The notes below the pieces were generated by a model. The model was not told the DNA's origin. It ran no database searches and saw only the letters and a program-made list of their open reading frames with translations. Of a DNA stretch of 24,000 nt, positions 1-24,000 are shown one piece after another; position 1 is the stretch's first letter; every line of letters starts with the position of its first letter. The translations under genes were made by a program, and so were the position numbers. The DNA lies in assembly GCA_022616215.1 (NCBI GenBank), contig JAKEFE010000016.1:5175-29174 (forward strand). The letters are read 5' to 3'. This DNA is from Candidatus Parcubacteria bacterium. GTDB lineage: Bacteria > Patescibacteriota > Minisyncoccia > Phycocordibacterales > Phycocordibacteraceae.

Positions 1-455
1 TCTCCGGCACACAACCCAAGCACAGAAAGTACGCGAAGCGCCGCAAGACATTCGGCGGCATCGGCATCTTTTTCCGAAAGAGTCGGGAGCGCGTCAAGAA
101 ACTCGGAAAAAACATGAAAGAGTTTTGAATCGTGAATTTCACCGTGCACCAACCGGAGAAACAAGCTCGCTATGCGCCCCGCGCGAAGACGCGCGGGTTC
201 ACTTAGTTTTGCAAGCTTATTTTCTATGAGCACCGCTCCCGAAAGCCGCCATCCTTCTTTTCCGCGCACCAGAAGAGCGTGTGTGTGAGCGAGCGTTTGC
301 GCTGCGCAGGAAAGTTTTGCGCCGGATTTGCGAAGCCCCTGTGCACGAGCGCGCACAAGACCAAAGTCGGGCGTCAACAGATGGAGGAGTGCGCTTGCTT
401 CGGAAAGCGGCGAACGAGCGAGCACAATGGCCTCTGTGTCGTACCTAGCGCGCAT
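1..455 (-). CDS. recO: DNA repair protein RecO, N-terminal ~151 codons (3' end runs off the left edge)
   Basis: This frame is not in the supplied ORF track. Hand translation of the minus strand from ATG 455-453 gives MRARYDTEAIVLARSPLSEASALLHLLTPDFGLVRARAQGLRKSGAKLS...LLVRGKEGWRLSGAVL... with no stop down to position 3. That matches the RecO N-terminal OB-fold pattern (aivL...lt...G.v.a.A.G.rk..skl). The start overlaps the ileS stop by 11 nt. Confidence 0.7.
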   Translation of the reverse strand, partial: MRARYDTEAIVLARSPLSEASALLHLLTPDFGLVRARAQGLRKSGAKLSCAAQTLAHTHALLVRGKEGWRLSGAVLIENKLAKLSEPARLRAGRIASLFLRLVHGEIHDSKLFHVFSEFLDALPTLSEKDADAAECLAALRVLSVLGLCAG

Positions 456-3400
456 TGGTTTTCACCTCAAACTTTTCTACGCCCGTAGAAAGCACCACTT
501 CGTAGGGTCCTTTCCCCCATACCACGTCCACCTGGTCTTTGGGTGAAAGCCCCATAGCTTTTCGTGCATCCGCCACCGCGCGCAGTTTCTCGCGCTCATC
601 CCCTTCTTTCACCAGTTCTGGCGTAAGTACCGTATCAAGATGCAGTTCTGTTCCCGAGAGTTTTTTATCAAACACAACCTGCTTCACATTTATTTCCTCC
701 CGCAAAAGTTCAACGAGTTCTGGAGAAAACGGCACGCTGTCAGCTGCAAGCTGCAAGCTCTGTAGTGGTTGGCGCACTTTGATATTCGCCTTTTGCCGAA
801 GCATCAGTGCTTCGGAGGCAAGCGTGCGCACGCGCGCCATCTCTTCAACGAGTTTTTCATCAACAGCTCCTGCTTCCGGCCAGTCTGCCAAATGCACGCT
901 GTCCGGGTCGGCGAGGCTCTTTACGCTGCGGTACATTTCATCTGCAACAAACGGCATGACTGGTGCAGTGAGTTTTGAAAAAGTCAGCAGAACGTATCGC
1001 ATGGTGGCAAGCGCATGCGTCCGATCCTCTCCCATTTCTTTTACGCGTTCGCGCGAACGACGCACATACCACGTTGAAAAATCCTCAACAAATTCTCGCA
1101 TCGGACGCGAAGCATGAACCGTGTCGTATATCTCAAGCGAGTCAGTAATCGTTTTTGCAACTTCGGCAAGCCGAGAAAGTATCCAGCGGTCAAGGACATG
1201 CGGGGAATCCGCTGATGCGGCAACGGTGTCGTCTTGGTAGAGCGTATAAAACTGGAATGTATTGCGAAGAATATTAATGACTCGACCATGTACTTCTTTC
1301 ACGTCTTGGTCTTTGAAATTCAGATCTTCTGATTGCATGACGACGCTTGACATGAGGTAGTAGCGAAGAGCATCGGCTCCGTACTGATTAACAAGAATCA
1401 TCGGATCGGTGAAATTTCCGACGCTTTTGCTCATCTTTTGACCATCACTTGCAAGAATGGTGCCAGTTGAAACGACATTACTAAATGCGCGATGGTTAAA
1501 AAGAAGTACGGCAACGGCATGCATGTAGTAATACCATGTGCGCGTTTGTGCAATGTATTCTGATATGAAATCTCCCGGTGTTCGTTTTTCAAACTCCTCT
1601 TTGTTACGAAACGGATAGTGGTATTCGGCAAACGGCATACAACTAGACTCTACCCAGCAGTCTACGACTTCGGGAGTGCGGGTAAGTAGTTCACCTCGTT
1701 CATTCATCAACTTTACGTCGTCTATATAGGGCAAATGAACATCTAATTCAAAGTTCTCGTTATGAGGAAGCGGCACGAAAGGAAGTTCCCGTACTTCTCC
1801 GTTTTGCGGGTCTCTCGCTTTCTGCCAGTCGTTTAGAAACTCCTGCATGGTGAGTCCGTACGCGGTAGCGGTGAGCATGCGGATGACGGCACTGTGCGTC
1901 ACAAACAACACGGTTTCGTTTTTGTGTTCTTTTTCAAATTCATACAGAAATTCGCTTGCGCGTTTGCGAACGTCGTACCAGCTCTCCCCGCCCTCCGGAC
2001 GCTTGTGCATCATTTCGTCCGTACTGGTGAACGATTCGTGGTACTCCCTGATGGAGCGACCATTCCACACCCCTCCGTTGAGTTCAATAAGCCGTGGCTC
2101 TGTGGAAATGCGTTCATTTGGCAGACCAAGTGCTTCCGCTACCGCCTCCGCTGTTTGCTTCGTGCGGGCAAGCGGCGAACACACGATACGGGTAATGCTT
2201 TTGTCTTTGAGAAGAGCTCCAGCACGAAGCGCTGCTGCTCTGCCAAATTCAGTGAGATTGCCCGGAACAGAGTCGGTACTGTTCAACACATTCTCTACGT
2301 TATTCTCCGACTCGCCATGTCGCATTACAAAATAGTGATTCCCCGATTTCACCGTCAGTTTCTTAAGTTCCTCAAGTGAACCAATAACGGTTATGTCACC
2401 TTTTGCATCTTTCCAAATGGGAAGTGGGCTTGCCCAGAAACGGTTCCTAGAAATGGTCCAATCCGGCGCATTTTCTACGATGTTTTTGAACCGTCCGTGT
2501 TTTAAGTGTTCTGGAAACCAGTAAATCTTTTCGTTCTCATCAAGCATCTTCTGCTTGATTGATTGGGTGTCCACGAACCACGATGGCACGGCGTTATAAA
2601 TGAGCGGTGTGCCACATCGGTAACAGTGCGGATATGAGTGTGTGTACGGTTGAACATCAAACACGAGTGAACGGCTTCTTAGGTCTTCAATTATTTTTCC
2701 ATTCGCTTTTTTGATATGCTCGCCGCGCAGAAATTCCGGCACATCATCGTTATATGTGCCGTTTGAATTAAGGAGTGGAATCATCGGAAGATTTTGTGCT
2801 TTCCCAAGCTCGTAATCGTCTTCTCCGTACATGACTGCGGTGTGCACTATCCCCGTGCCGTCTTCCGTCGTCACAAAACCCGCAGAAACCACTTCCCATT
2901 TTTTCCCTGTGTGTGCTTTCACTTTTTCTATTTCGTACAGCGGTTCGTACTCTACGCCGACCAACTTCTCTCCCTTCACTACAGTTATGTCGTCGTATTC
3001 GGGATTGAAAGCGAAGTCCTTTGTGAGACCGGATGTTGGCTCTACGACCTCAACATTCCCGTGCATGCGTACACATGCCTCTTTCGCGACTACGAGAGAA
3101 ATCTCTGGCTCGGTTTTCTTCTTAAAGACTACGTAGTCGATGTCCTTTCCTACCGCAAGCGCAACGTTTCCGGGCAGAGTCCATGGCGTTGTCGTCCACG
3201 CGAGGAAAAAAGTGTTTTCAGGGAGTCCGTGTTTTTTCGGCTCTTTCACTTTGAACTTCACCGTTACCGCATCTTCCGTGATGTCCCTGTAGGTGTTGTC
3301 CATCGCAATCTCTGCTTTAGCAAGCGGCGTTTCGTCACGCGTGCAATACATGAGCACCCGTCTCCCTCCATAGAGCTTTCCTCTCTTATGGAATTCTTTC

Positions 3401-3885
3401 AATGCCCACCACACGCTCTCCATGAACGTGGCATCCATGGTCTTGTATGAGTTATCAAAATCTACGAAACGTCCGATACGCTCAATGTATCGTTTCCACT
3501 CATGAATGAACTCGAGCACTGTCTCACGTGCCACCATATTAAATTTGCCAATGCCATACGCAAGAATGTCTTTCTTTGATTTCAGTCCGAGTTTCTTTTC
3601 AACGATGCTCTCAATGGGAAGTCCGTGGGTGTCCCATCCCCATCTCCGGCGCACGTGATACCCGCGCATGGTTTTGTATCGCCCAAAAAGGTCTTTGGAG
3701 GTGCTTCCTAGAATGTGGCCGTGGTGTGGCAGTCCTGTGGCAAACGGAGGGCCATCGTAGAAAACGAATTCGCCTTTGTGAGACGGTTTTTCAAGCGAGC
3801 GTTCAAAAACCTTGTTCTCTTTCCACCACAAGAGTATTTCTTCTTCGCGTTTCGCTACGTCTGCTTTGCCTTTATCTTCGGCCAT
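445..3885 (-). CDS. ileS: Isoleucyl-tRNA synthetase (type-2-like) carrying an internal histidine-phosphatase domain insertion
   Basis: 1146-aa ORF. Class I signatures are present: PPFATGLPHHGHILG (HIGH) and DGQKMSKSVGN (KMSKS). IleRS blocks are present: WGWDTHGLPIE, TTTPWTLPGN, PDWTISRNRFWASPLPIW, VVDCWVESSCMPFA. Confidence 0.95.
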   Translation of the reverse strand: MAEDKGKADVAKREEEILLWWKENKVFERSLEKPSHKGEFVFYDGPPFATGLPHHGHILGSTSKDLFGRYKTMRGYHVRRRWGWDTHGLPIESIVEKKLGLKSKKDILAYGIGKFNMVARETVLEFIHEWKRYIERIGRFVDFDNSYKTMDATFMESVWWALKEFHKRGKLYGGRRVLMYCTRDETPLAKAEIAMDNTYRDITEDAVTVKFKVKEPKKHGLPENTFFLAWTTTPWTLPGNVALAVGKDIDYVVFKKKTEPEISLVVAKEACVRMHGNVEVVEPTSGLTKDFAFNPEYDDITVVKGEKLVGVEYEPLYEIEKVKAHTGKKWEVVSAGFVTTEDGTGIVHTAVMYGEDDYELGKAQNLPMIPLLNSNGTYNDDVPEFLRGEHIKKANGKIIEDLRSRSLVFDVQPYTHSYPHCYRCGTPLIYNAVPSWFVDTQSIKQKMLDENEKIYWFPEHLKHGRFKNIVENAPDWTISRNRFWASPLPIWKDAKGDITVIGSLEELKKLTVKSGNHYFVMRHGESENNVENVLNSTDSVPGNLTEFGRAAALRAGALLKDKSITRIVCSPLARTKQTAEAVAEALGLPNERISTEPRLIELNGGVWNGRSIREYHESFTSTDEMMHKRPEGGESWYDVRKRASEFLYEFEKEHKNETVLFVTHSAVIRMLTATAYGLTMQEFLNDWQKARDPQNGEVRELPFVPLPHNENFELDVHLPYIDDVKLMNERGELLTRTPEVVDCWVESSCMPFAEYHYPFRNKEEFEKRTPGDFISEYIAQTRTWYYYMHAVAVLLFNHRAFSNVVSTGTILASDGQKMSKSVGNFTDPMILVNQYGADALRYYLMSSVVMQSEDLNFKDQDVKEVHGRVINILRNTFQFYTLYQDDTVAASADSPHVLDRWILSRLAEVAKTITDSLEIYDTVHASRPMREFVEDFSTWYVRRSRERVKEMGEDRTHALATMRYVLLTFSKLTAPVMPFVADEMYRSVKSLADPDSVHLADWPEAGAVDEKLVEEMARVRTLASEALMLRQKANIKVRQPLQSLQLAADSVPFSPELVELLREEINVKQVVFDKKLSGTELHLDTVLTPELVKEGDEREKLRAVADARKAMGLSPKDQVDVVWGKGPYEVVLSTGVEKFEVKTNAR
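1749..2350 (-). other. In-frame ~195-200 aa histidine phosphatase superfamily (PGAM/CobC-like, branch 1) domain inside ileS; boundaries approximate
   Basis: Motifs read directly from the ileS frame: HYFVMRHGESENN (RHG catalytic His, nt ~2311-2340), CSPLARTKQTAE, EPRLIELNGGVWNG, VTHSAVIRML (second His). They lie between the IleRS blocks VIGSLEEL and DVHLPYIDD. Confidence 0.75.
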
Positions 3886-3899
3886 GAATCTCTATCCTA

Positions 3900-5540
3900 T
3901 TACATCTTCTCTGGTACGGGAATGCCAAGGAGCCAGAGGCCGTTTTTCATGGTGTTCATGAATGCTTTGGCGACTCGTTGTTTGTACGCCTCTTCCGGAC
4001 TACCAAGCACCTGCTCACTTGCATAGAAAGAGTTCCAGGCAGAAGCAAGCTCTGTAAGATATTGCGTCACATAGTGAGGGGCGCGCTCGCGCTCAGCACG
4101 GAGCACTACTTCAGGGAATCGAATAAGGATGCGTTCAATAACATACGGCTCATCTGGAACTTCCGTACCCGCACCCTCCGACTCGTAGCTCACAATCTTC
4201 TTTGCACGCACATATGCATACTGAAGATACGGCCCAGAGTCCCCATCAAGCGAGAGAGACTTTTCAGGATCAAATATGATGTCGCCCCCAGGTGCTGCTC
4301 GCAAAATCATGTACTTGATAGCGGCCAAGGCCACCTGTTCGGCAATGAGCGGATCGTCATTCTTCTTACTTGCCTCTTCTATTACGTCAGTAATGAGCGA
4401 CTCGCCGGTAATAACGTTACCGGTGCGAGACGACATTTTCCCACTCGTAAGCCTAAGAAAGCCGTTCGGAATATGGAGCGTCTTTGCGCCAAGCGCAGGA
4501 GCAACATCTTCAAGTGCAGCCTTCACCACCTTAAAGTGGCCAATCTGCTCAACCGATGTACAGATGAGTGAGAGGTCAGAGGGCCAACGCTCTTCCTTAA
4601 GAAATGCGAGCCCGAGCTCTTTTGCTTCATAGGTAGGTGTACCCCGTGAGGTGATGAATACCAAGGTGTGCAGCCCCTTCTTCTCCCCCTCATATATCAC
4701 TGCGCCGTCACTCTCCGTGAAGACTTGAGGAGTGTGCTTTTTCACAAGTTCCGTCCCAGACTCCGCCACTTCGCTCTCAAAGAAGTAGTAATCAAACTTG
4801 GTACCAAGCTTTTTGTAGATGACTTCAAACGCTTCAAGTGATATTGCGCGTCCCTTGCGCCACAGCTCCATGAGCTCACGGTCTTCGCCTTTATAAATAG
4901 CAAGGTTGAGCGCGTCTATTTCTGCTTTTGCTTTTTCGCTCTCCTCATATGCTCGTGAGCCGTGAGCATATGCCTTGCCTAGTTCGGCAGCTGTGGCGGG
5001 TTCTGTACTACCAGCTTCGATAAGTCCCCATATCGCTCGCGCAACGTGGGGACCTACGTCTCCTTGGTAGTTTGCTCTGGAAACGGTTGCCCCAGAAAAT
5101 TCAATGAGCCGAGAAACAGACTCACCGATGATGTTGCTCATCAAGTGTCCGATGTGCATCTCTTTGAAAGGGTTTGGTTGTGTATACTCAACCATTATTC
5201 GCTTACCCGTATTCGCATCTCCCCCACCCCACATATCCTCTTCAGAGGCAGTTGCGACACCTTCTCTCACCGCGTCTTTTGAAAGGGTGATGTTGATGAA
5301 ACCGGGACCGGCGACTTCCACGCGAGAGGCGTCTTTGCCGAGCGCTTCTTTGATGAGAGGCGCGAGCTCGCTGGCGAGCTCGCGGGGATTTTTGGCAAGG
5401 TGTTTGGCAGCGGCAAGGGCGGCGTTTACCGCAAAGTCTCCGTGGGCAAGGTCAGCTGGCCACTCAACGACAAAATCAACGTCGCCTGCCCCCGCTTTTA
5501 AAAGCGCGTCTTTGGTCGCTTGCCTAATCTTTTCCTCCAT
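3900..5540 (-). CDS. argS: Arginyl-tRNA synthetase
   Basis: 546-aa ORF. It has the VEVAGPGFINITL block in the N-terminal domain, the HIGH-type motif EMHIGHLMSN, and a DALR-like C-terminal region ending ...GIPVPEKM (terminal Met is typical of ArgRS). It lies 14 nt upstream of ileS. Confidence 0.93.
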   Translation of the reverse strand: MEEKIRQATKDALLKAGAGDVDFVVEWPADLAHGDFAVNAALAAAKHLAKNPRELASELAPLIKEALGKDASRVEVAGPGFINITLSKDAVREGVATASEEDMWGGGDANTGKRIMVEYTQPNPFKEMHIGHLMSNIIGESVSRLIEFSGATVSRANYQGDVGPHVARAIWGLIEAGSTEPATAAELGKAYAHGSRAYEESEKAKAEIDALNLAIYKGEDRELMELWRKGRAISLEAFEVIYKKLGTKFDYYFFESEVAESGTELVKKHTPQVFTESDGAVIYEGEKKGLHTLVFITSRGTPTYEAKELGLAFLKEERWPSDLSLICTSVEQIGHFKVVKAALEDVAPALGAKTLHIPNGFLRLTSGKMSSRTGNVITGESLITDVIEEASKKNDDPLIAEQVALAAIKYMILRAAPGGDIIFDPEKSLSLDGDSGPYLQYAYVRAKKIVSYESEGAGTEVPDEPYVIERILIRFPEVVLRAERERAPHYVTQYLTELASAWNSFYASEQVLGSPEEAYKQRVAKAFMNTMKNGLWLLGIPVPEKM

Positions 5541-5566
5541 AGCAAGGAGTGTAACAAAAGTCCTGG

Positions 5567-6820
5567 TTATTCAAACGATTCAGGGACAGGGCGAGCGGTA
5601 GCAAGTTCCTTAATACGAGCTTTAGCATTCCCTACTGCTGCCTCACGGTTTTTAAGGATATCTACCATGAGTTCCGCCACCTCTCTGCATTCTTTCTCCT
5701 TAAAACCGCGTGTGGTGATGGCAGGGGTGCCCAAACGAATGCCTGAAGGGTCCATCGGACGACGAGGATCGTCAGCAATAACGTTTTTGTTGAGCGTGAT
5801 GTTCGCTTCGTCCAACAGCTTTTCTGCTTCTCCGCCGGACATTCCAAACGACGATACGTCCGCGAGAACAAGGTGGTTGTCCGTGCCGCCGGTGATAAGG
5901 CGCATATTATGTTGAGAAAAGACCTCTGCCATCGCTTTCGCGTTTTTGATTATCTGCCTTGTATATTCTTTAAATGACGGCCGCAGAGCCTCGCCAAAAC
6001 ACACCGCTTTGGCCGCAATCATGTTCATCAAAGGGCCTCCCTGAAATCCGGGGAATACTGATTTGTTTATCTTCTTTGCGAGCTCTTCGTTTTCACGCGT
6101 GAGAATGATGCCTCCGCGAGGACCTCTCAGCGTTTTGTGCGTTGTGGAAAGCATGACGTCAAACCCGTACTGAAAAGGGTTTTTGAGAGCGCCTCCGGCA
6201 ATAAGTCCTGCAATGTGCGCCACGTCTGCAATGACAACAGCATCAACTTCCCTGCCGATAGAAACGAACTTTTCGTAATCAAGCTCCCGCGGATACGCAG
6301 AGAAACCAGCCATGATGACTTTCGGTTTTTCTTTCTTCGCTATCTCACGCATTTCCTCGTAATCAATAGCACCTGTCCCAGCATCTTTCATCTTGTAACG
6401 AACGAAATTGAATATCTTGGTGATGTAGGTTACCGGATGTCCGTGGGTGAGGTGTCCTCCGTGTGAAAGATCCATGCCCATGATGGTGTCGTCCGGCTCC
6501 ATGAGCGCAAAATAGGTAGCAATATTTGCTGGTGCTCCGGCGTGAGGTTGTACATTTGCGAAACTCGCGCCAAATAATTTCTTCGCGCGTTCGATAGCGA
6601 GCGTTTCTACTTGGTCGGTAAATTCTTGCCCGCCGTAGTAGCGCCTGCCCGGATACCCTTCCGAATATTTATTGGTCAAAACGCTTCCCATCGCTTCGCG
6701 AACTGCGTGCGAAACGTAGTTTTCAGATGGAATAAGCTCAAGCCCTTCTGCTTGGCGCTTTTCCTCTCCTTCTAATGTTCCGTATACTTCCGAGTCCTCC
6801 TTCTTGATATGTTCGTACAT
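5567..6820 (-). CDS. glyA: Serine hydroxymethyltransferase
   Basis: 417-aa ORF with SENYVSHAVREAMGSVLTNKYSEGYPGRRYYGG and the PLP-lysine motif STTHKTLRGPRGG. Confidence 0.95.
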   Translation of the reverse strand: MYEHIKKEDSEVYGTLEGEEKRQAEGLELIPSENYVSHAVREAMGSVLTNKYSEGYPGRRYYGGQEFTDQVETLAIERAKKLFGASFANVQPHAGAPANIATYFALMEPDDTIMGMDLSHGGHLTHGHPVTYITKIFNFVRYKMKDAGTGAIDYEEMREIAKKEKPKVIMAGFSAYPRELDYEKFVSIGREVDAVVIADVAHIAGLIAGGALKNPFQYGFDVMLSTTHKTLRGPRGGIILTRENEELAKKINKSVFPGFQGGPLMNMIAAKAVCFGEALRPSFKEYTRQIIKNAKAMAEVFSQHNMRLITGGTDNHLVLADVSSFGMSGGEAEKLLDEANITLNKNVIADDPRRPMDPSGIRLGTPAITTRGFKEKECREVAELMVDILKNREAAVGNAKARIKELATARPVPESFE

Positions 6821-6878
6821 GAATAGGAGTGTACCGCGCCCTCCCGAAAGGACATGGGGACAGCAAAAATGCGCACGC

Positions 6879-6884
6879 TATACT
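6879..6884 (+). promoter_or_regulatory. -10-like hexamer TATACT, 9 nt upstream of the dcd ATG
   Basis: The sequence reads cgcTATACTgtgccgaacATG, with no purine-rich Shine-Dalgarno between the hexamer and the start. The same architecture recurs at other operon-leading genes (see findings). Confidence 0.35.
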
Positions 6885-6893
6885 GTGCCGAAC

Positions 6894-7598
6894 ATGGCGT
6901 TATCCGACCGGCGAATCCTCGAGGAGCTCAAAAAAGGCGACATCGTCATTCACCCGTTTGATAAAAGTCATTTGGCAACTTCAAGTTACGACGTAACGCT
7001 TGGTGAATGGTTTTATCGCGAACAGCCGCCTCAATACAACCACAGTTTGTATAACATCTGGAGTCGCGAACATTCCGAACACGTCTGGGGCGCAGATAAG
7101 TGCGAGCGAGCGGTATTCGCAAAAGAAGCGTTTAAAAAATACAATTTCAACTGGGATGGTATTCGGCCAGATGACAAAGTCATTGTGCTGCGCCCCGGAG
7201 AAACCATCCTCGCTCACACGGAAGAATTCATCGGCGGCAAAGACCACATCACGACCATGATGAAAGCGCGGAGTTCCATGGGACGTAACTTCATTGAAGT
7301 ATGTAAGTGCGCTGGCTGGGGGGACGTAGGGTATGTAAACCGATGGACGATGGAAATAACGAATAACTCAAAGAATTACCTCATCCCGCTCGTTGTCGGG
7401 CGTCGCATCGCACAACTCATCTTTTTTGAGACCGGACCAATACTGGCGAGCGACTACGCCGCGCACGGTAAATACGCCTCGTCAACGAATGTGAAGAAGC
7501 TTGCAAAGATGTGGAAGCCGGAGGACATGCTCCCCAGACTCTGGCGTGACCGCGACCGCGAAAAACGCCAACCATGGCACCGAAAAAAGAGAGCATGA
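6894..7598 (+). CDS. dcd: dCTP deaminase family protein (Dcd/dUTPase-fold)
   Basis: The start was trimmed to the ATG at 6894 (MALSDRRILEELKKGDIVIHPFD...SSYDVTLG). Dcd-type motifs are LRPGETILAHTEE, ARSSMGR, GWGDVGY and TMEITN (catalytic Glu). The TGA stop overlaps the next start as ATGA. Confidence 0.85.
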   Translation: MALSDRRILEELKKGDIVIHPFDKSHLATSSYDVTLGEWFYREQPPQYNHSLYNIWSREHSEHVWGADKCERAVFAKEAFKKYNFNWDGIRPDDKVIVLRPGETILAHTEEFIGGKDHITTMMKARSSMGRNFIEVCKCAGWGDVGYVNRWTMEITNNSKNYLIPLVVGRRIAQLIFFETGPILASDYAAHGKYASSTNVKKLAKMWKPEDMLPRLWRDRDREKRQPWHRKKRA

Positions 7599-8677
7599 TG
7601 CGACCTCATTTCATCGCAGCGACCACGATGAATGAGCTGATTTTCAAGGCACTGGATACCATTTCCCATGACGGCATACGCACACCTTCGCGAAACGGCG
7701 AGACCAGTACGCTCTACAACACCTTCTTCACGCTGACGAACCCGCGCTCGCGGCATTTGAACCTCAAGGGCCGCAAGAACAACGTCTTCGCAATGATTGC
7801 CGAGACGTTCTGGGTACTCGCCGGACATGACGCACTTGATCCCGTGATGACCTTCTTCCTGCCACGCGCTAAGGATTTTTCCGACGACGGCATCACCTGG
7901 CGCGGCGCGTACGGACCGCGTCTCTATCTCTACAACCAGCTTGAAGACGCGGTGCGCGTCTTTCACGAGGAAGGGCTTGAAAGCCGCCGGTCGGTCATCG
8001 CCATTTACCTGCCGGAACGTGATACCAAGGAGAGCTTGAAAGAGATATACCACTTGGAAAACACGAAAGACCGACCATGCAACAACCTGCTCCACTTCTT
8101 CGTAACGCCCGACCAAAAGCTCCACATGAACGTATACCAGCGCTCTGGCGACGTGGTGTGGGGTATGGGAAGCATCAACGTGTTTGAGTGGACCGTCTTG
8201 CATGAGTTTGTCACAGGCGAGGTGCGCCGCCGCTCAAGCAAGGACGTGACGCTCGGCACCTACAATCATTTCGTTACCAATCTTCACCTCTACGACTTCA
8301 CCGGAGAGCAGGGGCGCGCAGTGCTTGAGAACAAAGATGCCCACGACTTCACTTCTGAAAATACAAAACCGCTCATTTTCCCGGAGGGCGTCGACGGAAT
8401 GAGGCGCTTCGCCACCGATTTGCTTGCCACATACGCGCACGCCATCGAAAGCAAGGAGCGCAACCACGAGACACTCATGCGCGAGGTGCGTGGCGTCTTT
8501 GATTTCCACAAGGTGTCTTGCAACGGCAATCTTCTTCCGGCGTATGCAGAACTTGCGGCCGCGTACATCACTACCAAGAACGGAAACCCCGACGTGTCCG
8601 TGTCGCTTGAGGGACACGACGAGGAGTTTGTGTCGAGCGTCCGGGACTCACACTTCAGGAAGTTCAAGCTCGTATGA
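7595..8677 (+). CDS. Thymidylate synthase (ThyA) superfamily pyrimidine C5-(hydroxy)methylase, divergent, with a ~100 aa C-terminal extension
   Basis: ThyA-like blocks are present: IAETFWVLAG, GAYGPRLY, SRRSVIAIY, DRPCNN (catalytic Cys), YQRSGDVVWGMGSIN (R-S-x-D plus the Asn that reads uracil), TNLHLY. I chose the start at 7595 (ATGA overlap with dcd); an alternative ATG lies at 7574. Confidence 0.75.
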   Translation: MMRPHFIAATTMNELIFKALDTISHDGIRTPSRNGETSTLYNTFFTLTNPRSRHLNLKGRKNNVFAMIAETFWVLAGHDALDPVMTFFLPRAKDFSDDGITWRGAYGPRLYLYNQLEDAVRVFHEEGLESRRSVIAIYLPERDTKESLKEIYHLENTKDRPCNNLLHFFVTPDQKLHMNVYQRSGDVVWGMGSINVFEWTVLHEFVTGEVRRRSSKDVTLGTYNHFVTNLHLYDFTGEQGRAVLENKDAHDFTSENTKPLIFPEGVDGMRRFATDLLATYAHAIESKERNHETLMREVRGVFDFHKVSCNGNLLPAYAELAAAYITTKNGNPDVSVSLEGHDEEFVSSVRDSHFRKFKLV

Positions 8678-9306
8678 CCTGCGGCGCGACCCCACAACAC
8701 CTCATCACCAGCATCGTCGCGCTTCAAGCGGAAAAGGAGCATGCGTACGGAGTGGATTGGAAACGTTTCGGCTTGGTCTCTTCTTTCTTCAATGTGTACC
8801 GCAAGCTTATCCGACTTCGCACGGTCTTCGAGCGCGGGTGGAAGCCCACGGCAGATGACACGCGACTGGACACCATTATTGACCTTTTGAACTACCTCAT
8901 CCTCTCGGTGCTCCTGCATGCGGAGCTCTTTCCGGAGGCATTTCGCACGGTGATAGGCACCGAGCACGCACCAGAGGATTTTCCGACAAACCGACACGGC
9001 TTTGCCCGATTTGCGACAGAAGTCTTGTTACCGAGCATCGCGAAGGTGAAGCCCGCCGAAGCCATACCGGACATCATCGCGACTGGCGAGCGCGCCATTG
9101 AGGCGTGGCTTGTGGCAATCGGACAGATGAGTGAAGAACTTGCCGGACAAAAAACAGTGTGCGCTCCCGGACCCGCCCTCATGGATGATGCCGACCGGCT
9201 CGCCGCTATTCATTCGATGATTCTGTTGTGCGTAGCCGCGGCTCTTGCCCATGTAAAAACCTGCCCTGATGAGTGGGAGCGGTTCGTCACGCGCTACGGC
9301 ACATAA
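8674..9306 (+). CDS. DUF1599 / nucleotide-modification-associated domain 1 (Nmad1)-like protein with an uncharacterised C-terminal half
   Basis: The N-terminal ~95 aa fit the DUF1599 pattern as I remember it: K..aYG..W...g......v..Kl.Rl........d..lDt..Dl.NY (KEHAYGVDWKRFGL...YRKLIRLRTV...DDTRLDTIIDLLNYL). The start overlaps the upstream stop as ATGA. The family call is from memory, not a search. Confidence 0.5.
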   Translation: MTCGATPQHLITSIVALQAEKEHAYGVDWKRFGLVSSFFNVYRKLIRLRTVFERGWKPTADDTRLDTIIDLLNYLILSVLLHAELFPEAFRTVIGTEHAPEDFPTNRHGFARFATEVLLPSIAKVKPAEAIPDIIATGERAIEAWLVAIGQMSEELAGQKTVCAPGPALMDDADRLAAIHSMILLCVAAALAHVKTCPDEWERFVTRYGT

Positions 9307-9309
9307 CAC

Positions 9310-9334
9310 AAAGCCCCGCTCTCGCGGGGCTTTT
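9310..9334. terminator. Bidirectional intrinsic terminator between the convergent 8674..9306 gene and rplK
   Basis: AAA-GCCCCGC-tctc-GCGGGGC-TTTT: a 7-bp GC stem, a 4-nt loop, and A/T tracts on both sides. Confidence 0.7.
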
Positions 9335-9336
9335 GT

Positions 9337-9756
9337 TTACTTCACGTCTACGCCCATGCTCCTCGCTGTGCCTTCAATGATGCGGTCTGCCGCTTCCGGA
9401 GATGCAGCATTCAAATCCGGCATTTTTTGCTCTGAAATCTCGCGCACCTGCGTTTTGGTAAGCGTGCCCGCTTTTTTGGATGGCGTTTTTCCAGAACCTT
9501 TATCAATGCCAAGCTTCTTCAAAATGAGACGTGAGGCTGGAGGAGTTTTGAGTACGAATGAGAACGTGCGGTCCTCGTAGACAGAAAGGTCAACGGGAAT
9601 GATGTCTCCCATCTTGTCCCTAGTCGCCTCGTTGAATTTGCTGACAAAATCTCCAATGTTGACACCCGCAGGCCCGAGCACGGTACCCACCGGCGGCGCA
9701 GGGGTAGCTTTGCCTGCCGGGATTTGGAGTTTTATTTTTTTAACGACTTTAGCCAT
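9337..9756 (-). CDS. rplK: 50S ribosomal protein L11
   Basis: 139-aa ORF: [34 protein letters not shown]...KTPPAS..., a full-length L11 pattern. Confidence 0.95.
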
Positions 9757-9773
9757 GGTGAAAAGACTCTATA

Positions 9774-10343
9774 TTAGAGTTTGCGGATTTGCAAAAAATC
9801 GAGTTCCACCGGCGTTTCGCGTCCGAACATGGAAACAAGCACTTTGACCTTGCCGCGCTCTTCGTCCACCTCACCTACTTTGCCTTCAAGATCTTTGAAC
9901 GGTCCGTCGTTAATGACCACCGGATCGTCTTTTGCAAGGTCAATGCGGTGTTTGGGCGCCTCCTGATCCATGCGCTTCATCAAGAGTGCCACTTCGGCGT
10001 CTTCCATGGGTACTGGTGTGGTGCCGCTTCCTACAAAGCCGGTAACGCGCGGAGTGTTGCGAACCACAAACCACGAATCTTCGTCCACAATCATGTGCAC
10101 CAAAATGTAACCCGGGTAGATTTTTTCTTCCTCAACGACGCGTTTGCCGCCTTTGACCCGCACTTTCTTTTCGGTGGGCACCACGACCTCAAAAATCTTA
10201 TTCCCCATGCCCAAGGACTCAATGCGCTGTTTCAAGTTCCGCTCTACCGCGTTTTCATATCCCGCGTAGGTATGAATGGAGTACCAGCGCGGTTCAGGGT
10301 TTTTCGCGTCTTCTGAAAATTGCGGCGAGGTGTACGTTTCCAT
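9774..10343 (-). CDS. nusG: Transcription termination/antitermination factor NusG
   Basis: The start was trimmed to the ATG at 10343 (METYTSPQF...). It has an NGN domain (RWYSIHTYAGYENAVERNL...PGYILV) and a KOW domain (VINDGPFKDLEGKVGEVDEERGKVKVLVSMFGRETPVEL). It sits 4 nt after the secE stop. Confidence 0.9.
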   Translation of the reverse strand: METYTSPQFSEDAKNPEPRWYSIHTYAGYENAVERNLKQRIESLGMGNKIFEVVVPTEKKVRVKGGKRVVEEEKIYPGYILVHMIVDEDSWFVVRNTPRVTGFVGSGTTPVPMEDAEVALLMKRMDQEAPKHRIDLAKDDPVVINDGPFKDLEGKVGEVDEERGKVKVLVSMFGRETPVELDFLQIRKL

Positions 10344-10347
10344 ATCG

Positions 10348-10527
10348 TTAGATGATGATGCCGACGAGACTAGTAAGCAGGTAGTCAAGCACGCCGATAC
10401 ATACCGCAACAAAGGCGGAGATGGCAAGAATGAGAAGCGTGTGCATAAGTGCCTGCCGAGATTTTGGCCACACAACATGCGTGAGTTCTCCGCGCACATT
10501 TTTGAGATAGCTGAAAAGGTTTTTCAT
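10348..10527 (-). CDS. secE: Preprotein translocase subunit SecE
   Basis: The start was trimmed to the ATG at 10527. The 59-aa product is MKNLFSYLKNVRGELTHVVWPKSRQALMHTLLILAISAFVAV..., the typical SecE pattern (E..KV.WP) with a single TM helix. The canonical secE-nusG-rplK order supports the call. Confidence 0.8.
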   Translation of the reverse strand: MKNLFSYLKNVRGELTHVVWPKSRQALMHTLLILAISAFVAVCIGVLDYLLTSLVGIII

Positions 10528-10550
10528 TCCGGTAGTTGCCCTTTGATTTT

Positions 10551-10572
10551 TAAAAGGCGCCCCGCGGGCGCT
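10551..10572 (-). terminator. Candidate intrinsic terminator upstream of secE, ending the SIMPL gene transcript
   Basis: The minus strand reads GCGCCC-gcg-GGGCGC followed by CTTTTAAAAAT. The stem is short (6 bp), so support is only moderate. Confidence 0.4.
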
Positions 10573-10653
10573 TATACCCATGAGTATACCAAAAACGACA
10601 AAGCGGTCAAGGGAGTACACAAGCCCCTGTTCGAGGGCTTGTGTGTGTCTGTT

Positions 10654-11463
10654 TTACTTGATTTCGTAGGTGATGGAAACTGTGACGGTGGTTTCCTGCT
10701 CTCCGGTGGGAAGAGGCGGCGTGGAGACAGGTCTTCCCTGCTCCGCATCCAGTGCTCCGCCGTATCCGTAGTCATAGTAGGGAGGGAACGGGCCAGTGGT
10801 TTCGTAGAAGGACACTACTTTCCCAAGCGAAACGCCTAGCTGTTTGGCGAGTGTTTTCGCTTTCGCTTTTGCCTCCTCAATCGCTTCCTCGCGTGCGACG
10901 TTTCGTATCTCGTCTTCTTCATCCACGGTGAAGTTCGGACCTGAAATGTTCCCGACGCCGAGAGTTCCAAGCGCCTCAAGCACCGCTCCCGCCTTTCCGG
11001 TATCGCGTACTTTCACCTCAACGGTCTGCGAGACGGTGTAGCCGATGATGCGCGGGTTCTCCCGCGGTGGGCAGTAGCCTGCATAGCACGGCTCTCCGTA
11101 GTCGTATTCCGGATAGACGCTGTATCCTATGGTCTTCACATCACGCTCGAGAATGGCAAGTCCTTCTACGGCTCCGAGCGCCGCTTCAGTTTTTTCGGTG
11201 GCTTTCCCCTGTGCTTCGGCAACGGTTACCCCTTCCTCGGTAACCGAAAAAGAAATGACGGCAATGTCGGGAATTGAAGCGGACTTCCCCGTTCCTTCAA
11301 CGGTAATCACATTTGCCGGATACATGTCCGGACGGCCGATTTCTTCAATAGCATCAATGGCATGAATGAGAAGAAAAAGCGCGAGCACGGAAAGCGCCGC
11401 GGTGGCCGCATATCTCACCGGACGCGTTGCCTGCACAAAAACCTCTCCAAAAGATTCGTTCAT
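10654..11463 (-). CDS. SIMPL (DUF541) domain protein, membrane-anchored or secreted
   Basis: It has an N-terminal TM/signal helix (AATAALSVLALFLLIHAI), followed by VEGTGKSASIPDIAVISFSV...GYTVSQTVEVKVRD...ARE.AIEEAKAKAKTLAKQLG, the characteristic SIMPL layout. Confidence 0.7.
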   Translation of the reverse strand: MNESFGEVFVQATRPVRYAATAALSVLALFLLIHAIDAIEEIGRPDMYPANVITVEGTGKSASIPDIAVISFSVTEEGVTVAEAQGKATEKTEAALGAVEGLAILERDVKTIGYSVYPEYDYGEPCYAGYCPPRENPRIIGYTVSQTVEVKVRDTGKAGAVLEALGTLGVGNISGPNFTVDEEDEIRNVAREEAIEEAKAKAKTLAKQLGVSLGKVVSFYETTGPFPPYYDYGYGGALDAEQGRPVSTPPLPTGEQETTVTVSITYEIK

Positions 11464-11540
11464 GATGATGTGTTACTTATCAGTGGCATTAGTATATCAC
11501 GGGGCGGCCGTCAGTCTCTTTGTGTGGTACCCTCCCCTAC

Positions 11541-12296
11541 ATGACTCCGTTCGTACAAAGTGCACTAGCCGTGGGCGTTGTCAGTCTTGCCTCACTTGTT
11601 GGTATCGCAACGCTGTTTCTTCGTGAAGATAGCTTGAAACGAGCGCTGTTCATCCTCATTGCGCTTGCCGCCGGTGCCCTTCTTGGAAACGCGTTTATTC
11701 ATCTCATCCCCGAAGCGTTTGCTAAAGCAGACCCAACCCTTGTCGCGGTGGTGGTGCTTGCGGGTATTTTGTCTTTTTTCCTGCTTGAGAAATTCCTTCG
11801 CTGGCACCACAGCCACGGCGATGAAGAATTTCATCCAGACCACGCAAAAATCCATCCGCTCGGGCGTCTCGTGCTCATTTCAGATGCTCTGCATAACATC
11901 GTAGACGGCGTGGCCATTGGTGCTGCTTTTTTGGTCTCAACCGAAATAGGTATCGCAACGGCCATTGCCATCGCGCTTCACGAAATACCTCAAGAGATAG
12001 GTGATTTTGGTCTTCTCATCCATTCTGGATTTTCCAGACTGCAGGCGCTTTTTGTGAATTTCCTTTCGGCCTTGACCGCGTTTGTTGGTCTTGGCCTTGC
12101 ATTTTTGCTTGCGGATGCGAACGAAACGCTTATCCCTCTCATTGCCGCGTTTGCTGCCGGTAATTTTATCTACATTGCGCTTGCCGACATCATCCCGGAA
12201 CTCCAGAAAATATCTGATGTCCGTCGGTCAATGGTTCAGTTTGCGGTAATTGTACTTGGCATTATCGCTATGGTTGGGCTTCTCGGGCTTGAATAA
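11541..12296 (+). CDS. ZIP family divalent metal transporter (ZupT-like)
   Basis: The ATG at 11541 gives MTPFVQSAL.... It has multiple TM helices, a His-rich loop HHSHGDEEFHPDH and the ZIP signature LHEIPQEIGDFGLL. Confidence 0.85.
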   Translation: MTPFVQSALAVGVVSLASLVGIATLFLREDSLKRALFILIALAAGALLGNAFIHLIPEAFAKADPTLVAVVVLAGILSFFLLEKFLRWHHSHGDEEFHPDHAKIHPLGRLVLISDALHNIVDGVAIGAAFLVSTEIGIATAIAIALHEIPQEIGDFGLLIHSGFSRLQALFVNFLSALTAFVGLGLAFLLADANETLIPLIAAFAAGNFIYIALADIIPELQKISDVRRSMVQFAVIVLGIIAMVGLLGLE

Positions 12297-12968
12297 CTAC
12301 GGTGCTACTTGCAAACGCTCTAAAAGACGAATGAGTGCGCGGTGCTCTGGCAGTTCAATGACAGAAAGATCTGGATTAATCCAATCTGTCACGTCGTGTT
12401 CAATAATATCAAAGCGAAGCACATCGTTTGCGCGCGCTAGGTAAAACGCGCTGTGCACGATTGCCTCAAAGCGCTCAATAACCGTGGTGCGGTACGTCGT
12501 GCCATTGATGAGCATGGTATCAAAACGATCAAAGTTTTCCGCCTGCATGTCGGCCGGATAGTACACCGTGTGCCTAAGCATGACATCGTCTGCTGTTTGT
12601 CCTTCGGGTATGGGGTGTTGCCGGATGATGATGGTGTGCGGCGCCTCTTCAAAGGAAGCGGGTTTGACAAATGTGGCGATGAGCGAAGGATCTGCGCCGT
12701 ACGCGTTTTCGTCGGCGGCATAGTCTTCCGGCATAATGAATGCAATACTGGCATCAGTCACCTCAACATTTGGCGGCGGACACGGGGCAAATGCGCATGA
12801 AGGGCCCATGCGTCCGACCGCGGAGCCGTCCGGACAGAGTTTGGCTTCAAGAGTGCATGCGGTTACGTTTCCTCCTCCTGGGTTGGTACGCTCCATCACA
12901 TCGCGGTAGAAAAAACCGCCCAGGCCGATAACGATGATGAGCACAATACCGAACAAGAGCGTTTTCAT
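12297..12968 (-). CDS. Hypothetical membrane-anchored or secreted protein with an N-terminal four-Cys motif
   Basis: The GAGGAA upstream of the ATG is the only clear SD-like element I saw in the window. It has an N-terminal TM helix (MKTLLFGIVLIIVIGLGGFF) and then CTLEAKLCPDGSAVGRMGPSCAFAPCPPP. No family was recognised for the remainder. Its stop abuts the convergent ZIP stop with 0 nt spacing. Confidence 0.6.
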   Translation of the reverse strand: MKTLLFGIVLIIVIGLGGFFYRDVMERTNPGGGNVTACTLEAKLCPDGSAVGRMGPSCAFAPCPPPNVEVTDASIAFIMPEDYAADENAYGADPSLIATFVKPASFEEAPHTIIIRQHPIPEGQTADDVMLRHTVYYPADMQAENFDRFDTMLINGTTYRTTVIERFEAIVHSAFYLARANDVLRFDIIEHDVTDWINPDLSVIELPEHRALIRLLERLQVAP

Positions 12969-12990
12969 TTCCTCACAATATCACGCTATC

Positions 12991-13065
12991 TGGGGCGACC
13001 AGAGAGAATTGAACTCTCGATGCCTGGACCACAACCAGGAGTTTTACCACTAAACTATGGTCGCC
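12991..13065 (-). tRNA. tRNA-His (anticodon GTG), with encoded G-1 and encoded CCA
   Basis: Hand-folded cloverleaf: G-1 + GCGACCA / TGGTCGC + C73 + CCA. D arm GTTT-AGTGGTA-AAAC. Anticodon arm CCTGG-TTGTGGT-CCAGG. T arm GAGAG-TTCAATT-CTCTC. Confidence 0.85.
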
Positions 13066-13544
13066 ATGAACGCCTCGCGGTCTTTCTCATAATGATGCAC
13101 GAGAAAGTGACAATTGTGACAAAGCCATGCGAGATTCTCTAAGTTATTGTTTTTCCGGTTCTTGTCAATGTGGTGGGCGGCAAGTACCCGGATGTCCTCA
13201 GTCTTGCATAATCGGCATCTTTTTGGAACCTTATTTCTTTCTAACACTGCTCGGTATGCATTTTCTCCCGTTTTAAAATTTGCGTGCTTCTCGCCTATAT
13301 AGAGTTGATTTCTCCAGCGCGTTTGACAACTTTTGCCGCAGAAAAATTTTCCGCTCTTAGAGTTTAGGAGAGCCTTGGGTTGTTTATATGAAGGAACACC
13401 ACATATGTCGCATATGATTTCTTTTCCCATACGCATTCCTTTATGGTGACAAGCAGAAGAGCAGTATTTTCCATACCCTTTCTTGAGCCAAAAAGGTTTT
13501 GCATTGAACGAGCGAGAACAGCTCTGACACGAGACCACCGGCAT
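13050..13544 (-). CDS. HNH endonuclease with two N-terminal zinc-ribbon-like repeats
   Basis: 164-aa ORF. The HNH core is AAHHIDKNRKNNNLENLAWLCHNCHFLVHH. It has two CxxC...C..(H/C) repeats: CQSC...YCSSACHHKG and CDIC...FCGKSCQTRW. The last 16 nt, including the TAG stop, lie inside tRNA-His. Confidence 0.85.
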   Translation of the reverse strand: MPVVSCQSCSRSFNAKPFWLKKGYGKYCSSACHHKGMRMGKEIICDICGVPSYKQPKALLNSKSGKFFCGKSCQTRWRNQLYIGEKHANFKTGENAYRAVLERNKVPKRCRLCKTEDIRVLAAHHIDKNRKNNNLENLAWLCHNCHFLVHHYEKDREAFMATIV

Positions 13545-13638
13545 ACTTTATGTCTAGAATAACCTTCAACCACACAAATGTAAAGACTCGCCTCTGTGGA
13601 CCAACTAGAAGCTCTTTTGTTTACGTCGCTCGTATCTA

Positions 13639-13839
13639 TTAGGATTTAGGCGGTCGTGTTTCGCGGAAATAAAACCATCCGAAATGAGCGATGAAGAGAA
13701 TTATCTGGAGTTCAATGGCAAGAATGGTCGCCTGCCACACAGCACCAGTCATGAACCAGAAGAATATTCCGGTGATGATGAACGCGAACACTCTCCATTC
13801 AAGCGACGCGGCGGCGGATTTTAGGAGACGTTCTTTCAT
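13639..13839 (-). CDS. DUF2061-like small membrane protein
   Basis: The start was trimmed to the ATG at 13839. The 66-aa product is MKERLLKSAAASLEWRVFAFIITGIFFWFMTGAVWQATILAIELQIILFIAHFGWFYFRE, with two TM helices in a DUF2061-like pattern. The longer ORF would run into the hairpin and tRNA-Leu. Confidence 0.55.
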   Translation of the reverse strand: MKERLLKSAAASLEWRVFAFIITGIFFWFMTGAVWQATILAIELQIILFIAHFGWFYFRETRPPKS

Positions 13840-13896
13840 GAAGAAATAATGACATGGGGGAAACGCGTGGACAAGGAGTGGATAACCTCTTGGTAA

Positions 13897-13925
13897 CCCA
13901 CCGACATCCTGTGGATGTCGGTGGG
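13897..13925 (-). terminator. Strong hairpin immediately downstream of tRNA-Leu(GAG); candidate terminator of the rplS-tRNA transcript
   Basis: CCCACCGACATCC-tgt-GGATGTCGGTGGG is a perfect 13-bp stem with a 3-nt loop. On the minus strand it is followed by TTACCAAG, which is only a weak U tract. Confidence 0.45.
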
Positions 13926-13941
13926 TCTGAAAGTCTGTGTG

Positions 13942-14024
13942 TGCCCGGGAGAGGACTCGAACCTCCACGCCTTGCGGCACATCCACCTCAAGGATGCTCG
14001 GCTACCAAGTTACGACACCCGGGC
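13942..14024 (-). tRNA. tRNA-Leu (anticodon GAG), class II long variable arm, CCA not encoded
   Basis: Acceptor GCCCGGG/CCCGGGC + A. Anticodon arm CATCC-TTGAGGT-GGATG. Variable arm TGCCGCAAGGCGT. T arm GGAGG-TTCGAGT-CCTCT. The 3' flank is CAC. Confidence 0.85.
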
Positions 14025-14069
14025 AGGGTGAACCCCACTATACGAGAAAGCGCTTTTGTTTACAACGGC

Positions 14070-14684
14070 TTATGCCGCAGTTTTCTCTTCTTCTTTCTCC
14101 TCAACTGCCGGAACTTCGGCAATCATCTCTTCAGGACTTTCCTCACCAAGCGGCTCGCTTGCGGCAATGGCGGCGTTTGCGGATGCTTCGGCCTCTACTT
14201 CGTCAGCTTTCTCGGCTAAATCAATCTGCTTAGCAGATTGATCGCCCGACGCATCCTTTGATGCGTCTAGGGCAAAATCCGTTGTAGAAACGTTCATTAT
14301 GCGCATATTGCGAAGCTGGCGCTTTACTTCGCGGGCAACTTTTTCACGAATGAAATACAGTTTGGCGCGGCGAACCTTTGATCGTTTGACTATTTCAATT
14401 TTCTCAATAAATGGAGCGTAGAGCGGGAAAATACGTTCAACCCCGATGCCCGAGAGAGTCGCGCGCACGGTAAAAGAAGCGCCTGCTTCTTTTCCGTGTT
14501 TGACCGCGATAACAAGGCCTTCAAATACCTGTGTACGGGCGTTGCTCGTCGTTGTCTCTTTTTTGTTGGCGGCCTTGCCTTTTTTGGTCTCAACAATTTT
14601 TTGGTGAACGCGCACCGTGTCCCCCGGCTTGATGCCAAGCTTGGTGCGTTCCTCTACTTTGACGGGAGTAATAACTTTTTCCAT
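14070..14684 (-). CDS. rplS: 50S ribosomal protein L19 with an internal insertion and a long acidic C-terminal tail
   Basis: The start was trimmed to the ATG at 14684 ([12 protein letters not shown]...). The L19 core is [12 protein letters not shown]...[20 protein letters not shown]....[34 protein letters not shown]. About 85 extra Ala/Glu/Asp-rich residues follow. Confidence 0.9.
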
Positions 14685-14709
14685 GAGTGGCCGCACTCTA
14701 ACACAAGTG

Positions 14710-15450
14710 CTAGTCCGCGGCAAACCGTTCTGCGGCTTCCAAAAAGTCTGCGGGCGGGGGTGCCACAAACGTCTTTCGCTCGCCCGACGGAAGGGTGATG
14801 GAGAGCGTTGAGGCATGGAGCGCCGGACGTACAAACCCCAACAGACAGGGTTTTCCTGCCGCATATATAGGGTCACAAATGATGGGGTGTCCAACATATC
14901 TCATGTGTACGCGCAGTTGATGCGTGCGACCGGTTTTAGGCGACAGTACCATATATGACACCGGCTCATTCGTCTTAGTGTCGCTCCCGCGTATTTCAAC
15001 GTTCCAGGTCGTTATCGCCGCCCGATGTTTTTTATCCTCCCCTTCGCGCATCACACCCCAGCGCGGCGGCATGGACCGAAGGCGCACGATTTCTTTTTCA
15101 ATAGTTCCCGCATCTTTTTTCGGATGTCCGTACACATATGCGGCGTATGTTTTTTCCGTAGTCCGACTTCCGAATTGTTCTTTGAGAAATGCGTGCGCCT
15201 CCTGCGTCTTTGCAAGTATGAGTGCGCCGGAGGTTGTTTTATCCAGCCGGTGCACGATGCCCGGGCGCGCGATGGTTTCTCCCTGCGGGGTAACGAGCGG
15301 CTCGCCCACCTCTGCCGTCTGCGGATACTTGTTCACCACCCATTCGGTTACCGAATACTCCTTATTGCGGCCGTCCGGATGCACGATAAGCCCCGCCGGT
15401 TTGTCTATGACCAGTACGTTGTCGTCTTCATACAGAACGGTTGGCTTCAT
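14710..15450 (-). CDS. RluA-family pseudouridine synthase (no S4 domain)
   Basis: 246-aa ORF with [14 protein letters not shown], the catalytic Asp motif [18 protein letters not shown], and [10 protein letters not shown]. Confidence 0.9.
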
Positions 15451-15469
15451 AGGGAAACCCTACTTCCCT

Positions 15470-16156
15470 TTACTTCCCGTGTCTACGCTCGCGCTCTGCG
15501 TAGTCTTTGAGAATCGCGTCAAACTCTTCTTTGGTAAAAGCCGGAAGTTTGGTGTCGGTGAAAAAAAGTTCGCTGTACACCGATTGCCACGGAAGAAAGT
15601 TTGAAAGCCGTTTTTCCCCTCCGGTGCGGATAATGAGGTCAGGGTCGGCAAGCCCCGCGCTCCACATCGCTTCTTTAAATCTATTCTCATCCACGCTTTG
15701 TGCTCCCGAGGCAAGCAGTGTGTTTACTGCTGCAAGAATTTCGGCCCGTCCTCCATAGGAAAGCGCAACCGCAAGCGTACCTTCAGTTCCGCCTTTGGTT
15801 CTTGCTTCTACAGCAACCATTTTGTCTTGAAGCTCTATGCTAAAACGTTCACGCTCGCCGATAAAACGAACCTCGGCATTAATCTTCACCGCCTCATCTG
15901 CAAATTCATCAAGTGCGGTTACAAATAATCCCAGAAGTTTCTCTACTTCTTCTGGTGCGCGGTTCCAGTTCTCGGTGGAAAATGCATATAAAATAACTTC
16001 TTTGACTCCGGCATCGTGCGCCCATCGTAAAAACTCTTTCACTTTTTCCGAGCCGTGCACGTGTCCTTCAACAACCGGAAGCCCCTGCTCTCTCGCCCAG
16101 CGACGATTACCGTCAAGAATGAGTCCGATGGAGTGCGGCACGCGCGCATCAGTCAT
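15470..16156 (-). CDS. uppS: Undecaprenyl (isoprenyl) diphosphate synthase
   Basis: The start was trimmed to the ATG at 16156 (MTDARVPHSIGLILDGNRRWAREQGL...). Motifs include YAFSTENWNRAPEEV and RTGGEKRLSNFLPWQSVYSELFF. The start overlaps the acyP stop by 8 nt. Confidence 0.9.
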   Translation of the reverse strand: MTDARVPHSIGLILDGNRRWAREQGLPVVEGHVHGSEKVKEFLRWAHDAGVKEVILYAFSTENWNRAPEEVEKLLGLFVTALDEFADEAVKINAEVRFIGERERFSIELQDKMVAVEARTKGGTEGTLAVALSYGGRAEILAAVNTLLASGAQSVDENRFKEAMWSAGLADPDLIIRTGGEKRLSNFLPWQSVYSELFFTDTKLPAFTKEEFDAILKDYAERERRHGK

Positions 16157-16424
16157 AGTTGATTTCAAAGGACGCATACTCGCCGGTTTTTGGTGAGAAT
16201 GCAACGGCAACGTCATCCACGCGCGCAAGCAGTGGACCTTTTTTGAGTTCTTGTACATACATATCAAGCGCTCCGCGCGGACCCTCGGCAATAACACGCA
16301 CGGTGCCGTCCGGCTCATTGGCAACCTCCCCGACAAGCCCAAGTCCTTTGGCTTTTCTTTGTGCGAAGTCTCTAAACAGCACCATCTGCACTCTGCCCTG
16401 GACAACCGCCTCCATTCGCTCCAT
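16149..16424 (-). CDS. acyP: Acylphosphatase
   Basis: 91-aa ORF with the VQGRVQMVLFRDFA motif (V.G.VQGV.FR pattern) and ...GEVANEPDGTVRVIAEG, of typical size. Confidence 0.85.
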   Translation of the reverse strand: MERMEAVVQGRVQMVLFRDFAQRKAKGLGLVGEVANEPDGTVRVIAEGPRGALDMYVQELKKGPLLARVDDVAVAFSPKTGEYASFEINYD

Positions 16425-16466
16425 AGACTTTTAAATATAGCGCGTTTCAGGTAAGGTAGCCGTATC

Positions 16467-16543
16467 GGGCGATTAGCTCAGTTGGTTAGAGCAACGAGTT
16501 TACACCTCGAAGGTCGGGGGTTCGAGTCCTCCATCGCCCACCA
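16467..16543 (+). tRNA. tRNA-Val (anticodon TAC), CCA encoded
   Basis: Acceptor GGGCGAT/ATCGCCC + A + CCA. D arm GCTC-AGTTGGTTA-GAGC. Anticodon loop TTTACAC. T arm GGGGG-TTCGAGT-CCTCC. Confidence 0.9.
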
Positions 16544-16581
16544 CAGGTTCTAGTCGAACGAAAATGTTCTTGGCTGATTTA

Positions 16582-17715
16582 TTACGTACCCCGTTTGCTT
16601 CTTTGTTTTGATTCGGCCGTCTGTTTGACCTGACGTGGTACCGCGCTTCTGCCGGCAAGTACTCTCCGTGCTTTTCGCCTGAGTCTGCGCGCCCTGCGCT
16701 GTTCCCCGTGCCGTATTGCTCGGTGCTCCCTCCCTTGTTCAAAGGCCGCGTAACCGAGCGTAGCATCTTGGGCGGCGGCTAAATAATCGAGGAGTGGCGC
16801 TCTTGCATCATTGACCGCATTCGTGAGCTTCTCAAGATTTATGCCCTCCGTTTGATGTCGAACGATTCTTGGATGCACCCCGCTTGATGGCACCCGCTCA
16901 AACGACACATACGGTGCAGTATTCAAAAGGTCGCGATACTCGCGTTCAAGAACTGATTTCACAAACCGCAATAAATCAGACGCTTTAATAGCTTTTTCTT
17001 TATATGCTTCAAGCGCGACAAGAGTTTTTTTGAGCTGTTCCTTCGGAGGAATATCTTTCCTTGTGATCTCTCTCATGGAAGATATGAGGGAGGCGTGAGC
17101 TTCGCTATATATGTTCCTCACCTCTTCGGCAATGTCCTTGAGTGTGAGGCGCACTTCTTTAGTGGATCCATCTTCATCTGTCTCGGTAAAAGGATGTGCT
17201 TCTTTGAGACCTTTATTACCTTGTTCAAGAATTTTAAGCGCATGAATAAATTCACCAAGTGCATGGTCCACTCCGCCGTTATCTGAACGTGCAACCTCCT
17301 CAACAAGCGCGTCCACATTTACATCAAGATTACGTTTAGCCTCCAGAAAAATAGCGGCGATCAGAAGCCGTTCTCTATCTTTGGTTTTGAGATGTTCGCG
17401 TACACCTCTTCTCCCAAGAATCTCCTCCTCCATGTTTGAACCTATAAAATCTTCTATTGCTTCTGGTCGCATACCAAGAAGCTGTCCTGTGTCGTTGCGT
17501 CCTCTATAGCCACCATACAGTCTGTGCTGGGACTCAAGTGCGAGATCTGTCGCCTGTTCTCCGTGTCGGTGTTTCTTCTCTTCTCGTTTTGCTTTACCTT
17601 CTTCAGCAGCGGCTCTCGCATACAAAACCGCGGCGTGGATTTTGTCAAAGATATTTGGTCTTTGTTTTGTTTCTTTCTTGTTCTTTGTTGTCTCCTGACG
17701 CAATCCTTCATGCAT
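16582..17715 (-). CDS. Hypothetical protein (orphan A): highly charged, helical, Arg-rich C-terminal tail
   Basis: The start was trimmed to the ATG at 17715 (MHEGLRQETTKNKK...), because the longer ORF begins inside the 40-bp palindrome. No family was recognised, and there is no signal peptide or TM helix. The C-terminus is ...RHGEQRRARRLRRKARR.... Confidence 0.55.
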   Translation of the reverse strand: MHEGLRQETTKNKKETKQRPNIFDKIHAAVLYARAAAEEGKAKREEKKHRHGEQATDLALESQHRLYGGYRGRNDTGQLLGMRPEAIEDFIGSNMEEEILGRRGVREHLKTKDRERLLIAAIFLEAKRNLDVNVDALVEEVARSDNGGVDHALGEFIHALKILEQGNKGLKEAHPFTETDEDGSTKEVRLTLKDIAEEVRNIYSEAHASLISSMREITRKDIPPKEQLKKTLVALEAYKEKAIKASDLLRFVKSVLEREYRDLLNTAPYVSFERVPSSGVHPRIVRHQTEGINLEKLTNAVNDARAPLLDYLAAAQDATLGYAAFEQGREHRAIRHGEQRRARRLRRKARRVLAGRSAVPRQVKQTAESKQRSKRGT

Positions 17716-17718
17716 ATC

Positions 17719-17731
17719 TTCAGTATATATG
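17719..17731 (-). promoter_or_regulatory. Shared 5' motif CATATATACTGAA (contains a TATACT -10-like hexamer) ending 3 nt from the orphan A ATG (TATACT ends 6 nt from it)
   Basis: The minus strand reads caccaccgttCATATATACTGAAgatATGcatgaag. A near-identical string precedes orphan B at 19468..19480. Confidence 0.4.
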
Positions 17732-17740
17732 AACGGTGGT

Positions 17741-17780
17741 GCTGTAATTATACACTTCGCGCGAAGTGTATAATTACAGC
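17741..17780. repeat. Perfect 40-bp palindrome (20 + 20 nt, no spacer)
   Basis: GCTGTAATTATACACTTCGC|GCGAAGTGTATAATTACAGC, verified base by base. Each arm contains TGTATAAT, an extended -10 consensus, facing outward on either strand. Confidence 0.95.
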
Positions 17781-17904
17781 ACTGCAAAGCAGTGCGAGGA
17801 GACGAAGAAAGCCGGAGTGCGAGGCGGGGTCGCGGAAATGTTCAGCAGAGCATTATCCGTGACCAAGTCCCTCAGCGCGCACTGCAAAACAATCAGAGAG
17901 CGCC

Positions 17905-19464
17905 CTACTTATAAAGCGGCCCGCCCTCTGCAGGCTCATTTTCTGCGCTGCTGATGCGGGTGAAATTTCCATCAGTCTGATGCGGCCCTAGATATTCTGG
18001 AAAAAGAGGGTGCGGCTCTCCCTGTTCGCGAAGCTCGGACGTCGCAGGGCTTTGCAGGGACTCATAGACGTCAAGCTCATCTGGATTTAGCGCGCCACCG
18101 TCTGTTTTGCTTATCGCCGGTCGCTCCAATGCGGCAGCCTGCACGGAAGCATATCCTGCAGCAAGGCCGGAAAGTGCAAGGGCGGCGAGCGCAAACCTAA
18201 TCTTGTCGGCCGCCGAAGGTTTCTTGGATATCCGATACTGCTCAAAGAGTGCGTCGGCCGCGTCCAAGCCATCTTGCACACGATTATTGATATCCAAGAG
18301 CTCCCCTTCCGTGAGCTTTTTGCCATATTCGGAACGCGCCCTATCAATGAGTGCGTCTTCCAACTGCTGCTCGGTCACCCTGCCGTAGGGAAACCGCCCA
18401 AGCACAACGCTCAATTTCCTGTCTGCCTCCCGGGTGCTCATTCTCCCTCGCTCTCTGATATGCTTAAATGAATCTTTAAGCTGTTCTCGCTCTGCGGGAG
18501 TAAGTATGCGTTCTTTACTTTCGGTGCGCTCCAGCTCAAGTCGCTTTGCTTCTTGCCGCCGCGCGCGCTCTGTGAACATAATCTTGTACTGTTCCGCCGC
18601 CCAGTCCAAAATCTCCTTCGGATCTTCTCTTCGCGCGCGGATGTAGGTAAAAATAGTGTGAATAGCTCGGTCAACGAGCTCCTTGCTCGGCTCTTCTTCC
18701 GCCCTGATGAATTCTTTGCCGACGGCCATCAGCTCTTTGAAGGTTTCTTCGCGAGAAAGCACGGGTAGTTCCTTAATGTAGTCAAGCGTGTCTTCGTCAA
18801 ATAACGTGAGAGGCAATTCTATCGACGGCGATAGTAACCCTGACTCCTGCGCAGAAGACTGCTCAACATCCGACGCTTTCGTTTCGTCTTCTTCCACAGT
18901 CGTCCTTCTGGTCTCCAATTCTATAATCTTTGGTTCGCGACGCGCCGGGCGCACTCCGAACACAAAATCTACCGCTGAATCAAGAAACGTCTTGTGTCCT
19001 TGTTTCTTTGGTAGGCGTGCGGAAGGTGTGATGTCCGGCAGCGCGACTCCCGGACCTTGCGCCATGAGCTCCTGCAAGTGTCGCTCAACTTCTTCTATGG
19101 TCGCTCGCACTCGGCGCATCTTTTCTCTTTGCACTTTGGGATGTGGCCCAATGACCACCTCCTTGACGACCGTGAGCGGTGTGGCTGGTGGTTCAAATTC
19201 TCCGAGCGTTTCCTTCGGCACGCGCCCTTGAGCAAGCCGTGCCGACACCTCTCGGAGTTTTTTTAGACGCTCTTCTTTTTCGGCAAATGGTTGCGTACGG
19301 TCAAATGCTTCCAGCGCACCTTTCTTTTTCATCTGTTGCCGTTTTCGTCTTTTCTCTTTCTGTACGCTCTTCTCAAAATGTTCTATTTGCGCCTTGAGAC
19401 GTCGGCTTTCTCCGGTGGTTCCTTTTCGTACTTCTTTGTATTTCTGAGGATGCGCTTCACGCAT
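17905..19464 (-). CDS. Hypothetical protein (orphan B): basic N-terminus, long charged coiled-coil-like middle, one C-terminal TM helix
   Basis: The start was trimmed to the ATG at 19464 (MREAHPQKYKEV...), because the longer ORF is antisense-free overlap with tRNA-Leu(CAG). Basic patch KEKRRKRQQMKKKG. Predicted TM segment IRFALAALALSGLAAGYASVQAAAL, followed by a ~90-aa tail. No family recognised. Confidence 0.6.
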   Translation of the reverse strand: MREAHPQKYKEVRKGTTGESRRLKAQIEHFEKSVQKEKRRKRQQMKKKGALEAFDRTQPFAEKEERLKKLREVSARLAQGRVPKETLGEFEPPATPLTVVKEVVIGPHPKVQREKMRRVRATIEEVERHLQELMAQGPGVALPDITPSARLPKKQGHKTFLDSAVDFVFGVRPARREPKIIELETRRTTVEEDETKASDVEQSSAQESGLLSPSIELPLTLFDEDTLDYIKELPVLSREETFKELMAVGKEFIRAEEEPSKELVDRAIHTIFTYIRARREDPKEILDWAAEQYKIMFTERARRQEAKRLELERTESKERILTPAEREQLKDSFKHIRERGRMSTREADRKLSVVLGRFPYGRVTEQQLEDALIDRARSEYGKKLTEGELLDINNRVQDGLDAADALFEQYRISKKPSAADKIRFALAALALSGLAAGYASVQAAALERPAISKTDGGALNPDELDVYESLQSPATSELREQGEPHPLFPEYLGPHQTDGNFTRISSAENEPAEGGPLYK

Positions 19465-19467
19465 GCT

Positions 19468-19480
19468 TTCAGTATATATG
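19468..19480 (-). promoter_or_regulatory. Second copy of the CATATATACTGAA motif, ending 3 nt from the orphan B ATG (TATACT ends 6 nt from it) and starting 6 nt after tRNA-Leu(CAG)
   Basis: The minus strand reads cacaccgtCATATATACTGAAagcATGcgtgaag. Confidence 0.4.
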
Positions 19481-19486
19481 ACGGTG

Positions 19487-19569
19487 TGCCCAAGAGAGGA
19501 TTTGAACCTCCAACCCGTTACAGGATACGCTTCTGAGGCGTACGCGTATACCAATTCCGCCACTTGGGC
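19487..19569 (-). tRNA. tRNA-Leu (anticodon CAG), class II, CCA not encoded
   Basis: Acceptor GCCCAAG/CTTGGGC + A. Anticodon arm TACGC-CTCAGAA-GCGTA. Long variable arm. T arm GGAGG-TTCAAAT-CCTCT. The 3' flank is CAC. Confidence 0.85.
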
Positions 19570-19570
19570 C

Positions 19571-19645
19571 TGGTGCCTCCGGTAGGAATCGAACCCACAT
19601 CAACTCCTTAGAAGAGAGCTGCTCTATCCATTGAGCTACGGAGGC
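19571..19645 (-). tRNA. tRNA-Arg (anticodon TCT), CCA encoded
   Basis: Acceptor GCCTCCG/CGGAGGC + A + CCA. D arm GCTC-AATGGATA-GAGC. Anticodon loop CTTCTAA. T arm GTGGG-TTCGATT-CCTAC. It lies 1 nt from tRNA-Leu(CAG). Confidence 0.85.
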
Positions 19646-19657
19646 TTTTCTACAGTA

Positions 19658-19972
19658 CTAACGGTCGCGCGACGGGTCAATGAACTCGTACTCGTTTCTA
19701 TAGCGACTCTCCTCCCCCGCCCGCTCGCTAAAAAGTGCTTTTGCTTCTTCAATGGCGCGCGTGTTCACGGTCTCTTGCGCGGAACCTGTCGTGGAGAAAT
19801 CGCTTGTGAGCACATTGAGGAAAAACCACGCATTCCACGCAAGACTTGCAAGAACGAGCATGCCCGCGATTGAAAGCAGCACCATCCAATCGCGGGACGG
19901 GCGTATTGTTTCCCCGTAGGAAAGTCCGGATATCAGTTTTGTAAACGAACGGAAATCGGTTGGAGTCTTCAT
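19658..19972 (-). CDS. Small single-pass membrane protein, fourth gene of the pilMNO-like operon
   Basis: 104-aa ORF with a TM helix (WMVLLSIAGMLVLASLAWNAWFFL). The start overlaps the upstream stop as ATGA. No family recognised. Confidence 0.5.
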   Translation of the reverse strand: MKTPTDFRSFTKLISGLSYGETIRPSRDWMVLLSIAGMLVLASLAWNAWFFLNVLTSDFSTTGSAQETVNTRAIEEAKALFSERAGEESRYRNEYEFIDPSRDR

Positions 19973-20478
19973 GGTGTTTCTGGTGCGCTGACGAGCAGTG
20001 TGAGAGCCGCCGTCCAGCTCCCATCTCCGGTCGTATCAAGCGTAAGACTGTCGGTTGCACTCCCGTACCGACCGTACTCAAGAGCGCCGAGCGTCTTCAT
20101 GACGGCGCTAAACGTGCCACTAAAAGAAAGTGCAAGAGACAGTTGTTCTTTGGTATTGGTTTCGGTGACGGACAGCACAGAAACGGCAGCCCCGAACGCA
20201 TCTCCCGTGCTTTCGACGTCTTCAAGAAAAGCAACAATGTTGTTGGTGGGAACAAAGTGACTTGCAAGAGAGGTTTCATCAGCTTCAAGCGCCGCAAAAA
20301 CATCCTGGCCTCGTATAAGCTGTGTTTGTTCGTCATGTTTTTGTGCGATGTCGACTTCAAGCGCCGTGACGCGTGACGCGGCGCGGTTGATTTCAAAAAA
20401 CCACGCAAGGTATGCCCCGACACATATGAGTGCGAGCATAAGAGACAAAATGCAGTGAATAAAAGCTGGAGATTTCAT
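19969..20478 (-). CDS. PilO-like type IV pilus assembly protein (assigned by position and topology)
   Basis: 169 aa with an N-terminal TM helix, then a coiled-coil (RVTALEVDIAQKHDEQTQL), then a beta-rich C-terminal domain. ATGA overlaps on both sides. It follows pilM and pilN. Confidence 0.5.
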   Translation of the reverse strand: MKSPAFIHCILSLMLALICVGAYLAWFFEINRAASRVTALEVDIAQKHDEQTQLIRGQDVFAALEADETSLASHFVPTNNIVAFLEDVESTGDAFGAAVSVLSVTETNTKEQLSLALSFSGTFSAVMKTLGALEYGRYGSATDSLTLDTTGDGSWTAALTLLVSAPETP

Positions 20479-21029
20479 GGCGTAAGAGTGCCAGTAAGCG
20501 TTATGACAAATGAAATATCTGTCTCCTGTGCATACACTGAGAGCGGGAGATCGGCTTTGGTGACAAATGGGAGCGCAGAGACGCGTCCATGATATTGCCG
20601 AAGCGTTTCCCGTGTCGCCGCCGTTCCCGATATGCTCATTTCTCCCTCGCCGCTTACCGGAGGTGTAACGGTAAAGCCGCGAATGCTGATGCCGTCTGAT
20701 GGTACTGATAGCACTCCTTGTATGACGGCGGACGTGGACGGACGTTTTGCAAGAGATAGCAACGCGTCTGCTTTGACTGTAAGCGCCTGTCTTCGCGTCG
20801 ATAGTGTCTGCTCGGGAGATTCGGAGAGCGCTGAAGTCAAACCATCAAGGTGTGCGTGTCGCGTTTTGACTTCCTCGGACAAATATACATACGAAGGAGC
20901 AAGAAGTGCGCTATGTATCACGACGAGAAGTGCAACCGTGAGCGCTCCAAGCGTGCACAAGCGAAAGAAATACTCGCGGCGAAATGCGCGTATTCGGTCA
21001 ATTGGCAAAAGATTGGTGAGCTCCGACAT
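20475..21029 (-). CDS. pilN: PilN-like type IV pilus assembly protein
   Basis: 184 aa. The short cytoplasmic N-terminus LLPIDRIRAFRREYFFR fits the PilN pattern (NLLP...R), followed by a TM helix and a periplasmic-type domain. It lies 3 nt after pilM. Confidence 0.6.
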   Translation of the reverse strand: MSELTNLLPIDRIRAFRREYFFRLCTLGALTVALLVVIHSALLAPSYVYLSEEVKTRHAHLDGLTSALSESPEQTLSTRRQALTVKADALLSLAKRPSTSAVIQGVLSVPSDGISIRGFTVTPPVSGEGEMSISGTAATRETLRQYHGRVSALPFVTKADLPLSVYAQETDISFVITLTGTLTP

Positions 21030-21032
21030 ACG

Positions 21033-22100
21033 TTATGGGTACTCGCGAAGAGCAAGCCCGATTGCGGTGCCGTAGGCTAGAGATTCGGTATAGGCAAGCG
21101 GAGGAAGCCATGCGCTTTTCGGAGCAAAGTTGGCAAACACATCGCCGAGCGCAACCGGCACTTTAAGCGACGCTTCAAGGTATTCTGGAAGTCCAAGAAC
21201 GGTTGCATTCCCACCGACAAGAACGACGCGTGTTACCGGGTCTCCTCCCGCGTGCGACTGCCAATATTCAAGACGTTTTACAATTTCGTCACGAATAACC
21301 GATACGGTTCCGAGCATCGCCGCTATGTATTCTTCGTTTCCGACACCCGGCGCTATGCCTTTTTCTGCCTTTACTTTCTTCGCATCTTCCTCGGAAACGC
21401 CGAAATATTTCATGACGGCAAGCGTGAGCGCATGGCCACCGATATCAAGGGTGGTAACAAAACGCGGAATGCGTTTGGTTACCACAAGAAGCTTGGTCGT
21501 AGTCTTGCCAATGTCAATGATGAGGACCGTTTCTTTGTCTCCACGGGGAAGAACGGCGCGCGGCAGAGAAAACGTCTCGCTTTCTATCGCGCGCACGCGA
21601 AGCCGCGACTCATCAAGGACGGAGAGCGTATCTTCCACCACGCGCCGTGCGTATCCGGTGCCGACGACACGAACGCCCTCATTGCTTTCGCCAACCGATG
21701 CAACGTCAAAGATAACTTCCGAAGAAGGGAGCGGCACGTACTCATCAAGATGTTGTTCAACGGCAATCCGCTCTTCCTGTCCGTTTCCTTTTGGCACAAC
21801 CGCTTCAAAAAGATACCCGCGTGCTTCGGGAAGCGTGACGTTTGCCGTGTGAATGTGATTTCGTTCTGCGAGCGATTTTAATCCGACGACCACCGCATCG
21901 TGGTCTTGTATCTCTCCCCCAACAACCGCTCCGGCAGGCAGGGGAAACTCGTCGTACGCGGAAAGCTCAAGTCCGTGTGTGCGCTCCACGATAGTGGCAA
22001 TTTTGATGCCGCTCGTTGAAATATCAATCCCGGAAGTCGGAAGCGACAGGTAGTGCGGCGGTGCAAATTCAACACGAAGGAAACGCGAGAAAGCGTTCAT
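21033..22100 (-). CDS. pilM: Type IV pilus assembly protein PilM (actin-like ATPase fold)
   Basis: 355 aa. Motifs: GIDISTSGIKIA, LIIDIGKTTTKLLVV, LDIGGHALTLAV, VVLVGGNATVLGLPEYL. Confidence 0.8.
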   Translation of the reverse strand: MNAFSRFLRVEFAPPHYLSLPTSGIDISTSGIKIATIVERTHGLELSAYDEFPLPAGAVVGGEIQDHDAVVVGLKSLAERNHIHTANVTLPEARGYLFEAVVPKGNGQEERIAVEQHLDEYVPLPSSEVIFDVASVGESNEGVRVVGTGYARRVVEDTLSVLDESRLRVRAIESETFSLPRAVLPRGDKETVLIIDIGKTTTKLLVVTKRIPRFVTTLDIGGHALTLAVMKYFGVSEEDAKKVKAEKGIAPGVGNEEYIAAMLGTVSVIRDEIVKRLEYWQSHAGGDPVTRVVLVGGNATVLGLPEYLEASLKVPVALGDVFANFAPKSAWLPPLAYTESLAYGTAIGLALREYP

Positions 22101-22116
22101 TACTGCTGATTATACT

Positions 22117-22443
22117 CTAGTGTGCAGATGTGCCGGGTGGCACGGGGCGATCAGGTGTGAGAAATGAAAACGTCTCGCCTGTGCCAACGGCAAACAGCAT
22201 GCCGTTACTTTCAAAACCTTTGATGGTACGCGGCTCAAGATTCGTCACAAACGCAAGCTGACGACCAACAAGCGACTGCGCACTCTCCACATAGCCGGCA
22301 ATACCGGACACTATCTGGCGCGGCTCTTCTTCCCCAAAATCAACTATGAGTTTTAGAAGCTTTTCTGTATCAGCAATACGCTCGGCACTTTTGACTGTGC
22401 CGATGCGCACTTCGATTTTTGAAAGGTCATCAAGTGTTGCCAT
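22117..22443 (-). CDS. tRNA-binding domain protein (CsaA/Trbp111-like OB fold)
   Basis: 108 aa: IEVRIGTVKSAERIADTEKLLKLIVDFGEE.PRQIVSGIAGYV....LVGRQLAFVTNLEPRTIKGFESNGMLFA, the typical stand-alone tRNA_bind domain. Confidence 0.85.
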   Translation of the reverse strand: MATLDDLSKIEVRIGTVKSAERIADTEKLLKLIVDFGEEEPRQIVSGIAGYVESAQSLVGRQLAFVTNLEPRTIKGFESNGMLFAVGTGETFSFLTPDRPVPPGTSAH

Positions 22444-22831
22444 GATGTTTTGAAAGATACGACGTCAGTATAAGTGCGGCGGCTTTTGCGTCCACCACTC
22501 CCGTGTCCGTGCGATTCCCTTCTAAATCTCTTCTGGCTTCCTGTGTCGTCAAGAGTTCCGTCTCGTAAAAAATGGGCAGTTCCGTGAGTGAATGAAGACA
22601 TTCGCCAAGAGCGCGTGCTTCGCGCGCGACAAGATTTTCCTGTCCGGAAAAATCAACGGACTCCCCGATAACCACACCGTCCACTTTTTCTTTGACAATG
22701 ATTTCTTCGAGCACAGCCGGAAGCTCTTTGGTGTTCACAATAACCGAATGCGGGAAACCCATGGTTCCCGCCTCGTCTGAAAGCGCGAGCCCCACCTTCT
22801 TCGTACCGAAATCTATCCCAAGATACCGCAT
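22430..22831 (-). CDS. ruvX: Holliday junction resolvase-like / pre-16S rRNA nuclease YqgF (RuvX)
   Basis: The start was trimmed to the ATG at 22831. MRYLGIDFGTKKVGLALSDE...VDGVVIGES...DAKAAALIL is the characteristic YqgF pattern. Confidence 0.85.
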   Translation of the reverse strand: MRYLGIDFGTKKVGLALSDEAGTMGFPHSVIVNTKELPAVLEEIIVKEKVDGVVIGESVDFSGQENLVAREARALGECLHSLTELPIFYETELLTTQEARRDLEGNRTDTGVVDAKAAALILTSYLSKHHGNT

Positions 22832-22847
22832 GATAGACTCATTATAT

Positions 22848-23192
22848 ATGTGGAACCCACTTTTAGGGGATCCTCTGGTCGGGCCTCTAGTCGCTGGCCT
22901 TGGGCTTGGCATTCTCTTTCCGTTTGTGTTTCTCCTGCTTATCGTCTGGACATTTGCGTGGAAAGCCATTGCACTCTGGCATGCGGCTAGAAATCGCCAG
23001 CGCATTTGGTTCGTTGTTCTTCTCCTTGTTCCGAACACGCTCGGTATTCTGGAAATAATCTATCTCAAGTGGTTTGAGAAAAACGAGAACAAAAAAGGCA
23101 CTACCGACCTCTTTCCCTTCATTAAAGATATCCGTGGTAAGGTGTCCGCGCGGATGAAAGCATCCGCGCCGGAAGAGCCAGGGCCGGTATAA
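22848..23192 (+). CDS. DUF5652-like small membrane protein
   Basis: The start was trimmed to the ATG at 22848. FAWKAIALWHAARNRQRIWFVVLLLVPNTLGILEIIYL matches the DUF5652 signature as I remember it, with two TM helices. Confidence 0.55.
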   Translation: MWNPLLGDPLVGPLVAGLGLGILFPFVFLLLIVWTFAWKAIALWHAARNRQRIWFVVLLLVPNTLGILEIIYLKWFEKNENKKGTTDLFPFIKDIRGKVSARMKASAPEEPGPV

Positions 23193-23197
23193 AAACG

Positions 23198-23323
23198 GAG
23201 GAGTGGTCGGGTGTTGTGTGGCCAAATGAACTAAAAAATCTAAAGCTACTGTGTCCAAATTGTCACGCAGAAGAACATTACCTTGAGGGCAGTTGGTTCA
23301 GTGGTAGGATACAGAGCGATTAG
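23198..23323 (+). pseudogene. C-terminal remnant of an HNH endonuclease gene
   Basis: The frame reads EEWSGVVWPNELKNLKLLCPNCHAEEHYLEGSWFSGRIQSD*. This aligns with NNNLENLAWLCHNCHFLVHHYE of the intact HNH at 13050..13544. The upstream HHID half and the zinc ribbons are absent, and there is no start codon. Confidence 0.5.
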
Positions 23324-23326
23324 ACG

Positions 23327-23412
23327 GGAGGGTTGCGCCGAATGGTAAGGCACCGGTCTTGAAAACCGGCGGGTGAAAACCCTTAGAGGTTCGAGTCCTC
23401 TACCCTCCGCCA
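23327..23412 (+). tRNA. tRNA-Ser (anticodon TGA), class II, CCA encoded
   Basis: Acceptor GGAGGGT/ACCCTCC + G + CCA. Anticodon arm CCGGT-CTTGAAA-ACCGG. Long variable arm CGGGTGAAAACCCTT. T arm AGAGG-TTCGAGT-CCTCT. Confidence 0.85.
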
Positions 23413-23458
23413 GTTAGGAAATGAAGTCAAGGCCAGAAGCGGGCTTTTCTAAATCTTT

Positions 23459-23575
23459 ATGAAATACTTTATCTACACACGAAAATCTACGGGGAGCGAA
23501 GAAAGACAAATCATGTCTTTGGAATCCCAGTTTTCTGAATTGAAAGAATTTGCCGCCAAAGAAAAACTTTATTAA
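23459..23575 (+). pseudogene. Truncated N-terminal fragment (38 codons) of a serine recombinase (resolvase/invertase family)
   Basis: MKYFIYTRKSTGSEERQIMSLESQFSELKEFAAKEKLY* matches the N-terminal catalytic-Ser region of serine recombinases (Y.R.S......S...Q...l..fa). It is far too short to be functional. It starts 46 nt after tRNA-Ser. Confidence 0.6.
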
Positions 23576-23598
23576 GACACAAGTGATGAAATATATTC

Positions 23599-24000
23599 AT
23601 GAATAAAGATATTCAAATATACAACGATTCTCAATCCGGAGAGGATAGAAAAATCTGCAACTTGCTTGCAAAGGAAATTAGCCGTGGCTTGCCCGAAGCA
23701 GAAAATAAAATCTGGCATCGCACTGCCGTATGGTTTTTGGACGAGAACCCTATTGTTGGATACAGTAAACAAAAAGCAGGTATTCGATTGATGTTTTGGA
23801 GCGGGGCAAGTTTTGATGAACAAGGGTTGGAAGTGCGGGGAGGAAAGTTTAAAGACGCTTCTATTTTCTACAATACGGTTTCGGAAATCAAAAAAAGTGA
23901 TGTAAAGCGTTGGCTGAAAAAATCCAAGGATATTCAATGGGACTACAAAAACATCGTCAAACGAAAAGGGGTTTTGAAAAGGCTAAACCGGCAATCATAA
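23599..24000 (+). CDS. DUF1801 (YdhG-like) domain protein
   Basis: 133-aa ORF with its stop at the window edge. The pattern ...KIWHRTAVWFLDENPIVGYSKQKAGIRLMFWSGASFDE... resembles DUF1801 proteins. It lies in visibly AT-richer DNA than the rest of the window. Confidence 0.45.
   Translation: MNKDIQIYNDSQSGEDRKICNLLAKEISRGLPEAENKIWHRTAVWFLDENPIVGYSKQKAGIRLMFWSGASFDEQGLEVRGGKFKDASIFYNTVSEIKKSDVKRWLKKSKDIQWDYKNIVKRKGVLKRLNRQS

What the first reader, a model, noticed from the sequence alone, without database searches (positions are those of the whole stretch)
1749..2350. Complete histidine-phosphatase (PGAM-type) domain inserted in-frame inside isoleucyl-tRNA synthetase
Seen in sequence: the 1146-aa IleRS frame is uninterrupted. 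About 195-200 residues sit between two conserved catalytic-core blocks, PDWTISRNRFWASPLPIW...VIGSLEEL and DVHLPYIDD...PEVVDCWVESSCMPFA. Those residues read as a full branch-1 histidine phosphatase. They contain FVMRHGESENN (RHG nucleophile His), CSPLARTKQTAE (SPLxR), EPRLIELNGGVWNG and VTHSAVIRML (second His).

Established knowledge: these four motifs are the catalytic core of the His_Phos_1/PGAM/CobC family. In ordinary type-2 IleRS this position holds only a short connective or zinc-binding segment, and the Cys ligands are absent here.

Inference: every catalytic residue looks intact, so this may be a bifunctional synthetase-phosphatase. Candidate substrates are tRNA 3'- or 2',3'-cyclic phosphate ends, a phosphorylated nucleotide alarmone, or an aminoacyl-adenylate analogue. 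I do not know of a described aaRS with this architecture.
Basis: partly seen in the sequence, partly recalled or inferred. Interest (0 to 1): 0.78.

Follow-up and report, generated by a model that had tools for sequence, protein, structure and literature searches.

The report
Phosphatase domain nested inside isoleucyl-tRNA synthetase
The isoleucyl-tRNA synthetase of this Parcubacteria-type bacterium really does carry a complete, apparently active histidine-phosphatase domain inside its catalytic core; the same design is common but unstudied in these tiny bacteria and recurs in their valyl-tRNA synthetases, and its substrate is unknown.

Summary
**Observation: confirmed.** The ORF at 445..3885 (-) is an uninterrupted 1146-aa type-2 IleRS, above the ileS equivalog cutoff. 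Its tRNA-synt_1 domain is split by a His_Phos_1 domain (aa 519-684, E=2e-39). An insert-less close relative sets the insert at aa 510-701 (nt 1783-2358), at the tip of the CP3 subdomain.

**Not an assembly artefact.**
- The protein is NCBI MCI0597623.1.
- All 120 best database clusters are full length and carry the domain.
- At least 160 GTDB species representatives (Paceibacteria/Parcubacteria) have it.
- In 66 full-length genomic homologues (insert about 36% identical), R522, H523, R574 and H664 are invariant.

**What it resembles.** AlphaFold models an autonomous domain (pLDDT 94). Its nearest solved relatives are small-molecule phosphatases: PhoE, PspA, GpgP and CobC.

**New here.** The same domain family sits at five or more different sites, in one to four copies, in IleRS and ValRS of Peribacteria, Peregrinibacteria and Gracilibacteria.

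**Limits.** I found no paper on this architecture. The substrate is unknown.

**Best reading (0.5).** This is a self-contained active phosphatase module mounted on a permissive CP3 loop, and aminoacylation does not need it. A tRNA- or synthetase-directed role is not excluded.

**Verdict.** A new variant of known kinds: common in databases, uncharacterised.

The parts
445..3885 (-). Complete isoleucyl-tRNA synthetase gene (1146 aa, type-2/eukaryote-like) with the nested phosphatase; identical to NCBI MCI0597623.1
   Evidence: ORF list. ileS equivalog 799.7 bits, above the 621.4 cutoff. 100% hit P0077. Foldseek best matches are type-2 IleRS structures 8c8v, 8z1p, 1ile and 6ldk.
3715..3729 (-). 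HIGH-type class I signature motif (PHHGH, aa 53-57)
   Evidence: Motif position. Columns P53, H54 and G56 are nearly invariant in alignment A3.
2842..3198 (-). CP1 editing-domain core between the WTTTPWT (aa 230-236) and GTGIVH (aa 343-348) motifs
   Evidence: Motif positions. These columns are invariant or nearly invariant in alignments A2 and A3.
2431..2469 (-). CP2-CP3 linker APDWTISRNRFWA (aa 473-485). It matches the ScIleRS linker 453-ARDWNVSRNRYWG-465 that lines the tRNA CCA / reveromycin pocket.
   Evidence: for the position. PMC7955072, read, for the yeast linker and the CP3 limits.
2359..2430 (-). N-terminal part of the native CP3 subdomain (aa 486-509: two short strands and a helix, ...PIWKDAKGDITVIGSLEELKK)
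   Evidence: AlphaFold secondary structure E490-492, E498-500, H504-510. Aligned at 79% identity to insert-less P0013.
1783..2358 (-). The insert proper (aa 510-701, 192 aa): a branch-1 histidine phosphatase domain, replaced by 3 residues in the insert-less relative P0013
   Evidence: BLASTP boundaries. Pfam His_Phos_1 at aa 519-684, E=2.1e-39. Domain-only AlphaFold model with pLDDT 94.4 and pTM 0.91. Foldseek best hits PhoE, PspA, GpgP and CobC.
2299..2322 (-). RHGESENN motif (aa 522-529): Arg522, nucleophile His523 (nt 2317-2319), Gly524, Asn529
   Evidence: R522 and H523 are 100% conserved in 67 and in 125 sequences.
2158..2181 (-). CSPLARTK motif (aa 569-576) with the phosphate-binding Arg574
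   Evidence: S570 and R574 are 100% conserved.
2059..2088 (-). IELNGGVWNG (aa 600-609) with Glu601, the putative general acid
   Evidence: E601 is kept in 66/67 and 119/125 sequences; the rest have Asp.
1885..1902 (-). VTHSAV (aa 662-667) with the second catalytic His664 (nt 1894-1896)
   Evidence: H664 is 100% conserved.
1669..1782 (-). C-terminal part of native CP3 (aa 702-739, PFVPLPHNENFELDVHLPYIDD...RTPE). It is highly conserved and lacks the CxxC zinc ligands seen in other type-2 IleRSs.
   Evidence: Aligned to P0013. Columns F703, P707, N709, E713, D715, H717, P719 and D722 are at least 0.96 conserved. Zinc-knuckle versions occur in P0026, P0027 and P0037.
1423..1437 (-). KMSKS class I signature motif (aa 817-821)
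   Evidence: K817 and K820 are invariant in alignment A2.
760..1191 (-). Anticodon-binding domain (Pfam Anticodon_1, aa 899-1042)
   Evidence: E=8.6e-29.

Best explanation
**Shown**
- The gene is the organism's housekeeping-type, type-2 IleRS. Its synthetic motifs (HIGH-type, KMSKS), editing motifs and anticodon-binding domain are intact.
- A 192-aa PhoE/PspA/CobC-like branch-1 histidine phosphatase is nested at the distal tip of the CP3 subdomain, where other type-2 IleRSs have a zinc knuckle.
- The insert folds as an autonomous domain held by short, ordered connectors.
- The arrangement is inherited across a large Paceibacteria/Parcubacteria clade, with the phosphatase catalytic residues under strong purifying selection.

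**Inferred**
- The protein has a third, self-contained active site. It hydrolyses a phosphomonoester through a phospho-His523 intermediate: Arg522, Arg574 and His664 hold the phosphate, and Glu601 protonates the leaving group.
- The synthetase charges and edits tRNA-Ile independently of the phosphatase, and aminoacylation does not require it.
- The substrate is most likely a small soluble phosphoester (metabolite or nucleotide), not the body of a tRNA.
- CP3 is a permissive surface loop. It lets the phosphatase be expressed with, and retained by, an essential gene.
For: **Architecture and motifs:**

**Insertion point**
- CP3 limits come from PMC7955072 and PMC7191050.
- Boundaries come from the insert-less P0013. 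Its flanks are 80-83% identical to insert-bearing homologues, so the domain can be lost precisely without destroying the IleRS frame.

**Not an artefact, and ancient**
- At least 160 GTDB species representatives carry it.
- 66 full-length uninterrupted ORFs were recovered from those loci.
- All 120 best protein clusters carry PF00300, on contigs up to 766 kb.

**Selection on catalysis:** R522, H523, S570, R574, R642 and H664 are 100% conserved and E601 is at least 95% conserved, while the inserts are only about 36% identical to the window's.

**Autonomous fold**
- Full-length model: pLDDT 89.5, pTM 0.82, insert region 92-98.
- Domain alone: pLDDT 94.4, pTM 0.91.

**Small-molecule affinity:** the best sequence and structure matches are PspA 4ij5, PhoE 1h2e/1ebb, GpgP 6s2q/4pz9, CobC 6nru/6e4b and TIGAR.

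**No sign of a specialised role**
- The domain is acidic: mean pI 5.8-6.5, net charge -3 to -5.
- Residues conserved in both IleRS- and ValRS-borne copies are only the generic core, which free-standing relatives also keep.
- Site and copy number vary widely in other lineages, from 1 to 4 copies at five or more sites, one of them in the anticodon-binding region. That argues against a fixed geometric coupling to the synthetic site.
Against: - Among the 150 closest relatives of the insert (50%-identity cluster representatives), every multidomain host is IleRS (98) or ValRS (2). The domain was also captured repeatedly at different sites. Pure hitch-hiking does not predict such a specific association, which hints at a functional link with class Ia synthetases.
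- In the Paceibacteria type the connectors are short, well ordered and highly conserved (N516, and P707/N709 in the flank). This suggests a fixed mount rather than a loose tether.
- CP3 begins at the linker that lines the tRNA CCA pocket.
- No enzymology exists, and no known subfamily cutoff is met, so 'small phosphoester' rests on resemblance only.
- The evidence that the domain can be lost is one 868-nt contig.
Confidence: 0.5

Rival explanations
1. tRNA-end phosphatase. [quoted passage not shown] The tRNA could then be charged, as repair or as immunity against tRNA-modifying toxins.
For: - The domain is associated exclusively with IleRS and ValRS among its nearest relatives.
- It has been captured repeatedly in class Ia synthetases.
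- CP3 starts at the linker that lines the CCA pocket (PMC7955072).
- toxSAS toxins pyrophosphorylate tRNA CCA ends, and some select particular tRNAs (bioRxiv 10.1101/2021.04.30.441581 and PMC11559606).
Against: - The domain is acidic.
- No pocket residues are specific to the aaRS-borne copies.
- Some copies sit far from CP3 in the sequence, including in the anticodon-binding region.
- The nearest relatives act on small molecules.
- Near-universal retention in the clade looks like housekeeping, not an arms race.
- From my own knowledge, I know of no polynucleotide-end phosphatase in this superfamily.
Confidence: 0.15
2. Cis-acting protein phosphatase. The domain removes an inhibitory phosphate that a Ser/Thr (HipA-like) kinase puts on the synthetase itself, which would make IleRS or ValRS self-repairing.
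For: - HipA-family toxin kinases inactivate GluRS and TrpRS by phosphorylation (PMC6581861 and PMC8262856).
- The superfamily contains protein phosphatases (SixA, PGAM5, Sts-1; from my own knowledge).
- A cis-acting tethered enzyme would tolerate different insertion sites and copy numbers.
Against: - No kinase is known that targets IleRS or ValRS.
- None of the 20 neighbouring window ORFs scanned has a kinase domain hit.
- The nearest relatives are not the protein-phosphatase subfamilies.
Confidence: 0.08
3. By-product or inhibitor hydrolase. The domain destroys something produced or bound at the synthetase, such as pyrophosphate, AMP, Ap4A-type dinucleotides or a phosphorylated aminoacyl-adenylate mimic. 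That would pull the reaction forward or detoxify an inhibitor locally.
For: - A gene fusion suggests a shared ligand (Rosetta-stone logic; inference).
- IleRS and ValRS are the hosts.
- Multiple copies would raise local capacity.
- Some histidine phosphatases cleave phosphoanhydrides (PPIP5K/Vip1 phosphatase domains; from my own knowledge).
Against: - All synthetases release PPi and AMP, yet only two hosts were seen.
- No residue signature distinguishes the aaRS-borne copies.
- No branch-1 pyrophosphatase precedent emerged from the structure matches.
Confidence: 0.07
4. Non-catalytic module. The domain is a structural replacement for the CP3 zinc knuckle, or a solubility or interaction module, and the phosphatase chemistry is irrelevant.
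For: - It sits exactly where other type-2 IleRSs have a zinc knuckle, and the window protein lacks those Cys ligands.
- A minority of ValRS copies have Asn in place of the second His (9 of 67).
Against: - The four core catalytic residues are invariant in about 190 IleRS sequences that are only about 36-45% identical in the insert.
- Some lineages keep both the CxxC halves and the insert (P0012 and P0269).
Confidence: 0.04
5. Artefact or selfish element: a chimeric assembly, a frameshift-fused neighbouring gene, or an intein-like insertion that is removed from the mature protein.
For: - The first short-query search returned only fragments.
- The flank carries a conserved 'HN' dipeptide that is reminiscent of an intein C-terminus.
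Against: - At least 160 genomes and all 120 best protein clusters have the same uninterrupted architecture.
- Pfam finds no Hint, intein or homing-endonuclease domain.
- The residue after HN is not Cys, Ser or Thr, and the HN segment is native CP3 that is also aligned in the insert-less relative.
Confidence: 0.01

Closest known systems
Type-2 (eukaryote/archaeal-like, mupirocin-resistant type) IleRS, e.g. Priestia megaterium IleRS2 (8c8v), Thermus thermophilus IleRS (1ile), yeast and Candida IleRS (8z1p, 7d5c, 6ldk)
   Same: - The domain order is the same: Rossmann fold with HIGH and KMSKS, CP core, CP1 editing domain, CP2, CP3, anticodon-binding domain and C-terminal domains.
- These are the best Foldseek hits (E 1e-75 to 1e-64, 28-33% identity).
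- The protein passes the ileS equivalog model.
   Different: - Their CP3 is about 60-70 residues: beta-beta-alpha-alpha in Candida, a zinc-binding motif in Thermus.
- Here CP3 carries an extra 192-aa enzyme domain between its helices.
- No solved IleRS has anything comparable (targets are at most 1061 aa).
Free-standing branch-1 histidine phosphatases of the PhoE / PspA / GpgP / CobC group (1h2e, 4ij5, 4pz9, 6nru)
   Same: - The fold matches (TM about 0.7).
- The RHG...N, S..R, E and H catalytic set is the same.
- Size is similar (about 190-210 aa).
- Sequence E-values are 1e-16 to 1e-10.
   Different: - It is nested inside another enzyme and is therefore monomeric by context.
- It fails every subfamily cutoff: PspA 76.9 against 350; CobC 89.3 against 162.9; GpmB 55.2 against 261.
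- The position that aligns with His in PspA's IDHG reads Gly here (LNGG).
Bifunctional RNase H / acid phosphatase (Rv2228c type; NCBIfam NF005567)
   Same: A His_Phos_1 domain is joined to an enzyme of nucleic-acid metabolism. The window insert matches its phosphatase half (90 bits). A Rhodococcus member (P0059) appeared among the hits.
   Different: It is an end-to-end fusion, not a nested insertion, and the partner enzyme is different. The score is far below the cutoff of 326.
IleRS with an extra N-acetyltransferase domain (NCBIfam NF040702, ileS_w_GNAT)
   Same: It is an IleRS carrying an additional enzyme domain. One relative (P0269) has both His_Phos_1 in CP3 and a GNAT domain.
   Different: The added domain is different. 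The window protein scores 315.9 against a cutoff of 1999, so it is not a member.
ValRS with nested His_Phos_1 in Peregrinibacteria/Gracilibacteria
   Same: - The domain family is the same, and most copies sit at the homologous CP3 position (after DWxISRQ...PVWY).
- The catalytic Arg/His/Arg are retained.
   Different: - The host is a paralogous enzyme in a different CPR class.
- There are 1-4 copies, and there is an additional site after ISPQWF.
- These domains form their own clade and are not nested among the IleRS inserts.

Membership tests
Isoleucyl-tRNA synthetase (TIGR00392 ileS equivalog; type 2) | Whole-protein score above the curated equivalog cutoff | tested here: met
   799.7 bits against the 621.4 cutoff.
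Isoleucyl-tRNA synthetase (TIGR00392 ileS equivalog; type 2) | Class I signature motifs HIGH and KMSKS | tested here: met
   PHHGH at aa 53-57 and KMSKS at aa 817-821. Both are conserved in alignments A2 and A3.
Isoleucyl-tRNA synthetase (TIGR00392 ileS equivalog; type 2) | CP1 editing domain with the WTTTPWT and GTG(I/V)VH motifs | tested here: met
   Found at aa 230-236 and aa 343-348. The columns are invariant in alignment A2.
Isoleucyl-tRNA synthetase (TIGR00392 ileS equivalog; type 2) | Closer to type-2 than to type-1 IleRS | tested here: met
   Foldseek gives type-2 and eukaryotic IleRS at 28-33% identity (E down to 1e-75). Type-1 enzymes (8c9e, 1qu2, 8wnj) reach 20-21% identity (E about 1e-52 to 1e-46).
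Isoleucyl-tRNA synthetase (TIGR00392 ileS equivalog; type 2) | Charges tRNA-Ile with isoleucine | not testable with these tools
   Needs an aminoacylation assay.
Histidine phosphatase superfamily, branch 1 (Pfam PF00300) | Domain score above the gathering threshold | tested here: met
   135.7 bits against 21.7, E=2.1e-39, profile positions 2-167 of 194.
Histidine phosphatase superfamily, branch 1 (Pfam PF00300) | RHG nucleophile His, two phosphate-binding Arg, second His, acidic proton donor | tested here: met
   R522, H523, R574, H664 and E601 are present. They are 95-100% conserved in 67 and 125 sequences.
Histidine phosphatase superfamily, branch 1 (Pfam PF00300) | Alpha/beta fold of the family | tested here: met
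   Domain model pLDDT 94.4. TM about 0.7 to PhoE, PspA, GpgP and CobC.
Histidine phosphatase superfamily, branch 1 (Pfam PF00300) | Phosphatase (or mutase) activity via a phospho-His intermediate | not testable with these tools
   Needs enzymology with an H523A control.
Cofactor-dependent phosphoglycerate mutase (dPGM / GpmB) | NCBIfam equivalog cutoffs | tested here: not met
   dPGM_arch 67.5 against 225; GpmB 55.2 against 261; PRK01295 34.3 against 316.
Phosphoserine phosphatase PspA (NF045917) | Equivalog cutoff | tested here: not met
   76.9 bits against 350. The position that aligns with His in PspA's IDHG reads Gly here.
Alpha-ribazole phosphatase CobC (TIGR03162) | Equivalog cutoff | tested here: not met
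   89.3 bits against 162.9.
Mupirocin-resistance IleRS MupA/MupB and ileS_w_GNAT (NCBIfam exception models) | Exception-model cutoffs | tested here: not met
   MupB 666 and MupA 631 against 1900; ileS_w_GNAT 316 against 1999.
Intein / self-splicing insertion | Hint domain, nucleophile at both splice junctions | tested here: not met
   Pfam finds no Hint or homing-endonuclease family. The residue after the conserved HN is E, K, A or D, not C, S or T. That segment is native CP3.
Known anti-phage defence proteins (PADLOC-DB) | Match to any defence-system model | tested here: not met
   0 families at E<=0.01 for the insert.

The most novel reading that the evidence does not exclude
The phosphatase is a true third catalytic function of class Ia synthetases in CPR bacteria. 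It would have been recruited independently at least five times into IleRS and ValRS because it acts on something that meets these enzymes. Candidates are a phosphorylated or pyrophosphorylated tRNA 3' end, a phosphorylated form of the synthetase itself, or a by-product or inhibitor of the adenylation reaction. That would be a previously unknown layer of tRNA-charging maintenance built into the synthetase.
Probability: 0.3. Interest if true: 0.85.

Novelty: new variant of a known kind. Interest (0 to 1): 0.6.

Why it matters
**For the aaRS field**
- Aminoacyl-tRNA synthetases are among the most conserved enzymes known.
- Extra catalytic domains nested inside the Rossmann-fold insertions of bacterial enzymes are rare, and none of this kind has been studied.
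- Here an entire class of ultra-small, host-dependent bacteria keeps an apparently active phosphatase inside its IleRS. Related lineages have put one to four copies into IleRS and ValRS at different sites.

**If the activity is linked to tRNA charging**
- It would be a new accessory function of synthetases.
- It could be a handle on how CPR bacteria protect translation.

**If it is an independent metabolic phosphatase**
- It is a striking case of gene economy by domain nesting.
- It is a practical caveat for annotation. Pipelines call fragments of these genes 'PhoE' or 'probable phosphoglycerate mutase', which can distort metabolic reconstructions of CPR genomes.
- NCBI labels the full proteins only as 'class I tRNA ligase family protein'.

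Tried and rejected
**Ideas tested and dropped**
- **Split genes.** A short junction query returned only fragments of 274-496 aa, some on long contigs. That briefly suggested split or frameshifted genes. I rejected the idea after 66 uninterrupted ORFs were found in genome loci and 120 full-length clusters turned up.
- **Intein or mobile element.** Rejected, because there is no Hint or endonuclease domain and the junction chemistry is wrong.
- **Recent horizontal transfer.** The insert GC (0.53-0.56) is higher than its immediate flanks (0.44-0.47) but within the range of the gene and the window. This was not informative.
- **Gene neighbourhood.** ArgRS is upstream in 50 of 80 loci and RecO downstream in 61 of 80. 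These are housekeeping genes and give no functional clue.
- **Shared aaRS-specific residues.** A search for residues conserved in both IleRS- and ValRS-borne copies but not in free-standing relatives found none.
- **Domain origin.** A neighbour-joining tree and BLAST comparison were inconclusive. ValRS copies form their own clade, and all groups are roughly equidistant at 30-38% identity.
- **Defence systems.** PADLOC gave no match.
- **Literature.** Six searches for the architecture found nothing relevant.

- Model coordinates are not exposed, so inter-site distances could not be measured.
- The exact-protein contig look-up for P0077 found no record.


Full report

Yes. The minus strand of 445..3885 holds one uninterrupted ORF of 1146 aa. 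Pfam finds tRNA-synt_1 (E=4e-118) in two stretches. They are separated by His_Phos_1 at aa 519-684 (E=2.1e-39; 135.7 bits against a gathering score of 21.7), and Anticodon_1 follows. NCBIfam's ileS equivalog model scores 799.7 bits, above its 621.4 cutoff. No phosphatase subfamily model reaches its cutoff.

All quoted motifs are present:
- RHGESENN at aa 522-529.
- CSPLARTK at aa 569-576.
- IELNGGVWNG at aa 600-609.
- VTHSAV at aa 662-667.
- The class I signatures PHHGH (aa 53-57) and KMSKS (aa 817-821).

**2. Where exactly is the insert?**

In yeast IleRS the linker 453-ARDWNVSRNRYWG-465 joins CP2 to CP3, and CP3 spans residues 459-526 (PMC7955072). Candida IleRS has a beta-beta-alpha-alpha CP3. 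Thermus IleRS has a zinc-binding motif there (PMC7191050). The window's APDWTISRNRFWA (aa 473-485) is that linker, so the insert lies inside CP3.

P0013 is a close relative without the insert. It aligns to aa 447-509 (79% identity) and to aa 702-903 (62%), with three residues in between. The insert proper is therefore aa 510-701 (nt 1783-2358, 192 aa). The conserved P..LP.N...ELD.H.PYID segment after it is native CP3.

More distant insert-free type-2 IleRSs (P0026, P0027, P0037) have a CxxC...CxxC knuckle at this place. Some relatives (P0012, P0269) have both the knuckle and the insert.

**3. Artefact?**

No.
- The protein is identical to NCBI MCI0597623.1, 'class I tRNA ligase family protein [Candidatus Parcubacteria bacterium]'.
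- The 120 best 90%-identity clusters are all full length (1098-1185 aa) and all carry PF00300. They sit on contigs up to 766 kb.
Those that carry a lineage name are Adler-, Kaiser-, Nomura-, Taylor- and Zambryskibacteria, Paceibacterota and Minisyncoccia.
- 66 of the 80 fetched loci have uninterrupted ORFs that cover the window protein end to end. Most of the rest are cut by contig ends, and one (L030) is broken into two reading frames.

**4. Is the phosphatase likely active?**

- Across the window plus the 66 genomic homologues, R522, H523, G524, S570, R574, R642 and H664 are invariant, and N529, E601 and E634 are each kept in 66 of 67 sequences. The insert averages only 36% identity to the window's, against 48% for the core. 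The core Arg/His/Arg/His set is also invariant in the 125-sequence protein set.
- Insert length is tightly held at about 200-217 aa.
- AlphaFold gives a confident full-length model (pLDDT 89.5, pTM 0.82, insert region 92-98). The domain is mounted between the CP3 helix H504-510 and the conserved C-terminal CP3 segment by short, ordered connectors.
- Modelled alone, the domain folds autonomously (pLDDT 94.4, pTM 0.91).

**5. What kind of phosphatase?**

By sequence and by structure the nearest solved proteins are small-molecule phosphatases:
- Hydrogenobacter phosphoserine phosphatase PspA (4ij5).
- Bacillus PhoE (1h2e, 1ebb).
- Mycobacterial glucosyl-3-phosphoglycerate phosphatase (4pz9, 6s2q).
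- CobC (6nru, 6e4b).
- TIGAR and fructose-2,6-bisphosphatases.

It is not a member of any of these subfamilies by the curated cutoffs. The domain is on average acidic (pI 5.8-6.5, net charge -3 to -5).

The host is a type-2 IleRS. The best structural matches are P. megaterium IleRS2, yeast and Candida IleRS and Thermus IleRS (28-33% identity). Type-1 enzymes match at 20-21%. No solved IleRS has a comparable insert.

**6.

I searched 1.84 billion cluster representatives with the insert alone. Of the 150 best hits:
- 98 lie inside IleRS (4 of them with two copies).
- 2 lie inside ValRS.
- 50 have no synthetase flanks (fragments, free-standing PhoE-like proteins and tandem two-domain proteins).
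- No other host class appears.

Pfam and motif mapping show at least six insertion sites:
- **A:** IleRS CP3 before DLHRPYID. This is the window type; P0269, P0255, P0245 and P0311 also have it.
- **B:** IleRS CP3 after DLHxxxD. This is the second copy in P0255, P0245 and P0311. P0311 is MBT4020988.1, Candidatus Peribacteria.
- **C and D:** in P0256, one copy after DCWFESGSMPYA and one at the start of the anticodon-binding region. Its CP3 is an ordinary zinc knuckle. Cluster members lie on contigs up to 1.06 Mb.
- **E:** ValRS at the homologous CP3 position.
- **F:** ValRS after ISPQWF.

A full-length ValRS query then showed that 73 of the 120 best clusters carry the domain. They are named Peregrinibacteria or Gracilibacteria and sit on contigs up to 1.37 Mb. 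Copy numbers are 59 single, 12 double, one triple and one quadruple. The catalytic Arg/His/Arg are retained, and the second His is replaced by Asn in 9 of 67.

Copies within one protein are only 26-30% identical. ValRS copies form their own clade, roughly as far from IleRS copies as from free-standing proteins. Several independent captures are therefore likely.

**7. How does it most likely work?**

*Shown.* This is a complete IleRS plus a complete, selectively maintained histidine-phosphatase catalytic set in an autonomous fold at the tip of CP3.

*Inferred.* The protein has a third active site. It hydrolyses a phosphomonoester via phospho-His523 and works independently of aminoacylation. Four points support independence:
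- The insert-less P0013 nests among insert-bearing homologues (80-83% identity in the flanks), so the domain can be excised precisely. This rests on one short contig.
- Site and copy number vary widely in other lineages.
- The residues shared by IleRS- and ValRS-borne copies are only the generic superfamily core.
- The nearest relatives are small-molecule enzymes.

I put 0.5 on 'self-contained active phosphatase, small phosphoester substrate, not required for charging'.

Three points count against a purely accidental association:
- The hosts are exclusively IleRS and ValRS.
- Captures recur at different sites.
- In the Paceibacteria type the mount is short, ordered and conserved.

The rivals are:
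- tRNA 3'-end dephosphorylation, with toxSAS pyrophosphorylation of CCA ends as precedent: 0.15.
- Cis removal of an inhibitory phosphate from the synthetase, with HipA-type kinases targeting GluRS and TrpRS as precedent: 0.08.
- Hydrolysis of PPi, AMP, Ap4A or an inhibitor: 0.07.
- A non-catalytic structural role: 0.04.
- An artefact: 0.01.

**8. Comparison with the known, and novelty**

The parts are familiar: a type-2 IleRS and a PhoE-like histidine phosphatase. Synthetases with appended domains are known, and so is IleRS with a GNAT domain (NCBIfam NF040702). Six full-text searches found no description of a histidine phosphatase nested in a synthetase. The library does not cover all journals. 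The sequences are abundant in public databases under generic names.

My verdict is a new variant of known kinds: real, ancient and widespread in CPR bacteria, uncharacterised, and of unknown function. Interest is 0.6. The bare architecture can be seen in any domain database. The recurrent, multi-site, multi-copy nesting in two paralogous synthetases would surprise a specialist, and it can be tested directly.

Noticed in passing
Database proteins P0278, P0197, P0342-P0459 (no window coordinates): ValRS of Peregrinibacteria/Gracilibacteria carries 1-4 His_Phos_1 domains. Most sit at the CP3 position homologous to the window insert, and some sit after ISPQWF. 73 of the 120 best ValRS clusters have it, while insert-free ValRS occurs in close relatives.
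   Followed up: partly
Database proteins P0255, P0245, P0311 (Candidatus Peribacteria, MBT4020988.1) and P0256: Some IleRS variants have two phosphatase domains. One type has both copies in CP3, on either side of the DLHxxxD helix. P0256 instead has one copy after DCWFESGSMPYA and one at the start of the anticodon-binding region, with an ordinary zinc-knuckle CP3.
   Followed up: partly
Database proteins P0269 (JGI), P0359, P0440, P0409: Other in-frame domains occur in CPR class Ia synthetases. P0269 has an IS200-like Y1 transposase domain inside the IleRS editing region, plus His_Phos_1 in CP3 and a GNAT domain. The precomputed Pfam lists show DUF559 (PF04480) in two ValRSs and an HU-type PF00216 domain in one. 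These enzymes seem unusually tolerant of nested domains.
   Followed up: no
Database protein P0013 (ENA, 868-nt contig): This IleRS fragment lacks the insert, with 3 residues in place of 192. Its flanks are 80-83% identical to insert-bearing homologues, which suggests a precise secondary loss. The evidence is a single short contig.
   Followed up: partly
window 3325-3348 (aa 180-187 of IleRS): The CP-core zinc site looks half lost. The window reads YCTRDETP where the family consensus is YCPHCETP (C184 to D). The partner pair C421/C424 (HSYPHCYRCG) is kept.
   Followed up: no
window 3-455 (-), 3900-5540 (-); loci L001-L080: The gene order ArgRS - IleRS(+phosphatase) - RecO is conserved. ArgRS is upstream in 50 of 80 loci and RecO downstream in 61 of 80. 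The RecO start overlaps the IleRS stop by about 11 nt in the window.
   Followed up: yes
Database fragments P0005, P0035, P0043 and others: Annotation pipelines name fragments of these IleRS genes, and related domains, 'broad specificity phosphatase PhoE' or 'probable phosphoglycerate mutase'. The full-length proteins are only called 'class I tRNA ligase family protein'. This could mislead metabolic reconstructions of CPR genomes.
   Followed up: no
window 6804-7598 (+) and 7574-8677 (+): A dCTP deaminase-like gene is followed by a 367-aa protein with only a weak, partial thymidylate-synthase match (E=8e-10, aa 106-254). It may be a divergent ThyA or dCMP-hydroxymethylase-like enzyme.
   Followed up: no
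window 16582-17787 (-), 17905-19563 (-), 19969-21029 (-): Several sizeable ORFs (401, 552, 169 and 184 aa) have no Pfam match and lie upstream of a PilM-like gene (21033-22100). The listed GTG start of the 552-aa ORF overlaps tRNA-Leu(cag) at 19486-19569, so the real start is probably further in.
   Followed up: no
window 14070-14897 (-): The ribosomal protein L19 ORF is listed as 275 aa, but the L19 domain covers only aa 88-192. The ORF also overlaps the pseudouridine synthase ORF (14710-15450). Either the start is over-extended or L19 has extensions, as is often seen in CPR ribosomal proteins.
   Followed up: no

What the first reader, a model, noticed from the sequence alone, without database searches (positions are those of the whole stretch)
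6894..9306. Translationally coupled dcd / ThyA-like / Nmad1-like cassette divergent from glyA
Seen in sequence: the three plus-strand genes are joined by two ATGA start/stop overlaps, at 7595-7598 and 8674-8677. They end at a clean bidirectional terminator at 9310-9334. They diverge from glyA across only 73 bp.

Established knowledge: Dcd makes dUTP from dCTP, ThyA-family enzymes transfer the one-carbon unit of 5,10-methylene-THF to C5 of dUMP or dCMP, and SHMT (glyA) regenerates methylene-THF. In phages, ThyA homologues next to accessory 'nucleotide modification associated' domains make 5-hydroxymethyl-pyrimidines for DNA hypermodification.

Inference: the cassette could be a self-contained dCTP to dUTP to dUMP to dTMP salvage module. 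In that case the third, all-helical protein would supply the missing dUTP pyrophosphatase step. Alternatively it could be a chromosomal 5-hydroxymethyl-dUMP / modified-thymidine pathway. No dihydrofolate reductase gene is present in this window, which a canonical ThyA would need.
Basis: partly seen in the sequence, partly recalled or inferred. Interest (0 to 1): 0.7.

Follow-up and report, generated by a model that had tools for sequence, protein, structure and literature searches.

The report
Chromosomal dUMP hydroxymethylase operon in Parcubacteria
A tiny uncultured bacterium carries, among its core housekeeping genes, a three-gene operon whose central enzyme looks like the one some phages use to make 5-hydroxymethyl-uracil nucleotides instead of thymidylate, so its DNA or nucleotide pool may contain a modified thymine.

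Summary
They end at a 10-bp bidirectional hairpin and lie 73 bp from divergent glyA.

The middle protein is not an ordinary ThyA. It misses every NCBIfam ThyA cut-off. Its best solved relative, by sequence and by fold, is the CMP hydroxymethylase MilA. It groups with phage dUMP hydroxymethylases and with the TS of the validated E. coli NTTI defence system. It keeps the catalytic Cys and the uracil-reading Asn, but lacks the folate-stacking Trp and the C-terminal tail.

In sister genomes (60-64% identity) it is fused to the third protein. There it sits beside a 5-hmdU-DNA-kinase-like gene, with a canonical ThyA and DHFR nearby.

The third protein is a divergent Nmad1/DUF1599 domain. It has no solved relative and lacks the acidic residues expected of a dUTPase.

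Best reading: the operon makes dUMP from dCTP and hydroxymethylates it to 5-hm-dUMP, with SHMT supplying methylene-THF. It is a cut-down version of a lineage-specific pyrimidine island. The kinase and the fate of the product are not encoded in the window. No enzyme activity has been tested.

The parts
5567..6820 (-). glyA, serine hydroxymethyltransferase. Regenerates 5,10-methylene-THF from THF. A conserved neighbour of the island.
   Evidence: Pfam SHMT 2.8e-152. It is 71% identical to the SHMT that lies next to the island in relative L039. SHMT also flanks the island in L046/L047.
6821..6893 (.). 73-bp divergent intergenic region with a sigma-70-like site at 6857-6884 (+). The -10 element ends 9 nt before the dcd ATG.
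   Evidence: Coordinates. Promoter-like match GGGACA-16-TATACT. This is a consensus match only: 2 sites were found against 1.5 expected.
6894..7598 (+). dcd, dCTP deaminase (234 aa). Supplies dUTP, or dUMP if it is bifunctional.
   Evidence: Pfam DCD 1.7e-31. PHROG dCTP deaminase 3.9e-33. TIGR02274 scores 87.9 bits, just under its cut-off of 92.8. The best solved relatives include enzymes deposited as bifunctional or dUMP-forming (1ogh, 3gf0, 2hxd, around 1e-12). E. coli Dcd gives only 27 bits, but the equivalents of S111, R115 and E138 (S127, R131, E154) are kept. It is 75% identical to the Dcd of relative L039.
7595..8677 (+). TS-family enzyme (360 aa), predicted to be a dUMP 5-hydroxymethylase. 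It has a TS core plus a C-terminal helical domain of about 110 aa.
   Evidence: Pfam TS only 38.8 bits. All NCBIfam ThyA models are far below cut-off. phrog_3676 1.5e-81 over the full length. PDB best hit by sequence is MilA, 2.5e-17, against ThyA at about 5e-3. AF2 pLDDT 94.7. Foldseek best hit is MilA over 355 columns with TMq 0.73, against ThyA with TMq about 0.54. C162, R183, S184, D186, N195, H231 and Y233 align to E. coli C146, R166, S167, D169, N177, H207 and Y209. W80 and W83 align to A and F, H147 to N163, and there is no ThyA C-terminus.
8674..9306 (+). Nmad1/DUF1599-like all-helical protein (210 aa). Proposed accessory or nucleotide-binding partner of the hydroxymethylase.
   Evidence: DUF1599 1.2e-3, 19.5 bits, below the cut-off. 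8 of 18 family members hit DUF1599, best 6.4e-7. It is fused to the C-terminus of the TS-like enzyme in P0002-P0004. AF2 pLDDT 86.6 with nine helices. Its N-terminal 85 residues or so superpose on viral Nmad1 proteins. No PDB relative was found.
9310..9333 (.). Bidirectional intrinsic terminator shared with convergent rplK.
   Evidence: Stem of 10 pairs (7 G-C), 4-nt loop, T-rich tails on both strands. rplK lies at 9337-9756 (-).

Best explanation
The three genes form one operon that diverts deoxycytidine nucleotides into 5-hydroxymethyl-dUMP.

1. Dcd deaminates dCTP to dUTP. It may make dUMP directly, because it resembles the bifunctional dCTP deaminase/dUTPases.
2. The TS-family enzyme attacks C6 of dUMP with Cys162 and takes the methylene from 5,10-CH2-THF. 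Instead of hydride transfer it lets water add, giving 5-hm-dUMP and THF.
3. The divergently transcribed SHMT reloads THF from serine, so no DHFR is required.
4. The third protein is a divergent Nmad1 domain that works physically with the hydroxymethylase, to which it is fused in sister genomes. It is more likely a nucleotide-binding, regulatory or assembly subunit than a hydrolase.

The cassette is a reduced version of a vertically inherited pyrimidine island found at the same place (next to ArgRS, SHMT and L11) in related Parcubacteria/Magasanikbacteria-type genomes. The fuller versions add a 5-hmdU-DNA-kinase-like gene, a dNMP kinase, phosphohydrolases and a canonical ThyA/DHFR pair.

Shown here: gene structure, family placement, active-site residues, fusion, synteny. 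Inferred: the product (5-hm-dUMP), the role of protein 3, and any incorporation into DNA.
For: Operon: two ATGA overlaps, one terminator, identical independent gene calls.

Evidence that the enzyme is a hydroxymethylase and not ThyA:
- NCBIfam ThyA equivalogs score 14-38 bits against cut-offs of 108-427.
- The best solved match by sequence and by fold is MilA, including the C-terminal helices.
- It is 36-40% identical to TS homologues of Ackermannviridae (ViI-like) and Vibrio phages, and about 29% to those of the SPO1 group. Both phage groups make 5-hmdU (PMC8989533).
- In an NJ tree it sits with the fused CPR (candidate phyla radiation) proteins. Its pairing with P0002 has 94% bootstrap, and the two canonical ThyAs fall outside.
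- Asn195 occupies the position of E. coli N177, where T4 gp42 has Asp. The equivalents of W80 and W83 and the ThyA C-terminus are missing.

Context:
- The relatives L039 (64% identity), L006 (60%) and L054 have TS-like::Nmad1 fusions next to HMUDK_hel genes. L039 and L006 also carry a canonical ThyA with DHFR.
- L050 has Nmad1 - HD - a gp42-like TS - HMUDK - canonical ThyA.
- In a census of 40+ loci, almost every TS-like gene has an HMUDK-like gene within about 2.5 kb.

Link to Nmad1:
- More than 45 representative clusters are TS::Nmad1 fusions.
- The hmU phage SP82G encodes an Nmad1 protein three genes after its TS homologue.

Vertical inheritance: Dcd is 75%, SHMT 71% and the TS-like protein 64% identical to L039. 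The same chromosomal site is occupied in L046. GC content of the cassette (0.54-0.55) is close to that of the flanks.
Against: - No enzyme activity has been measured for this clade in cellular genomes. The product is inferred from homology and neighbourhood.
- The window has no HMUDK, dNMP kinase, dut, tmk, thyA or folA, so nothing here shows what happens to 5-hm-dUMP.
- This locus is the exception to the TS-like/HMUDK rule.
- At the same chromosomal site the relative L046 carries a canonical DCD::ThyA fusion with HMUDK and Nmad1, and no TS-like gene in 16.5 kb. The TS-like gene here could therefore have displaced ThyA functionally.
- Deep nodes of the NJ tree have low bootstrap support.
- Protein 3 matches DUF1599 only below threshold, and its role is a guess.
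- The rest of the genome could not be inspected.
Confidence: 0.6

Rival explanations
1. The middle gene is simply this organism's thymidylate synthase. The pathway would be dCTP to dUTP/dUMP to dTMP, a divergent but methyl-forming TS that has replaced canonical ThyA at this locus, with DHF recycled by a DHFR encoded elsewhere.
For: The catalytic Cys, the phosphate-binding Arg residues, Asn195, His231 and Tyr233 are all present. The dcd here is the orthologue (75%) of a dcd that sits in a thyA-dcd-folB-folA operon in L039. The syntenic site in L046 holds a canonical DCD::ThyA fusion. No canonical thyA is seen in 24 kb. Public annotation calls all family members 'thymidylate synthase'.
Against: It fails every ThyA equivalog cut-off by a wide margin. 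It lacks the W80/W83 equivalents and the C-terminal tail; in ThyA, loss of these favours leakage of the methylene intermediate (established knowledge from TS mutants, recalled, not tested here). It is closest to hydroxymethylases in sequence and fold. Relatives keep a canonical ThyA and DHFR alongside it, which argues for a non-redundant function.
Confidence: 0.17
2. The cassette is, or derives from, an anti-phage system of the NTTI type (TS - dNMP kinase - 5-hmdU DNA kinase - TIR - Nmad2). Such a system would make hydroxymethyl-dU nucleotides to corrupt or mark phage DNA during infection, rather than to modify the host chromosome.
For: The TS of the experimentally validated E. coli system DS-3/NTTI belongs to the same clade. 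Its Salmonella, Xenorhabdus and Shewanella homologues are 40-45% identical to the window protein (PMC13092281). Relative L039 has the same parts list: a kinase, TS::Nmad, and HMUDK. A TS::Nmad1-HMUDK cluster in Bosea lies near an AbiJ gene.
Against: There is no PADLOC hit for any of the three proteins. The window has no kinase, TIR or effector, and no integrase or other defence genes. The cassette sits between glyA and rplK-nusG-secE in a conserved core region and looks vertically inherited. The NMAD domain is of a different family (Nmad1-like here, Nmad2 in NTTI).
Confidence: 0.12
3. Protein 3 is a catalytic all-alpha NTP pyrophosphatase of the dUTPase or dTTPase type. It would turn Dcd's dUTP into dUMP for the TS-like enzyme, or clear competing dTTP.
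For: The protein is all-helical. A profile-profile alignment to dimeric dUTPase_2 proteins is in register over 77 columns with pairwise E = 0.0027. Nmad1 domains are also found fused to MazG-MazG_C proteins. Phage relatives place dUTPase or NTP-PPase genes next to the TS homologue.
Against: hhalign probability is only 11%, and only one of the four metal-binding acids of the dUTPases aligns with an acid. The D-x-x-E that most Nmad1 proteins have on helix 2 reads I-R-L-R in this subfamily. There is no PDB or Foldseek match to any NTP-PPase at E < 0.1. Relatives have ordinary trimeric dut genes.
Confidence: 0.1

Closest known systems
Phage dUMP hydroxymethylases (SPO1 gp29 / SP82G type; ViI/CBA120 orf073 type of Ackermannviridae)
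   Same: Same TS-family clade, with 29-40% identity. They share the catalytic Cys, the uracil-reading Asn and a helical C-terminal extension. SP82G also encodes an Nmad1 protein nearby. A dUMP supply gene is linked, as in phages (PMC8989533).
   Different: This one is encoded in a cellular chromosome among ribosomal and tRNA-synthetase genes, not in a virus. dUMP comes from dCTP deaminase rather than dCMP deaminase. No dNMP kinase, dTTPase or phage polymerase accompanies it.
MilA, CMP 5-hydroxymethylase of mildiomycin biosynthesis (PDB 5jnh, 5b6d)
   Same: Best solved relative by sequence (2.5e-17) and by fold, including the C-terminal helical domain (TMq 0.73 over 355 columns).
   Different: MilA has Asp where this protein has Asn195 (alignment), as expected for a cytosine versus a uracil substrate. 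MilA belongs to an antibiotic pathway and acts on a ribonucleotide.
NTTI (DS-3) anti-phage system of E. coli (DefensePredictor, PMC13092281)
   Same: Its 361-aa 'thymidylate synthase' is in the same clade. [quoted passage not shown]
   Different: NTTI has a dNMP kinase, a 5-hmdU DNA kinase, a TIR protein and Nmad2, and it sits in integrase-flanked defence islands. The window has none of these. It has dcd and an Nmad1-like protein instead.
Thymidine hypermodification clusters (5-HMUDK plus aGPT-Pplase pathways of phages M6, ViI, SP10, PhiW-14)
   Same: Sister CPR loci couple the same TS-like::Nmad1 protein to HMUDK_hel genes. The closest non-CPR homologues (52-54% identity) lie in phage-like clusters with HMUDK, HMUD2, ADDT/aGPT-Pplase3 and TAGT.
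   Different: No HMUDK or aGPT-Pplase is present in this window. Even the CPR relatives lack a recognisable aGPT-Pplase.
dUTPase - ThyX - DUF1599 block of Asgard archaeal wyrdviruses (bioRxiv 10.1101/2021.07.29.453957)
   Same: A three-gene block that combines a dUMP supplier, a C5 one-carbon transferase and an Nmad1 protein.
   Different: That block uses the unrelated flavin-dependent ThyX and a dUTPase, is viral, and is interpreted there as plain dTMP synthesis.

Membership tests
Canonical thymidylate synthase ThyA (EC 2.1.1.45) | Passes the curated family models | tested here: not met
   The Pfam domain model is passed weakly (38.8 bits against 24.3). All seven NCBIfam ThyA equivalogs are far below cut-off (best 38 bits against 174.55).
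Canonical thymidylate synthase ThyA (EC 2.1.1.45) | Catalytic Cys and dUMP-binding residues (E. coli C146, R166, S167, D169, N177, H207, Y209) | tested here: met
   C162, R183, S184, D186, N195, H231 and Y233 are aligned and invariant in the clade.
Canonical thymidylate synthase ThyA (EC 2.1.1.45) | Folate-stacking Trp80/Trp83, His147, and a C-terminal carboxylate that closes the active site for hydride transfer | tested here: not met
   W80 and W83 align to A92 and F95, and H147 to N163. The ThyA C-terminus is replaced by a helical domain of about 110 aa.
Canonical thymidylate synthase ThyA (EC 2.1.1.45) | Genomic partnership with DHFR | tested here: not met
   No DHFR in 24 kb. In relatives DHFR pairs with a separate canonical ThyA. 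The rest of the genome was not available.
Pyrimidine (dUMP) 5-hydroxymethylase branch of the TS superfamily | Closer in sequence and fold to known hydroxymethylases than to ThyA | tested here: met
   MilA 2.5e-17 against ThyA 5e-3. Foldseek MilA TMq 0.73 against ThyA 0.54. Phage TS homologues of 5-hmdU-making phages are 29-40% identical. Tree.
Pyrimidine (dUMP) 5-hydroxymethylase branch of the TS superfamily | Uracil rather than cytosine specificity: Asn, not Asp, at the E. coli N177 / T4 gp42 D179 position | tested here: met
   N195 is invariant in 30 homologues. T4 gp42 and MilA have Asp at this column.
Pyrimidine (dUMP) 5-hydroxymethylase branch of the TS superfamily | The product is 5-hm-dUMP plus THF | not testable with these tools
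   Needs an enzyme assay.
Nmad1 / DUF1599 (PF07659) | Passes the Pfam gathering score | tested here: not met
   19.5 bits against a cut-off of 25, E = 1.2e-3, covering profile positions 1-58 of 61.
Nmad1 / DUF1599 (PF07659) | Linked to bona fide members through intermediates, shared motif and fold | tested here: met
   A profile search links it to 327 proteins. 8 of 18 aligned members hit DUF1599, best 6.4e-7. The invariant residues K21, Y25, W29, R43, K44, R47, D66, T67, D70 and Y74 are shared. Its N-terminal 85 residues or so superpose on annotated viral Nmad1 proteins at rmsd 1.8-3.5 A with probability 0.77-0.96, although E-values are above 1.
dCTP deaminase (Dcd / DCD-DUT) | DCD fold model and the catalytic Ser/Arg/Glu | tested here: met
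   PF22769 1.7e-31. S127, R131 and E154 align to E. coli S111, R115 and E138. TIGR02274 is 4.9 bits below its cut-off.
dCTP deaminase (Dcd / DCD-DUT) | Bifunctional (dUMP-forming) rather than monofunctional | tested here: inconclusive
   The PDB hits include enzymes deposited as bifunctional or dUMP-forming (1ogh, 3gf0, 2hxd). E. coli Dcd was not among the hits at E <= 0.01 and gives 27 bits pairwise. No sequence rule was applied, so an assay is needed.
NTTI (DS-3) defence system | Five-gene set: TS, dNMP kinase, 5-hmdU DNA kinase, TIR, Nmad2, in a defence island | tested here: not met
   Only the TS component has a homologue here. There is no kinase, TIR or Nmad2 in the window, and the neighbours are core housekeeping genes.
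Thymidine hypermodification cluster | 5-HMUDK and aGPT-Pplase encoded with the hydroxymethylase | tested here: not met
   Both are absent from the window. HMUDK_hel is present in the CPR relatives L006, L039, L046, L050 and L054.

The most novel reading that the evidence does not exclude
A lineage of Parcubacteria/Magasanikbacteria-type bacteria makes 5-hydroxymethyl-dU nucleotides as a normal, vertically inherited chromosomal function and puts them into its own DNA. Relatives with the kinase-like gene would process them further at the DNA level. This organism, like SPO1-type phages, would carry plain 5-hmU. That would be the first cellular genome with a precursor-level, folate-dependent thymine replacement. 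The Nmad1 domain would be the dedicated partner that adapts TS-family enzymes for this chemistry.
Probability: 0.15. Interest if true: 0.85.

Novelty: new variant of a known kind. Interest (0 to 1): 0.52.

Why it matters
Synthesis of 5-hydroxymethyl-dUMP by thymidylate-synthase homologues is textbook phage biology. It has recently also turned up in a bacterial defence system.

Here the same enzyme clade is fixed at a core chromosomal position in ultra-small uncultured bacteria. It is translationally coupled to its dUMP supplier and to an uncharacterised Nmad1 partner, and it sits next to the enzyme that recharges its folate cofactor.

If the product reaches the chromosome, these bacteria would have non-canonical DNA. 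That would affect restriction and defence, sequencing and assembly biases in metagenomes, and the question of where phage hypermodification pathways came from.

If it does not, the locus is still useful in two ways. The repeated fission and fusion of the TS-like and Nmad1 genes gives a concrete, testable handle on the function of Nmad1/DUF1599, which has no known biochemistry. The locus also warns that 'thymidylate synthase' annotations in these genomes cannot be used to infer dTMP autonomy.

Tried and rejected
- PADLOC models: no hit for any of the three proteins.
- Protein 3 against PDB by phmmer, by profile and by Foldseek: only noise such as designed helical bundles and GPCRs.
- Protein 3 by tblastn against 50,697 phage genomes: no match.
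- The metagenome scan with the Nmad1-subfamily profile returned only the Magasanikbacteria locus already in hand.
- The genome-collection scan found just one CPR genome, so synteny rests on about six independent CPR contigs.
- Recent horizontal acquisition or a prophage remnant was rejected. GC content matches the flanks. There are no integrase or phage genes. Identity to L039 is graded across dcd, the TS-like gene and glyA.
- A sequencing frameshift splitting a fused TS::Nmad1 gene was rejected. An independent assembly has the same split, and stand-alone Nmad1 genes occur in L040, L046 and L050.
- My first local 'canonical ThyA' HMM wrongly included the L050 enzyme, which is gp42-like (89 bits to gp42 against 61 to ThyA). 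This was corrected. The 'canonThyA' scores should therefore be read with care.
- Iyer et al. 2013 (which defined the Nmad domains) and the SPO1 genome paper could not be read. Statements about them are from memory and were not used as evidence.
- Bifunctionality of the Dcd could not be settled from sequence.


Full report
**Observation**

The window encodes three plus-strand genes: dcd at 6894-7598, a thymidylate-synthase (TS) family gene at 7595-8677, and a gene for a helical protein at 8674-9306. The stop of each gene overlaps the start of the next in the tetranucleotide ATGA, at 7595-7598 and 8674-8677. glyA (5567-6820, minus strand) starts 73 bp upstream of dcd and points the other way.

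A hairpin of 10 pairs (7 of them G-C) at 9310-9333 is scored as a terminator on both strands and is shared with convergent rplK. An independent assembly of the same locus carries identical gene calls of 234, 360 and 210 aa. The dcd start is confirmed by a 75%-identical orthologue that begins with the same residues.

**Surroundings**

The rest of the window is ordinary core genome of a CPR (candidate phyla radiation)-type bacterium. A public source names the third protein as coming from 'Candidatus Parcubacteria bacterium'. The genes are a class I tRNA synthetase with an inserted histidine-phosphatase domain, ArgRS, SHMT, L11, NusG, SecE, SIMPL, a ZIP transporter, L19, a pseudouridine synthase, UppS and PilM-type pilus genes.

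Three searches found no thyA, thyX, folA, dut, tmk, dNMP kinase or 5-hmdU DNA kinase in the 24 kb: Pfam scans, tblastn with relatives' proteins, and local HMMs. GC content of the cassette (0.54-0.55) is close to that of its flanks.

**The middle protein is not an ordinary ThyA**

- It passes the Pfam TS domain model only weakly (38.8 bits).
- It misses all seven NCBIfam ThyA equivalog models by a wide margin.
- It matches a phage family, phrog_3676, end to end at 1.5e-81.
- Among solved structures its best sequence match is the CMP 5-hydroxymethylase MilA (2.5e-17). Canonical ThyAs and T4 dCMP hydroxymethylase score only about 5e-3 to 9e-3.
- A high-confidence AF2 model (pLDDT 94.7) superposes on MilA over 355 columns, including the C-terminal helical domain (TMq 0.73). 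Canonical ThyAs cover only the core of about 262 residues (TMq about 0.54).
- Among phage genomes it is 39-40% identical over its full length to the 'thymidylate synthase' of 157-kb Vibrio phages. It is 36-39% identical over the core to that of ViI-like Ackermannviridae, and about 29% to that of SPO1-group Bacillus phages. The Ackermannviridae and SPO1-group phages make 5-hmdU from a TS homologue, the dUMP hydroxymethylase (PMC8989533).

In a multiple alignment with E. coli ThyA it keeps the catalytic Cys (C162) and R183, S184, D186, H231 and Y233. It also keeps Asn195 at the base-discriminating position, where T4 gp42 and MilA have Asp. That fits a uracil substrate. It lacks the two folate-contacting tryptophans (W80 and W83 align to Ala and Phe). 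It has Asn in place of His147, and a helical domain replaces the ThyA C-terminus.

**Neighbourhoods of relatives**

The closest homologues (59-64% identity) are proteins of 585-590 aa. In them the TS-like enzyme is fused at its C-terminus to a domain clearly homologous to the window's third protein.

| Locus | Relation to the window | Gene content |
|---|---|---|
| L039 | TS-like 64%, Dcd 75%, SHMT 71% identical | [folA-folB-dcd-canonical thyA], divergent [P-loop kinase, TS-like::Nmad1], [HMUDK_hel-containing gene], [dut, glyA] |
| L006 (Magasanikbacteria MAG) | TS-like 60% identical | TS-like::Nmad1 followed by an HD phosphohydrolase and an HMUDK_hel gene; tmk, a deoxyribosyltransferase, DHFR, canonical ThyA, dut, a dNMP kinase and dCMP deaminase within 8 kb |
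| L054 | fused TS-like::Nmad1, 59% identical | fusion - HMUDK - nucleotidyltransferase - HIT/NUDIX - dCMP deaminase - deoxyribosyltransferase, next to ArgRS |
| L050 | stand-alone Nmad1, 44% identical | Nmad1 - HD - a gp42-like TS that also has Asn at the discriminating position - HMUDK - canonical ThyA |
| L046 | colinear with the window (ZIP-SIMPL-SecE-NusG-L11 ... SHMT-ArgRS-IleRS) | the same site holds DHFR, a P-loop kinase, a DCD::canonical-ThyA fusion, HIT, HMUDK and a stand-alone Nmad1 |

The island is therefore an old, vertically inherited and compositionally fluid feature of this lineage. The window holds its smallest version.

Outside the CPR, the next homologues (52-54% identity) lie in phage-like contigs. 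These carry HMUDK, HMUD2, ADDT/aGPT-Pplase3, TAGT, NT5C, dimeric dUTPase and PolB. Homologues at about 40% identity form the first gene of the E. coli/Salmonella NTTI (DS-3) defence system: TS - dNMP kinase - HMUDK - TIR - Nmad2, in integrase-flanked islands (PMC13092281).

In a local HMM census of all fetched loci, almost every TS-like gene has an HMUDK-like gene within about 2.5 kb. The window is an exception.

**The third protein**

Pfam DUF1599/Nmad1 matches below threshold (19.5 bits against 25) but covers nearly the whole model. A profile search of 1.84 billion representatives finds 327 relatives. More than 45 clusters are TS::Nmad1 fusions of 500-600 aa, and one is a MazG-MazG_C-Nmad1 fusion. 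Eight of 18 aligned members hit DUF1599.

Genome loci from Actinobacteria, Alphaproteobacteria and other phyla carry such fusions directly upstream of HMUDK. The hmU phage SP82G encodes an Nmad1 protein three genes after its TS homologue.

The AF2 model is a confident nine-helix bundle (pLDDT 86.6). It has no solved relative by sequence or by Foldseek. Its N-terminal 85 residues or so superpose on several viral proteins annotated as Nmad1.

The invariant residues are K21, Y25, W29, R43, K44, R47, D66, T67, D70 and Y74. This pattern suggests a phosphate- or nucleotide-binding site, which is inference.

A profile-profile comparison with dimeric dUTPases aligns in register but weakly (probability 11%). 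Only one of the four metal-binding acids is retained. This subfamily has also lost the D-x-x-E found on helix 2 of most Nmad1 proteins. I therefore regard the dUTPase idea as unlikely. I propose a non-hydrolytic partner subunit of the hydroxymethylase, supported mainly by the repeated fusion and fission of the two genes.

**Dcd**

The DCD fold and the catalytic Ser/Arg/Glu are present. Its solved relatives include enzymes deposited as bifunctional or dUMP-forming dCTP deaminases. E. coli Dcd is much more distant. Bifunctionality would make dUMP directly, but I could not settle this from sequence.

**Mechanism proposed**

Dcd converts dCTP to dUTP or dUMP. The TS-like enzyme converts dUMP and CH2-THF to 5-hm-dUMP and THF. 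SHMT converts THF and serine back to CH2-THF. Because THF and not DHF is released, the cycle closes without DHFR. This fits the joint absence of thyA and folA from this locus, whereas relatives keep those two genes as a separate pair. The steps after 5-hm-dUMP are not encoded here.

**Rival explanations**

- The enzyme is the cell's real dTMP synthase. The L046 synteny and the thyA-operon ancestry of this dcd support this reading. The family placement, the missing residues and the coexistence with ThyA in relatives count against it.
- The cassette is a defence module of the NTTI type. Its parts are missing and it sits in a core context.
- Protein 3 is a dUTPase. The catalytic residues are missing.

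**Novelty**

All the ingredients are known kinds: the dUMP hydroxymethylase clade, the Nmad1 association, the linkage to HMUDK, and the NTTI system. What is new is the setting and the architecture. The operon is translationally coupled as dcd - hydroxymethylase - Nmad1, fixed in the core genome of a CPR lineage beside glyA, and has no DNA kinase. I rate it a new variant of a known kind, of moderate interest.

The most novel reading not excluded is that these bacteria place 5-hmU or a derivative in their own chromosome. I give that about 15%.

Noticed in passing
window 445-3885 (-): A class I tRNA synthetase (IleRS/ValRS-like, 1146 aa) carries a complete histidine-phosphatase (His_Phos_1) domain inserted at residues 519-684, inside the catalytic domain. 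The same insertion is present in the syntenic relative L046 (1106 aa).
   Followed up: partly
window 6857-6893: The only promoter-like site in the divergent gap ends 9 nt before the dcd ATG, so the operon mRNA may be leaderless or nearly so. No Shine-Dalgarno sequence was examined.
   Followed up: no
L046 5557-7554 (+): A 665-aa fusion of a large-type dCTP deaminase (DCD_N/DCD_C) with a fully canonical ThyA. It is followed by HIT, an HMUDK-like gene and a stand-alone Nmad1 gene, at the chromosomal position that the window's cassette occupies.
   Followed up: partly
L050 2277-3131 (+): A 284-aa T4-gp42-like TS homologue with Asn instead of Asp at the cytosine-reading position. It lies in an operon Nmad1 - HD - TS - HMUDK, immediately upstream of a canonical thyA. 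This is a second, independent hydroxymethylase lineage recruited to the same CPR island.
   Followed up: partly
L014-L038 (match at about 10000-11600 in most loci): TS::Nmad1 fusion genes of 530-600 aa, directly followed by an HMUDK-like gene, occur in chromosomes of Actinobacteria, Alphaproteobacteria, Verrucomicrobia and others. In Bosea the cluster includes a TylF-type methyltransferase and lies near an AbiJ gene. Their function in cells is unstudied here.
   Followed up: partly
L004 4833-5546 (+) (Bacillus phage SP82G, sp82g_157): A 'hypothetical protein' of the classical hydroxymethyluracil phage has a clear Nmad1 motif (YGSSW ... NIDRKYDRL ... DAVADLANY). It lies between the TS homologue and the HU-like and DNA polymerase genes.
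   Followed up: partly
window 14070-14897 (-) and 9774-10499 (-): The L19 and NusG ORFs are much longer than the Pfam-matched parts (L19 match at residues 88-192 of 275; NusG at 71-173 of 241). The L19 ORF overlaps the upstream pseudouridine synthase ORF by 188 nt. The true starts are probably internal; the other assembly calls NusG at 189 aa.
   Followed up: no
window 16582-21029 (-): A run of five ORFs (401, 552, 104, 169 and 184 aa) without any Pfam match lies upstream of a PilM-like gene. They are possibly divergent pilus components.
   Followed up: no

What the first reader, a model, noticed from the sequence alone, without database searches (positions are those of the whole stretch)
6894..9306. 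Translationally coupled dcd / ThyA-like / Nmad1-like cassette divergent from glyA
Seen in sequence: the three plus-strand genes are joined by two ATGA start/stop overlaps, at 7595-7598 and 8674-8677. They end at a clean bidirectional terminator at 9310-9334. They diverge from glyA across only 73 bp.

Established knowledge: Dcd makes dUTP from dCTP, ThyA-family enzymes transfer the one-carbon unit of 5,10-methylene-THF to C5 of dUMP or dCMP, and SHMT (glyA) regenerates methylene-THF. In phages, ThyA homologues next to accessory 'nucleotide modification associated' domains make 5-hydroxymethyl-pyrimidines for DNA hypermodification.

Inference: the cassette could be a self-contained dCTP to dUTP to dUMP to dTMP salvage module. 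In that case the third, all-helical protein would supply the missing dUTP pyrophosphatase step. Alternatively it could be a chromosomal 5-hydroxymethyl-dUMP / modified-thymidine pathway. No dihydrofolate reductase gene is present in this window, which a canonical ThyA would need.
Basis: partly seen in the sequence, partly recalled or inferred. Interest (0 to 1): 0.7.

Follow-up and report, generated by a model that had tools for sequence, protein, structure and literature searches.

The report
Phage-type hydroxymethyl-dUMP cassette replacing thyA
A tiny-genome (CPR-type) sediment bacterium carries, exactly where its relatives keep ordinary thymidylate synthase, a phage-style gene set that most likely makes 5-hydroxymethyl-dUMP, which suggests that a cell, not only a virus, may build modified thymine into its own DNA.

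Summary
Three coupled plus-strand genes run from 6894 to 9306, with ATGA overlaps at 7595 and 8674. They end at a hairpin terminator (9310-9333) and lie 73 bp from a divergent glyA.

- **Gene 1** is a dCTP deaminase. It is vertically inherited, with 64-83% identical orthologues in the same slot in relatives.
- **Gene 2** is not an ordinary ThyA. It branches with 100/100 support among phage dUMP hydroxymethylases (SPO1 gp29, ViI, PaMx11, SP10). It shares their signature changes (W80A, L143D, H147N, no ThyA C-terminus) and keeps the uracil-specifying Asn.
- **Gene 3** is a divergent Nmad1/DUF1599 protein. It is fused to gene 2 in the nearest relatives and in about 30 of 80 bacterial loci, and it is homologous to SPO1 gp30.

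In ten relatives examined, the glyA-rplK slot holds ThyA with DHFR, or ThyX. Here it holds this pair, without DHFR. The genome (81% complete) has no thyA, thyX, folA, dut or tmk. It does have a 5-hmdU DNA kinase on another contig.

Best reading: a chromosomal 5-hmdUMP pathway taken from phages that feeds DNA thymidine modification. No biochemistry is available. It is a new variant of a known kind.

The parts
5567..6820 (-). glyA (serine hydroxymethyltransferase, 417 aa), transcribed divergently. It recharges THF to 5,10-methylene-THF, the one-carbon donor for gene 2.
   Evidence: Pfam SHMT 2.8e-152; NCBIfam NF000586 at 567 bits. Orthologues 54-76% identical lie next to the thymidylate slot in 49 of 60 genus genomes.
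6821..6893 (.). 73-bp divergent intergenic spacer with a promoter-like site at 6857-6884 (GGGACA-16-TATACT) facing the cassette.
   Evidence: Sequence. The consensus scan is a pattern match only, not evidence of function.
6894..7598 (+). dcd: dCTP deaminase family protein (P0001, 234 aa), possibly the bifunctional dUMP-forming type. It supplies the uracil deoxynucleotide.
   Evidence: Pfam DCD at 109.8 bits; TIGR02274 at 87.9 bits (cut-off 92.8). The seven strongest solved-structure matches are two M. tuberculosis proteins, one whose organism the depositors' name does not give, and M. jannaschii proteins that the depositors name bifunctional or dUMP-forming. Orthologues 64-83% identical sit in the same slot in relatives.
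7595..8677 (+). ThyA-superfamily enzyme of the phage dUMP-hydroxymethylase clade (P0002/P0012, 360 aa from the Met at 7595). Predicted reaction: dUMP + CH2-THF + H2O -> 5-hmdUMP + THF.
   Evidence: phrog_3676 at 275 bits against Pfam TS at 38.7 bits. Best solved relative is MilA CMP hydroxymethylase at 2.6e-17, against ThyA at 5e-3. Tree. Residue table. All 555 phage records matched score under 60% identity; every sampled row with a known DNA chemistry is a 5-hmdU phage.
8674..9306 (+). Divergent Nmad1/DUF1599 all-helical protein (P0003, 210 aa). It is the split form of the C-terminal domain of hydroxymethylase::Nmad1 fusions and a homologue of SPO1 gp30. Its role is inferred: a nucleotide-handling partner of gene 2.
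   Evidence: DUF1599 is hit by 11 of 11 family members, all below cut-off. It aligns with the C-terminal domain of the fused relatives at 43-51% identity. Model pLDDT 86.7. Nearest folds are DUF1599/Nmad1 clusters and dimeric dUTPases. It shares PHROGs with SPO1 gp30.
9310..9333 (.). Hairpin terminator between the cassette and the convergent rplK-nusG genes.
   Evidence: 10-bp stem, 7 G-C pairs, loop of 4, found on both strands.

Best explanation
The cassette is a chromosomal version of the pre-replicative 5-hydroxymethyl-dU programme of phages. It has been inserted into the housekeeping 'thymidylate slot' next to glyA, in place of thyA.

**Proposed mechanism**
1. Dcd is an old resident of the slot. 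It deaminates dCTP and most likely yields dUMP directly, as bifunctional DCD:DUT enzymes do. This step is inferred.
2. Gene 2 is a thymidylate-synthase homologue of the dUMP-hydroxymethylase clade. It adds the methylene of 5,10-CH2-THF to C5 of dUMP and lets water, rather than hydride, resolve the intermediate. The products are 5-hmdUMP and THF. Clade membership and residues are shown here; the product is inferred.
3. Because THF rather than DHF is released, the divergently transcribed SHMT alone closes the folate cycle, and no DHFR is needed.
4. Gene 3 is an Nmad1 domain protein that is fused to the hydroxymethylase in the nearest relatives. It works together with gene 2. Its fold suggests that it binds or hydrolyses a pyrimidine deoxynucleotide, for example dUTP or dTTP. 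Its exact activity is unknown.
5. After phosphorylation and incorporation, 5-hmdU in DNA would be the substrate of the genome's own 5-hmdU DNA kinase (contig C28). The result would be phosphorylated or further processed thymidine derivatives in the bacterium's own DNA. This step is inferred.

Genes 2 and 3 were acquired horizontally, ultimately from phage-like sources, and they displaced thyA and DHFR at this locus.
For: **1. Gene 2 belongs to the hydroxymethylase side of the superfamily.**
- It is split from E. coli ThyA and the genus ThyAs by a 100/100 branch. It groups with SPO1 gp29 (annotated dUMP hydroxymethylase), SP10, YuA, PaMx11, ViI and Vibrio Ackermannviridae phages.
- It keeps R21, E58, Y94, R126, C146, R166, S167, D169, N177, H207 and Y209.
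- It has W80A, L143D and H147N and lacks the ThyA C-terminus, exactly as the phage enzymes do.
- It has their roughly 100-aa C-terminal extension.
- All NCBIfam ThyA equivalogs score far below their cut-offs.

**2. The replacement happened in place.**
- ileS-argS-glyA | slot | rplK-nusG-SIMPL is conserved across the genus.
- The slot holds dcd plus canonical thyA and DHFR in 7 of 7 ThyA loci, or thyX without DHFR.
- Of 61 genus genomes, 47 have ThyA and 8 have ThyX (two of these below the family cut-off). Only this one has the divergent enzyme.

**3. The expected partners of a canonical ThyA are missing.** No thyA, thyX, DHFR, dut, tmk or tdk was found in the assembled 81% of the genome.

**4. 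Genes 2 and 3 are linked by gene fusion.**
- The three nearest homologues (59-64% identical, CPR genomes) are gene 2::gene 3 fusions.
- 21 of 31 long hits of the gene 3 profile are TS::Nmad1 fusions.
- The fusion is present in 30 of 80 bacterial loci.
- The split, overlapping form recurs in another CPR contig.

**5. The clade is linked to DNA modification.**
- A 5-hmdU DNA kinase lies within 8 kb in 60 of 80 loci and next to all CPR fusions.
- This genome has an orthologue on contig C28: Pfam PF18723 at 51 bits, 58-65% identical to those neighbours.
- That kinase is rare in the genus, found in 3 of 61 genomes.

**6. Canonical thyA has been lost independently elsewhere.** In a Magasanikbacteria genome that carries the fusion, canonical thyA is a pseudogene in three separate assemblies.

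**7. The genes are under purifying selection.** 12 of 14 population differences within the cassette are synonymous.

**8. Gene 3 is homologous to SPO1 gp30 and SP10 gp189.** These are encoded beside the phage hydroxymethylases.

**From the literature:** in these phages the ThyA homologue makes 5-hmdUMP, and 5-HMUDK co-associates with it (PMC5889632, PMC8989533).
Against: - No enzyme assay or DNA chemistry exists for this organism. Sequence alone cannot prove hydroxymethylation rather than methylation.
- The genome is only 81% complete. thyA, thyX, tmk, a dNMP kinase or DHFR could lie in the unassembled part.
- No kinase able to take 5-hmdUMP to the diphosphate was found.
- The DNA kinase is on another contig.
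- An orthologous kinase occurs in genus member G072, and (next to a gene 3 homologue) in contig L029, without a hydroxymethylase in view.
- One relative (L028) keeps intact thyA and DHFR beside the fusion. The two systems can therefore coexist, and replacement is not obligatory.
- Gene 3's similarity to dimeric dUTPases is middling for a helical protein (Z 7.3 and 6.5).
- In the weak profile alignment (17% probability), the ExxE...ExxD metal ligands fall on K44, R47, T67 and D70.
Confidence: 0.6

Rival explanations
1. Gene 2 is a true, though divergent, thymidylate synthase. It took over dTMP synthesis by non-orthologous (xenologous) displacement of thyA. The cassette would then be an ordinary dCTP -> dUMP -> dTMP module, with gene 3 as an accessory subunit or dUTPase.
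For: - It occupies the exact slot where every examined relative keeps thyA or thyX, and it is coupled to the resident dcd.
- It is the only ThyA-superfamily gene in the assembly, and a cell needs thymidylate.
- All core catalytic residues for C6 attack and folate activation are present.
- In the Magasanikbacteria genome, canonical thyA has decayed while the fusion is intact.
Against: - A 100/100 branch separates it from ThyA, and it is nested among phage hydroxymethylases.
- W80, L143, H147 and the C-terminal carboxylate are replaced exactly as in the hydroxymethylases. From my own knowledge of the ThyA literature, these residues shield the exocyclic-methylene intermediate and position the folate for hydride transfer.
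- DHFR accompanies ThyA in 7 of 7 relatives' slots but is missing here.
- The clade co-occurs with a kinase that acts on 5-hmdU in DNA.
Confidence: 0.2
2. 5-hmdU is only a transient intermediate. The cell makes its thymine after replication: 5-hmdU is incorporated, phosphorylated by the DNA kinase and then reduced to T, as reported for part of the bases in phages PhiW-14 and SP10. The mature DNA would then be largely canonical.
For: - Lee et al. 2018 state that in these phages 5-hmdU in DNA is converted in situ to thymidine or to the hypermodified base, by an unknown route.
- This genome has the hydroxymethylase and the kinase but no thyA, thyX or tmk in the assembly.
- Gene 3 homologues sit beside the hydroxymethylase in some loci and beside the kinase in another.
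Against: - No enzyme for the reduction step is known or identified here.
- It is a costly route for a reduced genome.
- It rests on absences in an 81% complete assembly.
Confidence: 0.1
3. Genes 2 and 3 are passenger DNA from a phage or mobile element. They would be neutral or decaying, or used only to modify transferred DNA, and irrelevant to the host's own nucleotide metabolism. A variant of this reading is that the hydroxymethyl nucleotide feeds a small-molecule product, as MilA does for mildiomycin.
For: - The pair is absent from 60 genus genomes and 400 phylum genomes sampled.
- Relatives occur on phage genomes and in an ICE-like element.
- MilA is the closest solved structure.
Against: - There are no integrase, phage or transfer genes in the window; the flanks are ileS, argS, glyA, rplK and nusG.
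- The ORFs are intact, translationally coupled to a vertically inherited dcd, and under purifying selection.
- The canonical enzyme they would be redundant with is missing from its conserved place.
- Asn at the base-specifying position fits uracil, not the cytosine of MilA.
- The genomic partner is a DNA kinase, not a natural-product cluster.
Confidence: 0.07

Closest known systems
SPO1-type 5-hmdU programme of Bacillus phages: gp29 dUMP hydroxymethylase with gp30 (SP10 gp188/gp189)
   Same: - The ThyA homologue is from the same clade, with the same signature residues and the same C-terminal extension.
- An Nmad1-type protein is encoded beside it.
- A deaminase supplies dUMP.
   Different: - Here the genes sit in a cellular chromosome at a housekeeping locus, coupled to the host's own dcd and opposite glyA.
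- Identity to gp29 is only about 30%.
- No phage dNMP kinase or dTMPase is present in the window.
Thymidine hypermodification clusters of phages ViI, M6/YuA and PaMx11 (dUMP hydroxymethyltransferase + 5-HMUDK + downstream enzymes; Lee et al. 2018, 2021)
   Same: - The hydroxymethylase is 36-40% identical to the Ackermannviridae enzymes.
- A 5-HMUDK orthologue is present in the same genome.
- HD/YfbR-like and P-loop kinase partners recur in related CPR loci.
   Different: - No downstream transferase, PLP, radical-SAM or similar enzyme was found.
- The kinase is unlinked here.
- Where the Ackermannviridae phages have a dUTPase_2 protein, this lineage has an Nmad1 protein.
- The carrier is a bacterium, not a virus.
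Canonical ThyA-DHFR-SHMT thymidylate cycle
   Same: - Same fold, same nucleophile and same folate donor.
- Same chromosomal slot beside glyA and dcd as in the relatives.
   Different: - ThyA equivalog models score at about 34-38 bits against cut-offs of 108-427.
- W80, L143, H147 and the C-terminus are changed.
- DHFR is absent.
- The predicted product is 5-hmdUMP with THF, not dTMP with DHF.
T4 gp42 dCMP hydroxymethylase with gp56 dCTPase/dUTPase
   Same: The logic is the same: a ThyA homologue that hydrates the intermediate is paired with an all-helical nucleotide-handling protein. D143 is shared.
   Different: - T4 uses dCMP and has Asp at the base-specifying site. Gene 2 has Asn, which fits uracil.
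- gp42 lacks the C-terminal extension.
- Its branch is very long, so its placement in the tree is unsure.
MilA, the CMP 5-hydroxymethylase of mildiomycin biosynthesis (PDB 5b6d/5jnh)
   Same: It is the best sequence match among solved structures (2.6e-17 over residues 36-252), and it is also a hydroxymethylase.
   Different: - MilA acts on a cytosine ribonucleotide for an antibiotic, and has Asp where gene 2 has Asn.
- There is no natural-product context here.

Membership tests
Canonical thymidylate synthase ThyA (EC 2.1.1.45) | Scores above the curated cut-offs of the ThyA equivalog models, with a full-length Pfam PF00303 match | tested here: not met
   The best NCBIfam ThyA model scores 37.9 bits against a cut-off of 174.55; the other models score 14-34 bits against cut-offs of 108-427. 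Pfam gives 38.7 bits over profile positions 95-225 only. Genus ThyAs score 123-416 bits.
Canonical thymidylate synthase ThyA (EC 2.1.1.45) | Groups with bona fide ThyA in a phylogeny | tested here: not met
   A 100/100 branch separates nine canonical ThyAs (E. coli and CPR) from the clade that holds gene 2.
Canonical thymidylate synthase ThyA (EC 2.1.1.45) | Residues used for hydride transfer and shielding of the intermediate (E. coli W80, L143, H147, and the C-terminal V262-A263-I264) | tested here: not met
   These are A, D and N, with no aligned C-terminus. The functional meaning of these residues is from my own knowledge of the ThyA literature.
Canonical thymidylate synthase ThyA (EC 2.1.1.45) | A DHFR partner to recycle dihydrofolate | tested here: not met
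   No PF00186 match and no tblastn match in the 81% complete assembly. DHFR is in the same slot in 7 of 7 ThyA-bearing relatives. Absence from an incomplete genome is not proof.
Phage-type dUMP hydroxymethylase (SPO1 gp29 family) | Membership of the clade that holds the characterised or assigned phage enzymes | tested here: met
   Tree. phrog_3676 at 275 bits. Every sampled phage match with a known DNA chemistry is a 5-hmdU phage.
Phage-type dUMP hydroxymethylase (SPO1 gp29 family) | Catalytic Cys and the dUMP-binding Arg/Ser/Asp set, with Asn (uracil) rather than Asp (cytosine) at the base-specifying position | tested here: met
   C146, R166, S167, D169, N177, H207 and Y209 are conserved.
Phage-type dUMP hydroxymethylase (SPO1 gp29 family) | Clade-specific substitutions (non-Trp at 80, Asp143, Asn147) and a helical C-terminal extension of about 100 aa | tested here: met
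   A80, D143 and N147, as in ViI and the Vibrio phage. Length is 360-367 aa, against 346-383 aa for the phage enzymes and 264 aa for ThyA.
Phage-type dUMP hydroxymethylase (SPO1 gp29 family) | The product is 5-hmdUMP (with THF) | not testable with these tools
   Needs an enzyme assay.
dCTP deaminase (Dcd / DCD:DUT) | Family model match and conserved trimeric dUTPase-like core | tested here: met
   Pfam DCD at 109.8 bits (cut-off 27). TIGR02274 at 87.9 bits, just under its cut-off of 92.8.
dCTP deaminase (Dcd / DCD:DUT) | Bifunctional (dUMP-forming) rather than monofunctional | tested here: inconclusive
   The seven strongest solved matches are two M. tuberculosis proteins, one whose organism the depositors' name does not give, and M. 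jannaschii proteins that the depositors name bifunctional or dUMP-forming. That the others are also bifunctional is from my own knowledge. E. coli Dcd is not among the matches at E <= 0.001. I did not check discriminating residues.
Nmad1 / DUF1599 (PF07659) | Pfam model above the gathering score | tested here: not met
   19.5 bits against a cut-off of 25. All 11 family members hit the model, the best at 1.8e-4, and all are below the cut-off.
Nmad1 / DUF1599 (PF07659) | Shared fold and sequence features with DUF1599 proteins | tested here: met
   - Model (pLDDT 86.7) against Atlas DUF1599 clusters: TM 0.61/0.67. Against a viral Nmad1 cluster: TM 0.56/0.72.
- Language-model neighbours at 0.90-0.92 are all clusters in which some members (16-75%) carry DUF1599.
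- The profile reaches hundreds of short DUF1599-like regions.
All-alpha NTP pyrophosphohydrolases (dimeric dUTPase / MazG superfamily) | Shared fold | tested here: inconclusive
   - The top two of 48,161 chains are dimeric dUTPases (5myd_A: Z 7.3, 142 aa aligned; 1w2y_A: Z 6.5, 140 aa aligned). Such Z values are common for helical bundles.
- Foldseek finds nothing at E <= 0.001.
- hhalign against two phage dUTPase_2 proteins gives 17% probability.
All-alpha NTP pyrophosphohydrolases (dimeric dUTPase / MazG superfamily) | The ExxE...ExxD metal-binding tetrad | tested here: inconclusive
   In the weak alignment, the ligands fall on K44, R47, T67 and D70. The alignment is too unsure to decide.
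5-hmdU DNA kinase (5-HMUDK, PF18723), encoded outside the window on G000 contig C28 | Family model above cut-off, and orthology to kinases that neighbour the hydroxymethylase | tested here: met
   51.1 bits against a cut-off of 25. It is 58-65% identical to the kinases next to the fusion (L028) and next to the gene 3 homologue (L029). Kinase activity on DNA was not tested.

The most novel reading that the evidence does not exclude
This is a cellular organism (a CPR/Patescibacteria-type bacterium) that has given up conventional thymidylate synthesis. It builds its own chromosome with 5-hydroxymethyl-dU made by a phage-derived hydroxymethylase::Nmad1 system. It then either keeps a phosphorylated or hypermodified thymidine in its DNA or makes its thymine after replication through the 5-hmdU DNA kinase. 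Such a mark could let a DNA-scavenging episymbiont tell its own DNA from imported DNA and resist phage and host nucleases. The Nmad1 protein (the SPO1 gp30 family) would be an essential, still uncharacterised enzyme of this pathway.
Probability: 0.3. Interest if true: 0.9.

Novelty: new variant of a known kind. Interest (0 to 1): 0.75.

Why it matters
Thymidine replacement and hypermodification through 5-hmdU is known as a phage strategy. In the searches run here, no paper held both "Patescibacteria" and "hydroxymethyluracil".

- **A cellular case would be new.** A bacterium that places this pathway at its core thymidylate locus and drops thyA and DHFR would be a rare case of non-canonical DNA chemistry fixed in a cell. 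It would bear on how CPR bacteria protect or label their tiny genomes.
- **It affects sequencing and metabolic inference.** Modified thymidine hampers some library preparations, which affects how such genomes are sequenced. It would also mean that "ThyA present" in metabolic reconstructions can be wrong.
- **It gives a handle on Nmad1/DUF1599.** The analysis links this family, including SPO1 gp30, firmly to the dUMP hydroxymethylase. The links are gene fusion in about 30 of 80 bacterial loci, adjacency, and a dimeric-dUTPase-like fold. That makes a long-unassigned family directly testable.
- **The module is not confined to phages.** The hydroxymethylase plus 5-HMUDK module is common in bacterial chromosomes (60 of 80 loci), including an ICE-like element.

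Tried and rejected
- **Complex prediction of gene 2 with gene 3** (alignments A3 and A1): score 0.00, no verdict. This is evidence neither way.
- **Expression:** no RNA run holding the stretch is listed, so there is no information on expression.
- **Gene 3 against solved-structure sequences:** only a chance-level hit at E 0.11. Foldseek against PDB gave nothing at E <= 0.001.
- **Gene 3 by tblastn against 50,697 phage records:** no match even at E <= 1. The link to SPO1 gp30 and SP10 gp189 appeared only with profiles.
- **Idea that the PurF-like gene next to the DNA kinase on C28 displaces the phosphate with ammonia:** dropped. It is a bona fide purF (TIGR01134, 447 bits against a cut-off of 350), and I did not test its conservation.
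- **Homologues in G000 of the unknown neighbours of the CPR fusions** (397-aa, 120-aa, inositol-phosphatase-like and GNAT proteins): none found.
- **Prophage or mobile-element origin of the window itself:** no integrase or phage genes among the ORFs scanned. GC is only slightly raised, at 0.54-0.55 against 0.49-0.53 in the flanks.
- **Papers on Nmad1 (Iyer et al. 2013) and on the SPO1 genome** could not be fetched. What I say about SPO1 gene 30 beyond the GenBank note 'DNA replication' is from memory.
- **Profile-profile comparison of gene 3 with two phage dUTPase_2 proteins:** 17% probability only.
- **Not done:** discriminating residues for mono- versus bifunctional Dcd were not examined, and gene 2 was not folded.

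Full report
**1. What is in the sequence**

Three plus-strand ORFs occupy 6894-9306.
- The first runs from ATG 6894 to TGA 7598. It overlaps the second in ATGA at 7595-7598.
- The second overlaps the third in ATGA at 8674-8677.
- The third ends at 9306.

The second ORF has an upstream in-frame ATG at 7574. Homologues align to the Met at 7595, and the catalogued product (P0012, 360 aa) begins there. A 10-bp hairpin with seven G-C pairs follows at 9310-9333. glyA on the minus strand starts at 6820, which leaves a 73-bp spacer with one promoter-like site.

An independent assembly of the probable source run spans 5000-10600 without a difference. Short contigs from two other samples of the same sediment study cross each gene junction. 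Of 14 differences inside the cassette, 12 are synonymous. The genes are therefore real, contiguous and under purifying selection.

**2. The setting**

The window lies in a 399-kb, 36-contig genome that is 81% complete. Its size, its relatives and the Magasanikbacteria affinity of homologues mark it as a CPR/Patescibacteria-type bacterium.

The flanks are housekeeping genes:
- on one side ileS, argS and glyA;
- on the other rplK, nusG, a SIMPL protein and a ZIP transporter, followed by tRNAs.

No phage or mobile-element gene was seen.

**3. Gene 1**

P0001 is a dCTP deaminase family protein: Pfam DCD at 109.8 bits, and TIGR02274 at 87.9 bits, just under its cut-off. Its seven strongest solved relatives include the M. 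jannaschii proteins that their depositors name bifunctional or dUMP-forming. That the M. tuberculosis and remaining entries among them are also bifunctional is from my own knowledge. The genome has no trimeric dUTPase. A dUMP-forming activity is plausible but not shown.

Orthologues 64-83% identical lie in the same slot in relatives. This gene is an old resident of the locus.

**4. Gene 2**

P0002 matches Pfam thymidylate synthase weakly (38.7 bits, partial). It fails every NCBIfam ThyA equivalog by a wide margin. It matches phrog_3676 at 275 bits. Among solved structures its best match is the CMP hydroxymethylase MilA (2.6e-17), against 5e-3 for a ThyA.

A tblastn against 50,697 phage records finds 555 records. 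The full-length matches are Vibrio Ackermannviridae phages at about 40% identity. The rest of the sampled list reads like a catalogue of 5-hmdU phages: ViI and its relatives, SPO1 gp29, SP10, YuA, PaMx11 and M6-like phages.

In a maximum-likelihood tree of 44 sequences, nine canonical ThyAs (E. coli and CPR) are split by a 100/100 branch from a clade that holds all of those phage enzymes, T4 gp42 and gene 2. Gene 2 is sister (100/97) to a CPR fusion protein.

Read against E. coli numbering:
- Gene 2 keeps the nucleophile and the dUMP-binding set: R21, E58, Y94, R126, C146, R166, S167, D169, H207, Y209.
- It keeps Asn177, which fits uracil.
- It has Ala for W80, Asp for L143 and Asn for H147.
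- It lacks the ThyA C-terminus.

This is the pattern of every phage dUMP hydroxymethylase in the alignment. It also has their roughly 100-residue C-terminal extension. From my own knowledge of the ThyA literature, W80, L143 and the C-terminal carboxylate close the site around the exocyclic-methylene intermediate so that hydride from the folate, rather than water, resolves it. Their replacement is what one expects of a hydroxymethylase.

**5. Gene 3**

P0003 hits Pfam DUF1599 ('nucleotide modification associated domain 1') below threshold, as do all 11 members of its small family.

An AlphaFold model built on that family is confident (pLDDT 86.7, pTM 0.85) and all-helical.
- Its nearest predicted structures are DUF1599 and Nmad1 clusters (TM 0.56-0.72), followed by a dUTPase_2 cluster.
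- In an unbiased comparison with 48,161 solved chains, the two best are dimeric dUTPases (Z 7.3 and 6.5 over about 140 residues). These values are not compelling for a helical protein.
- A profile-profile comparison with two phage dUTPase_2 proteins gives only 17% probability. In that register the acidic metal ligands are not conserved.

I therefore treat 'dUTP/dTTP pyrophosphatase' as one possibility, not a finding.

What is firm is the protein's partnership with gene 2:
- The three nearest homologues of gene 2 (59-64% identical, 585-590 aa, CPR genomes) are fusions whose C-terminal domain is 43-51% identical to P0003.
- A profile of the P0003 family, searched against 1.8 billion proteins, finds many 490-600-aa proteins matched at residues about 340-480. 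Of 31 tested, 21 have an N-terminal thymidylate-synthase-like domain.
- In 80 bacterial loci that carry a gene-2-type enzyme, the domain is fused in 30.
- The split, overlapping form recurs in another CPR contig and in L132.
- With profiles, the domain is also found in SP10 gp189, immediately after the SP10 hydroxymethylase, and in SPO1 gp30, two genes after gp29 and annotated 'DNA replication'.
- P0003, its relatives and gp30 share phrog_1485, phrog_22490 and phrog_27321.

**6. Replacement in place**

Across the genus, the block ileS-argS-glyA | slot | rplK-nusG-SIMPL is conserved. In ten relatives the slot holds one of two sets:
- dcd with canonical thyA and DHFR (7 of 7 ThyA loci);
- thyX without DHFR.

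Of 61 genus genomes, 47 have canonical ThyA (123-416 bits) and 8 have ThyX (two of these below the family cut-off), in a complementary pattern. Only this genome has the divergent enzyme. Genes 2 and 3 were not found in the other 60 genus genomes, nor in 400 genomes sampled across the phylum.

The assembled genome has no thyA, thyX, DHFR, dut, tmk, tdk or AAA_28-type kinase. Absence from an 81% complete assembly is not proof of loss. The conserved place for thyA and DHFR, however, is fully assembled and is filled by genes 2 and 3.

The absence of DHFR fits an enzyme that releases THF, as a hydroxymethylase does, and as ThyX does in the DHFR-less relatives. With glyA opposite, SHMT alone would close the folate cycle.

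**7. Link to DNA modification**

The contexts of the fused CPR homologues are telling.
- **Magasanikbacteria genome:** unknown protein | fusion | HD/YfbR-like | 5-hmdU DNA kinase (PF18723) | GNAT | DHFR | dUTPase | kinase | dCMP deaminase. tmk and a deoxyribosyltransferase lie nearby, and ftsK, gatB and rplA flank the region.
- **L028:** thyA-dcd-folB-DHFR lie divergent from an AAA_28 kinase and the fusion, followed by the DNA kinase, dUTPase and SHMT.
- **L135:** the fusion is followed directly by the DNA kinase.
- **L029**, a genus-level relative: in the same slot, Dcd::ThyA, HIT, the DNA kinase and a gene 3 homologue that overlaps the kinase's stop, then glyA.

This genome has its own kinase on contig C28. 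It scores 51 bits on PF18723 and is 58-65% identical to those neighbours. The family is rare in the genus, at 3 of 61 genomes.

More widely, a kinase homologue lies within 8 kb of the gene-2-type enzyme in 60 of 80 bacterial loci. One such locus is in a Sanguibacter chromosome, where the pair sits in an ICE-like element with a TrwC relaxase, an integrase, and TIR and SLOG genes.

In the phage literature, the ThyA homologue makes 5-hmdUMP. This is incorporated, and 5-HMUDK then phosphorylates 5-hmdU in DNA as the entry to hypermodification. The two genes co-associate (PMC5889632, PMC8989533).

**8. A parallel loss of thyA**

In the Magasanikbacteria genome, the canonical thyA next to DHFR is broken by a stop and two frame changes. 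The breaks are identical in three independent assemblies. That is a second CPR lineage in which the conventional enzyme has gone while the hydroxymethylase::Nmad1 gene is intact. L028 shows that both can coexist.

**9. Interpretation**

I conclude that the cassette is a chromosomal, phage-derived 5-hmdUMP module grafted onto the resident dcd and glyA, in place of thyA and DHFR.

Shown:
- family and clade membership;
- the signature residues;
- the fusion link between genes 2 and 3;
- replacement in place;
- presence of the kinase;
- purifying selection.

Inferred:
- the 5-hmdUMP product;
- the dUMP-forming activity of Dcd;
- the role of gene 3;
- incorporation of 5-hmdU into the cell's DNA and its phosphorylation.

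Open questions:
- How is 5-hmdUMP phosphorylated, and where does any dTTP come from? Options are salvage, genes in the unassembled part, or post-replicative conversion of 5-hmdU to T, as reported but unexplained for PhiW-14 and SP10.
- Why do G072 and L029 show the kinase without a visible hydroxymethylase?

**10. Novelty**

New here:
- the cellular, housekeeping-locus context in a CPR bacterium, with apparent loss of thyA and DHFR;
- the finding that Nmad1 is a regular fused or adjacent partner of the hydroxymethylase, homologous to SPO1 gp30;
- the frequency of the hydroxymethylase-kinase module in bacterial chromosomes.

No paper in the searchable library holds both "Patescibacteria" and "hydroxymethyluracil". 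I rate it a new variant of a known kind, with interest 0.75.

Noticed in passing
window 445-3885 (-): The isoleucyl-tRNA synthetase (1146 aa) carries a histidine-phosphatase (His_Phos_1) domain inserted at residues 519-684. The ileS of relative L029 has the same architecture.
   Followed up: no
L024 about 12650-13473 (Magasanikbacteria GCA_002793015.1); also L025 and L026: Canonical thyA next to DHFR is a pseudogene, with one in-frame stop at the W80 codon and two frame changes. The breaks are identical in three independent assemblies. The hydroxymethylase::Nmad1 fusion 3 kb away is intact.
   Followed up: partly
L062 7809-10596 (Sanguibacter sp. Z1732 chromosome): A TS-like::Nmad1 fusion and a strong 5-HMUDK (332 bits) sit in an ICE-like element with a TrwC relaxase, a tyrosine integrase, and TIR and SLOG genes. 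The 5-hmdU module is therefore also carried by conjugative or mobilisable elements, not only by phages.
   Followed up: partly
L038 4833-5513 (SPO1 gp30); L122 3632-4081 (SP10 gp189): Both proteins are annotated only as 'DNA replication' or 'replication protein'. Both contain the Nmad1-type domain of gene 3 and lie beside the dUMP hydroxymethylase. Pfam does not detect the domain in either.
   Followed up: partly
L029 4557-6554; L015 4012-5544 (G042): dcd and thyA are fused in relatives. One is a 665-aa long-type Dcd::canonical ThyA. The other is a 511-aa open frame that covers thyA and dcd in G042.
   Followed up: no
L131 1003-4074: An operon of gene 3 homologue, HD/YfbR-like protein, a short (284 aa) TS-like enzyme with D143 and T147 but W80 retained, and 5-HMUDK. 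This is a third, very divergent hydroxymethylase-like type, only about 22% identical to ThyA.
   Followed up: partly
L033 1279-2325 (G072, same genus): An orthologous 5-HMUDK (E 4.5e-140 to the CPR kinase profile) lies in a genome that has ThyX but no detectable gene-2-type enzyme or gene 3 homologue. The source of its substrate is unexplained.
   Followed up: no
G000 contig C28 (L031) 3004-4455 (-): A bona fide amidophosphoribosyltransferase purF (TIGR01134, 447 bits) lies divergent from the 5-HMUDK gene in this very reduced genome. I did not check whether the rest of purine synthesis exists.
   Followed up: no
window 14070-14897 (-): The ribosomal protein L19 ORF is 275 aa, with the L19 domain only at residues 88-192. 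It overlaps the next ORF, a pseudouridine synthase at 14710-15450. The start may be miscalled, or the protein may be extended.
   Followed up: no
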